A stretch of 63,970 nt of DNA, the filler included, from Craspedostauros australis (taxonomy: Eukaryota), in assembly GCA_030167865.1 (NCBI GenBank). It is 4 parts of 4 records of this genome, joined end to end, with 100 filler letters (N's around TTAATTAATTAA, not from the genome) between each part and the next. Parts side by side here need not be neighbours in the genome. Positions count along the whole stretch, not along the records: positions 1 to 28,813 come from JALAGF010003878.1; 3 more parts are not named here. The stretch is one strand, 5' to 3'. The stretch's first letter is position 1; each line of letters begins with the position of its first letter. The position numbers were made by a program, and so were the translations under genes. The notes beneath the pieces are model-generated. The model did not search any database and was not told where the DNA came from. It saw only the letters and a list, made by a program, of their open reading frames with translations. Of this stretch, positions 1 to 63,970 are shown one piece after another.

Positions 1-251
1 CAGTGCTGCGTGGCCTGTTGAACCATAAACACAGCAAGAAGCAAAACTCAAGAGCGCAATCGCATGCAAGCATCACACGCAGACATACTCGCACACATAC
101 GCGTACATACACTCACACACAAAAGAACAGAAAGCACAGACATCGATAAAGACATCAACCACCAGTTTAGGAAAGCACGCCCATCATTGCACCCACACCG
201 ATCAAGCCAACAAGCCAACAATCTAACAAATCCACAAGCTCCAAAAGTCGA

Positions 252-2036
252 ATGACCATGCGAGGGGATGAAGTCATTTGTCTGAATGTAGGCGGAACGC
301 CGTTCTATTGCAGCCTCTGCACGCTCACGACAGCCAAGGGATCGTATTTTGATGCCCGTTTCTCATCCGGCTTTCACCCTGGAGGGCAGCTTGGCGAGAC
401 CGGTCTCTGCGGTGCAAGCGGCAGCAACGAAGCCGAATGCCAAACATGCCAGAAGCCCAACGCGATCCCGACCTTCTTCATCGATCGCAATCCTCGCTAC
501 TTCCCTTTCATCCTGCAGTTCCTGCGAGATCAGCAAACCGAGCTTCCGAGGGAGCTGCTGCCTTTCACGCCTGGCAAAGCGGAGCTCTGGGATTGCTTGG
601 AGAAGGAGGCCGACTTTTACTGTCTCGCGCACCTTCAGTACATGCTTCGCACCACAAGGCTCATTTGCAGCACCACCGAATTCCCCTTCCGCTCCGACGG
701 CAAAGGGATCTTGCATCATGTCGGCACCAACTTTGGCAAGGAGGAAGCTTACAACAACCCTTTCCACCGCGGATTGGTGCGCGTCTACCGATCCACGGAT
801 CCGGGACAATCCGAGTCACGACATTGGTCGGAGCAGGACCTGATTTCTGGGACGGACAAAGCACGCGCCAACTTCGTTGCATACCGCCCGATGTTCTGCC
901 AGCTCAAGGCCAAGACGAGACGCAAGAGAACGCGAATGCATCCACCATCATCCTCTACTCGTGTATCATCCCAACGAAGACAGAGACGGCGTCGCAACCG
1001 TCGGCGTTCCCGCGCCAATTCGTCGAATCGAAGGAATGATGCCATCGGTCACATCTTTGCCATTCACGACGACGATGTCAATGATCATGATCATGATGCA
1101 GAGGGAGATGACGGCGCTGTAATTATTGATGATATCGATGAAAGCGAGGTGGAAGAGGATGGCAATCATGATGATGATGATGACAATGGCGAACATCAAA
1201 ACCACCATGCTGATAACATCGACCGCGATGCCGACAGCAGCAGTGATGAGAATCACGACAACGACGGCAATGGCTTGATTGAGATTGAGCAAGATCGAAT
1301 CGCGCAAGAACCGGAGAGCGAGGGGTACGAAATCAGCGTTCCGTACACGGCAGACGTCTTCAGCTGCTGCCTTTACGACGGCCGCATCACCGATCAGGGG
1401 ATGAGCCAATTCTACGTCACGCTGGAGCTGCCTGCGGGCATCAAGGTGAGGCCATCGCATTACTCCTTGCGTCACAGCGGCATCAACTGCCCATGTGGCA
1501 TGGAGTCGTGGGACTTCCTCGCAAGCAAGGATGGGATCGCATGGACCCTGCTTCACGAATCCCGCCGATCCTCTCCCATCAACATGGACATCGTGAAGGA
1601 ATCCATCGAGGGCTCGTCGTCTGGATTGGCAGAGCTGCTGGATTCGACGATCGTCAAGGAGGAAGACATGGTGCTGTTCGCGCAGGATCTATTGGAGCGG
1701 ACGAGGCAAACATTTCCAATCGATCCGGCTAATTTTCGCATGAGCGAAACGGCAAAAATGAAGACCCCCACCAGCAATAGCGACGAGAACGAAGTGTCTG
1801 ATGATGACGACACCAGCGCCAGCGATATCGGCACCAGCAGCAAACAGGTGTACCTGCAGTATCGGCACGGTCCAAATGCTGCTGCTGCACCAACAACGGA
1901 AGACACGGACGACGACGGATTCTTTCGCTTCTTCCGGATTTCTTCCATCCCGCGCAGTTCCGTTCCCAGAGATATCGCACCCTGCATGCACGGTTCCGGG
2001 TTGGAACTCTTCGGTCAGATTCGTCAGGATGGCTAA
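252..2036 (+). CDS. BTB/POZ (KCTD-type) protein with C-terminal HECTD1/F5-8-like beta-sandwich domain
   Basis: N-terminal ICLNVGGTPF...FFIDRNPRYFPFILQFLR...EADFYCL is the KCTD-type BTB signature. GILHHVGTNFG...NNP, VRPSHYSLRH, WDFLASKDGIAWTLL, FRFFRI and SGLELFG resemble the HECTD1-like discoidin-type domain. Single 594-aa ORF. Confidence 0.85.
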   Translation: MTMRGDEVICLNVGGTPFYCSLCTLTTAKGSYFDARFSSGFHPGGQLGETGLCGASGSNEAECQTCQKPNAIPTFFIDRNPRYFPFILQFLRDQQTELPRELLPFTPGKAELWDCLEKEADFYCLAHLQYMLRTTRLICSTTEFPFRSDGKGILHHVGTNFGKEEAYNNPFHRGLVRVYRSTDPGQSESRHWSEQDLISGTDKARANFVAYRPMFCQLKAKTRRKRTRMHPPSSSTRVSSQRRQRRRRNRRRSRANSSNRRNDAIGHIFAIHDDDVNDHDHDAEGDDGAVIIDDIDESEVEEDGNHDDDDDNGEHQNHHADNIDRDADSSSDENHDNDGNGLIEIEQDRIAQEPESEGYEISVPYTADVFSCCLYDGRITDQGMSQFYVTLELPAGIKVRPSHYSLRHSGINCPCGMESWDFLASKDGIAWTLLHESRRSSPINMDIVKESIEGSSSGLAELLDSTIVKEEDMVLFAQDLLERTRQTFPIDPANFRMSETAKMKTPTSNSDENEVSDDDDTSASDIGTSSKQVYLQYRHGPNAAAAPTTEDTDDDGFFRFFRISSIPRSSVPRDIAPCMHGSGLELFGQIRQDG

Positions 2037-2647
2037 CAACAGGGACCGCAACCTTTAGAGACCATTCGTGAAGATGCGCAAGCCACAAAGAAAGGGGACA
2101 GACTCGAAAGAGAATGCAAGGAGCGGCAGAGTAAGATCACGATCAGTCGATAGTATTGGTTGGGCTGGGAAAACAAATGCACCATGCGTACTCGGTCATG
2201 CTAATAGTTCGAAGGAGGGAAAGGAACGGGTTTGGGTCGAATTTGAAGCTACCGAGAAAGCTGGCTTGAACAAAAGACTGACAGTATGGTAAACACAGAA
2301 GCAGACGATAGAATCGATGTGCCAATCTGACTTGGTACAAGGCCACCGCTGCACCACAAACGTACGAACGAAGGAGATGAGAGTGTCACGCGACGCCACC
2401 ATGCGAGTATGTAGGTATAATTTTGGGAATTGAAGACTTAGCAACACTTTGGAACATGATGAATTGATACGCGGTGCAGCACTTCCTTCCACTGCACTCT
2501 ACTGCACACGTGCTTGTACCTGCCGTAGCATTGGCATTACTAGACTCGAATGGAACGCACAGCTGTCTGCAGTCGTGGACCATGCAATGTCCACGAAGCA
2601 GATCATGTGCGGCATGTTGCACAAGCTCGATGCATCGTGCTTGGTCG

Positions 2648-5600
2648 TTACCGACCACCATCCTCAATGGCCTCGGTCAACAGTTCCAGCAACCGATCCA
2701 CCCCAATGGCATGCCACATGGATTGCCAAGCATTGTCCAGCGGCGGTGCATCCGCAGGTCGTCGTGCCACGGTGTGCATCTGCTCAGGGCTCGCACCGTA
2801 GGGGTACATCCCCGCCTTCTCCGCACGGGCATGCATCGCCGCCAGTTCGTCTGCAGACATGGTTGGATTGCGCGACATGAAGTTGATGCCCTCAAAGACG
2901 CGCACACCGCCACGTTCCAGGCATTGAAACTGGATGGCCTCCTTGTACTCCCCAGTCTGAGGGTCCTTCTGCGCGTCGACGATGTAGTTGGGGAACTCGA
3001 CGCCGAAGCCGCTTTCTCTTAGAACGCCCGGTGCATCGTTGGGATCCACTCGGCCAAAGAGGAAGTAATGCGCGCCGTTGGCGACGGGACTCTTGTCCCA
3101 GGACAGCTTGGCGGAATCTGGGGCGGGTCCCTTCACAGCGAAATCATCAATCCAACCCTGACGGTCTGGTGTGAGCTTGATATCCAACGTGGTCTCGTAG
3201 ACCTCCTTGAACTGCGTCCAATCATGGAACTTGTGTTCGTACCATAATCCTTGATACTTTTCGAGATCGAAGTTGTCCATGCTGGGTTGACGCACCTCTT
3301 CGTAGGCCGGACATCCCTTGACGACCTTACTCTGGTAGGGATCGTCCAGAGCAAGGTTGAAGTCACCCATGCCTGCGGTGCCATCCAATCCGGCGCCCAC
3401 GTAGGCGAAGAAGGCGAAGAACAACCCCGCATTGACGGCCTTTTGTATCTCCTTGGAAAATGAGAATGCCGCGATAGCGACGACATTGCCCAGGAGGAAG
3501 GTGACGGGCACGAGGTCCGCAATCTTCGGTCCCGGACTGCCGTGCAGAACGTCGGAGATCCACAGGATGGGCTGTAGCAAGGGATGCCCCACGGCGAAGA
3601 AGATCCAGAAATTGAGGGCCGCCCAAAAATCGGCGGGGTCGGGGATGTTCCGTTTCATCTCAAGGACGCTGCCGATGAAGCTGGCGAAGGCTGGAGCGTG
3701 ACTCAACACTGCTGCGCTTCCGATTGCGCTTGTGGCGAGCAGCAGCGCGTTCTCGGGCAACTGGAAGGCGGGTTCGTCGTCTTCCACTGTCTCGCCGACC
3801 GCCACGATCTCCAAGGTCTCGAGCAGGGCATCCGCGTAGGCCTCGTTGACCTCTTCGGATACGATGGGCTCGGCGGGATGGAAAGTGAATTTCAGTTTTC
3901 CATTGAGCGACATGCAGGAGAATCGGTACAGACTTCCCGATCGCGCGTTGGAGGCGGCGTAGTAGATATCCTGGAGGTTGTATCGCCCATGCGTCGTCTC
4001 CAACGACTGCTGCTGGCCATTTCCGTTGCTGGCATTGCTGGTGCTGTCCTCAAAGCCCTCCATGCGTTCGTAGACGCCGGCATTGGTGAACCCAGCGCTG
4101 TAGGCCCGGCCCTGCGAGGACTTGGATTGCGAGGTGAGATGCACGAGGTTGTTGAGATCGGCAATCGTCATGGCGAAGTCAAAAACCCTGACAGCCTGCT
4201 GCGGACCGTTGTCATCCTGCAGGAATTTTTGTGTTTGCTGACGTCCGTCCTTCGCGAGGTCCCAGAACTTCTGCAGCCGCTTTGCTGTGGGAGCTTGTCG
4301 CAAGCTGGCACCCGTGTTGTCGCTGATGGATCCGTGCAGGAGGTCCATGCTGCCGGCGTGACAGCCGAAGGATTTGCCATCGTCCAGCTTCGCGCCGTAT
4401 CGTCGCATGTCAAGGCTTTGGAGGATCTTGTAGGTTCGTTTGTTGCTGCTGTCTTCGCTGTTGCCGACGAAATCGGAGGAGACCAAGGTGGTGGCTGCCG
4501 AGAGCGCGTTGGTGATGCTGACACCGTTGGCACGACATTGCTCCAGCAGCTTGGTGGTGGTCTCTTGCGAAAGGGAACGAAATTGGAGCGTGGAGCGTCT
4601 CTGGTCGGACTTCTCGTCTTCGCCACCTGCTGCGTTGCCGGAGATAGTGGTGAGCGCACCGAGGATGCCGTTGCCACTATTTGTGGTGAAATCGTCGGGC
4701 AGAATGACGGGACCTTGCGCATCCTCGGCTGCCTTGCCGGCAACGTAGGCCAAGGTGCGAGGCGACACCCCGCCGAACTCCACATCGGACCATGTCTGGT
4801 GCTTGCCCAGCACGGACTCCTCCAACGACAGCGGCATGCTCTGCGGTGTGGGTTGAGTGGATCGGATGGAACCTGCGGATTCTATCTCTGCCACGATCTT
4901 CAGAAGCTGATCGATCAGACGATTGGCGCTGGATTGATCCGAGATGGCGTGATTGAAGGAGAAGACCATGGCGCAGGGATCATTTGATTTTCCCGTGGAA
5001 ACGAGCTGCAATCGCCACAAAGGACCGTCGCCAGTGCTGCACCAGCTGCCATCGTCCAGATCCTTTAGAAAGAGGTTCTGCCACTCCTGCTCCAGGTGGT
5101 CGGAATCGGAGATGGTGACCATTTGCAGAACATCGGCAGCATCCAAGTCCGGGTTGTTTACGAACGTGAGAGGATCCGGCTCTCCGTCGCGCACCATCTG
5201 AAAGAGATCGATGCGCTGTCCCGGCTCCCCACTTCCATCCACGCGCGCGGACAGCAGCGGATGGGCCTGCATCACCGCATCGATGGCCTGCTGCAGGACC
5301 TTCCGCGACGGCGTTGCCGACAGCACAGCGCAGCTGATGTGATTCATCGATGGAAACACGGTGTCCGGGTTGACTGCGTACTGCCTTGGCAGCATCAGGA
5401 GTTCCTGCGATCCCAGAACACGAGATTGCAGCCGCTCGTCGTCCGTCGTTGCATCCGTATCGGTAGAGGAAGCAAACAGCGATTGTGCGTGGTTGCCGCG
5501 TTTCGCGTTCGTGCGGCCGTCGCTGGCCACGCTGGTGGGCACAGCAAAGGCTTCCACCATGGGAATGCCGATGCCCGCGCTGGTGGCAACTTGGGTGGCA

Positions 5601-5677
5601 ACATCGATGACAGAAGCAGCGACAGCTGCCAGCAGAACCAGCTGGTGGGCCTTTCCCAGCGACCTCATCTTGTTCAT
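2648..5677 (-). CDS. Plastid-targeted HxxxD acyltransferase (condensation/alcohol-acetyltransferase-like) fused via TM helices to a lipocalin domain
   Basis: First ATG at 5677 (MNKMRS...), hydrophobic signal segment, then VEA-FAVP (ASAFAP-like). MQAHPLLSARV, GPLWRLQLV and FNHAISD (HxxxD) mark the acyltransferase. Hydrophobic helices follow. C-terminal DNFDLEKYQGLWYE is the lipocalin GxWY motif. Confidence 0.8.
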   Translation of the reverse strand: MNKMRSLGKAHQLVLLAAVAASVIDVATQVATSAGIGIPMVEAFAVPTSVASDGRTNAKRGNHAQSLFASSTDTDATTDDERLQSRVLGSQELLMLPRQYAVNPDTVFPSMNHISCAVLSATPSRKVLQQAIDAVMQAHPLLSARVDGSGEPGQRIDLFQMVRDGEPDPLTFVNNPDLDAADVLQMVTISDSDHLEQEWQNLFLKDLDDGSWCSTGDGPLWRLQLVSTGKSNDPCAMVFSFNHAISDQSSANRLIDQLLKIVAEIESAGSIRSTQPTPQSMPLSLEESVLGKHQTWSDVEFGGVSPRTLAYVAGKAAEDAQGPVILPDDFTTNSGNGILGALTTISGNAAGGEDEKSDQRRSTLQFRSLSQETTTKLLEQCRANGVSITNALSAATTLVSSDFVGNSEDSSNKRTYKILQSLDMRRYGAKLDDGKSFGCHAGSMDLLHGSISDNTGASLRQAPTAKRLQKFWDLAKDGRQQTQKFLQDDNGPQQAVRVFDFAMTIADLNNLVHLTSQSKSSQGRAYSAGFTNAGVYERMEGFEDSTSNASNGNGQQQSLETTHGRYNLQDIYYAASNARSGSLYRFSCMSLNGKLKFTFHPAEPIVSEEVNEAYADALLETLEIVAVGETVEDDEPAFQLPENALLLATSAIGSAAVLSHAPAFASFIGSVLEMKRNIPDPADFWAALNFWIFFAVGHPLLQPILWISDVLHGSPGPKIADLVPVTFLLGNVVAIAAFSFSKEIQKAVNAGLFFAFFAYVGAGLDGTAGMGDFNLALDDPYQSKVVKGCPAYEEVRQPSMDNFDLEKYQGLWYEHKFHDWTQFKEVYETTLDIKLTPDRQGWIDDFAVKGPAPDSAKLSWDKSPVANGAHYFLFGRVDPNDAPGVLRESGFGVEFPNYIVDAQKDPQTGEYKEAIQFQCLERGGVRVFEGINFMSRNPTMSADELAAMHARAEKAGMYPYGASPEQMHTVARRPADAPPLDNAWQSMWHAIGVDRLLELLTEAIEDGGR

Positions 5678-6249
5678 GACTTGTCTGCTGAGTTCCGAAA
5701 TACAGATGGAAGCGAACAATGTGTTGCTATCTCCGAATGCTTGCAGAATGTGGGAGAGTCCTCCTACAAGGTTGGATTAGCATGCATTGGCATGTATGAG
5801 TAATACATTTGAGGAGAGCGGAGTAGGGTGCTCTGCCGAAGTCCTTTTCATCCAACACTCTCTTCCGTTTGCACTCTTGCGCACAAGAAGAGGCATCACC
5901 ATGCACGATGATGCCGACAAAGCTGTCACATCAACATGCACATTCGTTGTTTTCCGTGAAACTTCAAGATCTGTCAGGATTTTTTCATTCGTCTCAATCG
6001 GCATGGTGTTCGACCACTTCGACTAACTTCCTGGATTAGATACCGTCAGTCTGGCTTGTTCACGTCTGCATTTGACGCTGTCCTCACTCTCTACGACGAT
6101 GATCTACTCACACTCTCCACGACATGCGCTGCTCTGCAGATGATGCAGATAGTAGTACGAATGCTGATGATATGTTAGAGTAGTTACGAATGCGATGTGT
6201 CGATTGCGCAGATGTGAATGTAGATGGAGAAATGTCTCGTCGATGGCGA

Positions 6250-8589
6250 TCAATCCGTTGCGTCCTCAGCGTAATCGACGAACGCATCGTCACCGTCAAT
6301 GCCATCATCATCGCTGCCGTCACTGGTGGTTCCCTTTTCCAAGGCGCCCATGTAGCTCTCGTTGTTCATGCGCTGGTTGGTTTCGTCCTGCCAAAGCGGT
6401 GGCAAGGAATCGAAGTCATGGATGCAGACAATGTCTTTCTGTCCGTTTGTGATCACGTGGTACGGTGTCACAACCATGTGGCTTGCGGACGGAGATTGGA
6501 AGCGTAGATCCGACACGGAGTAGTACGTTTGGCCGGTGCAACCATTCAAGATGGACATGGATGATGGCGTTGTGGCCAGAACGAAATGTGCATGCGGCAA
6601 GTAGTCCAGCTTCCACACGGCGTCGCCGTTGCTGGTGCTGCTGGACGACGATTGGCCAGTGAAAGCCATTTGCGGATGATCCGTCGGCTGACGGAGGACG
6701 TGGACCTTGCGGTTGGGGAACGTTTGCGATGCGAGCTTTGGCCAGACGTGGTACTCGAGTGTTGGTTTTTGCTCTGTTGCTTCGTCGCTGTCGGTGATGT
6801 CTTCGACGTACATGGTGGTGTCCAGCAAAGATTGTTTCTTGCGCTGCTCCAGCACCTCGAAATGCAAGATGGCTCCATTGGACAGCCCCACGATGACAGC
6901 ATGCGCCGTCTGCACCGTTGTTCGTTCGTCGTTGTCCTTGGTGCACATTGTGCCCTTGCCGGCATGGGTCAACGCGGTGATGCTGATCTGTTCTTGGTGG
7001 TTGGTGGCGGAAAAGGTGAGGGAAGGCGGAGGCAACATGGTGGGCTCTGCCGCGATGTCGTCGCCACACGATGGCAGAATATCCTGTGCGATGTCATAGA
7101 CCAGCACGTGGCCTGTGCTTGTGCCGAAGTACAGAAGGGAGGCTTCCGCGGATGCGCCATCCTCCTGGAGCGCATCTTTCTTGGGGACCGCCATGGAAGT
7201 GATTGTTGGTTGCGTTGGTGTGTACGAGTCGCCGAGGGAGGAGGAAGCTGACGATGCTTCAGCTTCGACGTCCTCCATGGCATTGTCCTCGTCTTCTGGG
7301 AGGACGGATGGAATTTGTCCAAAGGCCACCAGCTCGGTTGTTTCGGCGTCCCAGACCGAGATCATGCCCTTGGAGGAGACGGTGACGAGAACTTGCTGGT
7401 TGGTGGATGGCAGTGTCATGACTTGGAGGTCCACGGCGTCTCGTGCAGAGACCATGGATAGATCGATGGAATTGGCGAGCGTGGGTACCGAGGCGGCTTC
7501 ACCTTCATCGGAGTTGAAGAGATCATCCAGCCTCCATTGCTGGATGAGCGTGTGCGATGCCGTGGCATCCGTCTTGGTGGCATCGGTTGCGGCGGCCGTG
7601 CCTGGCACAGTCACGAACAAGGTCGATTCTTCATCGATCGATGTGCCTTCCTGCACGACGACCATATTCGAAACCGGCGCGCGCTTGCCGGTTGAGAATT
7701 GGGCCATGATCTTGAAGGGCTTGGGGAGGGTTTCGTTCCACTCCCCATCTTCATCGTCGTCGCTCTGTGCCTGTTGGAGGTGAGATGGCTGAGCGCCCTC
7801 GCTGTTGCTGTCGGCCTTGGATTCTTCTCCTGGACGCACGAACGTGCCGTCTCCGCTCTCCATGCATTCCAGGCTGCTGGCCTCACGGTCGAGCTCGTAG
7901 ACGGCTGCCATGCGGGTCTTGTCTGTGGCATCAATCTCATGCGCTGGCTCATCGCCGGGGGCGGCATTCTGGCCATCGCCCTCTCCGTCGTTGGCAACGG
8001 CCTTGAGCTTGAGCTGCTGGGTGAAGCTGGCAAAGAGCTCCGTGCCCATCTGGATGATGCAGATGGATCCGTCGGTGCGACCGACGATGAGGACGTTGTC
8101 GTCCATGCCTGGTTGGCTGAGGGAGGAGACGGAGATCTTCTGGCCGCCGTCGGTTGGGCCGTGCGGATCCAGCGAGAAGCCACGCACCTGGCAGTTGCCG
8201 TCCTTCCAGTTCTGCTGCTCCTGGTCTGACACCTGCTGCATTCGCTCGCGCAGGACCGTGGAGAAGGACTGGGAGAAGTAGTCCACCACGGGGAACAGCG
8301 GGCTGTCGTCTTGGCCCGTGCCTTCAGTATTGCGACTGCTGCTGCTGCTGCTGTCATGCTCGTCGTCCTTGTTCGTGTAGAAAAGACGGGAGCCCGAAGA
8401 TCGCGTTGCGGTCGTTCCCTGTTTCCGATGCTGGGCCTGATGCTGGGCCTGATGCTGAGCCTGCTGGCTGACAGGAGCATGCTCACGATGCAGAGCAACA
8501 ACAGCGTTGGATGGAAAGACAGCAAAGCCATCTGCCGAATTCATCCACAGAAGGGATGCGGCGGGGACGATCGCGGTGGCCAACCTCAT
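6250..8589 (-). CDS. Putative plastid-targeted WD40/beta-propeller-like protein
   Basis: ATG at 8589, MRLATAIVPAASLLWMNSADG-FAVF is a signal peptide plus Phe motif. Propeller-like blades: LIVGRTDGSICII, LVTVSSKGMISVWD, LYFGTSTGHVLVYD, VITNGQKDIVCIHDF. Confidence 0.65.
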   Translation of the reverse strand: MRLATAIVPAASLLWMNSADGFAVFPSNAVVALHREHAPVSQQAQHQAQHQAQHRKQGTTATRSSGSRLFYTNKDDEHDSSSSSSRNTEGTGQDDSPLFPVVDYFSQSFSTVLRERMQQVSDQEQQNWKDGNCQVRGFSLDPHGPTDGGQKISVSSLSQPGMDDNVLIVGRTDGSICIIQMGTELFASFTQQLKLKAVANDGEGDGQNAAPGDEPAHEIDATDKTRMAAVYELDREASSLECMESGDGTFVRPGEESKADSNSEGAQPSHLQQAQSDDDEDGEWNETLPKPFKIMAQFSTGKRAPVSNMVVVQEGTSIDEESTLFVTVPGTAAATDATKTDATASHTLIQQWRLDDLFNSDEGEAASVPTLANSIDLSMVSARDAVDLQVMTLPSTNQQVLVTVSSKGMISVWDAETTELVAFGQIPSVLPEDEDNAMEDVEAEASSASSSLGDSYTPTQPTITSMAVPKKDALQEDGASAEASLLYFGTSTGHVLVYDIAQDILPSCGDDIAAEPTMLPPPSLTFSATNHQEQISITALTHAGKGTMCTKDNDERTTVQTAHAVIVGLSNGAILHFEVLEQRKKQSLLDTTMYVEDITDSDEATEQKPTLEYHVWPKLASQTFPNRKVHVLRQPTDHPQMAFTGQSSSSSTSNGDAVWKLDYLPHAHFVLATTPSSMSILNGCTGQTYYSVSDLRFQSPSASHMVVTPYHVITNGQKDIVCIHDFDSLPPLWQDETNQRMNNESYMGALEKGTTSDGSDDDGIDGDDAFVDYAEDATD

Positions 8590-9767
8590 GGTGCTGTGTA
8601 GTTGTGCTTGTGGCTGTACTGTGGCTGTGCTGTTGATGTATCGCTTCTTTGCGAGGATTGGATGGTAACTTGTGTCTGTGTTTGTGTCCGCGCCAACTTT
8701 GATGGCTGCAGATGGGAATTGCGAGTTGTGAGTTGTGAGCGAGATGAAGATTGGGGTTTGAAGCGAAGGAGGAGTCTGTTCTGACGCTGGCAAGAGTGAG
8801 TACTTGTGCTGGTAGTACGACTATTCTACTTGTCTGGGGGATGTGAAACGGAACAGAACGAGAAGAGGTGCGAGTGCAAGATCATGCAAAGATCTCTGTG
8901 TCGTGATGTGATGTGTGTCCAAGAACACGCGAGGAGGAGGGAAGAGAGGAAGGCAATGCCAGACATCGAAACGTGATGTCATGATGGGAACTTGCCCAAC
9001 TGGAATGGAACTTCCGCCTGGGTTCTTCGCCTCCTCCTTCCATTTCGCGCGCTTGTTGATGCCGTATCATGGTGATGTGATGGTATCTTTCGCGATAATT
9101 AGGGACCTCGTGAAATTTCGAATTCATGACGAGACTCCTATCCACCAATCAGAAGTATCAGGTTGTGATTCGTGTGCTTCTTCTCCTGCTGTTCCGCCGA
9201 ACAGTTCGCTTTGCTTAGGGACTGGATTTGAATCGTGTCAAGAGGTCGTTTTTGCGAACTTTATTGCAGGTCGTAGTTTGCAGGGACAGTCTACTCTGGA
9301 TATCGTAGACTATTTGTGTTTGCCTCTTTCTCCGTCACAATTTCGTTCCGTGACGGAATCTCTCTCCCGTTCACGGCGCCGTGTTCTGTCACATCTTGTC
9401 GCCCCGCATCTCGTGCTTCACCCTGTCTCGCCAAGCGGCAAAGACGAAAGGAGGTGTGTTGTGCGCCTTCATCGACCGACTAACGACTAACGACGGCGAT
9501 GACGACAGTTCCACGTCAGAATCGCTGTGCTCCGACTCGTACAAGTCTCCACTGATGAGAAGCACTTCAGAAGAGGCAGCTTAGCATGTCGCCGAATGCT
9601 GCTTGTGCTATACTGGGCAGTGCATGGATTTCGCAGTTGCTATGATTGAATACTCTGGAATATTGGCAGTTTCCACTTTGTCTCCCCATTGGCACATCTA
9701 TTCATTGCCGTTTGCTTCCCTCGCATTGTATCATTGCATACGTCCAGAGCAGTCGTGCATACCTCCA

Positions 9768-10303
9768 TCAAGCCTCAGCAGGGCCTTGTCGTTGTTGTGG
9801 CGTCGGTAAGCGACGTCGCCTGCGCTGTCGATCGTTCTGTTGCTCCGAGGCGCCAGCATTGGTCTCCGACATGTGACGCTCCCATTGTCGTGCTCCCCCG
9901 TAGAATCGATTTTCTCGCTGTCGGAACGTGCCCAGAGCATGGCCAAAGTTGATCCCGTTCCCGCCAGCAGCGCCACTGTTGGTATTGTCGTTGCTGCTGC
10001 TACTGCTGCTGCTGGAGGTATCGTCATTATGTTCGCCATCAGCTGCCGAGCTCGTCTCTGGAACAGGGGCCGGATCCGTCGCCCCGAACAACGTTGGGCC
10101 AACCACGACTATCGACGAAGTTTTCATCGTTGCTGCCTTGGTGTTGTACTGACGGTTGCCTTTCCCCTTCATGTTCTTTCCCGCGCTTATGTGTTCACCG
10201 CTCTTGGTTTTCGGTAATTTACCGCCTTTGCCTTTGCCCTTGCCCTTGCCGCTCTGACTCTCGTCGCTGTCGCTGTCATTGATACTGGCATTGTCATCAT
10301 TGT

Positions 10304-10334
<31 letters not shown>

Positions 10335-13300
10335 CTTGCTTTTCTTGCCGTCATATTTGCTTTTAGGCTTGCTCTTTGCTCTGCTCTTGCTGCTTTTGCT
10401 GGAACTGGGACTCATTCCCATCATCTCTACCGGAGGCGGTGTGGCGTTGGGTGCCAAGGTCGAGAATTCTGGGAACAGAAACGACGGAAATATTGGTCCC
10501 TTCATGGCCTCTGTCGTTGGCGCCGTCGATGGTGCCGTACTCGGGACATCCGAGGGACGCATGGACGGAGCAATGCTGGGGACTTGCGATGGTCGGTCAG
10601 ATGGTTGATCGGTTGGCGATTGCGTTGGCTGGTGGGAAGGCATGGCACTGGGCTGCGTGCTTGGTGACTCCGAAGGTTGGTTGGTGGGTCCCGAGGTGGG
10701 CGAAATGGTGGGCGAGGCGCTGGGAACCACGGATGGTGGATCACTGGGAGACGTACTCGGCTGGTCCGATGGACGATGGGATGGTTGGTTTGTTGGGAAT
10801 GCGGACGGGGATGCCGATGGCAGGTCTGTTGGTGCCACCGACGGAACATGGCTTGGTTGATTAGTCGGTGTGCTCGATGGTTCTGCCGATGGTTGTTGCG
10901 AGGGCACGATCGATGGAACTCCAGATGGATTCTCGGATAAAGGCGCAGTCGGAACGACAGAAGGCGATACGCTTGGCATCACCGATGGCTGATCGCTTGG
11001 TGTTGTGCTCGGTGCTGGCGAGCCAAGGCCCTGCACATCAAAGCACATCACCGAATTCTCAACTTCCACGAAGTTGTTTATTACGATGTTCGTCACCGTG
11101 ATCAATCCAAGGGCATATCCATCTGTGTTGGGGTAGGTCGCAGTATTCGCAACAGTTTCGCCGTTACCCGGTCCGATCTCATGCTCTGGTAGATAGTAGA
11201 AATCGTTGTTGTGCCCACCATTCAATGCTTGTTCCAATTCATACAATCCGTCGCGTTGCATTAACGCGACAGGGTAATGCCTTCCATTCCCAGGCCAGTC
11301 TATTCGATGGATGTGCGAGACATACCATGGTGCCATCGTACAATGTTATTGTTGAGCATTGCGCGGTGGGCAGTTGAACCCGAATCGACCAGGTCGGTGC
11401 ATCAAGACGGTGGATTCAAGATTAATGCAGCAGCGCGGGTCGGTGAGCATTGATGTGTCTTTGGCTGATGCCATCAGCGGTTTTGCTGCATATTGGTACG
11501 GCCGCTCATGAGCAACAGCAAGGTTCTGATCGCAGGAGTACATCACATCCACACGTACCTGTCTGGAACGGTCCACCGCGAGGGCTGTTTCCATCGCCCG
11601 CAAAGTTGAAATTGTTCTCATCGATGTGATAGATCAGCATGCCACCTGGGTTTGGGGGAAGTTGTGCGTTGCGGTTACAAGAGGAGCAGCAGTAGCAGTT
11701 GCAGTTGCGGTCGAAGGTGGTGCGATGTGAGTTTTAATGCCGTGGACGGCAGGCAAAATGAGTACCAAGTGATAGTTTGTGAGCGAAGAAGACCAACTGG
11801 TCGATGGGTAACGGAACCTGGGGAAGCCACAGCTTGCACAACTGTGAAGTACTTGTCGCTGGATTACACCCACGTTGCCATTGGACGGTATGGCAAAATG
11901 CGCCGGTCTTCATCGGCGATGTACATTTGAGCACGATTGATTCCATCAACAATGTTTGGCATTGTGCGTACCTGGCTCAAAGAAGAATTCGTCAAAGTCT
12001 CCAGGAATCGGCTGCCGATTCTCCAGCAAGAAATACTCGAAGTCGAACAAATCGGGGTGGTCGATGCGGTAGATCACATCTTCCAATTCAACAGGAGGGG
12101 CTTTGTACGTGCCATCCTCCGTGATTCGGATAGGATCTACCCAGCCAAGCTCAACTTTTGACCATGCGGAGAGGTGGCCTGGTCTGGATTTACGATCGCC
12201 TGGTCCGGCCGGGTTGGCCTGTTGGGATGGTGACGAACGAATTACAGGGGCAAGACGCAAAGGCGAAAGGCCGAAACAAGTTAGAGAAGGAGTGGAAGCG
12301 AAATGAAATTGTGAGCCGATGCGGTGTTTGCGTACAGAATTGCTGTTGGCGCTCATGATGGATCATTTGCTGTCACAAGAGACTACCTGCCACAACATGC
12401 ATGCTGCACACAGCACACTGCATACGGATGTTGCCGCATGTGTTGGTTGCAAGACATCACTGGTTCTCACGAGCTTACCATTAAGCCGTATCTATCAATG
12501 CCGCCAATGTTTCCAAACAGGTTGAGCGGACCTTCTATGTCGTACAAATCTGGCAATCCAAAGGAATGGAAGATTTCGTGTGTGATGGTGCCCAAGCGAG
12601 CGATGTTGGACTCGCAGGTTTGCCGAAAGGCTGAGCCGACCGCAATACTGCCGATTTGGTACCCTTCGCTAGATCTCCAAGGCAAACTGTTTTGTGCGAA
12701 TGTCTGGAATGAGCTGATTCTGCGGTTGGGCAAGGCGCCGCTGTAGCAGTCGAACCCCCCTTCTTCGGCAGCATATCCAGAGTGAAGGACAACGATCGCG
12801 TCGATAACAAGGTCGCCGTTCTGATCGTAGGCTCCAAAGTCGATCCCGTCACCGTCCAGGCGGTCCAGGATGGGAATGAACGAATTTGCGAACTGCGTAC
12901 TGGCGCCGATCGTGGCATATACATCTTCATCGTCTTCCGCCACCTGCCATGGAACAATGTCAGCCTCAAATTGCGTCTTCCCGTACGAGTTGACATCGAA
13001 AAATCGGCTGATGGAGCCCGTCGGGTAAAGATCCGAGTCAACATCTTCCGCATTGAAGATTTTGTCGTAGTCACCTGGCGGCTGCAAAACTCTGGCATCG
13101 CCGACGTGGTTTGGCCATTGCATCAACAGCACGAGGACACGCAATCGCCCCATCGCGGTCAGCTGCATTCGTCGATGCCCTTGTCTTTCGCCTTTTCCAT
13201 CTGCCGTTTCCAACTTTCTGCGCTCTTCACTTTCCGCAACTACCTTGGATCCATACATTCGTTCCGATGCAGGGACGTCCCAGCCTTGCTTTCTGTTGTT

Positions 13301-13933
13301 GTTACTACGGGGATGATCTGACTGAAGCTCGCGTTCTGTAGTTGATGGCTCAAGCTTGTGCGGCGATATCATTTGACGGAGATCCATTGCGTGCTTCTTG
13401 GCATTTTCTTCGAGATCCACACAGTCCTCAAGTGAGATATACCAGCACAGCTTCGATGACATCCATCGCGGGTGATACGTATACTCCTGTCCAAACCTCA
13501 GTCTCCTCGAGGAATGCCGATCTATTCTTCCGTTGACATCGGTGGTGTTATGTGCGAAGGTCTGGAGCAACGGGTTGTTGCGGGGCGTGATTGGTGCGGT
13601 GATTCCATCGAGCATGTGACGCTCAAAGGAGGCATTGATGGTTGGCGTATTCATTGATGCTTGTTTGTTATGTTGCTTGCTGTGTTCATGAGATGCACTT
13701 GTCTCAGCTTCATGACTCCCTGAGCTACTTGTATCCACCTCGCCACCCATTGCCAGTCTGTCATCGTGGTGGCCGACAAAGCCCTGGAGAGGGGTGTGTT
13801 GGTCATGGTTGGTCGATCCGTCCGTCCCAATACTAGAACTCCCAGCAGGCGTTTCTTGCGCGTTGCATGGACAACATGACACCGCGCTCGCAATGAGCAG
13901 TATCAACACCATGCAGCCTGCACTGCACCGCAT
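9768..13933 (-). CDS. Secreted M6 (immune inhibitor A-like) zinc metalloprotease with P/S/T-rich repeats and Lys-rich tail; exons 13933-12479, 12218-11972, 11645-11559, 11299-9768
   Basis: Signal peptide MRCSAGCMVLILLIASAVSCC. Motifs DQNGDLVIDAIVVLHSGYAAEEGG, HEIFHSFGLPDLYD (HExxH), LSAWSKVELGW, EYFLLENRQ, GMLIYHIDE, HYPVALMQRDG. Three GT-AG introns join these segments in frame (GLM|ANP, EPG|GML, QTD|WPG). Confidence 0.85.
10500..11030 (-). repeat. Coding low-complexity PSxxPS/PTxQPS repeats (mucin-like)
   Basis: Translation PSDQPSVMPSVSPS...PTNQPSHVPS...PSTAPT in the last exon of the M6 gene. Confidence 0.85.
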
Positions 13934-15481
13934 TCGCTGTCGTCTGTTCGTAGAGTGAGATACCGCTTGACGACCATCCCGCTCGTTTGCCCCTTGGTGG
14001 CCTCGCAGCCTGCCGTCAGATCCCATCTGCCAGTGCTGCTCGTGATGTTCATGACGATGGTGCCCGATATCAAATTCGAGAGGATTGTCCATCGTTCTTT
14101 GTTGCTTGGTTGCTACCATTGACAACGGTGCATTGCAGGTCGTCCTGCTTGTCCTGCTCATTTGGCTCTGCCTCCCCAGTAGTTTCAATGCCTTCTTTCC
14201 ACGCTGTGAAGCCTTCACCGTCGCCACCGGAGTCATCGTCGCCGTTGCTTCCTCGGCTGCTTGCGGTGTCAACGTTGTCGTCTTTATCGTTGTGGTCCTC
14301 ATCGTTGCAATCAACCACGCAACCAGTGTCAATCTCCACTCAGCTCAGCAGTCCAACAGTAGTACATGCGGAGAAGGAGGCAAAGTAGGATCAATGGATT
14401 TGCTCTGCTCTGCAGTGCAGTGCATGTGCCTGGATCGATGACACCTGCATGCACGCTGAAAATCAATGTCAGGATCGCCATGAATGAACGCGCACACCTC
14501 TGCCTCCGAAACGCTCGTGCTCACGCCCAAACAACCATCAGGGAGCACCAACCAGCGAAACAAATTCCCATTTGAAGCGTTGTAGATGCTCACACTCCTT
14601 TGTTGACACCGCTGCCGTCGGTTGATGATCACAAAACCCTCTCGACGGTGCCGCTCGCCGACGAAATTTTCGTTTTTGAGGTTGCTTCGCGCACCGTGTT
14701 TCTGTTCGCTCCGCGGTGATCATGACGAATTTGTGAGTTGCATTTTGACACAAACAGCGGATTGATCTATTCGACTGGTCGTATCCAATCGCGGACATGT
14801 TGATCGCGAACGCATGGTGATGTCAGAACCTGTCCAACATGTTCGGTCATGTTCGATTGTGTTCTTTTCATTGCTTCTGGTCACTCCTTGTCTCAGTCGT
14901 GTCCGAGGTGCTCACTATTTCAAACGTGCACAGCTCCCTCAGCGAACACGTTCGAGCACATCCACAAAACGATGCCGAACAAGGCACAGCAGAAGGGAAC
15001 AACGTGACTTTCTGCCTCTCTTGGTCGCCCCTTGTCTTTCATTCGACGCATGTCTCGATGCAGCCCGCTGGAACTGGGGGATGTCTTGCACTGGTGTACG
15101 AGTATTATGAGCATCATCATTTCTCTTCATGGCAACAGAAGCATGTCTGTCAGAGCGGCGCGGCCTTCAAGTCCCCGTCGGCCTGGCAGGACTGCACACT
15201 CTGCCTCGATGAGCCACGACTGTGAGCAAACCCCCTAGCCCGTAGGTTGTCCCCCCGGCGCCGCGGTCCACATGGATACTGTCCTTCTCGACAAGACTGA
15301 ACGATACATCGCCCTCTGTCACCCTCCGACACTCATCTTTTTGCTGTTCCTGTTCTATTTTCTTTTTGCGCCTGTACCTGCATCTGTACCTGCAGCGCCT
15401 GCGTCATGCCGTTCATTGGATACAAGTTGACTACGGGCGCAAGTTGGGTAGAGTAGAGTGGAGCGGAGCAGAGTACTTGTG

Positions 15482-15503
15482 GAGAGAGAGAGAGAGAGAG
15501 AGA
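15482..15503 (+). repeat. (GA)n microsatellite
   Basis: gagagagagagagagagagaga read directly. Confidence 0.9.
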
Positions 15504-15805
15504 GTACTCACATGGTGGCGTCGTCCCGCTGCGCCGCGCTGTTCTCCGCAGGATCACATTGCATTGCATCGAGCAGAATCATGAACGTTCATGTGGAATT
15601 TGCACTGATTACATTGTGTTGTAGTGTTGTAAATACTCGATTCGTATTCATGTCGCTATGAGTATGAATACATCTCTTTGCCCATGCCAATTTAATTGTT
15701 CTGCCAACCTAAGCCAAGTGGGAACTGTGGCGCAAGCATGCACACAGCCCGAGGAGAACTCGCAAGTTTGCGTCAGAGTACTCGTGCTCGTACTCACACA
15801 GTACA

Positions 15806-17503
15806 TCATTTCCTCAACATATTCCGCAAGCACATCGCAGCACGTTGCCTCGCCACGCTGTCGGAGACTTCTTCCCACCAATCTCCCGAGCCATCATGCT
15901 TCAGAAAGCGCACGCCGGACTCGCGCAGTTGCTCCACCAGATCCCTTGTCATCCTCGTCTTTTCCACTTTGGTGGTGGAGGGGTGGTTGTACGATTCTTT
16001 TGACTTTTCCAAAATCGCGGAGAAGTCCAGGTTGCCAGGGAACTTCTGGTAAGGACGGCCGCGGCCGAGCAGGACATCCGTGGATCGCGGCGGTGTATCG
16101 ATGCAGTGCTCCGGCTTGCCTTCGTAGAACTTGTCCAAGGCGTCTTGATCACGCTGAAAGCACTTTTGGAGGGTGTCATGGGCAATGTCCGGGTCGTAGG
16201 CGGTCACTTCTCCAGCCGGCAACAGGCTGGCAGGTATGCCGTAAGTCATGAGCTCGGTGTTGCATTCCTGCGGCGGTCCACAGTGCAGCTTGCATCGGAG
16301 CCGGAAGTCCTTTGGCATGAGCTGGAACAAGGCTGAGAGGAGCGGCTTGAGGAGGGGATTGGAAAAGCAGATGTGCAACGCACCCGCACGCATCGGCATC
16401 GCGTCGAGAGTGTTGAACTTGCTGAACGCCAGGGCTCTCTGAAAGTGGGACATGCTTGCGCCGTTCGTGTAGATGACAGCCACCATGCCATACTGCTGGA
16501 CCCGCACGGACCGGCTGAAGATATGCGACGTGTAAAAGCTGGACTGTCCCTGAGACAGGACGTACTGCGTCTTCCACCGGGCCGAGTACTGCACTACGGT
16601 CGGGCGTATTGTGAGGCCATCGCGATCGTCATGGAATGCAATGGATCCGGATTTGATGGATTCCTGCGCGTCCGGTTCCAGATCGGAGAAGACGATCGGA
16701 CGCAGGCACCTTTCCTTCCCGAACAGCTTCTGCTTCATGAGGATGTACTTCATCATCTTGATCGCGGCCTCCTGGGCATCCCACCGCGTCGCTCTGAGCA
16801 TCGCAAGACGCAGATCGACGTCGGACGTGATGCGCGGTGCCAGAAATGATGTCATGGTGTACGCCTCCTTCATCGCCCTGTCGTCAATCGAAAATTGGTG
16901 CTTGCGTTTGCTGTCGTACAGACCAACCGTCAATTCATGGTCCAACCGTTGCAGATGCCGCTGTCGGAATGCGTCCGTCTCCTCCACCGGACGCCGGACT
17001 CCGTGTATGTCTTCGTACACATCCGATCTTTCCTCCAGAGACAGTTCCGTGATCTCCCGCGCTTGCAGCCTCTCGGCTTCTTCCATACCTTTGTCCAGCT
17101 GTCGGGTTGCCGCTGTCTCCACTGAATGCATGCCGTTATCGTGACCATCACACGTTGTCATATCGTCCTTTTCATTTCCATCCAACGACCGTTTGTTGTT
17201 GCGTTGCTCCTCGGGGGCTTGCGCATTCGCATACGCCTGCGAGAGCTCAGCTACTGGTTGTGGCAGAGCCGCATCGTGTTGCTGCCGCAGAGCGTCATCG
17301 ATCCCATACTGGCTGTTGGTGTCCAGCAGCTTGTCAGCTTCTTCCGCCTGGAGCTGGGACCAGTGGCCATCACGACCAGCAAAGCCACCAGCATCAGCCT
17401 CATCCAAGTCAAACGTAACCTCCTCCGGAGACATCAGGCTGGATAGTTTCGTTTCCGTTCGCTGAGCGTTTCCCGTTGCTGGAATGTAGTGAAGGCCATA
17501 CAT
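15806..17503 (-). CDS. CRAL-TRIO/Sec14-like plus DUF6824 domain protein, copy 1
   Basis: ERSDVYEDIHG, LRLAMLRATRWD...K-LFG and PMRAGALHIC...LMTYGIP. C-terminal DVLLGRG...PGN...RFLK...WEEVSD..AR...LRN matches DUF6824. Confidence 0.85.
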   Translation of the reverse strand: MYGLHYIPATGNAQRTETKLSSLMSPEEVTFDLDEADAGGFAGRDGHWSQLQAEEADKLLDTNSQYGIDDALRQQHDAALPQPVAELSQAYANAQAPEEQRNNKRSLDGNEKDDMTTCDGHDNGMHSVETAATRQLDKGMEEAERLQAREITELSLEERSDVYEDIHGVRRPVEETDAFRQRHLQRLDHELTVGLYDSKRKHQFSIDDRAMKEAYTMTSFLAPRITSDVDLRLAMLRATRWDAQEAAIKMMKYILMKQKLFGKERCLRPIVFSDLEPDAQESIKSGSIAFHDDRDGLTIRPTVVQYSARWKTQYVLSQGQSSFYTSHIFSRSVRVQQYGMVAVIYTNGASMSHFQRALAFSKFNTLDAMPMRAGALHICFSNPLLKPLLSALFQLMPKDFRLRCKLHCGPPQECNTELMTYGIPASLLPAGEVTAYDPDIAHDTLQKCFQRDQDALDKFYEGKPEHCIDTPPRSTDVLLGRGRPYQKFPGNLDFSAILEKSKESYNHPSTTKVEKTRMTRDLVEQLRESGVRFLKHDGSGDWWEEVSDSVARQRAAMCLRNMLRK

Positions 17504-19234
17504 GTAGTACAGGAACCGTGTACAAGTGCGAGTCTTGTACTAGTATTTGTGAACGAAGAGAAAGAGGATGAACGCGGAGATCGATTGCGTTTGTGAGCGC
17601 TGACCATTCGAGTCGAGTGGAGTTGGGTCGAGCCGAGGACGGGAATGGAGTAATCGAGTGATGGTAGAGTTCGAGCATGGCATTGATACCAGACCATCGA
17701 GACCACCATTGCAATTGCATTATGATACATTTGCAATTGCAATTGCAATTGCATGTACAATTCACAGTATTGTGACCGTGCGACCCGGCACCCGCCATCG
17801 CATCGTCGCACACCATGGCGAACACATCAAGCAAAGGGCGAAAGAGACAGAGGAAGCAAAGGTCAGTGGATTCATCGATCTGCAAGGGTGACGAGCGGAG
17901 GAAGAAAGGTTGCGACCCAGCAACTCCTCGGCCGAAACCGGCGTTCTCGATGCCTTCATTGTGAAGCGTGTTCCAACATGTTTGTCCACCCACAACGCAG
18001 TTGCCCATCTTTCGCGCCACGATACAGTCCTCTCCAAGGTGGCATCATCGCACATACAGCATTATGTAAAATAATATTGTATCGTACTATTACAACAGAA
18101 TAGATCGTACTCCAGCGACCACTCCAATCGGAACACCACGGAAGAATGCAGGATCTTCATAGTGGCAGATTCTGACAGAGCCCTTTCGAGCCGTGCGTCA
18201 TGGAGCAGAGCAAGACAGAGCCGAGGACTCTGCTCGTGCTGTCGCTGTCGCTATTGCATTAGCTCGTGCTCTACTCTGCCACTCGCTCACGCGCGGCCAG
18301 AGGCATGTGGCGATGACTGATACAGCTGCGGACCAACATTGTGTAGAGGCGCGCTGTTTCCGTGCCGACTTACCCTGATTGTGGGATGTGGAAGATACCG
18401 TGTATTCCTTTGCCGATGGATGTTGCATGTGTGCGGGAGATGATGCCGAGCGTTCTTTGCACATCCTCTTTTTGGTGCTGTTGCCGCTTTGCCTCTGCCA
18501 TGTCGCTGTCGCAACCATGAACCCGAACAAGGGCGCGATCGGCGACTTCGATCGACGACCACGATCGATGACCACGATCTGTCAGTATCAATGGCAGAGT
18601 GAAGGCGAGCGCCACGCGCCGGAACACTCACGACTTTGTTCTTCCAAGTATCAAACTTCGACCGGAGCAAATCCGTGGTGGCGCGGAACAGACGGCAATG
18701 ACATGAGGCTCATGGTGTGGTAATGTTTGTACTCGCCGCGTAGAGGACGAGCTATGACTCCCAACCCAGTCGGGAAAGGAACAAGGAGCCTTTTACGTCT
18801 CTTCCTTCGCAAGAGACAACCTCAGCAAAGCCGTTGGACATGTTCGAATTAACTTCATTGTGGCGACCGCGACATGTGGAGAGCAAAGTCGAGTGCGTCG
18901 TGTACAACCTCGTCGTACGCATACAGAGCCTCTGTGTCCCCATGGGTCTATCAAATACGATAGCGCATTATTATATATTAATATTCTATAATATAAAATT
19001 GCTTAGAGAAGGCGCTGGCGACTATACCTTGTCTGCTCTACGACTACTAGTATTGTGACGGAAGGCCGCCTTCTTCCAAACACAATGTTTCCTCGGGCGT
19101 GTATACCATCTGATAAGGTTGTTGCTGGTCCATGCCGTGGTGCATCCTCTTCTTTCGTCGTTCACCATACTTCGCCGACAATCATCGACCCATCTACTCG
19201 TACGGCACGTGCGAACACGGACGCACAACTCTCC

Positions 19235-20938
19235 TCACTTCCTCGACATGTTCCGCAAACTCATCGAAACACGCTCCCTGGCCGCAGCGTCCGACACTTC
19301 CTCCCACCAATCTCCGGAATCGTCGCGCTTCAGAAACCGGACGCCCGAATCGCGCAGATCCTGCACCAACTGCTTCCTGAGCTGCGTCCTCTCCGTCCGG
19401 GTGTTCGACGGGTCGTTGTATGCTGGTTTGCACTCCTGCAGCAGGCGAGCGAACTCCACGTTCCCTGGATACTTCTGATACGGACGACCGCGTCCCAGCA
19501 AGATGTCCTTCGGTTGCGGCGGTACCTCGACGCATTCTTTTGGCTTGCCCTGGTAGAACTTGTTCAGCACGTTGTGATCGCGCTGCAAACACTTTGCCAT
19601 CGTTTCTTGTGCGACGGATCTGTCGCACGCAATGATATCTTCGCCGGGCAGCATCCTTGAAGGAATCCCATACGTCATCAATTCATCGTTGCATTCCTGC
19701 GCGGAGCCAAAGTGCAGCTTCCACTGCAGCAGGAATGTCTTGGGCATCGCTTGCGCAATGGCCGACAAGATCGGCTTGAAACGAGAATGAGAAACGCATA
19801 TGTGCACCCCGGCCGGGCGTATCGGCATCGCATCAAGCGCATTGAACCTTATCATCGCTAACGCTTTTCTGAAGTGGGCCATTTCGGTACCGAGCGTGTA
19901 GATGACGCAGACCACGCCGTTCTGCTGGGCACGGATCGTGCGGGAGAAGATGTGCGTCATGTAAAACATCGCCTGCGCCAGAGATTGGGACGTGCGGAGC
20001 CTCCAGCGTGCTGTAACGTCGGTGAACATGGGTCTCGCGCTGAAGCCTTCTTCATCGTGAGTACACAGCGACCCATTGTTGATCGATTCTTGCGCATCCT
20101 CCTGCAGATCGGAAAAGACGATCGGCCGCAGGCAGACCTCCCTCCCAAACAGCCGCTCCTTCATGTGAAAGTACTTCATGATCTTGATGGCCGCATCCTG
20201 CACATCCCACTGCGACACTCTCAGCATCGCCAGTCGCAGGTCCACGTCCGAGGTGATACGCGGCGCCAAGAACGACGTCATGACGTAGGTTGCCTTGATG
20301 GCCCTGTTCTTCGCGGAGAGCTCGTACTTGCACTTGCTGTCGTACAGACCCACCGTCAGCTCCATCTCCAGCCGCTGCAAGTGCTCCTGTCGAAAGTCTT
20401 CCGTCTCCTGGACCGGGCGTCGTACTCCGTGAATGTCTTCGTACAAATCCTCTCTCTCCCGCAGCGACAAGGCGGAAATCTCGCGCGCCTGTTGCCGTTC
20501 CGCGTCCAGCAATTCTGTGTCAGGTTGGCCGGACGATGATGGCTTCGAATCATCATCTATGCTCGTATCATCAAGGCGCGATGACGATGCGCTGCTTCCA
20601 TCCAGGGTGCGCTTCTTGTTGTTCTGTCTTTGTGATGGTTTTGACGAGTTGTCTGTCGCGACGCTTGCGGATGACTGCTGCTGCTCTTGATACTGCTCTT
20701 GATGCTGCTCTTGGTGCTCCTGTTGATGCACGTGCTGATGTTCGCCTGTATGTTCTGTGTCGAGCTTCTCATTGAGGAAGTCGAGATCATCGATCGCGCA
20801 TGCTTGATCGACGTCGCCATCATCCTGAAGGGATTGGGAACGGCCATCTTTGCGATGACCGACACTGTCATCGAGTGAAGTTGCTTGTGGGTTATGTTCG
20901 AGGCTCCGGAGGTCCGGAGGCTTCGTATCAATAGTCAT
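19235..20938 (-). CDS. CRAL-TRIO/Sec14-like plus DUF6824 domain protein, copy 2
   Basis: Colinear paralog of 15806-17503: EDIHGVRRPV, LRLAMLR, DILLGRGRPYQKYPGN, RFLKRDDSGDWWEEVSD. Confidence 0.85.
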   Translation of the reverse strand: MTIDTKPPDLRSLEHNPQATSLDDSVGHRKDGRSQSLQDDGDVDQACAIDDLDFLNEKLDTEHTGEHQHVHQQEHQEQHQEQYQEQQQSSASVATDNSSKPSQRQNNKKRTLDGSSASSSRLDDTSIDDDSKPSSSGQPDTELLDAERQQAREISALSLREREDLYEDIHGVRRPVQETEDFRQEHLQRLEMELTVGLYDSKCKYELSAKNRAIKATYVMTSFLAPRITSDVDLRLAMLRVSQWDVQDAAIKIMKYFHMKERLFGREVCLRPIVFSDLQEDAQESINNGSLCTHDEEGFSARPMFTDVTARWRLRTSQSLAQAMFYMTHIFSRTIRAQQNGVVCVIYTLGTEMAHFRKALAMIRFNALDAMPIRPAGVHICVSHSRFKPILSAIAQAMPKTFLLQWKLHFGSAQECNDELMTYGIPSRMLPGEDIIACDRSVAQETMAKCLQRDHNVLNKFYQGKPKECVEVPPQPKDILLGRGRPYQKYPGNVEFARLLQECKPAYNDPSNTRTERTQLRKQLVQDLRDSGVRFLKRDDSGDWWEEVSDAAARERVSMSLRNMSRK

Positions 20939-22071
20939 GTGTGCGCTCTCACAATGCGCCTTGCCTCAGGGCAGCGTTCGTCGATTGCAAAGCGTATTAG
21001 TAGTCTATTCTTCTATCCGTACGTATCGTACTCCAATGGATCGTAACGTACGAGTACACGCGTTCAACTTCTCTACTATTCTCAGTGGCGCTGTGTCGCG
21101 TTTTTTGTGTTGTTTGCATTGTTTGCATTGTATTGTGCACATGTCGGGGCAATGGCAGTGTTGGCGAGCGAGTGTGGGGACATTGTACGATTGCAGCAAA
21201 GTAACCACGCAAAAAGAGCGAGATTAGCACCGGCACCAGCGAAACCAAGAAGCAAACAACCCTCCGCCGGCAATGGTGCCATCGCTTGTCCGCTGTTGTT
21301 TGCGCAGCTTGACGCAGATGTGCGTCCAATCACACCGACTTATTCCGTTCAACTTGCAGGCTTAATTGTCTTCTCATCGATCATAGATCACTGGTGCTTG
21401 TCATCGTGTTGTGAGTGGACTGGGAGTATCGTGTGCTCTCAGGTCCGCATGGGTGGATTAGAGCAGAGTAGAGAAGAGTCTCAATGTCCGTATTCTCGCA
21501 CCCGGCGGAACAGCCGAAGAGCAGGGGTACCTCTCTTGGTCCGCAAAGAGCAAACGGCCATGGTGGTGCGAGATCCGTGCTCTGTCCTATTCTGTCTTCT
21601 CCGACCTCAGTGATGTTGCCTTGAGGAAGTCACTCCCACATCGCCCACATTCTTCGTTGGAGGTGGCGTTTTGTGACTGTTTCTCCGATACCGTAACAGA
21701 ATTTGTGAAGGATTTTCAGACAAAACGCGAATCGAAAGTTGGACCGAAGTCGGTTTGGGTGGCGAGGCACCGGAACGGGAATGAGTGACCTCCAATCAGA
21801 AGCATCCTCCGCCCGTGAATCGCGAATAACCCCGTTCTACGTATCGGATCCAAACATCATCGCCCACCGAAAAACGACGAAAATGGAAACTTGGTTGCTG
21901 TCTGCGAACTGAGGAGTCGCAAGAACAGTAGTCATTCTCCTTGTAGCGGTGGCCAGTGCGAGCTGCGAGCTATTCGACACCAAGAAATACTCGCCGCTAA
22001 TCTGCCCCAAAGTGCTTAGACTCAATTGCAGGTGATGAGCAGCACCAATGCAAGCACGATGAGATCGCTGC

Positions 22072-23112
22072 TCACTTCCTCGACATGTTCCGCAGGCTCA
22101 TAGCCACGCGCCGCTTCGCCGTGTGATCCGATACTTCCTCCCACCAATCCCCAGAATCGTCGCGCTTCAAGAACCGCGTACCGGAAGCGCGTATCTGCTT
22201 CACCATCTCTTGGATCAGATCTGTCTTGTCCGCCCTCGTCTTGGTCGGGTCGTTGTAAGATGCCTTCCTACGTTGCAGCAATGCAGAAAATTGCATGTTG
22301 CCGCTGAATCTCTGGTACGGACGGCCACGACCAAACAGGACATCCTTCTCCCTTGGGCATGAACCGATGCAATGCTCAGGTTTGCCTTCATAGAAGGTAT
22401 TCTTGGCATCTCTATCGCGTTGCAGACACCTCTCCACCAGTTCATGACCGAGGGCAGCGCCGCAGTCGGCCATGTCCCCAACCGGCAAGATGCCCGCCGG
22501 AATCCCGTAAGTCACCAATTCATCGCGGCATTGCTGCGGCGACCCGCAATGCAGCTTGGATCGAAGCCGGCACTCTCTTGGCATGGCTTGGAAGATCGCT
22601 GCTACGATTGGCTTGAAGAGTGGGTTGGAAAAGCAGATGTGCAACCCAGCTGTGCGAACAGGCCTCGCATCCATCGCATCGTATTTCATCATTGCCAGCG
22701 CTCTCTGGAAATGGGATACGTTCGTGCCAATCGTGTAGACGACGGCAACCATTCCACGTTGTTGAACCTCTCTGGATCTGCTGAATATGTGCGACATGTA
22801 GAAACTCGCTTGCACCTGAGATAGGGCGCTCTGCGTCTTCCACCGAGCCACGGACAGGACCATCATCGGGCGCGCTGCGAAACCGTTGCAGTTGTCATGA
22901 AAGACGACTGCGCCAGATCTGATGGAGTCTTGCGCATCCTGCTGCAGATCGGAGAACAGGATCGGCCGCAGGCATCGTTCCTTCCCAAACAGCTTCTCTT
23001 TCATGCGAACGTACTTCAGCATTTTCATGGCGGCCTTTTGCGCATCCCAATGTGTCGATCTCAGCATCGCAAGGCGCAGATGAGTATCGGACGTAATGCG
23101 CGCCAACAAGAA
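22072..23112 (-). pseudogene. CRAL-TRIO-like/DUF6824 copy 3, 5' part missing at the retrotransposon junction
   Basis: Similarity to copies 1 and 2 begins at FLLARITSDTHLRLAMLR (equivalent to FLAPRITSDVDLRLAMLR). Upstream of about 23113 the sequence is LINE ORF1 antisense. Confidence 0.8.
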
Positions 23113-25150
23113 ACGAGGAGAAGTGAGCCCAACAAAGGGCGACAATCTCATACAACCACTCAAAAGAGCCAATGCAGCAGCAGACACGGACAAGGAGCAA
23201 GCGCAAGCAAACACAGAGGCAACAGCAACAGCACATCCGCCAACAGAAACACCAAGTGTGGACAACGAGTTCATCTATAGCGACCAGGATCATATGTCCA
23301 TCAACGCAGATGAACAAACGCAGGCAGGAAGTAACACTTTCACCAACGAATGGAACGAGGTTAACAGGAACAGAGACGCCAACCAACAACAAACGGCTAC
23401 CAAGACCAACGACATCAAATACTGCGACGTGCACATCATGGTGAACGGAGGAGGTGACGCGAAGGACGCCAAAGTCGCCATCGACGCGGCCATCGGGTCA
23501 TGCAGAGATTTCCTTGTTAACATCCAGCACGTGGACGCAACAGCAAGATTGAAACCATGGAACCTAACAGTGGCCCAAACCAACGTCCACTCACTCGACG
23601 ATTTTCCTAAGGACCTGACCACTCTGAAAGAATATTTCAAAGGGGTGAGAGCCATCTACGGGAAAGAGCGAGAGAAGATGTTCCTGAAGGTGAGGATCGA
23701 ATGCGAGAACCCAATCACAAGGATCACAGAGGAGCTAAGAGACTTCTTCTCAAGAGACAGCGGAAGGTTCACCGTGGCAAAGATTCAAGCCGCATCAACC
23801 ACCACCATCGGATGGATGATGTACTCAACCAGACAGCTCAGCGAAGACGAGCTGGAGGCGGAGCTCACTCGACTAACACAACGACAGGTGGCAGCGAACT
23901 GGAAACGCATCTCTGACGGGGCAAAGTACGACCCCAACCGGAAAATGGAGAGAGACCCGAGGGCACTACACATTGAGACCGCTACAGCCGACAAGGAAGT
24001 GGTGATGAAAGTGATGGAGACGTACTATGGTGCGAAATCGACGAAATTTCCACTGGGAATCAGGATGAGGTTGGTAACACCACTCTCAGGCATTGTGAAC
24101 ACAGACATGCGGCAAGGGTGGTTTGCGCTAAGAGAGCGCCACGCCGGCTGGTGCGAAGAGGCAAAATCTATCACATCACACGACATCATCCAAGAGACTC
24201 TGGACACGGTGCCAGACGGAACAGGCAACACACTACGCCAGATGATCATGAAGCTCAAATCCACCACGGGGAACGTGAACACCCCACTGTTCGCATCAGT
24301 GAGCAAGCAGTGGAGAGGGGCAGGGTACGTGTTTCAATTTCATCCACACAAAGAGATGGAAGCACGCATGACGGTGAAAGGGCTGCTGGTGACACTAGAG
24401 GCGAAATACGGCGAGACAGTGAGGTCACTATTCACAACACTTGCGCGAGGCGAAGCAAAGACGATGAAGTGGGACGAAGCAACCAAGCGGGTGATTTCAG
24501 AGCGAGATGAAGCAGTGGAAGCTGTGATGGCTGCCGACGAAGACATGCACTTCGCACGAAAGGTGGAGGTCGACATGGAGGAGGGAGTAGCACAAGAAAG
24601 CAGAGACTGCGACGTGAGACCAGAAAAGGACTACGGGGACAACGAGACCATCCCGTCGCTGCGAAACCACCAAGCATGGAAAACCATCAGCGCGAGAGGC
24701 GAAGCCAACAGGCAGGCAGCAAGAGACAAAGAACTTCAAGGCGAAGGATCCACCACGTCCACACTCACAAACAATAGCAAACGGACAACAGGCACGCAGA
24801 GACAGAAGATCGCACACTTGGAGGAACAACTGGCGGAGTTGATGGAGAACAGAACACAGAAATCAACTATGTCAACGCTATCGGGAAGCACAAAGAAGAC
24901 ATCAGGGACGACGAGAGCACTAGTAGTAGAGATGAAAGCACAGATGGAAGCAATGCAAGCACGGTTGGAGGCAACGGCAGAGGAAAATCGGAAGCTCAAA
25001 GAAAAAGAGGGGGAGAGCACGGAAGGGCGAGGCATAACGCCAAAGGACGCCCAGCGCGAGAGAACCAGCGAAGGAAAGGTTGACAGCCCACTTCCAGGTC
25101 GCACACCAAATGTAACGGATGGCGCTACGGCGGCATCCGGAGACGGTTAA
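23096..25150 (+). CDS. LINE ORF1 protein (684-aa ORF; true start uncertain)
   Basis: Precedes and overlaps ORF2. Contains IGWMMYS, RALHIET, KFPLGIRMRLV and a C-terminal coiled-coil-like segment. Confidence 0.75.
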   Translation: MRANKKRGEVSPTKGDNLIQPLKRANAAADTDKEQAQANTEATATAHPPTETPSVDNEFIYSDQDHMSINADEQTQAGSNTFTNEWNEVNRNRDANQQQTATKTNDIKYCDVHIMVNGGGDAKDAKVAIDAAIGSCRDFLVNIQHVDATARLKPWNLTVAQTNVHSLDDFPKDLTTLKEYFKGVRAIYGKEREKMFLKVRIECENPITRITEELRDFFSRDSGRFTVAKIQAASTTTIGWMMYSTRQLSEDELEAELTRLTQRQVAANWKRISDGAKYDPNRKMERDPRALHIETATADKEVVMKVMETYYGAKSTKFPLGIRMRLVTPLSGIVNTDMRQGWFALRERHAGWCEEAKSITSHDIIQETLDTVPDGTGNTLRQMIMKLKSTTGNVNTPLFASVSKQWRGAGYVFQFHPHKEMEARMTVKGLLVTLEAKYGETVRSLFTTLARGEAKTMKWDEATKRVISERDEAVEAVMAADEDMHFARKVEVDMEEGVAQESRDCDVRPEKDYGDNETIPSLRNHQAWKTISARGEANRQAARDKELQGEGSTTSTLTNNSKRTTGTQRQKIAHLEEQLAELMENRTQKSTMSTLSGSTKKTSGTTRALVVEMKAQMEAMQARLEATAEENRKLKEKEGESTEGRGITPKDAQRERTSEGKVDSPLPGRTPNVTDGATAASGDG

Positions 25151-28100
25151 AGGGGAAGGGCAGGGCCAGGAGTCGGAAGCAGCACGACCAACAGGCCTGA
25201 GCCCGAATGCGCCCGCCTTCACACCAGGTTTACCGCACCAGGCAGAAGACGGAAGAGGAGGACGAGAAGCAAACGTAGGCGACGTATTGCTACGGAAACA
25301 GGAGGGACGAATGAGGATTGGAATGCAGAATTTCGGAGGACTGAAGAGGCATCCAGGAAATGTGGATGAGAGCCTCAAACAATGGATGAACGAGGGAGAA
25401 TTCGACGTGTTCGGAATAACAGAAGTCAACGTCGATTGGAGAGGAGTAGAGGAGGAAGCAACACTCAAAAATAGAGTGAAAGAGTGGTGGCCGACGGGTA
25501 CCACGCAAACAACGACGAGCAACAACAGCAACGAAGACATAAACAACAGGAAGCAATGGGGAGGCACTGCAATGATTAGCAGGCACCAAGCAGCAGTGAG
25601 GATGGTAAAAGATGGAGTAGACCCAACCAAACTCGGGAGGTGGGCATGGCAGCTCTATCGCGGGGCCAATCACCAAAGATTGCGGGTTGTGACAGCCTAT
25701 CGACCGTGTCGACCTCGCACGCGCGGAGTACTCAATACGTACGCACAGCACCGTCGGTATTACAACGAAAAGTGTGAGGACGTAGAACCAAGAGCGCGAA
25801 TGCTGGCTGACCTAGGCAAAGCAGTAGCGAGCTGGAAAAGAGAAGGCGAGCATGTGATACTTATGATGGATTGCAACGAAGACACAGGCACAAGAGCAAT
25901 GCAAGCATTCGCAAGCGAAGCAGGGTTGGTGAACGCAATGAGGACGAGAAACAGCGCCGCGGCACGAACCGCCACACAACGATGGGGAAAGACGCCAATC
26001 GACGCCATATTTACAACCGAATCAATCACAGTGGCAAGGGCCGGGATGACAAGATGGGATGAAGGGATACAGGAGCGCAGTGCGGATCACAGATGCATAT
26101 GGCTCGAAGTCAACATGCAAGAGGTCCTGGGCCAGCGTATGCCACCTCTGCGCCGATCAGTCGCAAGAAGAGTGAAAACTGAAGACCCCCGAATTGTGAA
26201 AAAATTCAACGATAGCTACGAGCAGCACCTACGACAACACAATGCAAGGAATCGAGCGATACGGTTGGAACGGAAGGCAGAAAGCGAGTGGAATGCTCAG
26301 ATGGAGCGAGAGGCCGAAAGGTTGGACGCAATACGAGTGGAAGGCATATGGAAGGCGGACAAGCAATGCCGGAAGCTGCGCATGGGAGGTATCCCGTATT
26401 CAAGGGAGTACAAAGCCATCGAAGCACGGATAGGGCTCTGGAACAATGTGGCGAGGCGGGCAGCTGGGAGGAAAGTGTCATCAAGGCTCGTACAACGGCT
26501 AGCAAAAAGAGCAGGCGAAGCAAGGAAGGTATCAGAGATTAGCCGGATGAGGCACAAAGAGGTAGCCAAAGAACAGGAGGAGGCATTCCAAGCGTTGAAA
26601 AGGTTTCGACGCAAAGCAACGGACGCGAGAGCGAACTGGATAGAAAGGGTGGCAGCAGCAAGAGCAAGAGAAGAAGCCGCCAAAGCCGAAGCGGAAAACA
26701 AGCAGCAAGGGAACGGTAAGCCAGGGCGAAGACAACGAAGACAGACAGGGATGGGGAAGAGGATGTCGAGTCAGCTCTTACAGATGCGACGAAGGGAACA
26801 AGTCAAGCAGATGTATGCGAGGATACGAAGAACAACAGGGGCCAACGGAGCGGGAGGTATATCGATGGTGATAGCGCCAGATCGTAACGGGGAATGGAAG
26901 GAGTGCACAAGAAGAGAAGACATTGAGAGAGGCTGTATGGAGGAGAACCGAAGAAGATTCCGACAGACAGAGCGGACACCGTTCATGCAGGGGTTTCTAG
27001 CACAGGAATATGGGTACCTGGGAGTGTCAGAGGCTGCCAAACAAACGCTACAAGGCAGATATCACGTGCCGGCATGGATCGAGGAAGGTGCTCGGAGGCT
27101 CATCGGAGGGCTGAAGTCGAAGAGCCATAAAACGATACAGGCAGGAATGACAACCGATGAGTACCAATCGGGGTGGCGAAAATGCAAGGAAGATACCTCG
27201 GCCGGTCCATCCGGGCTCCACTTCGGCCACTTCAAAGCAACAGCAATGCACCAAGCGAATTCAGAGTTCGAAGCGAGCATGACGTCGATAGCTATGAAGT
27301 CGGGATACTCGTATGAACGGTGGAAGTACGGGGTCGACGTGGAGTTGATGAAGAAAGCAAACAGCTACCGCGTCGATAAACTCCGCACGATCGTCCTGTT
27401 CGAAGCAGATTTCAATTTTGCGAATAAAGCGGTGGGCAGGAAGGCGGCACAACAAGCGGAAGCGCAAGAAGGATTCGCGGAAGAACAGTACGGGAGCCGC
27501 AAAGGACACCGGGCCATCGACCATGCGCTTAACAAGCAATTGACATTTGATTGGCTCCGACAGACTCGAGTACCAGGGGTCCTTTGCTCCAACGACTTGA
27601 AGAGTTGTTACGACAGGATTGTGCATTCGATAGCATCGATATGCCTGCAGCGACAAGGAGTAGCAGTCACGGAGGTGGTGAGCATGTTCCGAACACTACA
27701 GAGCTTGGAACACCACATACGAACGACGTACGGAGACTCCAGGGACACACTGCGGAATCAGCCAGGCATAGCACCAATGCAAGGGATCTACCAAGGCAAT
27801 GGAGCAGGGCCGGTGATTTGGGCGGTGATATCGTCACCAATGCTCGAAGTGATGAAGGAGGAGAACCACACAGCAGAGTTCAGGTCGGCGATAAGCGGGG
27901 AGAAAGTGAAGATGGTGGGTTATGCGTTTGTCGACGATACGGACTTAGTGGTGAACGCGAGGAGGACCGAGGGTATCAAAGAAGCCGTAAAGAGAATGCA
28001 GAGTAGCGTGGATATGTGGGAAGCGCTAGTGAGGGCGACGGGAGGAGCATTGGTGGTAGAGAAGAGCATGTGGTGGCCGATCGACTTCAAGTGGCGAGAG

Positions 28101-28813
28101 GATGGCACGTGGCGGTACGCGAATGAGGAGGAGACGCCGTACGAGATCTGGATGGCAGGCAGCAATAGAGACCGACAGAAGATGCCAAAAAGTGCTCGGC
28201 ACCAAGCATTCGAGACTCTTGGAGTGCGACTGGCACCAGATGGAAACGGCGCAGCTATCGTCGAAGCTATACAAGACAAAGCCAAGAATTGGGCAGAGAA
28301 GGTCAGAACGAAGCGAGTAAGGAAACAGGACGCAGACGCGGCGATTCGGAGCATACTGCTGAAGAAGCTGGAGTACGTTCTGCCGGTGGCGCAACTTAGC
28401 GAAGCTGAAGCGAGGCAGACAATGAAGCCCGTGTGGGCGGCGACGATGTCCAAGCTCGGCTACAACAAAGGCTTCCCGAGGGCTATGATCCACGCGCCAA
28501 GTGCGTTGCTCGGGGCCAATGTGCATGAGTTGCACACGACGCAGGTCGTGGAGCATGTATGCATGGTGCTGGAGCATGGCGAAAGGAGCACGGTTACAGG
28601 CAAACTTATTCGAGGGACGATCGAAGCGATGAAAACGGAGATCGGCATCGGCGATGCTCTCTTCAATACGAGCTACAAGGCATGGTCGTTTCTGGCGACG
28701 GACTGTTGGATCAAAACAGTGTGGAGAGAGGTCCAAGAGTACGGCATCGACTTGCGGGAGAGGACGCCAACTACCATTCGAGCGTGGGAGAAGGAGGAAT
28801 GGCTGATGCCGGC
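23113..28813 (+). mobile_element. Non-LTR retrotransposon (LINE, diatom Ambal-like), 3' end lost in assembly gap
   Basis: Two long overlapping ORFs, with APE endonuclease plus RT in ORF2. Strongly purine-rich plus strand. Abrupt junction with a host gene. Clade assignment is by motif recollection only. Confidence 0.9.
25119..28813 (+). CDS. LINE ORF2: AP endonuclease and reverse transcriptase (truncated by gap)
   Basis: APE motifs: RIGMQNFGG, DVFGITEVN, VVTAYRP, LMMDCNE, PIDAIF, ADHRCIW. RT motifs: GPSGLHFGHFKA, KLRTIVLFEADFN, EQYGSRK, NDLKSCYDRI, QGNGAGP, FVDDTD, ETLGV. Confidence 0.95.
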
Positions 28814-28913
28814 NNNNNNNNNNNNNNNNNNNNNNNNNNNNNNNNNNNNNNNNNNNNTTAATTAATTAANNNNNNNNNNNNNNNNNNNNNNNNNNNNNNN
28901 NNNNNNNNNNNNN
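28814..28913. other. Assembly gap with TTAATTAATTAA linker
   Basis: N-run with a central all-frame-stop spacer, the same at all three gaps. Confidence 0.95.
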
Positions 28914-30580
28914 GTCAAGCACGAGACCATCAACCTCGTGCACAAGCACTTCTTCCTCATCCGCGAACCATTCGCCGTGCTGTCTTCATGGAAGTGCGAC
29001 AGCGATGTCCACGGAAACAACCTCTGCATCGAGGAGATCGGGTACACCCATCTCATGTCCGCCTTCTCGCAGGTCGAGGGCAACATGGATCCGGATCGCA
29101 AGTTCAAGCCGATCGTCATCGACTCCGACGATCTCGTCAGCGACCCTAAGAGCACATTGGAGCACCTCTGCGCCAGCCTCGGCATTCCATTCCGTGAGAG
29201 CATGCTCTCCTGGGAGGCCGGTCCGCACAAGTGCGACGGACCATTCGCGAGCTACTGGTACTACAACGTCCACAAGACCGACGGGTGGGTGACAAAAAGC
29301 AAGACCAAGGAGTCCAGCGGCCTCGAATGCATCGCCGGCAAGAGGTACCGCATGCTCGATCCCAGACTCAACATGGCTCTCAAGGCCTGCGTGCCGATTT
29401 ATGAATTCTTCCAGCAGTTCACCGAGTCGTACAAGAACCGCGGGCCACCAGCGGGCCAGAAGATCTACGAGGACCCAAGAAACGAGCACCTCGTGGTCTG
29501 GGTCGGATCACCCAGCCGCGGTCGCATCTCCCCGCGCCTCATGGCCGGCCTCAACCCATTCGATTCCGCCGTCGAAGGCGGCGACGCCGTATGGGAGGGA
29601 ATGCGCGTGCATGATGGCAAGATCCCCTCGTTCGAAGAGCACCTCGATCGCCTCCTGCGTTCCGCCAAGGCGTTGGCCTTCGAGAACGTCCACACCAAGG
29701 ACCAAATCATGGAAGCCATCTTCAAGACCCTCGCTGCCAACTGCATGCGCGATGACACCTACATTCGCGTCACGTTGACACGCGGTGAGAAGAGCACATC
29801 GTCTCTAGATCCCAAGTCAAACATCTACGGCACCACCCTCATCATCCTTCCAGAATGGAAGCCCATCGATGCAGCAAGCGACAACGGAAGCAAGACCGAA
29901 GGGATCGCGCTCATCTCCGCATCGGAGCGCAGGCACCCATCATCCAGCGTGCTTTCCAACATCCAGAGCAACAACATGGTACGTGCCATACGGCGAGGGG
30001 AGAAGTCACTGATGATTTCTATTCTGCATATCATCGCGCGCACATCCCTAACCATTCCGCTGCATGTGTTCTACCACATTATTCCTGCATTCCGTTCACC
30101 TGCTCTGCTCTGTTCCACGGATTTCGCTACTATGTTGCATTCCATCACGAACAGATCCCAAAGATCATGCCAAAGATGCAAGCAAACAAGGCGGGTGCCG
30201 CAGATGCCGTCATTCTCGATGCGGATGGATACGTCTCGGAAACCAGCACCGCCAACATCTTCATGGTGGACAGCGAAGGTGTGTTGTTGACACCGCACGA
30301 AGAGCACTGCGTTGCAAGAGTTGCCAGGGCCAACACAATCGCCTTGGCCGAAGAGCTCGGCATCCCATGCACTGCCAGACGCATCTCGCTCACCGAATTC
30401 TTCGACGCGGAAGAAGTCTTCACGGCCAGCACCATGGACGGATTGATCTCTGTGGCCACGATCGACGCCCGTGCCATCGGCAGCGGCAAGCGCGGACCAG
30501 TCACGGAGAAGTTGCAGGTCGCCTACAAGGAGCTTCCCAACAAACCCGGCTTCGCGGTTGCTATTCCAAAGTTCACGTAA
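28914..30580 (+). CDS. Sulfotransferase-like P-loop domain fused to class IV aminotransferase (BCAT-like), copy A; 5' end in gap; intron 29979-30154
   Basis: HFFLIREP, VIDSDDL, LGIPFRESMLSWEAGP and WYYNVHKT give the sulfotransferase-like domain. GDAVWEGMR, HLDRLLRSAK, RVTLTRG, GYVSETSTANIF and AEEVFTAST give the class IV fold. A GT-AG intron restores NNM|IPKIMPKMQAN. Confidence 0.85.
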
Positions 30581-31509
30581 GAACAGACAATATGAAATAG
30601 GAGTTCAGCTCGGAACCCGGCGCAGCAAGAGTGTGCGTCAGAAAGTAGCACTTGAGCAGAGTATTTGTAAAATGGAACATATGCACACCATGCCATCGGA
30701 GTGAAACCGGACACGACGACTCGGACGAGTCAAGGATGCCAACAAACAGCGATAGCCACAACAACAAACCCACAAGCGGCAACCAGGGAGTAGAGAAAGC
30801 AGAATACAGCCAGCCACAATCCATACATTCAACACACCAGACACGATCTCCTGACGCCATTCAGGGTTCACAAGTTCGAAATTGCGGATTGTTAATCCAT
30901 CTAGATCATCCCATTCTCCATAGTGAGTTTTTTCGTGCCTTTGGAGGCAACTTCTCCACGACCTGCAGCAAACGTAAAACGGTGCCGCGATAACACCGCT
31001 CACTGCGAGAACCTCGGAAGGATGGACCAACTGGCCAAAAAATGTCTCCCCCCGCGACTCGTTGGTTTGTGACTGAATGGGCTCATAAAGTAGTAGTTGT
31101 ATTGTTTACGCCGCTACTTTCAAACCCTCCTTCGTTTTCGCCGTATGAGTCATTCGAGTCAAACAGTGCATTCAATATTCAGTCTGTCCATGCAACCTGC
31201 AAACTGTTGGCGCCAAAACCAACGAAAAACAAAAATGACCGTTACAACAACAACAACAACAACAACAAGAGACAAAAAGACGAAGAAGGAACAAGAGGAA
31301 GACAGGAACACGGAACAAGCAATAGTGCTGGACTGCCAAGCCAAGCCATGCGATGCGATACGAGCGAACTATTCTATTATATAATATAATCGTATGGTAT
31401 GCAGATTTGAAGAATCGTGGAGTAGTGTAAGTGCTTTCAACACCTTTGCTCAGCGCCTACCACCAGCAACATCATCACCGTCGGTACTGCCATCGTCAAA
31501 CACTCCACC

Positions 31510-31610
31510 GCCAACAGCAACAGCAGCAACAACAGCAACAACAGCAACAACAGCAACAACAGCAACAACAGCAACAACAGCAACAACAACAGCAGCCACA
31601 GCAGCAGCAG
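31510..31610 (+). repeat. CAA/CAG trinucleotide tract
   Basis: caacagcaacagcagcaacaacag... about 100 nt, upstream of and in frame with the oxygenase ATG. Confidence 0.9.
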
Positions 31611-31646
31611 CGAGTCCATTCGGAGGAAATAGAAACGACTGAAATC

Positions 31647-33002
31647 ATGACGACCGCCGGCAGCAACCATCCTGATGCTCCCGACCATCATGACAACGCC
31701 AGCGCTGGTTCTGCATCGCCCATCACCCTCCCCCAGAACGTTTCGCGGCACTTCCACGCGCCAGAGGACTGCTTTGCGATTCGGATCCCTGACGTCGTGA
31801 CGCCGGAGGAGTGCGAGGCGTTGATACGTCTCGGTGCCGCAGCACCGGCTGGGAGGGGCAGACGCGGATTCGACTACATCACGGAGGCCATGCACACTGC
31901 GCCTGATGGGACGCAGCACCCTGTCAAGCTGCAGAATCCCAATCCGCACAAGCTCAGCGTGTTCGACCATCCGTCGTCAGTGGACATGCTATGGGAACGG
32001 CTGCGGCCGGCGCTGCACCAATCCAAGGACTTCCGATCCTTCCTGCACAGGGAAGGTTGCGAGTCACCAACGGGCCTAAATCCGCGTCTGCGTGTTCTCA
32101 AGTATGATGCATCGGACAACGACGAGTTCCGCCCGCACTACGATGCCACGACGCGGATCGGGGATCACACGTCCCTCATCACAGTGCTGCTCTACTTGAA
32201 TACGGGGTCGGGCGCTGACTTCGAGGGTGGTGAGACCTTGTACCTGGACGCATCCGTGCAGCAGGATCCCACCGGTTACAACCATCTGACAAAAACCAAG
32301 CGGCATCGAAAAGGGAATGAAAAGGACAACATGGGCATCGCCGACATCACAGGTACCATGGGCGGCAGGAGAGGTGAGAATGAGAACGAGAATGAGAACG
32401 AAAATGCAAACAGAGGACTGTTGGGAAGCAAAGCGATGGTGGTCTCGATTCCACCCGCATCTGGGACGTGCATTCTGTTCGAACATGATTTATACCATTC
32501 TGGAGCTCCGTTGCAATGGGGCAGCAAGTATGTACTGAGAACGGACGTGTTGTTCCATCAGCGACATGCTTTGTCGAACACAGCTTCTACCAAGAGAGGT
32601 GATCGCATCAATGGTACCAATAACATCAAAAGCGATGGCGATGGTGGCAACGGTGGTCCTCGTGGTGATGATGGCACCGATGGCGATGGCGATGGTGATT
32701 CGCACATCGCCGACAGGGGTGACAAGAATGGTGATAAATGCGAGCGAAGATCGCCAACCGACTATGCCACCATGAAGGAGCTTTGCGACGATCTGATTTC
32801 CAGAAAGCAGCTGATGACAATCGAAGAGCGAGATGCGATGGCCGGACTGGGTCTTGTGGATGTGTCCGTGGAAGGATTTTGTGCGCCCGGTCGGTTCTAT
32901 CTCCATCAGATGCTGCAGGAGTGCGGATTCGAGAATATCCATGCGATCACCACACTGCTTGACATCGCTTTCGATTGTGCGAAGAACAGGAAACAGAAAT
33001 GA
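31647..33002 (+). CDS. 2-oxoglutarate/Fe(II) dioxygenase (prolyl-4-hydroxylase-like fold)
   Basis: VVTPEECEALI, GLNPRLRVLKY, FRPHYD (HxD), TVLLYLN, FEGGET, HDLYHSG (distal His), KYVLRTDV. First in-frame ATG at 31647. Confidence 0.88.
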   Translation: MTTAGSNHPDAPDHHDNASAGSASPITLPQNVSRHFHAPEDCFAIRIPDVVTPEECEALIRLGAAAPAGRGRRGFDYITEAMHTAPDGTQHPVKLQNPNPHKLSVFDHPSSVDMLWERLRPALHQSKDFRSFLHREGCESPTGLNPRLRVLKYDASDNDEFRPHYDATTRIGDHTSLITVLLYLNTGSGADFEGGETLYLDASVQQDPTGYNHLTKTKRHRKGNEKDNMGIADITGTMGGRRGENENENENENANRGLLGSKAMVVSIPPASGTCILFEHDLYHSGAPLQWGSKYVLRTDVLFHQRHALSNTASTKRGDRINGTNNIKSDGDGGNGGPRGDDGTDGDGDGDSHIADRGDKNGDKCERRSPTDYATMKELCDDLISRKQLMTIEERDAMAGLGLVDVSVEGFCAPGRFYLHQMLQECGFENIHAITTLLDIAFDCAKNRKQK

Positions 33003-33942
33003 CATCTGCGCAGGTGGTGTCAACGATCTCAGCTTCAGTTGCACACGCAACTATCATTGCAAAACATCAAGACAGAAGAAGCGAACATGATCCCTTTCAT
33101 AACGGGAAAGTATCGGTTGCGGTGATACGAGTGCGAGTGATCGGACAATAAATGTCAAGGGAGGAGCGCCACGAAGCACAGGTACGGCCACGGCCACTGT
33201 CGCCGCCCTCGTTCGATCACACGCTGCTGCATACAGTTTCACACGCACAAACTTCGTCTTTTTCTTATTAGTCACGAACTTCACCTGCAGATTGTCACCG
33301 CAGTCACGTACTCATATGCAGTGGTTCGCAGCCACATGCAAAGGGGTCAATCCCCATAGTGAACGAGAACTACATCGTGACCTTCGGTTGTTCTAGCTCT
33401 TTCGCACCACCGGCGTTGACGAAGAGCGCATCATTCCACGATGCTAAATCTTCAGTGCCAAAGTGCAGAGCTTCTCATAAATGCCAGCGCTTCGCGAGAT
33501 TGTCAATGCTCTAGTTTTCGTCACTTCTCCCACCATCTCGGCCCTGGGCATCCCCAACCAAAAATCGACGATCACCCGCATGGGAACCCAGGCAATCATC
33601 GAAGCCCCAAAGCAATCACCACGGCCCCACCGCAGTCGCGACATGCACATCGTGGCATACCATCCCATTCCACCCCACCACGGCTTATTTGTGAGCGGAG
33701 CCGACATGATAGTACTCGCACCAACCAAACGAAATCGGAAACATCTTCTCCCCACATTTTCATGGCCTCTCACAAAACAAAGAATGCAATTATTTGGAGG
33801 GAGTACCACACTCATACAACGATCACATCCACACGCCCACACTTCCACAATCACATCCACAATCACATCCACATTCACATCTCCATCACGATCACAAAAT
33901 CGTCACCGGCACCGCCAAAATCACAACCAATCACTCACCGCC

Positions 33943-35820
33943 ATGAACAGTGCGATCACCAATTCCAACAACAACCCAGACAATTTCACGATGTGGCGAA
34001 GCGCAACACGAAGACGCAAGCTTCACCTGAAGCCAATGCCAAAGCCCACCCCGTCCTTCATGACGCGCGCTTCAGGTTTCATCAGCACAGCCATGCTGGG
34101 GATGCGCGACATCCCCATCACGACGACCAACTCACTTTTGCTCATCGTGGTGCTGTGCATCATCTCACGACTAGTCTCATGGTTCCAACACCGCATCCGA
34201 TTCATCCGCATGGTCAACAAACTGCCCGGTCCGTCTGTGAACAATCACAAGTATCCCGTCACAGCCGATCTCGGCCCCATCTTCGGAGCACCCAACGTCA
34301 CCGTCTCGGAGGGAGTTGCCATCCCCGACGTCGCTCACATCTTCTTGGGCTTGACCAAGGAGTTCCACGAGAAAGGACATGGACTGGTCCGACAGTGGGG
34401 ATTCCATCCATACCACACACCCATCGCCCAGTCCTTCATCATGGTCATGGATCCGTACTGCATCATGGACATCCTCAAGCAGACGGCAACCACAGCGTCG
34501 ACAAGCAACGCACGCACCAAGTCCACCAAGTCCACAACCAGCAGCAAGAGCAGACGAGCCGAGCCTGCCTTCGAAAAGCCGTTGGACGAGGCATACCGCG
34601 GCGTCCTCCCGCTGCTTGGACCATCCATCGTGACGCTGCCGGACGGCCACCCCCGCCTCAAGTTGCAACGCAAGGCTGGCACTCCAACCTCCACCATCAT
34701 CTCACACGCGCACAACTCCACTCGCCACTTGGTTCAAGACTATCTGTTTCCCTTCTGGGACCAGCAGGCCAAGAAGAGACAGTCAGCATCACCTTCAGCA
34801 TCGACGTCGCCTCACGCAGGCCTCGACCTGTTCGTTCAGGCCAAGCATCTGACGGTGGACATCGCTGGGATGATCACGGTGTCGCGAACTTTTGGCGCTG
34901 TGAAAGCGCTGAGGGATGGCAACAAGGCCGGCATGTATCACGACATCCAATACTTGGACAGCGAAGCGGCTAATCGCTGTCGCGATCCGACACGCAGCAT
35001 CACGCACTTCAGCAAATTCAACCAGGCCCTCGACCGTGTCAACACCTTCATGATGAGCTCGGTCGCAGCACGCAAGAAGAACCTCGCGCTTCAGGCTGCC
35101 GGCTCAACAGCATCCAACAAGCACCAACGGGATATGTACAACCAAGATCTGCTCTCGGGCCTGCTCAAGGCCGAAGGCAAGATGGACGACGGCTACCTTC
35201 TGGGCAACCTCCGCCTGTTTCTGTACGGCGCCTACAACTCCACAGCATCAGTCCTCACATGGGCGCTCTGGGAGATCGCGAAGAACCCCGAATACCAACG
35301 GCGGCTGTACGAAGAGGAGATCAAGCCGCTGGGCCCGCAACCGGCTCATCACGAGCTCTGCAAGTGCACCTTCTTGAACCAGATCATCAACGAGACCCTG
35401 CGCCTCTACGCGCCAACATCCATCACTCGCCGTGCGACGAGAGATGTTACCATCGGACGCGGCGACAAGTCCTACACCATCCCCAAGGGGAGCTCGGTGT
35501 TTGTCTTCCCGCTCACCGTCAACAGACTATCCACACCGGACAACCCCGATGCAGACAAGTTCATTCCTGAACGCGAGATCAACAAGAAGGCGTGCACCAT
35601 GAAAGACGATGCCCATGCACGCAATCTTGCATTCTCGCTCGCGCCACGCCACTGCATCGGGAGTCCGCTAGCATTGACCGAGATCCGAACATCGCTGGCC
35701 ACCATCCTGTACAGCTTCAAGATTACTCCGACGAAGAACGCACCAGAACCAAAACTGTTGCTGAACCTCAATTTCAATCCCCACAACGTCTATGTCGACT
35801 TCGCACGTCGCGAGAAGTAA
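33943..35820 (+). CDS. Cytochrome P450, copy 1 (start uncertain: ATG 33943 or 34060)
   Basis: TM anchor then LPGP, I-helix YGAYNSTAS, ETLR (ExxR), FIPER, heme motif FSLAPRHCIG. Confidence 0.92.
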   Translation: MNSAITNSNNNPDNFTMWRSATRRRKLHLKPMPKPTPSFMTRASGFISTAMLGMRDIPITTTNSLLLIVVLCIISRLVSWFQHRIRFIRMVNKLPGPSVNNHKYPVTADLGPIFGAPNVTVSEGVAIPDVAHIFLGLTKEFHEKGHGLVRQWGFHPYHTPIAQSFIMVMDPYCIMDILKQTATTASTSNARTKSTKSTTSSKSRRAEPAFEKPLDEAYRGVLPLLGPSIVTLPDGHPRLKLQRKAGTPTSTIISHAHNSTRHLVQDYLFPFWDQQAKKRQSASPSASTSPHAGLDLFVQAKHLTVDIAGMITVSRTFGAVKALRDGNKAGMYHDIQYLDSEAANRCRDPTRSITHFSKFNQALDRVNTFMMSSVAARKKNLALQAAGSTASNKHQRDMYNQDLLSGLLKAEGKMDDGYLLGNLRLFLYGAYNSTASVLTWALWEIAKNPEYQRRLYEEEIKPLGPQPAHHELCKCTFLNQIINETLRLYAPTSITRRATRDVTIGRGDKSYTIPKGSSVFVFPLTVNRLSTPDNPDADKFIPEREINKKACTMKDDAHARNLAFSLAPRHCIGSPLALTEIRTSLATILYSFKITPTKNAPEPKLLLNLNFNPHNVYVDFARREK

Positions 35821-37892
35821 TCCCGCTCACGCCCCCCTGTACAAACGAACCAACGAAAACACAAACAAACGAAAGACACAAGCACGCACATGCGAGCCAC
35901 GAATACCTAGAGATCGTACGAGTACGAGTACGAACACGATACACCACGCCATACCTTGTACCATACCACACCACACCATGGCGTACGAGTCACAAGCAAA
36001 GCGCTGATTACATCCACTCTGGGAACCTCCGGGAGCCACACGACACCGAATGAATGTACCGGCCAGAGGACACGAGAAACATCACCGACGCAATGACACA
36101 AATGTAATACGAGTAGAGTAGTGCATAATACAACATAGAATATACATGTCAAACGGCACAGTCACGAAAAGTCACGGAACTCAACTCCCGGGGCGCTTGT
36201 GAAGGAAGTGTGGCGTGATGTGATGCGGTGTGGTGCGGTGAAACTCGCGTCGAGGTACCGTTGCGCGCATCACGCACCAAAGATTAAAGTGCTCCCCTGC
36301 GCCGATTAGTTCTGTTCACCGCTTCTTTTCGCGATTTGTTCTCCTTTCTGTCTCTCAGCTGGATCTTTTGGTTCTCGTTCTTGGCGATCCTTCGGGATGC
36401 ACCTTGACCGCAGTGTAACCGCCACCAACTTCTTGCTGGCCACAACCACCACCGTGCCAGACGAGGCGACGATTCGAGCAGGCAGATCCATCGATCACCT
36501 GTCGCAGCGATCCCACCCAATGAACTCTTTGACAGATTCTCGCGCACAGGTAACGTTCTGTACTTTTATGGTAGGTCGTACAAATATCTCTTCTGTCTCC
36601 CTCGTTCTGTTTTCGATTCACACCGCTTCAACTTATTTCTTAATACTGGCGGGTGAGATTCTCAGGAATGGATACAACGTCCGAGTATTAACTTGTGCGC
36701 CGTGTCCACCAGTCAGTTCTCAGCGCAGATAGAGTGTCCATTTACAACTCTTCATCTTCTTTGATGGCGCGTTTCAATAGTTACGGCAAATGGGTAATTG
36801 ATCTGAATAAAATACCGAATCAGCCGCTCTTATTCGTGAATAAAGTACTCATTTAACGTTTGTTGATGCCAAGAAAAGTGATTTCGGGCCGAAGGTGCGA
36901 TGCGTCAAGTTCTCCCGCTTCGTTCTGTGTTCTCTGGTGCACTCACTGATTTTCTCGTCCCTTCCCCAAATCTCACTTTCACAACTTGTACCCACAATAA
37001 ATCTTGAGGCAACAGCACCGTTCTTGACGTCGATTTGCTCCGCCACGATCGGAAAAGATGAGGGAGAGCGGCTCTGGTGGTGGGAGGCAACAGAGCACCG
37101 CCTCGATGGCAGCCCACATGTAGAAGATGTCAGAGTGTGACCTGCACCCTCAGTGGCGGAACAAAGGACCCCCATTTCATTGACGACGTCCCAGCGCCAG
37201 GCATCACGCGTTGTGATCAGCGATCGGTCATCGCCATTTCCATCGCCCAAGGAGGTCACTTTTTTGATCGAGAAGCACGAGTATTGTACGCTCCCACTCG
37301 CAGCACAATACCTCGTACTTGCGCTTGCACTCATACCTGCTTCTTCACACCATGTCATGACGAGTTCTCCATGAGCACGATCAACGAACTTGCACTGGCA
37401 CTTCCATACGATGTGATGACCTGCCTGAGGTGACACTGAACGAAGGGCATCATGTTCCGAGCAACCCAGAGAGCAACAAGTCATTCATTCTGACACGATT
37501 TCAACGAGCTCTTGGACGAGGATGGCACAGGCCGTGTAGAACTGGTATCGTATCATGGTGCAGAGCATCACGCCCCAGCATGCTCCCAACAGGTCTCTCC
37601 CCACGCATCCTTCACCCGAACTGACTTCTGGTACCAAGATACGCAGGCGTCAACGGAAGAGACCGGACGCAAACGCCAACGCGCGCATACTCGTGCTCGT
37701 GCTGTGCTCGTGCGACAACGAAGCAATCTTCGTCAGCAGCCCAGAGAGTGACCGAGATCATCATCATGATCATAATCTCGCGTCTCGCCAACTCCTCAAC
37801 GCCACAACACCCAATCCCCACAGCGTCTTCACGCAAAACCATCTCAGCTCCGCAGGCACCACAAGTACCGCAACTTCGCAACTCCATCCGTC

Positions 37893-39647
37893 ATGGAAGT
37901 GGCATCCTATTTCCAAAGCATCGATGTGTCGGCGATCGTGCCGACCTTCGCATCAATCAGCAGCTATGTCCTGGTCGCCGCGCTGGTGTACACCATCTGC
38001 TCCCTCGTCTCATGGTTCCGCCGCCGGATCCGATTCATCCGGATGGTCAACGCCCTGCCCGGTCCATCGCCAATGAATCACAAGTACCCCATCACCGCCG
38101 ATCTGGGGCCGATCATCTGGGCACCGAGCATCACCATCTCGGAGGGAGTCAAGGTGGCCGACATCTCCGATGCCTTCCTCAACATCACCAAAGAATTCCA
38201 TGAGAAAGGGCACGGGGTTGTCCGGCAGTGGGGATTCCATCCATACCACACTCCCATCGCCCAGTCCTTCATCTTGGCCATGGATCCGTACTGCGTCATG
38301 GACATCCTCAGGCAGACCGCGAGCACTGCGCCAACCGCGAAGATCGTGAATGGCAAGAAACAGCGCCACGAACCCGCCTTCGAAAAGCCCTTGGATGAAG
38401 GCTACCGCGGCGTCCTCCCGCTGCTCGGGCCGTCGATTTTGACGATGCCAGACGGCCACCACCAACTGAGGCTGCAGCGAAAGGCCGGAACACCAACCTC
38501 CACCATCATCTCGCACGCGCACGACTCCACCCGCGACTTGGTCGAAGAATGCCTGTTCCCCTTCTGGGATGCGCAGAACGAGGCCAGCAAATTCCCATCC
38601 GCAACAACATCCGCAACAGCGGAGGCAGGCGAAGACCCGCGCTTGGGCCTCGACATGTTCGTCCAGGCCAAGCACTTGATGGTGGACATCTCCGGCATGG
38701 TCACCGTCTCCAAGACCTTCAATGCTGCGAAGGCATTGAGAGACGGCGCCAAGGCCACCATGTACCACGATATCTTGTACCTCGATACCGAAGCCGCCAT
38801 CCGCAACCGCGATCCTCTGCGCAGCGCCACGCACTTCACCAAGTTCAACCAGGCGCTGAAGCGCTTGGACAAGTTCTTCATGGATGCCGTGGACCAACGT
38901 AAGAAGGATCTCGCCGCCGCAGCCGCTGGCTCGTCCTCCAAGAACCAACCGGACCAAGCCAACCTGTACAACAAGGACATGCTCTCCGGTCTTCTCAAGG
39001 CCGAGGACAAGATGGAGGATGGGTACCTCCTGGGCAATCTGCGCCTCCTCCTGTACGGCGCCTATGACTCCACCGCATCCGTCCTGACCTGGACCCTGTG
39101 GGAGCTGGCCACCCATCCCGAGTACCAAGAGCGAGTGTACGACGAGATCGAGCCGTTGGGAGCCGAACCGACGCTGCACGACCTCTCCAAGTGCGTCTTC
39201 TTGAACCAGGTCATCAACGAAGCCCTGCGATTGTATTCGCCAACTCTCGTCAGCCGGCGCGCGACCCGGGATGTCGAGATCGGCCGCGGCGACAAGGCCT
39301 ACACCATCCCCAAGCACAGCACGGTGGTCGTGATGCCGCTCTGCGTGAACCGTCTGTCCACGCCAGACAACCCCGACGCGGACAAGTTCATCCCGAACCG
39401 CGAGATCCACAAGAAGGTGGGGGCCATGAGGGATGATCCCCACGCGCGCAACATTGCGTTTTCGCTGACGCCCCGTCACTGCATTGGAAGTTCCCTGGCA
39501 CTGACCAAGATCCGATCATCGCTGGCCACCATCCTGTACTCCTTCGAAGTCAGTCCAACCCAGAACGCCCCGCAACCAAAGCTGTTGCTCAACCTCAACT
39601 TCAATCCCCACGACGTGTATGTCGACTTTGCACGTCGCCGGGAGTAA
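37893..39647 (+). CDS. Cytochrome P450, copy 2 (tandem paralog)
   Basis: TM anchor then LPGP, YGAYDSTAS, EALR, FIPNR, FSLTPRHCIG. Colinear with copy 1. Confidence 0.93.
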   Translation: MEVASYFQSIDVSAIVPTFASISSYVLVAALVYTICSLVSWFRRRIRFIRMVNALPGPSPMNHKYPITADLGPIIWAPSITISEGVKVADISDAFLNITKEFHEKGHGVVRQWGFHPYHTPIAQSFILAMDPYCVMDILRQTASTAPTAKIVNGKKQRHEPAFEKPLDEGYRGVLPLLGPSILTMPDGHHQLRLQRKAGTPTSTIISHAHDSTRDLVEECLFPFWDAQNEASKFPSATTSATAEAGEDPRLGLDMFVQAKHLMVDISGMVTVSKTFNAAKALRDGAKATMYHDILYLDTEAAIRNRDPLRSATHFTKFNQALKRLDKFFMDAVDQRKKDLAAAAAGSSSKNQPDQANLYNKDMLSGLLKAEDKMEDGYLLGNLRLLLYGAYDSTASVLTWTLWELATHPEYQERVYDEIEPLGAEPTLHDLSKCVFLNQVINEALRLYSPTLVSRRATRDVEIGRGDKAYTIPKHSTVVVMPLCVNRLSTPDNPDADKFIPNREIHKKVGAMRDDPHARNIAFSLTPRHCIGSSLALTKIRSSLATILYSFEVSPTQNAPQPKLLLNLNFNPHDVYVDFARRRE

Positions 39648-40148
39648 TCCCGCCACAGTAGGTACAATACATACAATACGTGCGAGTACGGCGCTGCACG
39701 CACCAATGCATAAACTACCACATCCGTAGCATTTCATATAAACATAAGTGCCGTCGTTGCACTCTCCACCAACAGAGACTTCCACAGAGCATAAGAGTTG
39801 TAGAGGCATCAGTCGTTGGACAAATGAATGCGACTGGGTATCCCCGCGGCGCCAGCAACATGCGCCGAGGAAAACCGAGAAACCAACATCTTGGCAGAAC
39901 AGGTGGAGGCATGTTTCGCGGAATTCGGCAAAGATCCTCCCAACAAGCCGCCGAGACGTGCGGTTGGAGATCTTCTCTTCACACGAATCGACGTGGCGCC
40001 ATTTCGGACAGAATTTGTTGGCAACATCTCGTCTCCTTCCACAGAAAGGTTCATCCTTCGCTAAGGGGGGGGGGGAAAGACGGTAATTTTTCATTTCCCA
40101 TGATAAGGCAACAACAGTTTCTTCCATAATCTACAGTCCAAAAGTCAA

Positions 40149-40248
40149 NNNNNNNNNNNNNNNNNNNNNNNNNNNNNNNNNNNNNNNNNNNNTTAATTAA
40201 TTAANNNNNNNNNNNNNNNNNNNNNNNNNNNNNNNNNNNNNNNNNNNN
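40149..40248. other. Assembly gap with TTAATTAATTAA linker
   Basis: N-run plus spacer. Confidence 0.95.
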
Positions 40249-42019
40249 GTCAAGCACGAGACCATCAACCTCGTGCACAAGCACTTCTTCCTCATCCGCG
40301 AACCATTCGCCGTGCTGTCTTCATGGAAGTGCGACAGCGATGTCCACGGAAACAACCTCTGCATCGAGGAGATCGGGTACACCCATCTCATGTCCGCCTT
40401 CTCGCAGGTCGAGGGCAACATGGATCCGGATCGCAAGTTCAAGCCGATCGTCATCGACTCCGACGATCTCGTCAGCGACCCTAAGAGCACATTGGAGCAC
40501 CTCTGCGCCAGCCTCGGCATTCCATTCCGTGAGAGCATGCTCTCCTGGGAGGCCGGTCCGCACAAGTGCGACGGACCATTCGCGAGCTACTGGTACTACA
40601 ACGTCCACAAGACCGACGGGTGGGTGACAAAAAGCAAGACCAAGGAGTCCAGCGGCCTCGAATGCATCGCCGGCAAGAGGTACCGCATGCTCGATCCCAG
40701 ACTCAACATGGCTCTCAAGGCCTGCGTGCCGATTTATGAATTCTTCCAGCAGTTCACCGAGTCGTACAAGAACCGCGGGCCACCAGCGGGCCAGAAGATC
40801 TACGAGGACCCAAGAAACGAGCACCTCGTGGTCTGGGTCGGATCACCCAGCCGCGGTCGCATCTCCCCGCGCCTCATGGCCGGCCTCAACCCATTCGATT
40901 CCGCCGTCGAAGGCGGCGACGCCGTATGGGAGGGAATGCGCGTGCATGATGGCAAGATCCCCTCGTTCGAAGAGCACCTCGATCGCCTCCTGCGTTCCGC
41001 CAAGGCGTTGGCCTTCGAGAACGTCCACACCAAGGACCAAATCATGGAAGCCATCTTCAAGACCCTCGCTGCCAACTGCATGCGCGATGACACCTACATT
41101 CGCGTCACGTTGACACGCGGTGAGAAGAGCACATCGTCTCTAGATCCCAAGTCAAACATCTACGGCACCACCCTCATCATCCTTCCAGAATGGAAGCCCA
41201 TCGATGCAGCAAGCGACAACGGAAGCAAGACCGAAGGGATCGAGCTCATCTCCGCATCGAAGCGCAGGCACCCATCATCCAGCGTGCTTTCCAACATCCA
41301 AAGCAACAACATGGTACGTGCCATACGACGAGAGAAGTCACTGATGATTTCCTGCGTTGTTTTGTGCAATCCATCCACACGCCCATCGTCGTTTGTTGAC
41401 GGTGCAACTGCATCCTTGTGTGTGTGTGCAAACAACGTCGATTTGCCATCCTCTCGAGTATGCTACATATCATCGCGCGCACATCCCTAACCATACCGCT
41501 GCATGTGTTCTACCACATTATTCCTGCATTCTGTCCGCCTGCTCTGCTCTGTTCCACGGATTTCGCTACTATGTTGCATTCCATCACGAACAGATCACAA
41601 GGATCATGCCAAAGATCCAAGCCAACGAGGCGGGTGCCGCGGATGCCATCATTCTCGATGCGGATGGATACGTCTCGGAAACCAGCACCGCCAACATCTT
41701 CATGGTGGACAGCGAAGGTGTGCTGTTGACACCGCACGAAGAGCACTGCGTTGCAGGAGTCGCCAGGGCCAACACACTCGCCTTGGCCGAAGAGCTCGGC
41801 ATCCCATGCACTGCCAGACGCATCTCGCTCACCGAATTCTTCGCCGCGGAAGAAGTCTTCACAGCCAGCACCATGGGCGGATTGACCTCTGTGGCTACGA
41901 TCGATACCCACGCCATCGGCAGCGGCAAGTGCGGACCAGTCACGGAGAAGTTGCAGGTCGCCTACAAGGAGCTTCCCAACAAACCCGGCTTCGCGGTTGC
42001 TATTCCAAAGTTCACGTAA
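40249..42019 (+). CDS. Sulfotransferase-like/class IV aminotransferase fusion, copy B; 5' end in gap; intron 41314-41593
   Basis: Same motifs as copy A. Spliced product reads NNM|ITRIMPKIQAN...HCVAGVAR. Intron is 280 nt versus 176 nt in copy A. Confidence 0.85.
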
Positions 42020-42528
42020 GAACAGACAATATGAAATAGGAGTTCAACTCGGAACCCGGCACAGCAGGAGTTTGCGTCAAAAAGTAACACTTGAGTAGAG
42101 TTTTCGTAAGATGGAACATGTACACACCACATGGCGCGCATTGTGGAGTCCTCCATGGAAGAGTATGATGCAGTTGTAGAGTTCACAGGAGCGCGACGAC
42201 CGCACTCGCACGTAGCAGCAATGACGTTTGGACTTGACCGAGAGATGCGCCGCACTGTGCGCGGAGTGCGAGTCGCGACATGATCTCAGCAGAGTTTGCC
42301 TCGACATCACGAGCAAACGGCGAGGGGCAAAACGTCAGCAACAATGCTCACAACCACGGAATGGTGCCACAAACGAATGACCATCACGGCGACACGCAAA
42401 GCACGTCGGATCAAAAGCAATGGATGAAGCGAACGTCGTCGCCATTGCCGATGCTTCGCTCAGCACGGCCTGCAACCATGCACATGAAGCGGCTCGTCAT
42501 CGTCGATTTCTCCAAAAAGGACTAGTCA

Positions 42529-42610
42529 CGACGCAGGCAGGACTCGAACCTACGCGGGAAAATCCCAATCGATTTCTAGTCGATCGCCTTAACCGCTCGG
42601 CCACTGCGTC
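42529..42610 (-). tRNA. trnS-AGA: tRNA-Ser(AGA)
   Basis: Reverse complement GACGCAGTGGCCGAGCGGTTAAGGCGATCGACT-AGA-AATCGAT...GGTTCGAGTCCTGCCTGCGTCG. 82 nt, long variable arm, A/B boxes, T5 terminator just downstream. Confidence 0.95.
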
Positions 42611-43511
42611 GTTATGAGAAATGCCCGAAACTTGGGTACAATTACTTTCTGATGTTTCAGTGTTGGCTGAGCACCCTCGACCAAACGCGATCGTGGTGCT
42701 GCAAGCGACTTTGAAGAGTTAGCGATGTTCCTTCCTGTCGATGTGTACCACTATTGTGATTGGAACTTGGGCTTGCAGTGATCCATCAGCGGCACCTGTG
42801 CACAAGTCCTTGTTCTCACCTCGAGACAAGTGTCTCGTCGAGTAGGGTGGTTTATGAGGGGAGTCGTTGCAGACCTTGTGAATGCCTCCGCAATTGCTAC
42901 TTGTTCACATAAGATTCCTCAAGCGCACTTGTCTCGGTAGACGTTCAATTAATGGAAGCGATTTTCCCCTGCGAGTAGCAACAGACATCGGCTGACGATT
43001 GAGGCAGGCAGATTGCGCACACGGCCCTTGCAACGATACCGTTTCGCGGTCGCTTCTTCACCCAAGGTCTCCTGGAGAGAGAGAGGGTACCCCCAGCATA
43101 CACGAGAAGTGAAATCTGTGGACCAGATCTGTCCTCCTCGCATCTGCGACCATGGATTCTCACGCCCCTGTTGTGGTGCCAATTGTACGATGCCAATAGA
43201 TCTTATGCGTAGCTCGTAAGCGGGTGTGGCACCCCGACAGCATTGATTGCAACGCACTCCTACTCCACGAGTACAAGCATGGGTGTTGGCGATGGTAGAG
43301 AAGCGCAAGAATGTTAACATTTGTATGGATGATCTATAGTGTTGTAAAGAAGACCGGGAATGGTGGTGCTGCAAAAGGTAGGATAGATTGTCTGTGTCTG
43401 TAGGTATAGTACAAGGATGCAAAAGAATGGAGCACGGAAAGAGGCTGGGGCATGTTCGGGATGACGGGTGTGTCATCCTCTGTGATGCTGGTGATGCTGG
43501 GGTTGGTGCTC

Positions 43512-44126
43512 TCATGAGCGGTTTGGTTTCCTCCGAGAGAAGAAGCCTGCGAACCGCCTCTTGTGAGACGATGAAGACTGCGCCTGTGCTCTTTCCGCCG
43601 CCGCTTCCTTCTCCTGCTGCTTCCTGAGCCGTTCCAGCTCCTTCTCCTTCCGCCTCTGTTCCTGCTCCTTTCGGATGCGCACCGCCAGCTCCGGAATCTG
43701 CATGGAGTCCATCATCGCGACCCTCCTGGCGCTGCGCCTTGTGTCCTGCGACAGCTCGTAGCTGATGTCGGCCAGGAGCTGCGAGTCCTTGTTGGGCATG
43801 TCGCGCTGCCGGTCCTGCTCGTCCAGTATCGACTGGATGACCTCGAGCACGGCGGTCTTCTTGGCGAAGCTGGCCTCCGGCGAGGCCTTGGTCTCCATGC
43901 CCCGCATCGAGAAGTCGTCCTCGGGGAGCTTCTCTCCGCGCACCTGTCGGTTCATGAGCGCCCTGTCGCAGGCCCGGAACTCGCCCAGCTCGTCCTTGGA
44001 GTACCACTGGGCATCCCTCTCATCCTCGCTCTGGTCCCTCCAGCTGTCGATCTCGACGGTCGCGTGCTTGCCGCTGCCATCGTCGGCGAACTTGATCGAC
44101 TGGTTGCTGCTGCGCTTCTTCATCAT
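43512..44126 (-). CDS. Hypothetical protein of a diatom-expanded family (WY...RGxE...EQxxQ)
   Basis: ATG at 44126. SIKFAD...QWYSKDEL...RGME...ILDEQDRQR...LADISYELSQ..RRSARRVAMMD, with strong GC3 codon bias. Confidence 0.8.
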   Translation of the reverse strand: MMKKRSSNQSIKFADDGSGKHATVEIDSWRDQSEDERDAQWYSKDELGEFRACDRALMNRQVRGEKLPEDDFSMRGMETKASPEASFAKKTAVLEVIQSILDEQDRQRDMPNKDSQLLADISYELSQDTRRSARRVAMMDSMQIPELAVRIRKEQEQRRKEKELERLRKQQEKEAAAERAQAQSSSSHKRRFAGFFSRRKPNRS

Positions 44127-46370
44127 GGCGGGATGTCTTGGCTTGCTGCTTGTTGAGCGGAGTGGAGTGGAGTGGATCCTGCTGTTGCTTCTTGCTTGTT
44201 CCTTGCTTGCTCGTTGTTCCTTGATTGCTCGTTGCTGATGGTTGTCTGGCATCAGCAGTGGCTCTGTGATCTTGACCTTCGCCTTGGCTTTGCATTCGTT
44301 TTGGCGGCGTGGTGGCTTTTATGGTCTGCGTGTGTTGTGCCTGCTGTGTCTACTGTTGGCGCCTCTGCTGAATCTGCTGATTCTGCTGGCCTGGTTGCTC
44401 CCCCGTGTTGTGTCGAATGTGTCAGCGGCAAACCGCTGTGCCACTGCGAATAAACCCAGGAAGATCGACACACAACGCAGAACAAGCCGCGAATTCCTCG
44501 TGTTCCAAACACTTGGAACATCGTGCAACAACAACACGCAGGTGGGGCCAAACTAGCGCAAAGACGCTGGAGGAAGCACAATGAAAATGGGTCGGGCCAC
44601 TTCGCGACAAAGCGGGATCGTGTTGTGTCATGGATACTTAGGAAACACGACAAATGACAATGTTGAAGGTATCGCGCCAGTGACCCTGATCGAAATGTCC
44701 CCAAACAAACATTTTCTGATTTCTTTCATAGTACGAGAAGGAAATTGCAAGAAAACGCGAAGTTCGAAGCTGGCGTGTCTTCGTCGGGCCACAAAGTCCT
44801 TTGGTTTAATTCGAAGTCAGCGACATGGCCGGCGACGACAGCCATTAATCTGCTTTGTTGCTGCCTCCATGTCGCATCCGCCCCGGCGAAGTAGAGTACT
44901 CTACCGTATTTTATCCCTGTGTCTCCGTCTGCGCTTCCGCCTCTTCTGCCTCTCCGCCTCCGCCAAGGAGTACCTTGCGTCCACCAGCGCGAGTGCTGGC
45001 GTCATTGTGAGCCTTTGTGGATGGCTCGCAGCTCGTTCGAGTGCAGTGGGACAAGCGAAGTACTCACTGATCGTGTGAGCGCAGATGTGGCTGGCCTCTC
45101 CTGGGACAAACAAAACCGAGACCAAGAGACCAAGGGAAGGCATGATCCTCTGCACCTCTCTCCACTCCTCTGGGCAATGGGCTGAATGATTGTGGGAGAA
45201 TGGCTCTCGCCTTTTCCTGCCAACTTTGATCGTCGGGTCCATGGACTCAACGACTCACAGCAACTGCAAAAGCAACAGGAGATCCTCTGCGAGGTTCGGT
45301 GAGGCTGCACTCTGCCACGCTCGATGGGGCAATTCCGATGGCAGAACGTGGGATCTTCAAACTCGAGGCTTCCTCGTGATGCCAGAAGCAAATGCAAAGC
45401 GGAGTGTGCCCGTGCTCGCAGCATAATATTATATGTATTATTATGCTCTGGAGGTATTGGAGCACTTGTATAGTGCAGCACATTGTTGTGCCACAGCAAT
45501 GTGGTCTTTCTGCGACCATCTCCATCCAACCCCACCAAAGTGCGAAACGGCAGCTCGCGCTGTGTCTCTTTGTTTTCTCCAGGCTTGTGGTCAACCGTCG
45601 GTCTCTCGGCATCGATCCGAGGCACAGCTTTGTGACCTTCGCACAAGCATGCCATCCTCGAACCTTGGCCGGCCTCTCCCTCCGCGCCAACGCACACTCT
45701 CCAGAGCTGTTTCTGGAACGGCAGAGGATTCTTCCTTCTGTCGGCCCAACATTTTCGAGCCAGCGTCTCCCACGAACACAGCCACAAGCGGGAGGCACGG
45801 GGTCTTTTGGAGCACAAGGCCAGAGAGTGCCGCGGGCAACGAGGAGGTGCCACGCCGCGGCTTTTCGCTCTCTGGCTACTGTCGCCATCGTTGCTTTGTC
45901 GTCTCTCGCGTGCCTGGTCCTCATCGTTGTTTGAAGTCTCACCATGTCTGGGACATCCAGGCAACAGAAGCTTGGTCTTGCATGTGTTCTCGCCTTCGCC
46001 CACAGACATGTCCCGACAGAACGGGGATTCATTTGTGCAAGAAACGAAATGTTAGTGTGTCCCAGGTTGTTTTCTCTCGGTTTTGTTCAGTGTTGATCTA
46101 TTCTCGATGTTGCAACTATCAACGATGATCTTCTTTTATCAGTATTAGGTCGTCGTACTTCTTGTCTCGAAAGAATTCTGTCGCAACAAGGGCACGAACA
46201 ATCGCCTTCGCCTCTGCCGTCTTGACGAAACGACCATGGCGCAAGCCAACGGCAGCAACGGCCGCAACATTTGGCAGAGGAGAAGCAGTGGTACGAGTAG
46301 TAGTAGTCGTACCAATCCTCCATGACAAAATCAACAGGAGCACAAGACACGAGTACCGCACTATACGACG

Positions 46371-47777
46371 ATGAGCAGCAAGACGGAAGCCGCGAGCGCG
46401 GACAATAACCCGACGAAGGAGTTCCACTATGAATTCGGAGGCCCCATCGGCGCAACGGCGACAATGACGGCGCTGCCGCTGGTCGTCATGCTGCTGGTGC
46501 ATTGGGGCGATGTTGGGTACCTGGACCTCTCGGTGCTGTCTGATCTGTTCGCTTCGAACGGCGACGGCAGCGGGCGGCTGTGGGGCAGGATCATCGCATC
46601 GCCGGCCCTGTGTCCTTCCTGCCTAACAACCGAGCAAGCTCGGTCGGTGCTGATGCCGTGCGCTCTTGGATTGCTGGCGTGGTTCGGCTTCACGGTGCTC
46701 CTGGAGCGTCTGCTGCCGTGCGAGATCGTGGAGGGCGGCCCCGTCAAGGGCAACAAGGACCTGCGGCTCAAGTACCGCATCAACGGACATCTCACGCTCT
46801 GGGTGTCGCTGCTGGTCTCGCAGTGCGGCTGGCCGCAATGGCACGACGAGTCCGGGACCTACCAGTTCACGGCCGTGCCGCTCGCCGCGTTGCTCTACGA
46901 CAACTACGCGCCCTTGGCGCTCATGGCCATCATGTGGACCACCCTGCTGTCGTGCTACCTCTACGCCTCGTCATTCCTGGGCGACAAGATTCTGGCGGAC
47001 GGCGGCAACTCCGGCAATCCGTTCTACGACTTCTTCATCGGCAGGGAGCTCAACCCGCGCGGCCTGTTCGGCACCTTCGATTGGAAGGAGTTCTGCGAGC
47101 TGAGGCCGGGACTCATTGGGTGGATGCTGCTCAACATGGCGTGTCTGCAGCAGCAGCAAAAGGAGCTCGGCTACGTCACGGGTTCCATGATGCTCATCAA
47201 CATCTTCCAAGGCATCTACGTGTGGGATGGACTGTACCAGGAACGCGCCATCCTCACCACCATGGACATCACGACGGATGGATTCGGTTTCATGCTGGCA
47301 TTCGGCGACATGGCGTGGCTTCCCTTCACCTACAGCCTCCAGGCGCGGTACTTGGTCAAGCACGATCCCCATCTCAGCGCCACGGCGCTTGCCGGCATCC
47401 TGCTGCTGCATGTGCTGGGATACTGCATCTTCCGCGGTGCCAACGGCCAGAAGGACGCCTTCCGCCGTGATCCCAACGGCCCCTCCGTGCAGCACCTCCA
47501 GTACCTGCAGACCAAGCGCGGCACCAAGCTGCTCATCTCGGGTTGGTGGGGCATGGCGCGCAAGATCAACTATATGGGCGACTGGATCATGGGACTCACG
47601 TGGTGCATGGTCTGCGGCTTCAACTCCATCATCCCGTACTTCTACGCCATCTACTTCTGCATCCTCCTCATCCACCGATCAATCCGCGACGATGAGATGT
47701 GCCAGGCCAAGTACGGCGACGACTGGCAGCGATACAAGCAGCAGGTTCCGTACCGATTCATTCCTGGCGTGTTGTAA
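46371..47777 (+). CDS. ERG24: Delta14-sterol reductase (ERG24/LBR/FACKEL family)
   Basis: YEFGGPIGA, GNPFYDFFIGRELNPR, FCELRPGLIGW, LTTMDITTDGFGFMLAFGD, LLISGWWGMARKINY, HRSIRDD..C..KYG, VPYR. Confidence 0.92.
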   Translation: MSSKTEAASADNNPTKEFHYEFGGPIGATATMTALPLVVMLLVHWGDVGYLDLSVLSDLFASNGDGSGRLWGRIIASPALCPSCLTTEQARSVLMPCALGLLAWFGFTVLLERLLPCEIVEGGPVKGNKDLRLKYRINGHLTLWVSLLVSQCGWPQWHDESGTYQFTAVPLAALLYDNYAPLALMAIMWTTLLSCYLYASSFLGDKILADGGNSGNPFYDFFIGRELNPRGLFGTFDWKEFCELRPGLIGWMLLNMACLQQQQKELGYVTGSMMLINIFQGIYVWDGLYQERAILTTMDITTDGFGFMLAFGDMAWLPFTYSLQARYLVKHDPHLSATALAGILLLHVLGYCIFRGANGQKDAFRRDPNGPSVQHLQYLQTKRGTKLLISGWWGMARKINYMGDWIMGLTWCMVCGFNSIIPYFYAIYFCILLIHRSIRDDEMCQAKYGDDWQRYKQQVPYRFIPGVL

Positions 47778-47873
47778 TCCTGTGGTTGCATGGTAGTAGT
47801 ACAGGAATACGTGGTACGAGTGCGAGTGTGAGTGTGAGTCGAATGAATTGATCTGATCCACATCTATTATATT

Positions 47874-47916
47874 ATGCAATGTAGTCTATTATGCAATGTA
47901 GTCTACTATGCAATGT
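47874..47916 (+). repeat. 17-bp tandem repeat (about 2.5 copies) downstream of ERG24
   Basis: atgcaatgtagtctatt atgcaatgtagtctact atgcaatgt. Confidence 0.8.
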
Positions 47917-48531
47917 TACATCAACCTCGTCAGTGGATGAGCAGCAGCGATGGCAACGTGAAGAAGTTGAACATGAGCAAGCAACATTGGGTACTCTCCA
48001 CCACTCGATTCGTCCACCTCTGTGGCCATCTACATTTCATTTTCAAGCCTGCGAGTCACAAGCACTCACGATCATCAACTTCAATCGTGTATGATTCCCA
48101 AATCGTGTTCACGTTTTCCACGGTCATCAATGGTACTGCATTAGTGCCAAGTTGATCCGATGGGTATCTTCCAACAACCGATCCACGTTTTGCGAACGCA
48201 AAATCAGGCTTCACAGATTGCGGGTGTGTGGCTGGCAAGTGGCAGCAGGTGCGCAGCTGTGGCAGTTCACACGTTGGACAAGGAACATCTGGCACCAGGG
48301 TTCACCTTGGTTCGGAAGCCATCACCAAGATCTCCCCCCACAGAACACGAAGAAGTTGCATCTTGTTGGAGAGGATCTCGTTGCTGACACGAAAGGCACA
48401 CCACCCATCAGAAAACACCCACAACATCCAAGAGAGGCATCCACAACAACGTCAAGGACACTCAGCCAACCAGCCAACCAGCCAACCAGCCAATCAACCA
48501 AACTGATCATCAGCCACCTCCATCCATCACC

Positions 48532-49596
48532 ATGAAGTTCATCTCCGCTGCACTCGCTGTCTTCACCCTTGCGGTGAGCATCAACACGGCCAACGCCTTC
48601 ACCCACACTCCATCCTTCGCTCGTACGACCGGCGTCAGAACCATCGCGCCCGCCCTGCATGTGTCCTCGTCGCCCCAGAACGAGGGCAAGGAGCTCAACC
48701 TCCCGGACCTCCCCAAGCTCAACACCGCCATCGTCAACGACGTCATCGACTCCGTGACCAAGCTGGATCAGATCAAGCCCAAGAACATCAAGGAGAACGT
48801 CATGGACGGAACCCTCGGCAGCCGCGGAGAGCTCTACTTCTTCGGCCAGGCGTTCTTGATCCTGTGCATCCTCATCGGCGGAGTCCCGACCATCCAGCCG
48901 CTGCTGTCCATCCTGCTGGGACCTGGCCTGCTGGTCTCCGGCCTCGCCGTCGTCCTTGCCGGGCTTGGTGATATGGGCGGAGCCTTGTCGCCATTCACCA
49001 AGCCGCCCAACACCGCCACCGCTCGGTTGGTCACGGAGGGAACCTTCCAGTACATGCGCCATCCCATGTACACCGGCCTCATCGCCCTCACCACCGGACT
49101 CTCCATCGTCTCCGGCAGCGCCGACCGGCTGCTCCTCACCGGATTGCTCTTCGTCTTCTTGGACTTCAAGTCGTCCAAGGAAGAGGAGGAGATGCTGGTC
49201 CTGTACGGAGATGAGTACGAAACATACATGGTACGTACAACACAATACAGCACGACGCAGTGTAGTGTAGTGCGTGTAGTACATGGCCATGAATGTTGTG
49301 GGTTAATTGTTGTTATTGCGACCCTCAGCATACGAATTGCTTCGTTGTGCTCTTTCTCACACTCTCCATCCCCACTCGGATCCATTTCTGTTTCTCCACC
49401 ATTGCCTTCCATTCGCTTCCATCCGCCGCCACTTGATTGGCGATGTGCTGTTTCGCTTTTGTGTTGTCTTGCTTTCTGCAACATGCGTATTCATACCACC
49501 CCCATCACCCCATATCCGATATGTCATACTACGGACATGCAGAAACAAGTTCCCTCCAAGTTCTTCCCACAGAACCTGATCACCAAGGAAGACTAA
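48532..49596 (+). CDS. Plastid-targeted ICMT/PEMT-family membrane methyltransferase; intron 49231-49542
   Basis: Signal peptide plus ANA-FTH. LSPF.KP, LVTEGTFQYMRHPMYTG, KEEEEML..YG.EY..Y. GTACGT...CAG intron joins TYM|KQVPSKFFP. Confidence 0.88.
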   Translation: MKFISAALAVFTLAVSINTANAFTHTPSFARTTGVRTIAPALHVSSSPQNEGKELNLPDLPKLNTAIVNDVIDSVTKLDQIKPKNIKENVMDGTLGSRGELYFFGQAFLILCILIGGVPTIQPLLSILLGPGLLVSGLAVVLAGLGDMGGALSPFTKPPNTATARLVTEGTFQYMRHPMYTGLIALTTGLSIVSGSADRLLLTGLLFVFLDFKSSKEEEEMLVLYGDEYETYMVRTTQYSTTQCSVVRVVHGHECCGLIVVIATLSIRIASLCSFSHSPSPLGSISVSPPLPSIRFHPPPLDWRCAVSLLCCLAFCNMRIHTTPITPYPICHTTDMQKQVPSKFFPQNLITKED

Positions 49597-50168
49597 GCAC
49601 TTGTACATACGGGTACTCGTGTCATACTCTAGTACACACGTACGTACGAGTACTCGTATCTGTGGCACAGCCCGACAACAGTATCAATGATTGTTGCATT
49701 GAGCAAGAAATAGCGGACACGCGGCAAGTGGCAACGGCCTGGCAACCTCCGGTCCACCAACCCTCTGCTGCAACCCCCCCCCCTCCCATGTCTATACCAT
49801 ATCAATTTGAAATTCATGTCCTTTTGCCCAACACCAGCAGATCTGTGGTAAGCGCATCATAATGCACAGCAATTACAAGCAGAGTACCATGCAAAGCAGC
49901 AAGACATCAGCACGAAGATATATCTTCGCTTCCATACCATAGATACCATAGCGCTCTCATCAGAAACACTCGTACTCGTACTCCTACTATTGTGTTGATA
50001 TGTACTCGTATGGTATTGCATTATCTGTTATGTATTGTGACGAATGTGTAGTCGTAGAGTAGTATTGTGAATGAAGACTGAATGTGAGGCCACACCTTGA
50101 ATCGTCTTGGTGGTTGTCATCAGCACTGTTGCTATCAACACTGTAGCCCGTTGTGTTCTTGTTGATGC

Positions 50169-52478
50169 TCAACGTTCGCTGCTTGCTCCTTCCCACCCTC
50201 CATGCAACGTCTGGAATCTGAGGGGGAACTTTTCAGTCTTCATATCGGGCTGGAATGCTTTCTTCATGCGACGCTTCTGGAGCATCTTGCAAAGCCGCGA
50301 GCACGTGTGGGTCTTGAAGAAATCACGAATTCCCTCCTCACCACGGTCGGTGCGTCCATAATCTCGTTTACCGGCCTGTTCCTTTCGATGAATGACAGGG
50401 TCTGTCAGCTCGAACACAGGATGAGGCTTGCGGGATGTGTTCAAGATGCCTTGGAGATCGCAGATCAACATGCGCCGACCAGAGAGATGGTACGAAAAGC
50501 AAGAGAATGCTTGTGGGATGTCCATCATGTCGAAGTCAGTGTCGGGGTTGGGAGGTTTCCTCCTTGATGATGAAGAACGTGAAGTACTGCCGTACATGTC
50601 CTTGAGCATAGATTTCAACCCATCATTGTCGCTATCGCTCTCCTCTTCCTCGCTCTCGTCGCCCTCGGCGATTTGCATCATTCCCATTCCGCCAATGAGC
50701 GATTCTATTCCATAGGTATTGCTCCTCTTGGATGGCACAGAGGCACCCCTGCCAGCGATGCTGCCGATGCCGCCGACCGAGGCGAATGGAGCGGCAACGC
50801 TTGCTCCATGGAAGACGCCGCCCTTGTTGTCGTTGAACTTCTGATACTTGAACTTCTTTACATCAAGCATGGGCTCAACGAGGTATCCAAGTCGCTCCCC
50901 TTCCTCACTTTTCTGGAGCATGTAGACGGAGCATTCGAGGAACTCCACTCGTGCAATCGTGTCACCTGCACCATCCAGATTCTCCAACACCTTGTTGAAC
51001 TTCTCTGCAATCTCTTTGGCTTTCATCTGCGTCTTGCAAAACGTTGTGTGAAAGCCCCTCGCGCCGTCCTGGCTTTCTTGATTGACCAGGAATTTGGAGT
51101 CCTTGGCCACGAGGCGTGGCCCCACGAATCTGCCATACCTATCTTTCTCTCGGAATTCCTTGACCAATCGTTCCGCGCCCTCTCCGAACCACCGTGATTC
51201 GAATGCAACGCCAGTAGCACATGGATCATGAAACATGTCGTTGAGATGGTAAGGTTGCCATCCATTCTCTGTCCACTCCGTGCGAACGATGGTCCTCATG
51301 TTTCCGGAAAAGAAGCCGAATGTCAGTGTCTTCCATGTCTCGGTAATCTCTGTCGCGCCTACATCACGGAGTGGCATGATCGTGTACTTGCGGTACTCTC
51401 GTTGCTTTCCGTTCGATCCATCACCGACCTCCTCTGTGATCTGAGTCATCGTCACTGTCGTGCTGCTTGACATGGTCGCCAAGGTTGTCGCCAAGACGGA
51501 GGCTGACAACGATGCCTTCTGGAAGACAACAGGACATCCGTACTGCCCTGCTTCGTCAGTGATGCTCTTGATCACACGGAACTCATCTGATTCGGCTGTT
51601 CCAATGGCAGCGCAGCATACGACGAGCCTCTTTCCAAATTGACTCGCAAGTCGGCCAATTCTCTCCTTTGTATGCTTGATCATGTTGAGCTCGTATCCGC
51701 CGCAGTCTCCTCGTCTGAGCTTGTCGCTAGGACGACCGTCGGAAAGGAACATGAGCGTCTTTGCGCATTTCTTGTTCTGATTGACCACCAGGAGACTCTC
51801 GGCAGTATCGATGGCTGGGATGTAGCATCCACCAAGCGATGGCTTCGATTCGCGGAGCAGATCGACGATGTCGTTGTACAGGATCCAGTCAAATGGCCGG
51901 GCATGGATCAAGATCTCGCTGCCCTCGCGCATCGAAACGATTGAGAGGGCGTCTGTGTCCTTACGTTCGCCGCTCACAATACGATTGGCCACGACAGTGA
52001 CAGCCAGTGCCAACCAAACGACATCGGATCGCATGACCTTGGAGTCCATATCTACCTTCCTCATGGATCCACTCTGATCGATCACTGCCACAGTATGGCT
52101 CGTCCAGGCCTCCTTGGATCGTAGCTTCCTCATGCTGCGCTTGTGTTCTGCCTCCATCACGGGAGTGATTGGAACCTTGTCGATGTCGACGCCGTATCCT
52201 TGTTCTGGCCAGACGGTTTTGACGGTCGAAACATTGCAGTCAGTGATGACGACGACACCTCCGAATGTGAACTTCCAGGAGTCATTTTCAGATAGTTCCT
52301 GGGTACCATTCTCGATGACGTACCGGACGAGATCCAATGACACACGACGTTGCTGACTTCTCGCGTACGCGTGTGCCGAGATGACGACTTCCCGTTGCGA
52401 GAGATGGTCCTTCACCTGGATGCTGTTGGACTCCAGGATGGCGTCAACATCGCGTTCTGTACCTTGATAGCGCGCCAT
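50169..52478 (-). CDS. DUF4258-like domain, vWA domain and alpha-kinase (eEF2K/MHCK-type)
   Basis: ATG at 52478. SAHAYARSQQR...VKTVWP (DUF4258-like); IDQSGSM and FLSDG (vWA MIDAS); FGEGAER, LVAKDSK, LVEPML, KFNDNKG, QAFSCFSY...ICDLQG, LTDPVIH, TDRGEEGI..FF..H.C..LC (alpha-kinase). Confidence 0.88.
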   Translation of the reverse strand: MARYQGTERDVDAILESNSIQVKDHLSQREVVISAHAYARSQQRRVSLDLVRYVIENGTQELSENDSWKFTFGGVVVITDCNVSTVKTVWPEQGYGVDIDKVPITPVMEAEHKRSMRKLRSKEAWTSHTVAVIDQSGSMRKVDMDSKVMRSDVVWLALAVTVVANRIVSGERKDTDALSIVSMREGSEILIHARPFDWILYNDIVDLLRESKPSLGGCYIPAIDTAESLLVVNQNKKCAKTLMFLSDGRPSDKLRRGDCGGYELNMIKHTKERIGRLASQFGKRLVVCCAAIGTAESDEFRVIKSITDEAGQYGCPVVFQKASLSASVLATTLATMSSSTTVTMTQITEEVGDGSNGKQREYRKYTIMPLRDVGATEITETWKTLTFGFFSGNMRTIVRTEWTENGWQPYHLNDMFHDPCATGVAFESRWFGEGAERLVKEFREKDRYGRFVGPRLVAKDSKFLVNQESQDGARGFHTTFCKTQMKAKEIAEKFNKVLENLDGAGDTIARVEFLECSVYMLQKSEEGERLGYLVEPMLDVKKFKYQKFNDNKGGVFHGASVAAPFASVGGIGSIAGRGASVPSKRSNTYGIESLIGGMGMMQIAEGDESEEEESDSDNDGLKSMLKDMYGSTSRSSSSRRKPPNPDTDFDMMDIPQAFSCFSYHLSGRRMLICDLQGILNTSRKPHPVFELTDPVIHRKEQAGKRDYGRTDRGEEGIRDFFKTHTCSRLCKMLQKRRMKKAFQPDMKTEKFPLRFQTLHGGWEGASSER

Positions 52479-53274
52479 GGCTGTATTGGGTGTGGGTGTG
52501 GATACGGACGAGAACGAGAATGGGTGTCCACAGAAGTCCGAGGCGGAGAAGTTGATCTCAATCAGGCTGGATTGATCCCATCTGTGGATTATGGTCAAGG
52601 CGTGTGGAGATGACGGCCGAGTGGCTGGGGACTTCACATCAAAACCTGGAGCCCTTTCTTTTTTCATTGTGGTACAAAGCCTCCGTGAGATGGATCTTTG
52701 TCACATCAAGATCTTGTCGGAATTCTTTCCGAGCAGGCCAGGTTGCAGTGTCAAAGATCTTGTCCCCCAAGTCGCCTCTCTCTGGTTGTTTGTCTCTACA
52801 GTCTCTCTGCTATGTGAGTGGAGCAAGTGGAGATTATTGCGATCTCAATGACTGCAACATCTGTAGATATGCGCATCTCTATCTCTCTGGATACTTCCAT
52901 GCATCACAGAACTCCTTGCAAAAGGAGATACCCGTCAACAACGGAGGCTTCGGTGATGTCAACCAAAAAAGAAACGATTGAGCTGGCCTTCATCTTTGAC
53001 TCTCTCTCTCTTTCTATTAGTCGAGTGGCATGACAATACATCTGACCTCCAGATGCATGGGATGGTCGGAAACGCCCATGATCCAATAGTCCAGAGAAAC
53101 GGAATGCTCAAAGACAGCAGCGGATGCAGAGGAGGAATCGTCGGTGCTGCTTTGGGTGCTTCGTTTGATTGTGGTTTCCGTTGCTGTCGTCGTCATCGTC
53201 ATGGTCAAAAACCATCAACAGATCGGACGATGTTGTCAGAAGTTCGGCGTCAATTTCTCCAAAAAGGTAAGTCA

Positions 53275-53356
53275 CGACGCAGGCAGGACTCGAACCTACG
53301 CGGGAAAATCCCAATCGATTTCTAGTCGATCGCCTTAACCGCTCGGCCACTGCGTC
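53275..53356 (-). tRNA. trnS-AGA: tRNA-Ser(AGA), identical second copy
   Basis: Same 82-nt sequence as 42529-42610, with a T5 terminator. Confidence 0.95.
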
Positions 53357-54477
53357 GTTGCGGATTGGTCAAAATTTATTAATTCAATAACCCACACTCC
53401 AAAAATCGGCTGGAATTGGCTGCAGATATTGGATCCATTTTTACAGATCTCAGACTTGAATCTGTAGACACTCAATCAAATATCTCTTTGAATTACGTAA
53501 ACTAAAGAGCCAGGGATATTCAGGAAAGTAATAACATTGTCTTGTTGTTACTACTATCTTTGTCGATCTTGATGTGTTTATTGACCCCCTTGGTGCGGTT
53601 TTGCCTTCGGACGACGGACGGATCGGATATTGTTTGGCGATGTTTGGATACACGTAGAATTCTACAGGAGTCGGTAGGATCTGGCCTCCTTTTTCGAGAA
53701 ATTCGACTCTCCATCTTTGAAGTCTCCGGACTTAGCGGTCTTTGGCTCAATCTGTACAATAGATATCATTTAAGAATATTCTCTCTGAGGCGGTCACGAC
53801 CATATGGTATATATCGTGTTTGAGTGCGATGGTATGGAGGTATGCTTGCGTTTAGTGCTCCCAGGGAGGTGGGAATGATATTTGACCACTTGGATCCCCG
53901 ATTTCGGTGGCAAGTTTGGAGAAATCAGGTTCCCATGCCTGCGTCATCGTGACGTCAGCGATGGCTGGAACACTTCTTTGGACCAAACAGAACAAGAAAG
54001 CACACCAAGAACGTTCGTGAATGATGGGGGTGCTTGACAGATCACACCAGTGCTCACCGAGCAAGAGAGCAACAGCCACCAAACTTCAGGATGGTATATA
54101 TAAATTCCTTATGAAGCTACAAGGGCAAGATGAGTGCAGGAACAAGCACACGAGCTATGTCCGGAGAGTTTGACTACGGTTGATGCTGTTGTTGGCCTGT
54201 TTTTGTTCGGGACTTACGTAGCAAGTGTACCACGATCTACAGAGCTATTCTTGTGACCAATTGTAGCCAACTGTCGCCAAAAACGTTGGCTACAGCTGTT
54301 TGTTGTAGACAATAGTAGACATCCCGTACTTATCAAACAATCACAACACACGACCACAGTCACAATCATAATCACAAGTGAACATCTCCCAATCAATCAA
54401 TCAATCAACCAACCATCTCCCTTTTCTATTCTACTCGTCCAACAACACTCACATTCACCAGAGTATCAATGCTGTCT

Positions 54478-55947
54478 TCAAGAGACGTTCGAATTACCCG
54501 ACGAGCAGAGTACTCCAAGGCCATCCAGGATCTCATCAATCATCGATGTGCCTTTCTTTTCCACAGAGCACGCAGAAGGATCATCAACTCGGATGAGCCC
54601 ATCCTCTCTCTTGTCATCCCACGCCTGTTTCAACGTCTCACTGCCCTGCAGCAGAAGATGGAAAGTCTCGCTCGTGGGATCCATTGTACCCATTAGGCCC
54701 AGTGCATGCATTGTACCCCAATGTTTGCTTGTTCTCATCAGCATCTCTAAAAACAGGGCCAGTGGTCGTGACCATGTTGAAAGGGAGCACAGCGTTGCTC
54801 TCACCTTGTTGCGATGATTTCGCCGCAAGATACGTTCAACAAGTGCATTGTACAAATTGACATGTTCTTCAGGCGGATGTGGATAAATGTAGAGATAGGT
54901 GAGGTGGGTAGTCTCTTCCAAGGCGTGCTCAAGTGCTTCCATTTGTGCCGAGAAGATCTCGGGCGGAACTTCAAACATGCAAGGATTCCCATAGTGATGG
55001 TATGCCAGAGATGACAAGCTCTTGTTTGCCAGGAGCGATATCAATGTGTCGAACCGCGTATCCTGCTCTTGTCGTGATAACCTGTGCCACATATCAGAAA
55101 CCCTGAGTTTCTTCAGGTGTGATGCATCTGAAAGGAGTTTGATGACCTGGTCGATTTTTTGTTGTGTGTAGGTTCGTCGGGCGCCGTGGAGCCAAAACCA
55201 ATCGATGTCGAGCTTGTTGATGCGCTTGTTTGACTGGAATAGCTTCGCCAAGCTATCGAAAGTGACACGGGTGTCCAACAAGGATACTTCGGTGACGCTG
55301 CAATTGTTTGGAGACAGCCATCTCCACAAATCAGCGCCCCCATTGGCAAGCTTACAGGTTCCAAACACAACGTATTTGGAGTTTTGGGAGATGTTGAACA
55401 TGAGCTTGTCACAATCAACAAGATCACATGAATCCAAATCCACACGGTGTGTCACAAGAGGGATATCGTGGAGCTGTTTCATCTTCACGAAGCATTGAGG
55501 CAAGCAGATGCCTTCGTCGCATGAAGCTTTGAGTGGATGTTCGGCAGCCAATCGAAATACGAAGCGAATTGCTTGCTTGACTTCTTCTCCGATTTGGCCA
55601 TGACGACCGAATTCCAGATACAGGGATCGAATGCGCATCAACCCGCAGCCCCTGCGAAACGAACCGCTCAGTAGAACGCGAGGTGATAAAGCAATGTGCT
55701 TGTGCCACCGAGTCATCGATTCCAAGTCAGCAAAGGTGAATCCTGCTTCGATGGCCATGTCCCAGTGTTCCATCCGCTTGGGTGTGACACTGTAGCAGTG
55801 GATCTGTTGTCTTGGATGACTCTGCACATTGAACATGGTCTTCGGGATCCACCATTTTCGATGGAGTTGTTTCCAGAAAGTCTTGAAGTCTGGATCATGA
55901 TCGGTGTTGGCATTGGTGTTGGCGACAGCATCCATGTTGCGGTTCAT
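54478..55947 (-). CDS. LRR/RNI-like hypothetical protein, array copy 1
   Basis: ATG at 55947. LxxLxL-type segments (INKLDID, LKKLRVS, LTYLYIY) and terminal ILRRNHRN...WSRPL. Open in three paralogs. Confidence 0.65.
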   Translation of the reverse strand: MNRNMDAVANTNANTDHDPDFKTFWKQLHRKWWIPKTMFNVQSHPRQQIHCYSVTPKRMEHWDMAIEAGFTFADLESMTRWHKHIALSPRVLLSGSFRRGCGLMRIRSLYLEFGRHGQIGEEVKQAIRFVFRLAAEHPLKASCDEGICLPQCFVKMKQLHDIPLVTHRVDLDSCDLVDCDKLMFNISQNSKYVVFGTCKLANGGADLWRWLSPNNCSVTEVSLLDTRVTFDSLAKLFQSNKRINKLDIDWFWLHGARRTYTQQKIDQVIKLLSDASHLKKLRVSDMWHRLSRQEQDTRFDTLISLLANKSLSSLAYHHYGNPCMFEVPPEIFSAQMEALEHALEETTHLTYLYIYPHPPEEHVNLYNALVERILRRNHRNKVRATLCSLSTWSRPLALFLEMLMRTSKHWGTMHALGLMGTMDPTSETFHLLLQGSETLKQAWDDKREDGLIRVDDPSACSVEKKGTSMIDEILDGLGVLCSSGNSNVS

Positions 55948-57059
55948 CCTTTTCTTGTCGTTGCTGTCGTTGCTGGTTATTACTGATGATTGTTGCTGCT
56001 GGTGATACAATCATGCGAGTAGAGCTGATAGAGCAGGCATAGTATGTGGTTCCAAATCAGTTGCGCTTGGATGGCGATTATGAGCTCATCTGCTCGGGTT
56101 TGCTGTCCTCCATTTCATGATCCTGTGCATTGATCATGAAGCAACGTGTCGTCAACCAACACGCCTTCATGGGCTTGTGCAGTTCCACCAACGCGTATGG
56201 TGTGGTATGGTTTGATAGTACGACCGTGGACAGGTACATCATGATCCGAAGCTGGCTAGCTTGCTCGCACGATACGACCTTCGATGATGCCCAACTTGGC
56301 CACGCTGTGCAGTTGCGCCTCTTCATGTGATACCATTGTTTGTGCAATATGAGTAGGCACATCCCTCTGTGATGGTCTTGGGGGAGTCAACCACGATACT
56401 ACTCCTATCAATACAGTCCTTCGGCAGTTGGATGTGATCGAACGACTCCGATGGGCAGATCCACGATGTGGAGAATCCATCACGATGACTTCTTCTGTGG
56501 ACATCGGAGGCGTTTCTCGTGTTTTGTGGAGAGGATGGTGATGATGACGATGGTGACGCCACTCGTGTTTCAATCGACATCAAACGTATCCAGGACTCAT
56601 CTCGCCTCACTCAATCATTGCGAACTCTGTGGCGATGACGACAGCCATGGTGGTTCTGCAGACATCGCTGCAGACTACTGATGCAGATCATCACGACCGC
56701 AACGGTCACATGATGATCGCCGTTACCATCAAGTATCTACTATATTCACAGAGTACGATACCAACACACACATTCTCTCTGCTTCTAGAGAGACTTCGAA
56801 CAATGCCAGCTTTTTGATTTGGTTCCTCACTCATTGATCGCCCAACCACAGAGACAGCCGCGATCAGAAGAATCACAGCAACGGCAGCAATGGCAGCAAT
56901 GTCACCAACGACGTGGTTGATGCATCAAAAGAGGATGGTTGGTGCCATCTGTATCGCGTGCATGGTGGTGGCAACGCACTCACAGTCATCATCATCCCCG
57001 TCATCCTCACTCCAACGCAGAAGCGAAGCAGCATCAGCAGCAACGGGAATGAGAATGAG

Positions 57060-58563
57060 AATCGCCAACCAATACAGAAGATCGCAGTCATCGGTGGTGG
57101 CATCGCCGGTCTCTCCTTGGCGCATGCCTTCGACAACAACAACGGCAACGATGCACACAACATTGATGTGACATGCTTCGATGCGAGACCAGAATTGGAC
57201 GTCGTCGCAGGTGCGGGTGCGCAGCTCAACGGCGGCATGGCGGTCTCTCCGTCCCTGCAGCGTGCGGTGGCTGATGCCACGGTGCCGTTGACGACCGTGC
57301 GATCCAAGACCACCAACTGGATCTCATCCAACGAAGAGGTCCAGCTGCTGCACTTCAATCTCAGACAGATGATCATGGATGTGGAGTGACACCACGACGA
57401 AGGCGCTGATCCAGGAGGACGGCGAAGTCATGGCGTGCCATGCTCCATCATGCGAGGAGTGTTACAAGAGGTGCTGCTTGAGGAGCTGAAGGCGACGCCC
57501 GTGCATCTCGGCAAGCAGGTGGCGAATGTGGAATATGAAAAGACGGAGGCGCGAGATGCCATTCATCTTGCGTTTGGAGATAGAACGAGAGAAAGGTTGT
57601 ACTGGTACGATATGGTGGTGGGCTGCGATGGTGTCAACAACGTCGTCAAACATCACAAATGGCGATGCGCGGTCGCCATCAGACAATCAACGCAATTCGC
57701 CAGCTGTGAACTCTGGCATCCACCTCCGGTACGCCATCCAGGATGTCGCCAAAGAGGACAGCGATAGTAGCAGCGGCAGCACCAGCGACGACGGAACGAA
57801 CACAATGGCACAAGATTCCGTCCTGCAGCAACATTTTGGCAATGGCGTCTACTGCCTCACTGACAACTACGGTAACGGTATCAAGCGTGACACTATCAGA
57901 GGCTGCTTCATCATCTTCCGCAACGCCTTTCCCTTCTCCAAGCCCGCCGTCAGTAAGGATGATGAGAACGTCGCTTGAAAGGCATCATCCGAGGCCGAGC
58001 GTATCCAACAACAGATGTGACGGCAGATCGACGATGCCAAGATCGCCACGCACACCACAAGGCCCATTATCGATCGACTCATGGACAAGGGCGATCGTTT
58101 CTTCGAGTTGGGGATCTACTTCCACAATCCCTTTGCGCGATGTACGAAGTCGATGATGGCCACCAACGGCAACGGCAACCGCAACTGCAACCGCAATGGA
58201 AGCACCAGCGCAGACAAGGTCGCGGTCCTGACTGTCTGTGGTGATGCGGCGCACGCCATGCAAGACGTCTACTGTCTGGCCAACGTCATTCAGCAGTATA
58301 CCATGCAGTACAATGAACAAGCCAATGGCAGGAACAGCCTCGAAGACATCCTGCAGATAGAATACAAGGACAAGCGATGGTCCACCACCACGGGCATCAC
58401 GGCCAAGGCTGATTGGTCTGCTGGGATACCTGGAGGTCTCGTCGGGACCGTTGGCCAAGTTCCGGGAAGTGTCCTTCTTCATCATGGACAAGATGGGGGT
58501 TGCAAAGAAGACCGTTCTGGGTACTGCCGTTCCGAGGATACGAGAATGTGTGGAGCAGTGTGA
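57060..58563 (+). pseudogene. FAD-dependent monooxygenase pseudogene, copy 1
   Basis: KIAVIGGGIAGLSLA, GAGAQLNGG, IMRGVLQEVL, DMVVGCDGV and GDAAHAM are spread over several frames with stops (e.g. TGA 57387). Confidence 0.85.
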
Positions 58564-58772
58564 AATCGCGATGTAGTGCAGATAGGTTTTGCGGCCGGTT
58601 TTCACTTGGTGTTGATGGACCAGCCATACTCATACGATCTAGACATTCCATACTTCTCACCAACCACAGCACGCAATCACAATCACCCAACCATCTCCCT
58701 TGTTCCATCCCACTCGTACAACAACACACATACACATTCACCAGAGTATCAATACTGTCTTCATGAGACGTT

Positions 58773-60218
58773 CTAATTACTCGACGAGCAAAGTACTCCA
58801 AGCCAATCCAGGATCTTATCAATCGTCGATGTGCCTTTCTTTTCCACACAGCAAGCAGAATCATCATCAACTCGGATGAGCCGATCCGCTCTCTTGTCAT
58901 GCCACGCTTGTTTCAATGTCTCACTGCTCTGCAGCAGAATGTCAAAAGTCTCGCTCGTGGGATCCATTGTACCCATTAGGCCCAGTGCATGCATTGTACC
59001 CCAATGTTTGCTTGTCCTAATCAGCATTTCCCCAAACAGGGCCAGTGGCCGCGAACATGTTGGAAGGGAACACAGCGTTGCTCTCACCTTGTTGCGATGA
59101 TTTGGCCGCAAGATACGTTCAACAAGTGCATCGTACAAATGGACATGTTCGTCAGGCGGGCATGGACAAATGTCGAGATAGGTGAGTTGGGTAGTCTGCT
59201 CCAAGGCTTGCTGAAGTGTTTCCATTTGTGCCGAGAGCGTCTCAGGCGGAACTTCGAACATGCTGGGAGCACCAAAGGCATGGTATGTGAGACATGACAA
59301 GCTCTTGTTTGCCAGGAGCGATATCAATGTGTCGAACCGCGTATCCTGCTCTTGTCGCGATAACCTGTTCCAAATACCGGTAACCCTGAGCATCTTCAGG
59401 TGTGATGCATCTGAAAGGTGTTGGATAATCTGGTCGATTTCTTGTTGTGAACAGATTCGCCGAGTGCTGTGGACCCGGCCGAAATCGATGTTGAGCTTGT
59501 TGATGCGCTTGTTTGACTGGAGTAGCTCTACCAAGCTATCGAAAGTGACACGGGTGTTCACAAAGGATACTTCGGTGATGCTGCAATTGTTTGGAGACAG
59601 CCATCTCCACAAATCAGCGCCCCCATTGGCAAGCTTACAGGTTCCAAACACAACGTATTTGGAGTTTTGGGAGATGTTGAACATGAGCTTGTCACAATCA
59701 ACAAGATCACATGAATCCAAATCCACACGATGTGTCACAAGAGGGACATCGTGGAGCTGCTTCATCTCCACGAAGCATTGAGGTATGCGGATGCCTTCGT
59801 CGAATGAGGATTTGGGTGGGTGTTTGGCAGCCAATCGAAGTACGAAGCGAATCGCTTGCTTGTCTTCTTCTCTGAATTGGTCATTGCTGCGAAATTCCAG
59901 ATTCAGGGTTCCAATACACATCCACCCACAGCCGCTGTAACACCTATTGCTCAGTAGAACATGAGGTGATAAAGCGATGTGCTTGTGCCGCCGCTTCATC
60001 GATTCCAAATCAGCAAAGGTGAATCCTGCTTCGATGGCCATGCCCCAGTGTTCCATCCGCTTGGGTGTGACACTGTAGCATTCAACCTGCTGTCTTGGAT
60101 GACTCTGCACATGGAACACGGTCTTCGGTGACAACTTTTTTCGATGGAGTTGTTTCCAGAAAGTCTTGAAGTCTGGATCATGATGGCTGTTGGTATTGGT
60201 GTTGGTGGCATCGTTCAT
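58773..60218 (-). CDS. LRR/RNI-like hypothetical protein, array copy 2
   Basis: 481-aa paralog of copy 1. Confidence 0.65.
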   Translation of the reverse strand: MNDATNTNTNSHHDPDFKTFWKQLHRKKLSPKTVFHVQSHPRQQVECYSVTPKRMEHWGMAIEAGFTFADLESMKRRHKHIALSPHVLLSNRCYSGCGWMCIGTLNLEFRSNDQFREEDKQAIRFVLRLAAKHPPKSSFDEGIRIPQCFVEMKQLHDVPLVTHRVDLDSCDLVDCDKLMFNISQNSKYVVFGTCKLANGGADLWRWLSPNNCSITEVSFVNTRVTFDSLVELLQSNKRINKLNIDFGRVHSTRRICSQQEIDQIIQHLSDASHLKMLRVTGIWNRLSRQEQDTRFDTLISLLANKSLSCLTYHAFGAPSMFEVPPETLSAQMETLQQALEQTTQLTYLDICPCPPDEHVHLYDALVERILRPNHRNKVRATLCSLPTCSRPLALFGEMLIRTSKHWGTMHALGLMGTMDPTSETFDILLQSSETLKQAWHDKRADRLIRVDDDSACCVEKKGTSTIDKILDWLGVLCSSSN

Positions 60219-61409
60219 CCTTTTCTTGTCGTTGCTGTTGTTACTGCTGGTGATTGTTGCTGTAGGTGGTCGTCCCTGTTGAGGAGTAAAGCAGGTAGAG
60301 CTGATAGAGCAGGCATAGTATGTGGTCCCAAATCAGTTGCGCTTGGATGGCGGTTGTGAGCTCATCTGGTCGGGTTTGCTGTCCTCCATTTCATGATCCT
60401 GTGCATTGATCATGAAGCAACGTGTCGTCAGTCAACACACCTTCATGGACTTGCGCAGTTCCACCACGGTGTGTGGCATGGCATGGTATGCTGTGGTGTA
60501 GTGTGGTGCGGCATGGTACGACTGTGGACAGGTACATCACAACCCGAAGCTGGCTAGCTTGCTCGCACGATACGACCTTCGATGATGCCCAACTTGGCCA
60601 CGCTGTGCAGTTGCGCCTCTTCATGTGATACCATTGTTTGTGTAATATGAGTAGGCACATCCCTCTGTGATGGTCTTGGGGGAGTCAACCACGATACTAC
60701 TCCGATCAATACAGTCCTTCGGCAGTTGGATGTGATCGAACGACTCCGATGGGCAGATCCACGATGTGGAGAATCCATCACGATGACTTCTTCTGTGGAC
60801 ATCGGAGGCGTTTCTCGTGTTTTGTGGAGAGGATGGTGATGATGACGATGGTGACGCCACTCGTGTTTCAATCGACATCAAACGTATCCAGGACTCATCT
60901 CGCCTCACCCGATCAGCACGACCAATAATCAGGAGTGAATGAATCAACAACGAGTCCCGTGACCAACAACGAGCGTGTGAGAAACGATCCATTTCGTGAT
61001 GGCGACGACGATGGCCATGGTGGTGGTGCAGACATCGCCACAGAATACTGATGCAGATCGTCACAACCGCGATGCTCACATGATGATCACCGTTGCCATC
61101 AAGTATCTCTTCAAGGAGCACACAAATACTCTCTCTCTCGTTTCTCTCTGCTTCTTGAGAGCGACTTCGAACAATGCCGGCTGGTTGACTTGGTTCCTCA
61201 CTCATTGATCGCCCAACCACAGAGGCAGCCGCAACCAGAAGGATCACAGCAATGGCATTGTTGATTCAACAAAAGAGGATGATTGGTGCCATCTACATTG
61301 CGTGCATGGTGGCGGCAACGCACTCACTGTCATCACCATCCCCGTCATCCTCACTCCAACGCAGAAGCGAAGCAGCAACAGTAGCAACGGGAATGGAAAT
61401 GGGAATGAG

Positions 61410-62075
61410 AATCACCAACCAATACGGAAGATTGCAGTCATCGGTGGTGGCATCGCCGGTCTCTCCTTGGCGCATGCCTTCGAGAACAACAACATCAACG
61501 ATGCACACAACATTGATGTGACATGCTTCGATGTGACATGATTCGATGCGAGACCAGAATTGGACGTCGTCGCAGGTGCGAGTGTGCAGCTTAACGGTGG
61601 CATGGCGGTGCTGAAACAGATCTCTCCGTCCCTGCAGCGTGCGGTGGCCGATGTCGCGCTGCCGTTGACGACCGTGCGATCCAAGACCACCAATTGGTTC
61701 TCATCCAACAAGGAGTTCCAGCTGCTGCACTTCAATCTCAGACAAATGATCATGGATGTGGGCGGCGACACGACGAAGGCGCTGATCCAAGAGGACGGTG
61801 AAGCCATGGCTCACCATGCTCCATCATGCGAGGAGTGTTGCAGGAGGTGTTGCTGGAGGAGCTGAAGACGACGCCCGTGCATCTCCGCAAGCAGGTGGCG
61901 AATGCGGAACATGAAAAGACGGAGGCGTGACATGCCATTCATCTTGCGTTTGGAGATGGAACGAAGGAAGGCCGGGCTGGTACGATATGGTGGTGGGCTG
62001 TGATGGTGTCAACAGCGTCGTCAAGCAGTACATCAACAACAATGCGCGGTCCCCATCAGACAGCCAACGCAATTC
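61410..62075 (+). pseudogene. FAD-dependent monooxygenase pseudogene, copy 2 (runs into gap)
   Basis: KIAVIGGGIAG and DMVVGCDGV present. A short tandem duplication near 61515-61548 creates a TGA, with further frameshifts. Confidence 0.85.
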
Positions 62076-62175
62076 NNNNNNNNNNNNNNNNNNNNNNNNN
62101 NNNNNNNNNNNNNNNNNNNTTAATTAATTAANNNNNNNNNNNNNNNNNNNNNNNNNNNNNNNNNNNNNNNNNNNN
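62076..62175. other. Assembly gap with TTAATTAATTAA linker
   Basis: N-run plus spacer. Confidence 0.95.
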
Positions 62176-63582
62176 AATCATCGATGTGCCGTTGTTGTCC
62201 ACACAGCAAGCAGAAGCATCATCAACTCGGACGAGCCGATCCGCTCTCTTGTCATCCCACGCCTGTTTCAACGCCTCACTGCCCTGCAGCAGAATGTTGA
62301 AAGTCTCGCTCGTGAGATATATTGTACTCATTAGACCCAGCGCATCCATTGTACTCCGTTTGCTTGTTCTCATCAGCATCTCTCCAAACAGGGCCAGTGG
62401 CCTCGACCATGTCGGAAGGGAACACAGCACTGCTCTCACCTTGTTGCGATGATTTCGCCGCAAGATACGTCCAACAACCGCATTGTACGAATGGACGTGT
62501 TCGCCAGGCGGGCGTGATCGAATGTGGAGATAGGTGAGTTGGGTAGTCTGCTCCAAGGCTTGCTGAAGTGCTTCCATCTGTGCCGAGAGCGTCTCAGGCG
62601 CACCTTTAAACATGCCAGGATTACCATCGACACAGTATGTGAGAGATGACAAGCCCTTGTTTCCCAGGAGCGAGATCAATGCGTCGAACATGATCATCTG
62701 CTTTTGTTGCGATGGCATGTCCCAGCAACAGGAAACCCTGAGCTTCTTCAAGTGTGATGCATCTGAAAGGAGTTTGATGATCTGGTCGATTTCTTGTTGT
62801 GAGTAGATTCGTCGGGCGCCGTAGATCACACCGAAATCGATGTCGAGCTTGTTGATGCGCTTGTTTGACTGGAATAGCTTTGCCAAGCTATCGCAAGTGA
62901 TACAGGTGTCCAAAAAGGAGACTTTGGTGATGCTGCAATTGTTTGGAGACAGCCATCTGCACAGATCAGCGCCCCCATTGGCGATCTTACTGATATGAAA
63001 CATAACGTATTTGGAGTTTTGGGAGATATTGAACATGAGCTTGTCGCAATCAACAAGATCACATGAATGCAAATGCACACGATGTATCACAAGAGGGATA
63101 TCGTGGAGCTGCTTCATCTCCACGAAGCATTGAGGCAAGCGGATACATTGATCGAATGGAGATTTGAATGGGTGTTTGGCAGCCAATCGAAGTCCGAAGC
63201 GAATCGCTTGCTTGTCTTCTTCTCCGAATTGGTCATTGCTGCCGAATTCCAGATTCAGGGATCGAATGCCTATCTGCCCGTAGCCCCTGTGACAACCATC
63301 GCTCAGTAAAATACAAGGCGATAAAGCAACGTGTTTGTGCCGGCGCTCCATCGATTCCAAGTCAGCAAAGGCGAATCCTGCTTCGATGGCCATGTCCCAG
63401 TGTTTCATCTGCTTGGGTGTGACACTGTAGCAGTCGATCTGCCGTCTTGGATGACTCTGCACATTGAACACAGTCTTCGATGACAGCTCTTTTCCATGGA
63501 GCTGTTTCCAGAAAGTCTTGAAGTCTGGATCATGATGGCTGTTGGTATTGGTGTTGGCAACAGCATCCATGTTGTGGTTCAT
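62176..63582 (-). CDS. LRR/RNI-like hypothetical protein, array copy 3 (3' end in gap)
   Basis: ATG at 63582, paralog of copies 1 and 2. Confidence 0.65.
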
Positions 63583-63970
63583 CCTTTTCTTGTTGTCACT
63601 GTTGTCGCTGTTGTCGCTGTTGGTGGTCGTCCCTGTTGGTGGTCGTTGGTGGTACAATCGTACGAGTAGAGCTGGTAGAGTATGTGGTCCCAAATCAGTT
63701 GCGCTTGGATGGCGATTGTGAGCTCATCTGCTCAAGTTTGCTGTCCTCCATCTCATGATCCTGTGCATTGATCACGAAGCAACGTGCCATCAGTGAACAC
63801 GCCTGGATGGACTTGCGCAGTTCCACCACGGTGTATGGTATGGTATGGTGTGGTGTAGTGTGGTAGTAGTATGGTATGATACGACCGTGGACAGCCCATC
63901 ATGATCCGAAGCTGACTAGCTCGTTCGCTCGCTCGCTTGCACGATACGACCTTCGATGATGCCCAACTTG

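Follow-up and report, generated by a model that had tools for sequence, protein, structure and literature searches.

The closest described system is PtXACT of Phaeodactylum tricornutum (Phatr3_J36932, UniProt B5Y425), which was reported in April 2026 as a xanthophyll acetyltransferase essential for fucoxanthin (PMC13080032, PNAS). According to this report, fucoxanthin was absent from the xact knockout and fucoxanthinol built up, and the recombinant enzyme, with acetyl-CoA as its only acetyl donor, acted in vitro on allenoxanthin, phaneroxanthinol and fucoxanthinol and did not acetylate all-trans-neoxanthin, violaxanthin or diadinoxanthin. L153 was required for activity. The 1020-aa protein, cloned as cDNA, has an acetyltransferase domain (domain 1) followed by a lipocalin-containing part (domain 2); domain 1 alone complemented the mutant and was active in vitro. 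Acetylation activity was established for five XACT orthologs, plastid targeting was predicted for the orthologs, and some diatoms have a second, lipocalin-less XACT paralog with 34-38% identity (PMC13080032).

A probable XACT gene in Craspedostauros australis

We analysed a stretch of C. australis DNA of 63,970 nucleotides (hereafter, the window). ORF translation gave a reading frame open over 1009 codons, from 5677 to 2648 on the minus strand, in agreement with the single uninterrupted ORF of the preliminary description. Plus-strand frame 1 contains stops across 2648-5677. The features of the locus are as follows.

2648..5677, minus strand: XACT ortholog ORF (probable), complete at 1009 aa and readable without an intron; from residue 51 it runs colinear with PtXACT down to the C-terminus that both share
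5429..5677, minus strand: presequence, probable bipartite plastid-targeting (residues 1-83), from sequence and hydropathy
3794..5428, minus strand: domain 1, AATase/condensation-fold acetyltransferase (residues 84-628), from identity to PtXACT domain 1, fold matches and weak Pfam matches
5252..5263, minus strand: HPLL motif, L142 aligned to the essential L153 of PtXACT
4937..4951, minus strand: catalytic HxxxD motif, H243-A-I-S-D247 (residues 243-247), aligned to NHAISD of PtXACT
3323..3757, minus strand: domain 2a (residues 641-785), a helical hydrophobic segment with 3-4 probable membrane helices and with H698 and H712 as conserved positions
2651..3322, minus strand: domain 2b, eight-stranded lipocalin barrel and C-terminal helices (residues 786-1009), from the predicted structure
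3236-3250, minus strand: GLWYE (residues 810-814), within the barrel
252-2036: BTB/POZ gene, convergent to XACT
6250-8589: probable beta-propeller gene

The protein was aligned with a 1020-aa sequence, P0149, at 617 identical columns of 969 (64%), colinear to the last residue. We take P0149 to be a form of PtXACT because it clusters with B5Y425 and its HPLLH at 150-154 fits the L153/H154 numbering of PMC13080032. The identity was 57% for domain 1 (P0149 residues 94-631, E 0.0), where PMC13080032 defines XACTs by homology to PtXACT domain 1 at E < 1e-20, and 78% for domain 2, with its C-terminal lipocalin of the diatom type. A homolog search that scored 8000 candidates returned 242 matches. Among the 120 listed, P0010 (Psemu1|297863) and P0043 (CAMPEP_0185733512) are XACT orthologs in Dataset S3 of PMC13080032 and P0041 (Fracy 183807) is a redundant model there; P0004 and P0041 are present in the UniProt table of the same paper. 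A quickly built tree, confined to the lipocalin region, placed P0001 together with PtXACT and the diatom orthologs named above in a clade with an SH-aLRT value of 100; this tree carried long-branch warnings, and the probable Euglena sequence was left out of it. Domain 1 found one match in the C. australis genome itself, and the sequence had no exact copy in the protein collection searched. With 57% identity in domain 1 and a full architecture, the gene is unlikely to be the lipocalin-less paralog.

Based on these comparisons, the C. australis gene very probably (about 0.95) encodes a xanthophyll acetyltransferase orthologous to PtXACT, and it is thus a new ortholog of an enzyme family already published (PMC13080032, April 2026). 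The two proteins share architecture, length (1009 versus 1020 aa), the HPLL and NHAISD motifs and the C-terminus, and differ at H154 of PtXACT, which corresponds to S143 in C. australis and to R in 54 of 66 relatives. The preliminary description knew of no characterised protein with such an architecture, a statement that PtXACT overturns; its guess of a plastid O-acylation of a xanthophyll, linked to fucoxanthin, describes what is established for this 64%-identical protein (PMC13080032).

The presequence has a hydrophobic core at residues 13-31 by hydropathy, and the homology of most full-length relatives begins at about residue 84. VEA-FAVP was located at residues 41-47 (VEA-FAV at window positions 5540-5557), as were the other two motifs noted earlier, HAISD at 243-247 and GLWYE at 810-814. 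Cleavage at VEA/F would leave a 43-aa signal peptide, which is unusually long and late, with both the hydrophobic core and the VEA-FAV motif seen. We infer a nucleus-encoded plastid enzyme, with probable import.

The flanking genes in the window gave no sign of a pathway gene cluster around XACT. A second contig holds a 92-95% copy of window positions 1-2940 joined to unrelated DNA; of XACT, this copy contains just the final codons, and it has an in-frame gap of 57 bases. The contigs of run X1, from which the assembly may itself derive and which is then not independent of it, skip these 57 bases as well, and a loose end of theirs at 2937 fits the junction of the second contig by eye. No RNA run was listed as carrying the sequence. 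A sequencing run whose type was guessed contained 13% of the words, with contigs covering 7 of 30 bins, and was uninformative on expression or a single transcript.

The acetyltransferase domain

H243 and D247 were invariant in all 66 aligned fused relatives, and the L142 position was L in 65 of 66. The aligned NHAISD of PtXACT is labelled HXXXD in the Fig. S3 text of PMC13080032. In a model of residues 83-1009 (pLDDT 81), the N-terminal domain had a condensation/acetyltransferase fold, and its best Foldseek match was AzeD (E 5e-19), followed by TRI3 O-acetyltransferase (E 6e-17). The fold and the conserved motif together support the earlier reading as an HxxxD CoA-dependent acyltransferase region. 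Single-sequence Pfam matches were all below cut-off (AATase E 9e-4, PapA_C, Condensation, WS_DGAT_cat, and Lipocalin_2 E 0.15), and a single-sequence PDB search gave nothing useful. A profile search against PDB sequences gave a weak PapA5-type match, with lipocalins sub-threshold and VDE not matched.

The XACTs of haptophytes, brown algae, eustigmatophytes and dinoflagellates have a homologous HxxxD domain (~24-31% identity to PtXACT domain 1), whereas most are without domain 2 and their substrate ranges differ (PMC13080032). The AATase, PapA5, TRI3 and NRPS condensation-fold acyltransferases have the fold and HxxxD in common with domain 1 at 10-16% identity, but differ in their acceptors.

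In HxxxD acyltransferases, the His acts as the general base, and the fold family suggests this role for H243. After plastid import, domain 1 would bind acetyl-CoA and an allenic xanthophyll and acetylate the 3-hydroxyl on the allenic end ring of the latter. The routes through allenoxanthin, phaneroxanthinol and fucoxanthinol all end in fucoxanthin in P. tricornutum and, by orthology, would do so here. The helical segment is a probable anchor in the thylakoid membrane, the site of the pigments, and the lipocalin barrel would bind a hydrophobic ligand, likely being unneeded for acetylation as in P. tricornutum. The coupling of ligand capture to acylation, as first envisaged, is not required, since domain 1 of PtXACT alone suffices (PMC13080032).

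The helical segment and the lipocalin barrel

A separate model of residues 639-1009 (pLDDT 91, pTM 0.88) consisted of a helical N-terminal part and an eight-stranded barrel, in line with the C-terminal lipocalin that had been read from GLWYE. The VIA Z score of the barrel was 14.8 to ApoD and 13.5 to the lipocalin domain of VDE (3cqn; rmsd 3.1 over 161 residues), the latter tied with or below non-enzymic lipocalins, and the best fold matches were ligand-binding lipocalins (ApoD, crustacyanin, Blc, TIL). Atlas leads for the barrel were at 0.79-0.84, while an Atlas search with the hydrophobic segment gave no usable match. Pfam VDE was absent from all 49 members scanned at E 0.1. Domain 2 resembles VDE/VDL, chloroplastic lipocalin and ApoD/Blc in the eight-stranded lipocalin barrel with a GxWY motif, but at 12-19% identity, and with the added hydrophobic helical segment it forms a family of its own. 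Invariant residues of the barrel include C789, H818, D819, E888, E913, C919 and E929.

In domain 2a, H698 was conserved in 49 of 49 members and H712 in 48 of 49. Outside the signal region, a single segment of this sequence (722-740) passes 1.5 in hydropathy, so the several TM helices of the preliminary description are not all evident here; the family-averaged hydropathy has peaks of 1.3-1.9 at 641-659, ~690-711, 722-740 and 746-764, which lie on predicted helices, and three to four membrane helices are thus likely. The main text of PMC13080032 mentions membranes 0 times, and its Dataset S1 gives a 'Transmembrane' prediction for the gene.

Conservation and distribution of domain 2

In each of the 95 relatives covering both domains, which were drawn from 273 proteins and include several near-identical P. 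tricornutum variants, the identity to the query was higher for domain 2 than for domain 1. Their mean identity to the query was 76% for domain 2 (83% for the barrel and 65% for the helical segment) and 53% for domain 1. Of the 224 aligned columns of the barrel, 98 are invariant; for domain 1 the figure is 65 of 545 columns.

At least 75% of the barrel was covered in 263 of 463 proteins. These comprised 106 fused and 53 partial proteins, 39 stand-alone proteins with a hydrophobic N-terminus (22 clusters at 90% identity), 35 with domain 2 only and an unclear N-terminus, and 18 with the barrel only; 12 had domain 1 and the barrel without the helical segment. The rule for 'stand-alone' is crude, and gene-calling fragments may be among these proteins, but at the start of many there is a clear signal peptide, an AF-type motif and a transit peptide. 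An organism name was attached to 1 of 10 clusters looked up. The stand-alone proteins may be of haptophyte origin, given their grouping, at modest support, with a partial domain-2 sequence of Prymnesium parvum (P0255). Domain 2 is fused to the acetyltransferase in Diacronema lutheri. P0251, whose label EG_transcript_5513 we take to denote Euglena gracilis, is 53% identical, with domain 1 unmatched.

In the UniProt table of PMC13080032, a 418-aa match from Emiliania (53%) and a 369-aa match from Seminavis (45%) are probably also stand-alone domain 2. The portions of its tables covered give no XACT match in the Eutreptiella rows, just one 606-aa match at 28% for Tribonema minus, and no entry for cryptophytes. 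The XACT of the dinoflagellate Breviolum has a divergent lipocalin, ~33% identical and without the helical segment, which groups with separate free lipocalins, several of them preceded by twin-arginine-like motifs.

VDL enzymes have a lipocalin fold. They are used in other steps of the fucoxanthin/diadinoxanthin pathway (PMC9499517). Heterokonts, haptophytes, dinoflagellates and euglenophytes contain diadinoxanthin, which is given as absent from eustigmatophytes (PMC11857680) and brown algae (PMC9499517). The enzyme for neoxanthin dehydration is named as unidentified, up to late 2025, in the passages covered of PMC11857680, PMC9499517 and PMC13078158. Our literature search, for which subscription papers lay mostly out of range, found no described function of the lipocalin half and no diadinoxanthin-forming enzyme.

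Alternative readings of the gene and of its second half

A lipid acyltransferase (wax ester/DAG type), or else a diverged paralog with no part in acetylating pigments, was suggested by the weak WS_DGAT_cat and PapA_C matches and by one relative automatically named diacylglycerol O-acyltransferase. All such matches fall below cut-off, however (13.8 bits against 23.6 for WS_DGAT_cat), and the strict acetyl-CoA specificity of PtXACT and its action on allenic xanthophylls (PMC13080032), together with the 64% end-to-end identity, rule this reading out but for a very slight chance. Slighter still is the chance that two neighbouring genes were read as one, by coincidence or misassembly. Domain 2 is known as a stand-alone protein and XACT is known without the lipocalin, and the truncated second copy of the 3' end on another contig would fit such an error, but the 1009 codons are free of stops, the same fusion is present in 106 of 463 proteins, including the transcript-derived complete ORFs P0012, P0024 and P0046, and PtXACT was obtained at 1020 aa as cDNA (PMC13080032), all of which speak against the two-gene reading. 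We therefore retain a single XACT gene, and the question shifts to what its second half does. At somewhat less than an even chance, domain 2 acts without catalysis, as a carrier or sensor; its ligand at the thylakoid membrane would be a xanthophyll, a lipid or a tetrapyrrole, and it would either hand this on or tune XACT in vivo. The ligand-binding lipocalins among the best fold matches are consistent with this, as are the shifts in Km and Vmax upon removal of the lipocalin from PtXACT and the regulatory ligand that the authors proposed for it (PMC13080032). However, stand-alone versions occur where XACT lacks domain 2 or an XACT match is absent (Eutreptiella), pointing to a job independent of XACT, and ~80% identity across diatoms seems high for a passive carrier.

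Alternatively, domain 2 could be an independent membrane-anchored xanthophyll enzyme, the most attractive candidate being the dehydratase that converts neoxanthin to diadinoxanthin, with acid-base chemistry in the barrel like that of VDE/VDL. We consider this unlikely, at far from even odds; it concerns the second half alone and is compatible with the identity as XACT. Such an enzyme would be fused in diatoms, pelagophytes and Pavlovales and, with the same low probability, free-standing in other haptophytes and Euglena. It would account for the better conservation of domain 2 in 95 of 95 full-length relatives, the invariant His, Asp, Glu and Tyr residues, and the stand-alone forms that carry a presequence of their own (39 of 463 proteins, besides P0255 and P0251); the named carriers of domain 2 are diadinoxanthin algae, and the neoxanthin-to-diadinoxanthin step is the one still without an assigned enzyme in the three sources above. 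The published mutant S32 has a +1 bp allele and an in-frame -3 bp allele at residues 153-154 (PMC13080032). The latter lies upstream of domain 2 and should still yield it intact, so that the mutant could not expose a role of domain 2, and whether the lipocalin is dispensable was tested for acetylation only. On the other hand, no product is reported in PMC13080032 for full-length PtXACT with all-trans-neoxanthin or diadinoxanthin. Xanthophytes make diadinoxanthin, yet Tribonema minus has only its short, 28% match, and the cryptophytes, with the acetylenic alloxanthin, are without an entry in the tables. In addition, the dinoflagellate XACT lipocalin belongs to a different subfamily, and VDE resembles the barrel no more closely than non-catalytic lipocalins do. 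The probability that remains beyond the carrier or sensor and the dehydratase lies on other functions.

Implications

As an ortholog, the XACT of C. australis does no more than enlarge a family whose characterisation dates from April 2026. The step from neoxanthin to diadinoxanthin is a gap in both the fucoxanthin route and the diadinoxanthin photoprotection cycle, and for the enzyme of this step the unexplained XACT half offers a concrete candidate, testable in P. tricornutum. If the unlikely dehydratase reading holds true, domain 2 would be the missing enzyme that forms the carotenoid triple bond.

Gene neighborhood of XACT

The genes and elements around the xanthophyll acetyltransferase gene (XACT; 2648..5677, - strand) in the window are as follows.

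252-2036, +: BTB/POZ-domain gene (Pfam BTB_2, E 5e-9), convergent with XACT
6250-8589, -: 779-aa ORF with a signal peptide, an ADG-FAV motif and weak beta-propeller matches
9768-14302, -: probable M6 metallopeptidase gene, in pieces, with a PT-repeat tail
15806-17503 and 19235-20938, -: two DUF6824 genes in tandem (565 and 567 aa)
23096-28865, +: pair of overlapping ORFs; endonuclease and reverse-transcriptase domains in the second

The 779-aa ORF adjoins XACT directly upstream, and its product is a probable plastid protein. The pieces of the M6 metallopeptidase gene are likely split by introns. The overlapping ORF pair is a LINE-like retrotransposon, which extends into an assembly gap.

Sequence comparison revealed a shortened second copy of window positions 1-2940 on another contig (L003:1502-3234; G000 contig C5606). 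All that this copy contains of XACT is the gene's 3' end, in which there is an in-frame gap of 57 bases. The copy takes in the downstream BTB gene as well and abuts unrelated DNA; either a rearranged allele or a partial duplication could account for it.

Lipocalin relatives of XACT

Five free lipocalins (P0347, P0355, P0371, P0382, and P0416) form a distinct family with 28-35% identity to the XACT barrel, and several of them are preceded by twin-arginine-like motifs. The lipocalin of the dinoflagellate XACT groups with this family. A Pfam search with P0371 returned no match.

In Dataset S4 of the paper characterising PtXACT (PMC13080032), the row "Thalassiosira pseudonana 1" holds a sequence of 908 residues, whereas the listed length of B8BUF6 is 1029 aa. 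The start of this sequence resembles that of P0427, a 908-aa protein of Breviolum minutum; the cell was probably misplaced.

Seven proteins with only domain 2, i.e., the hydrophobic helical segment and lipocalin barrel (P0171, P0172, P0174, P0244, P0268, P0270, and P0280), were placed within the diatom clade. Five of the seven have their own presequence, and a subgroup is faster-evolving (46-53% identity). These domain-2-only proteins suggest repeated fission or duplication in diatoms.
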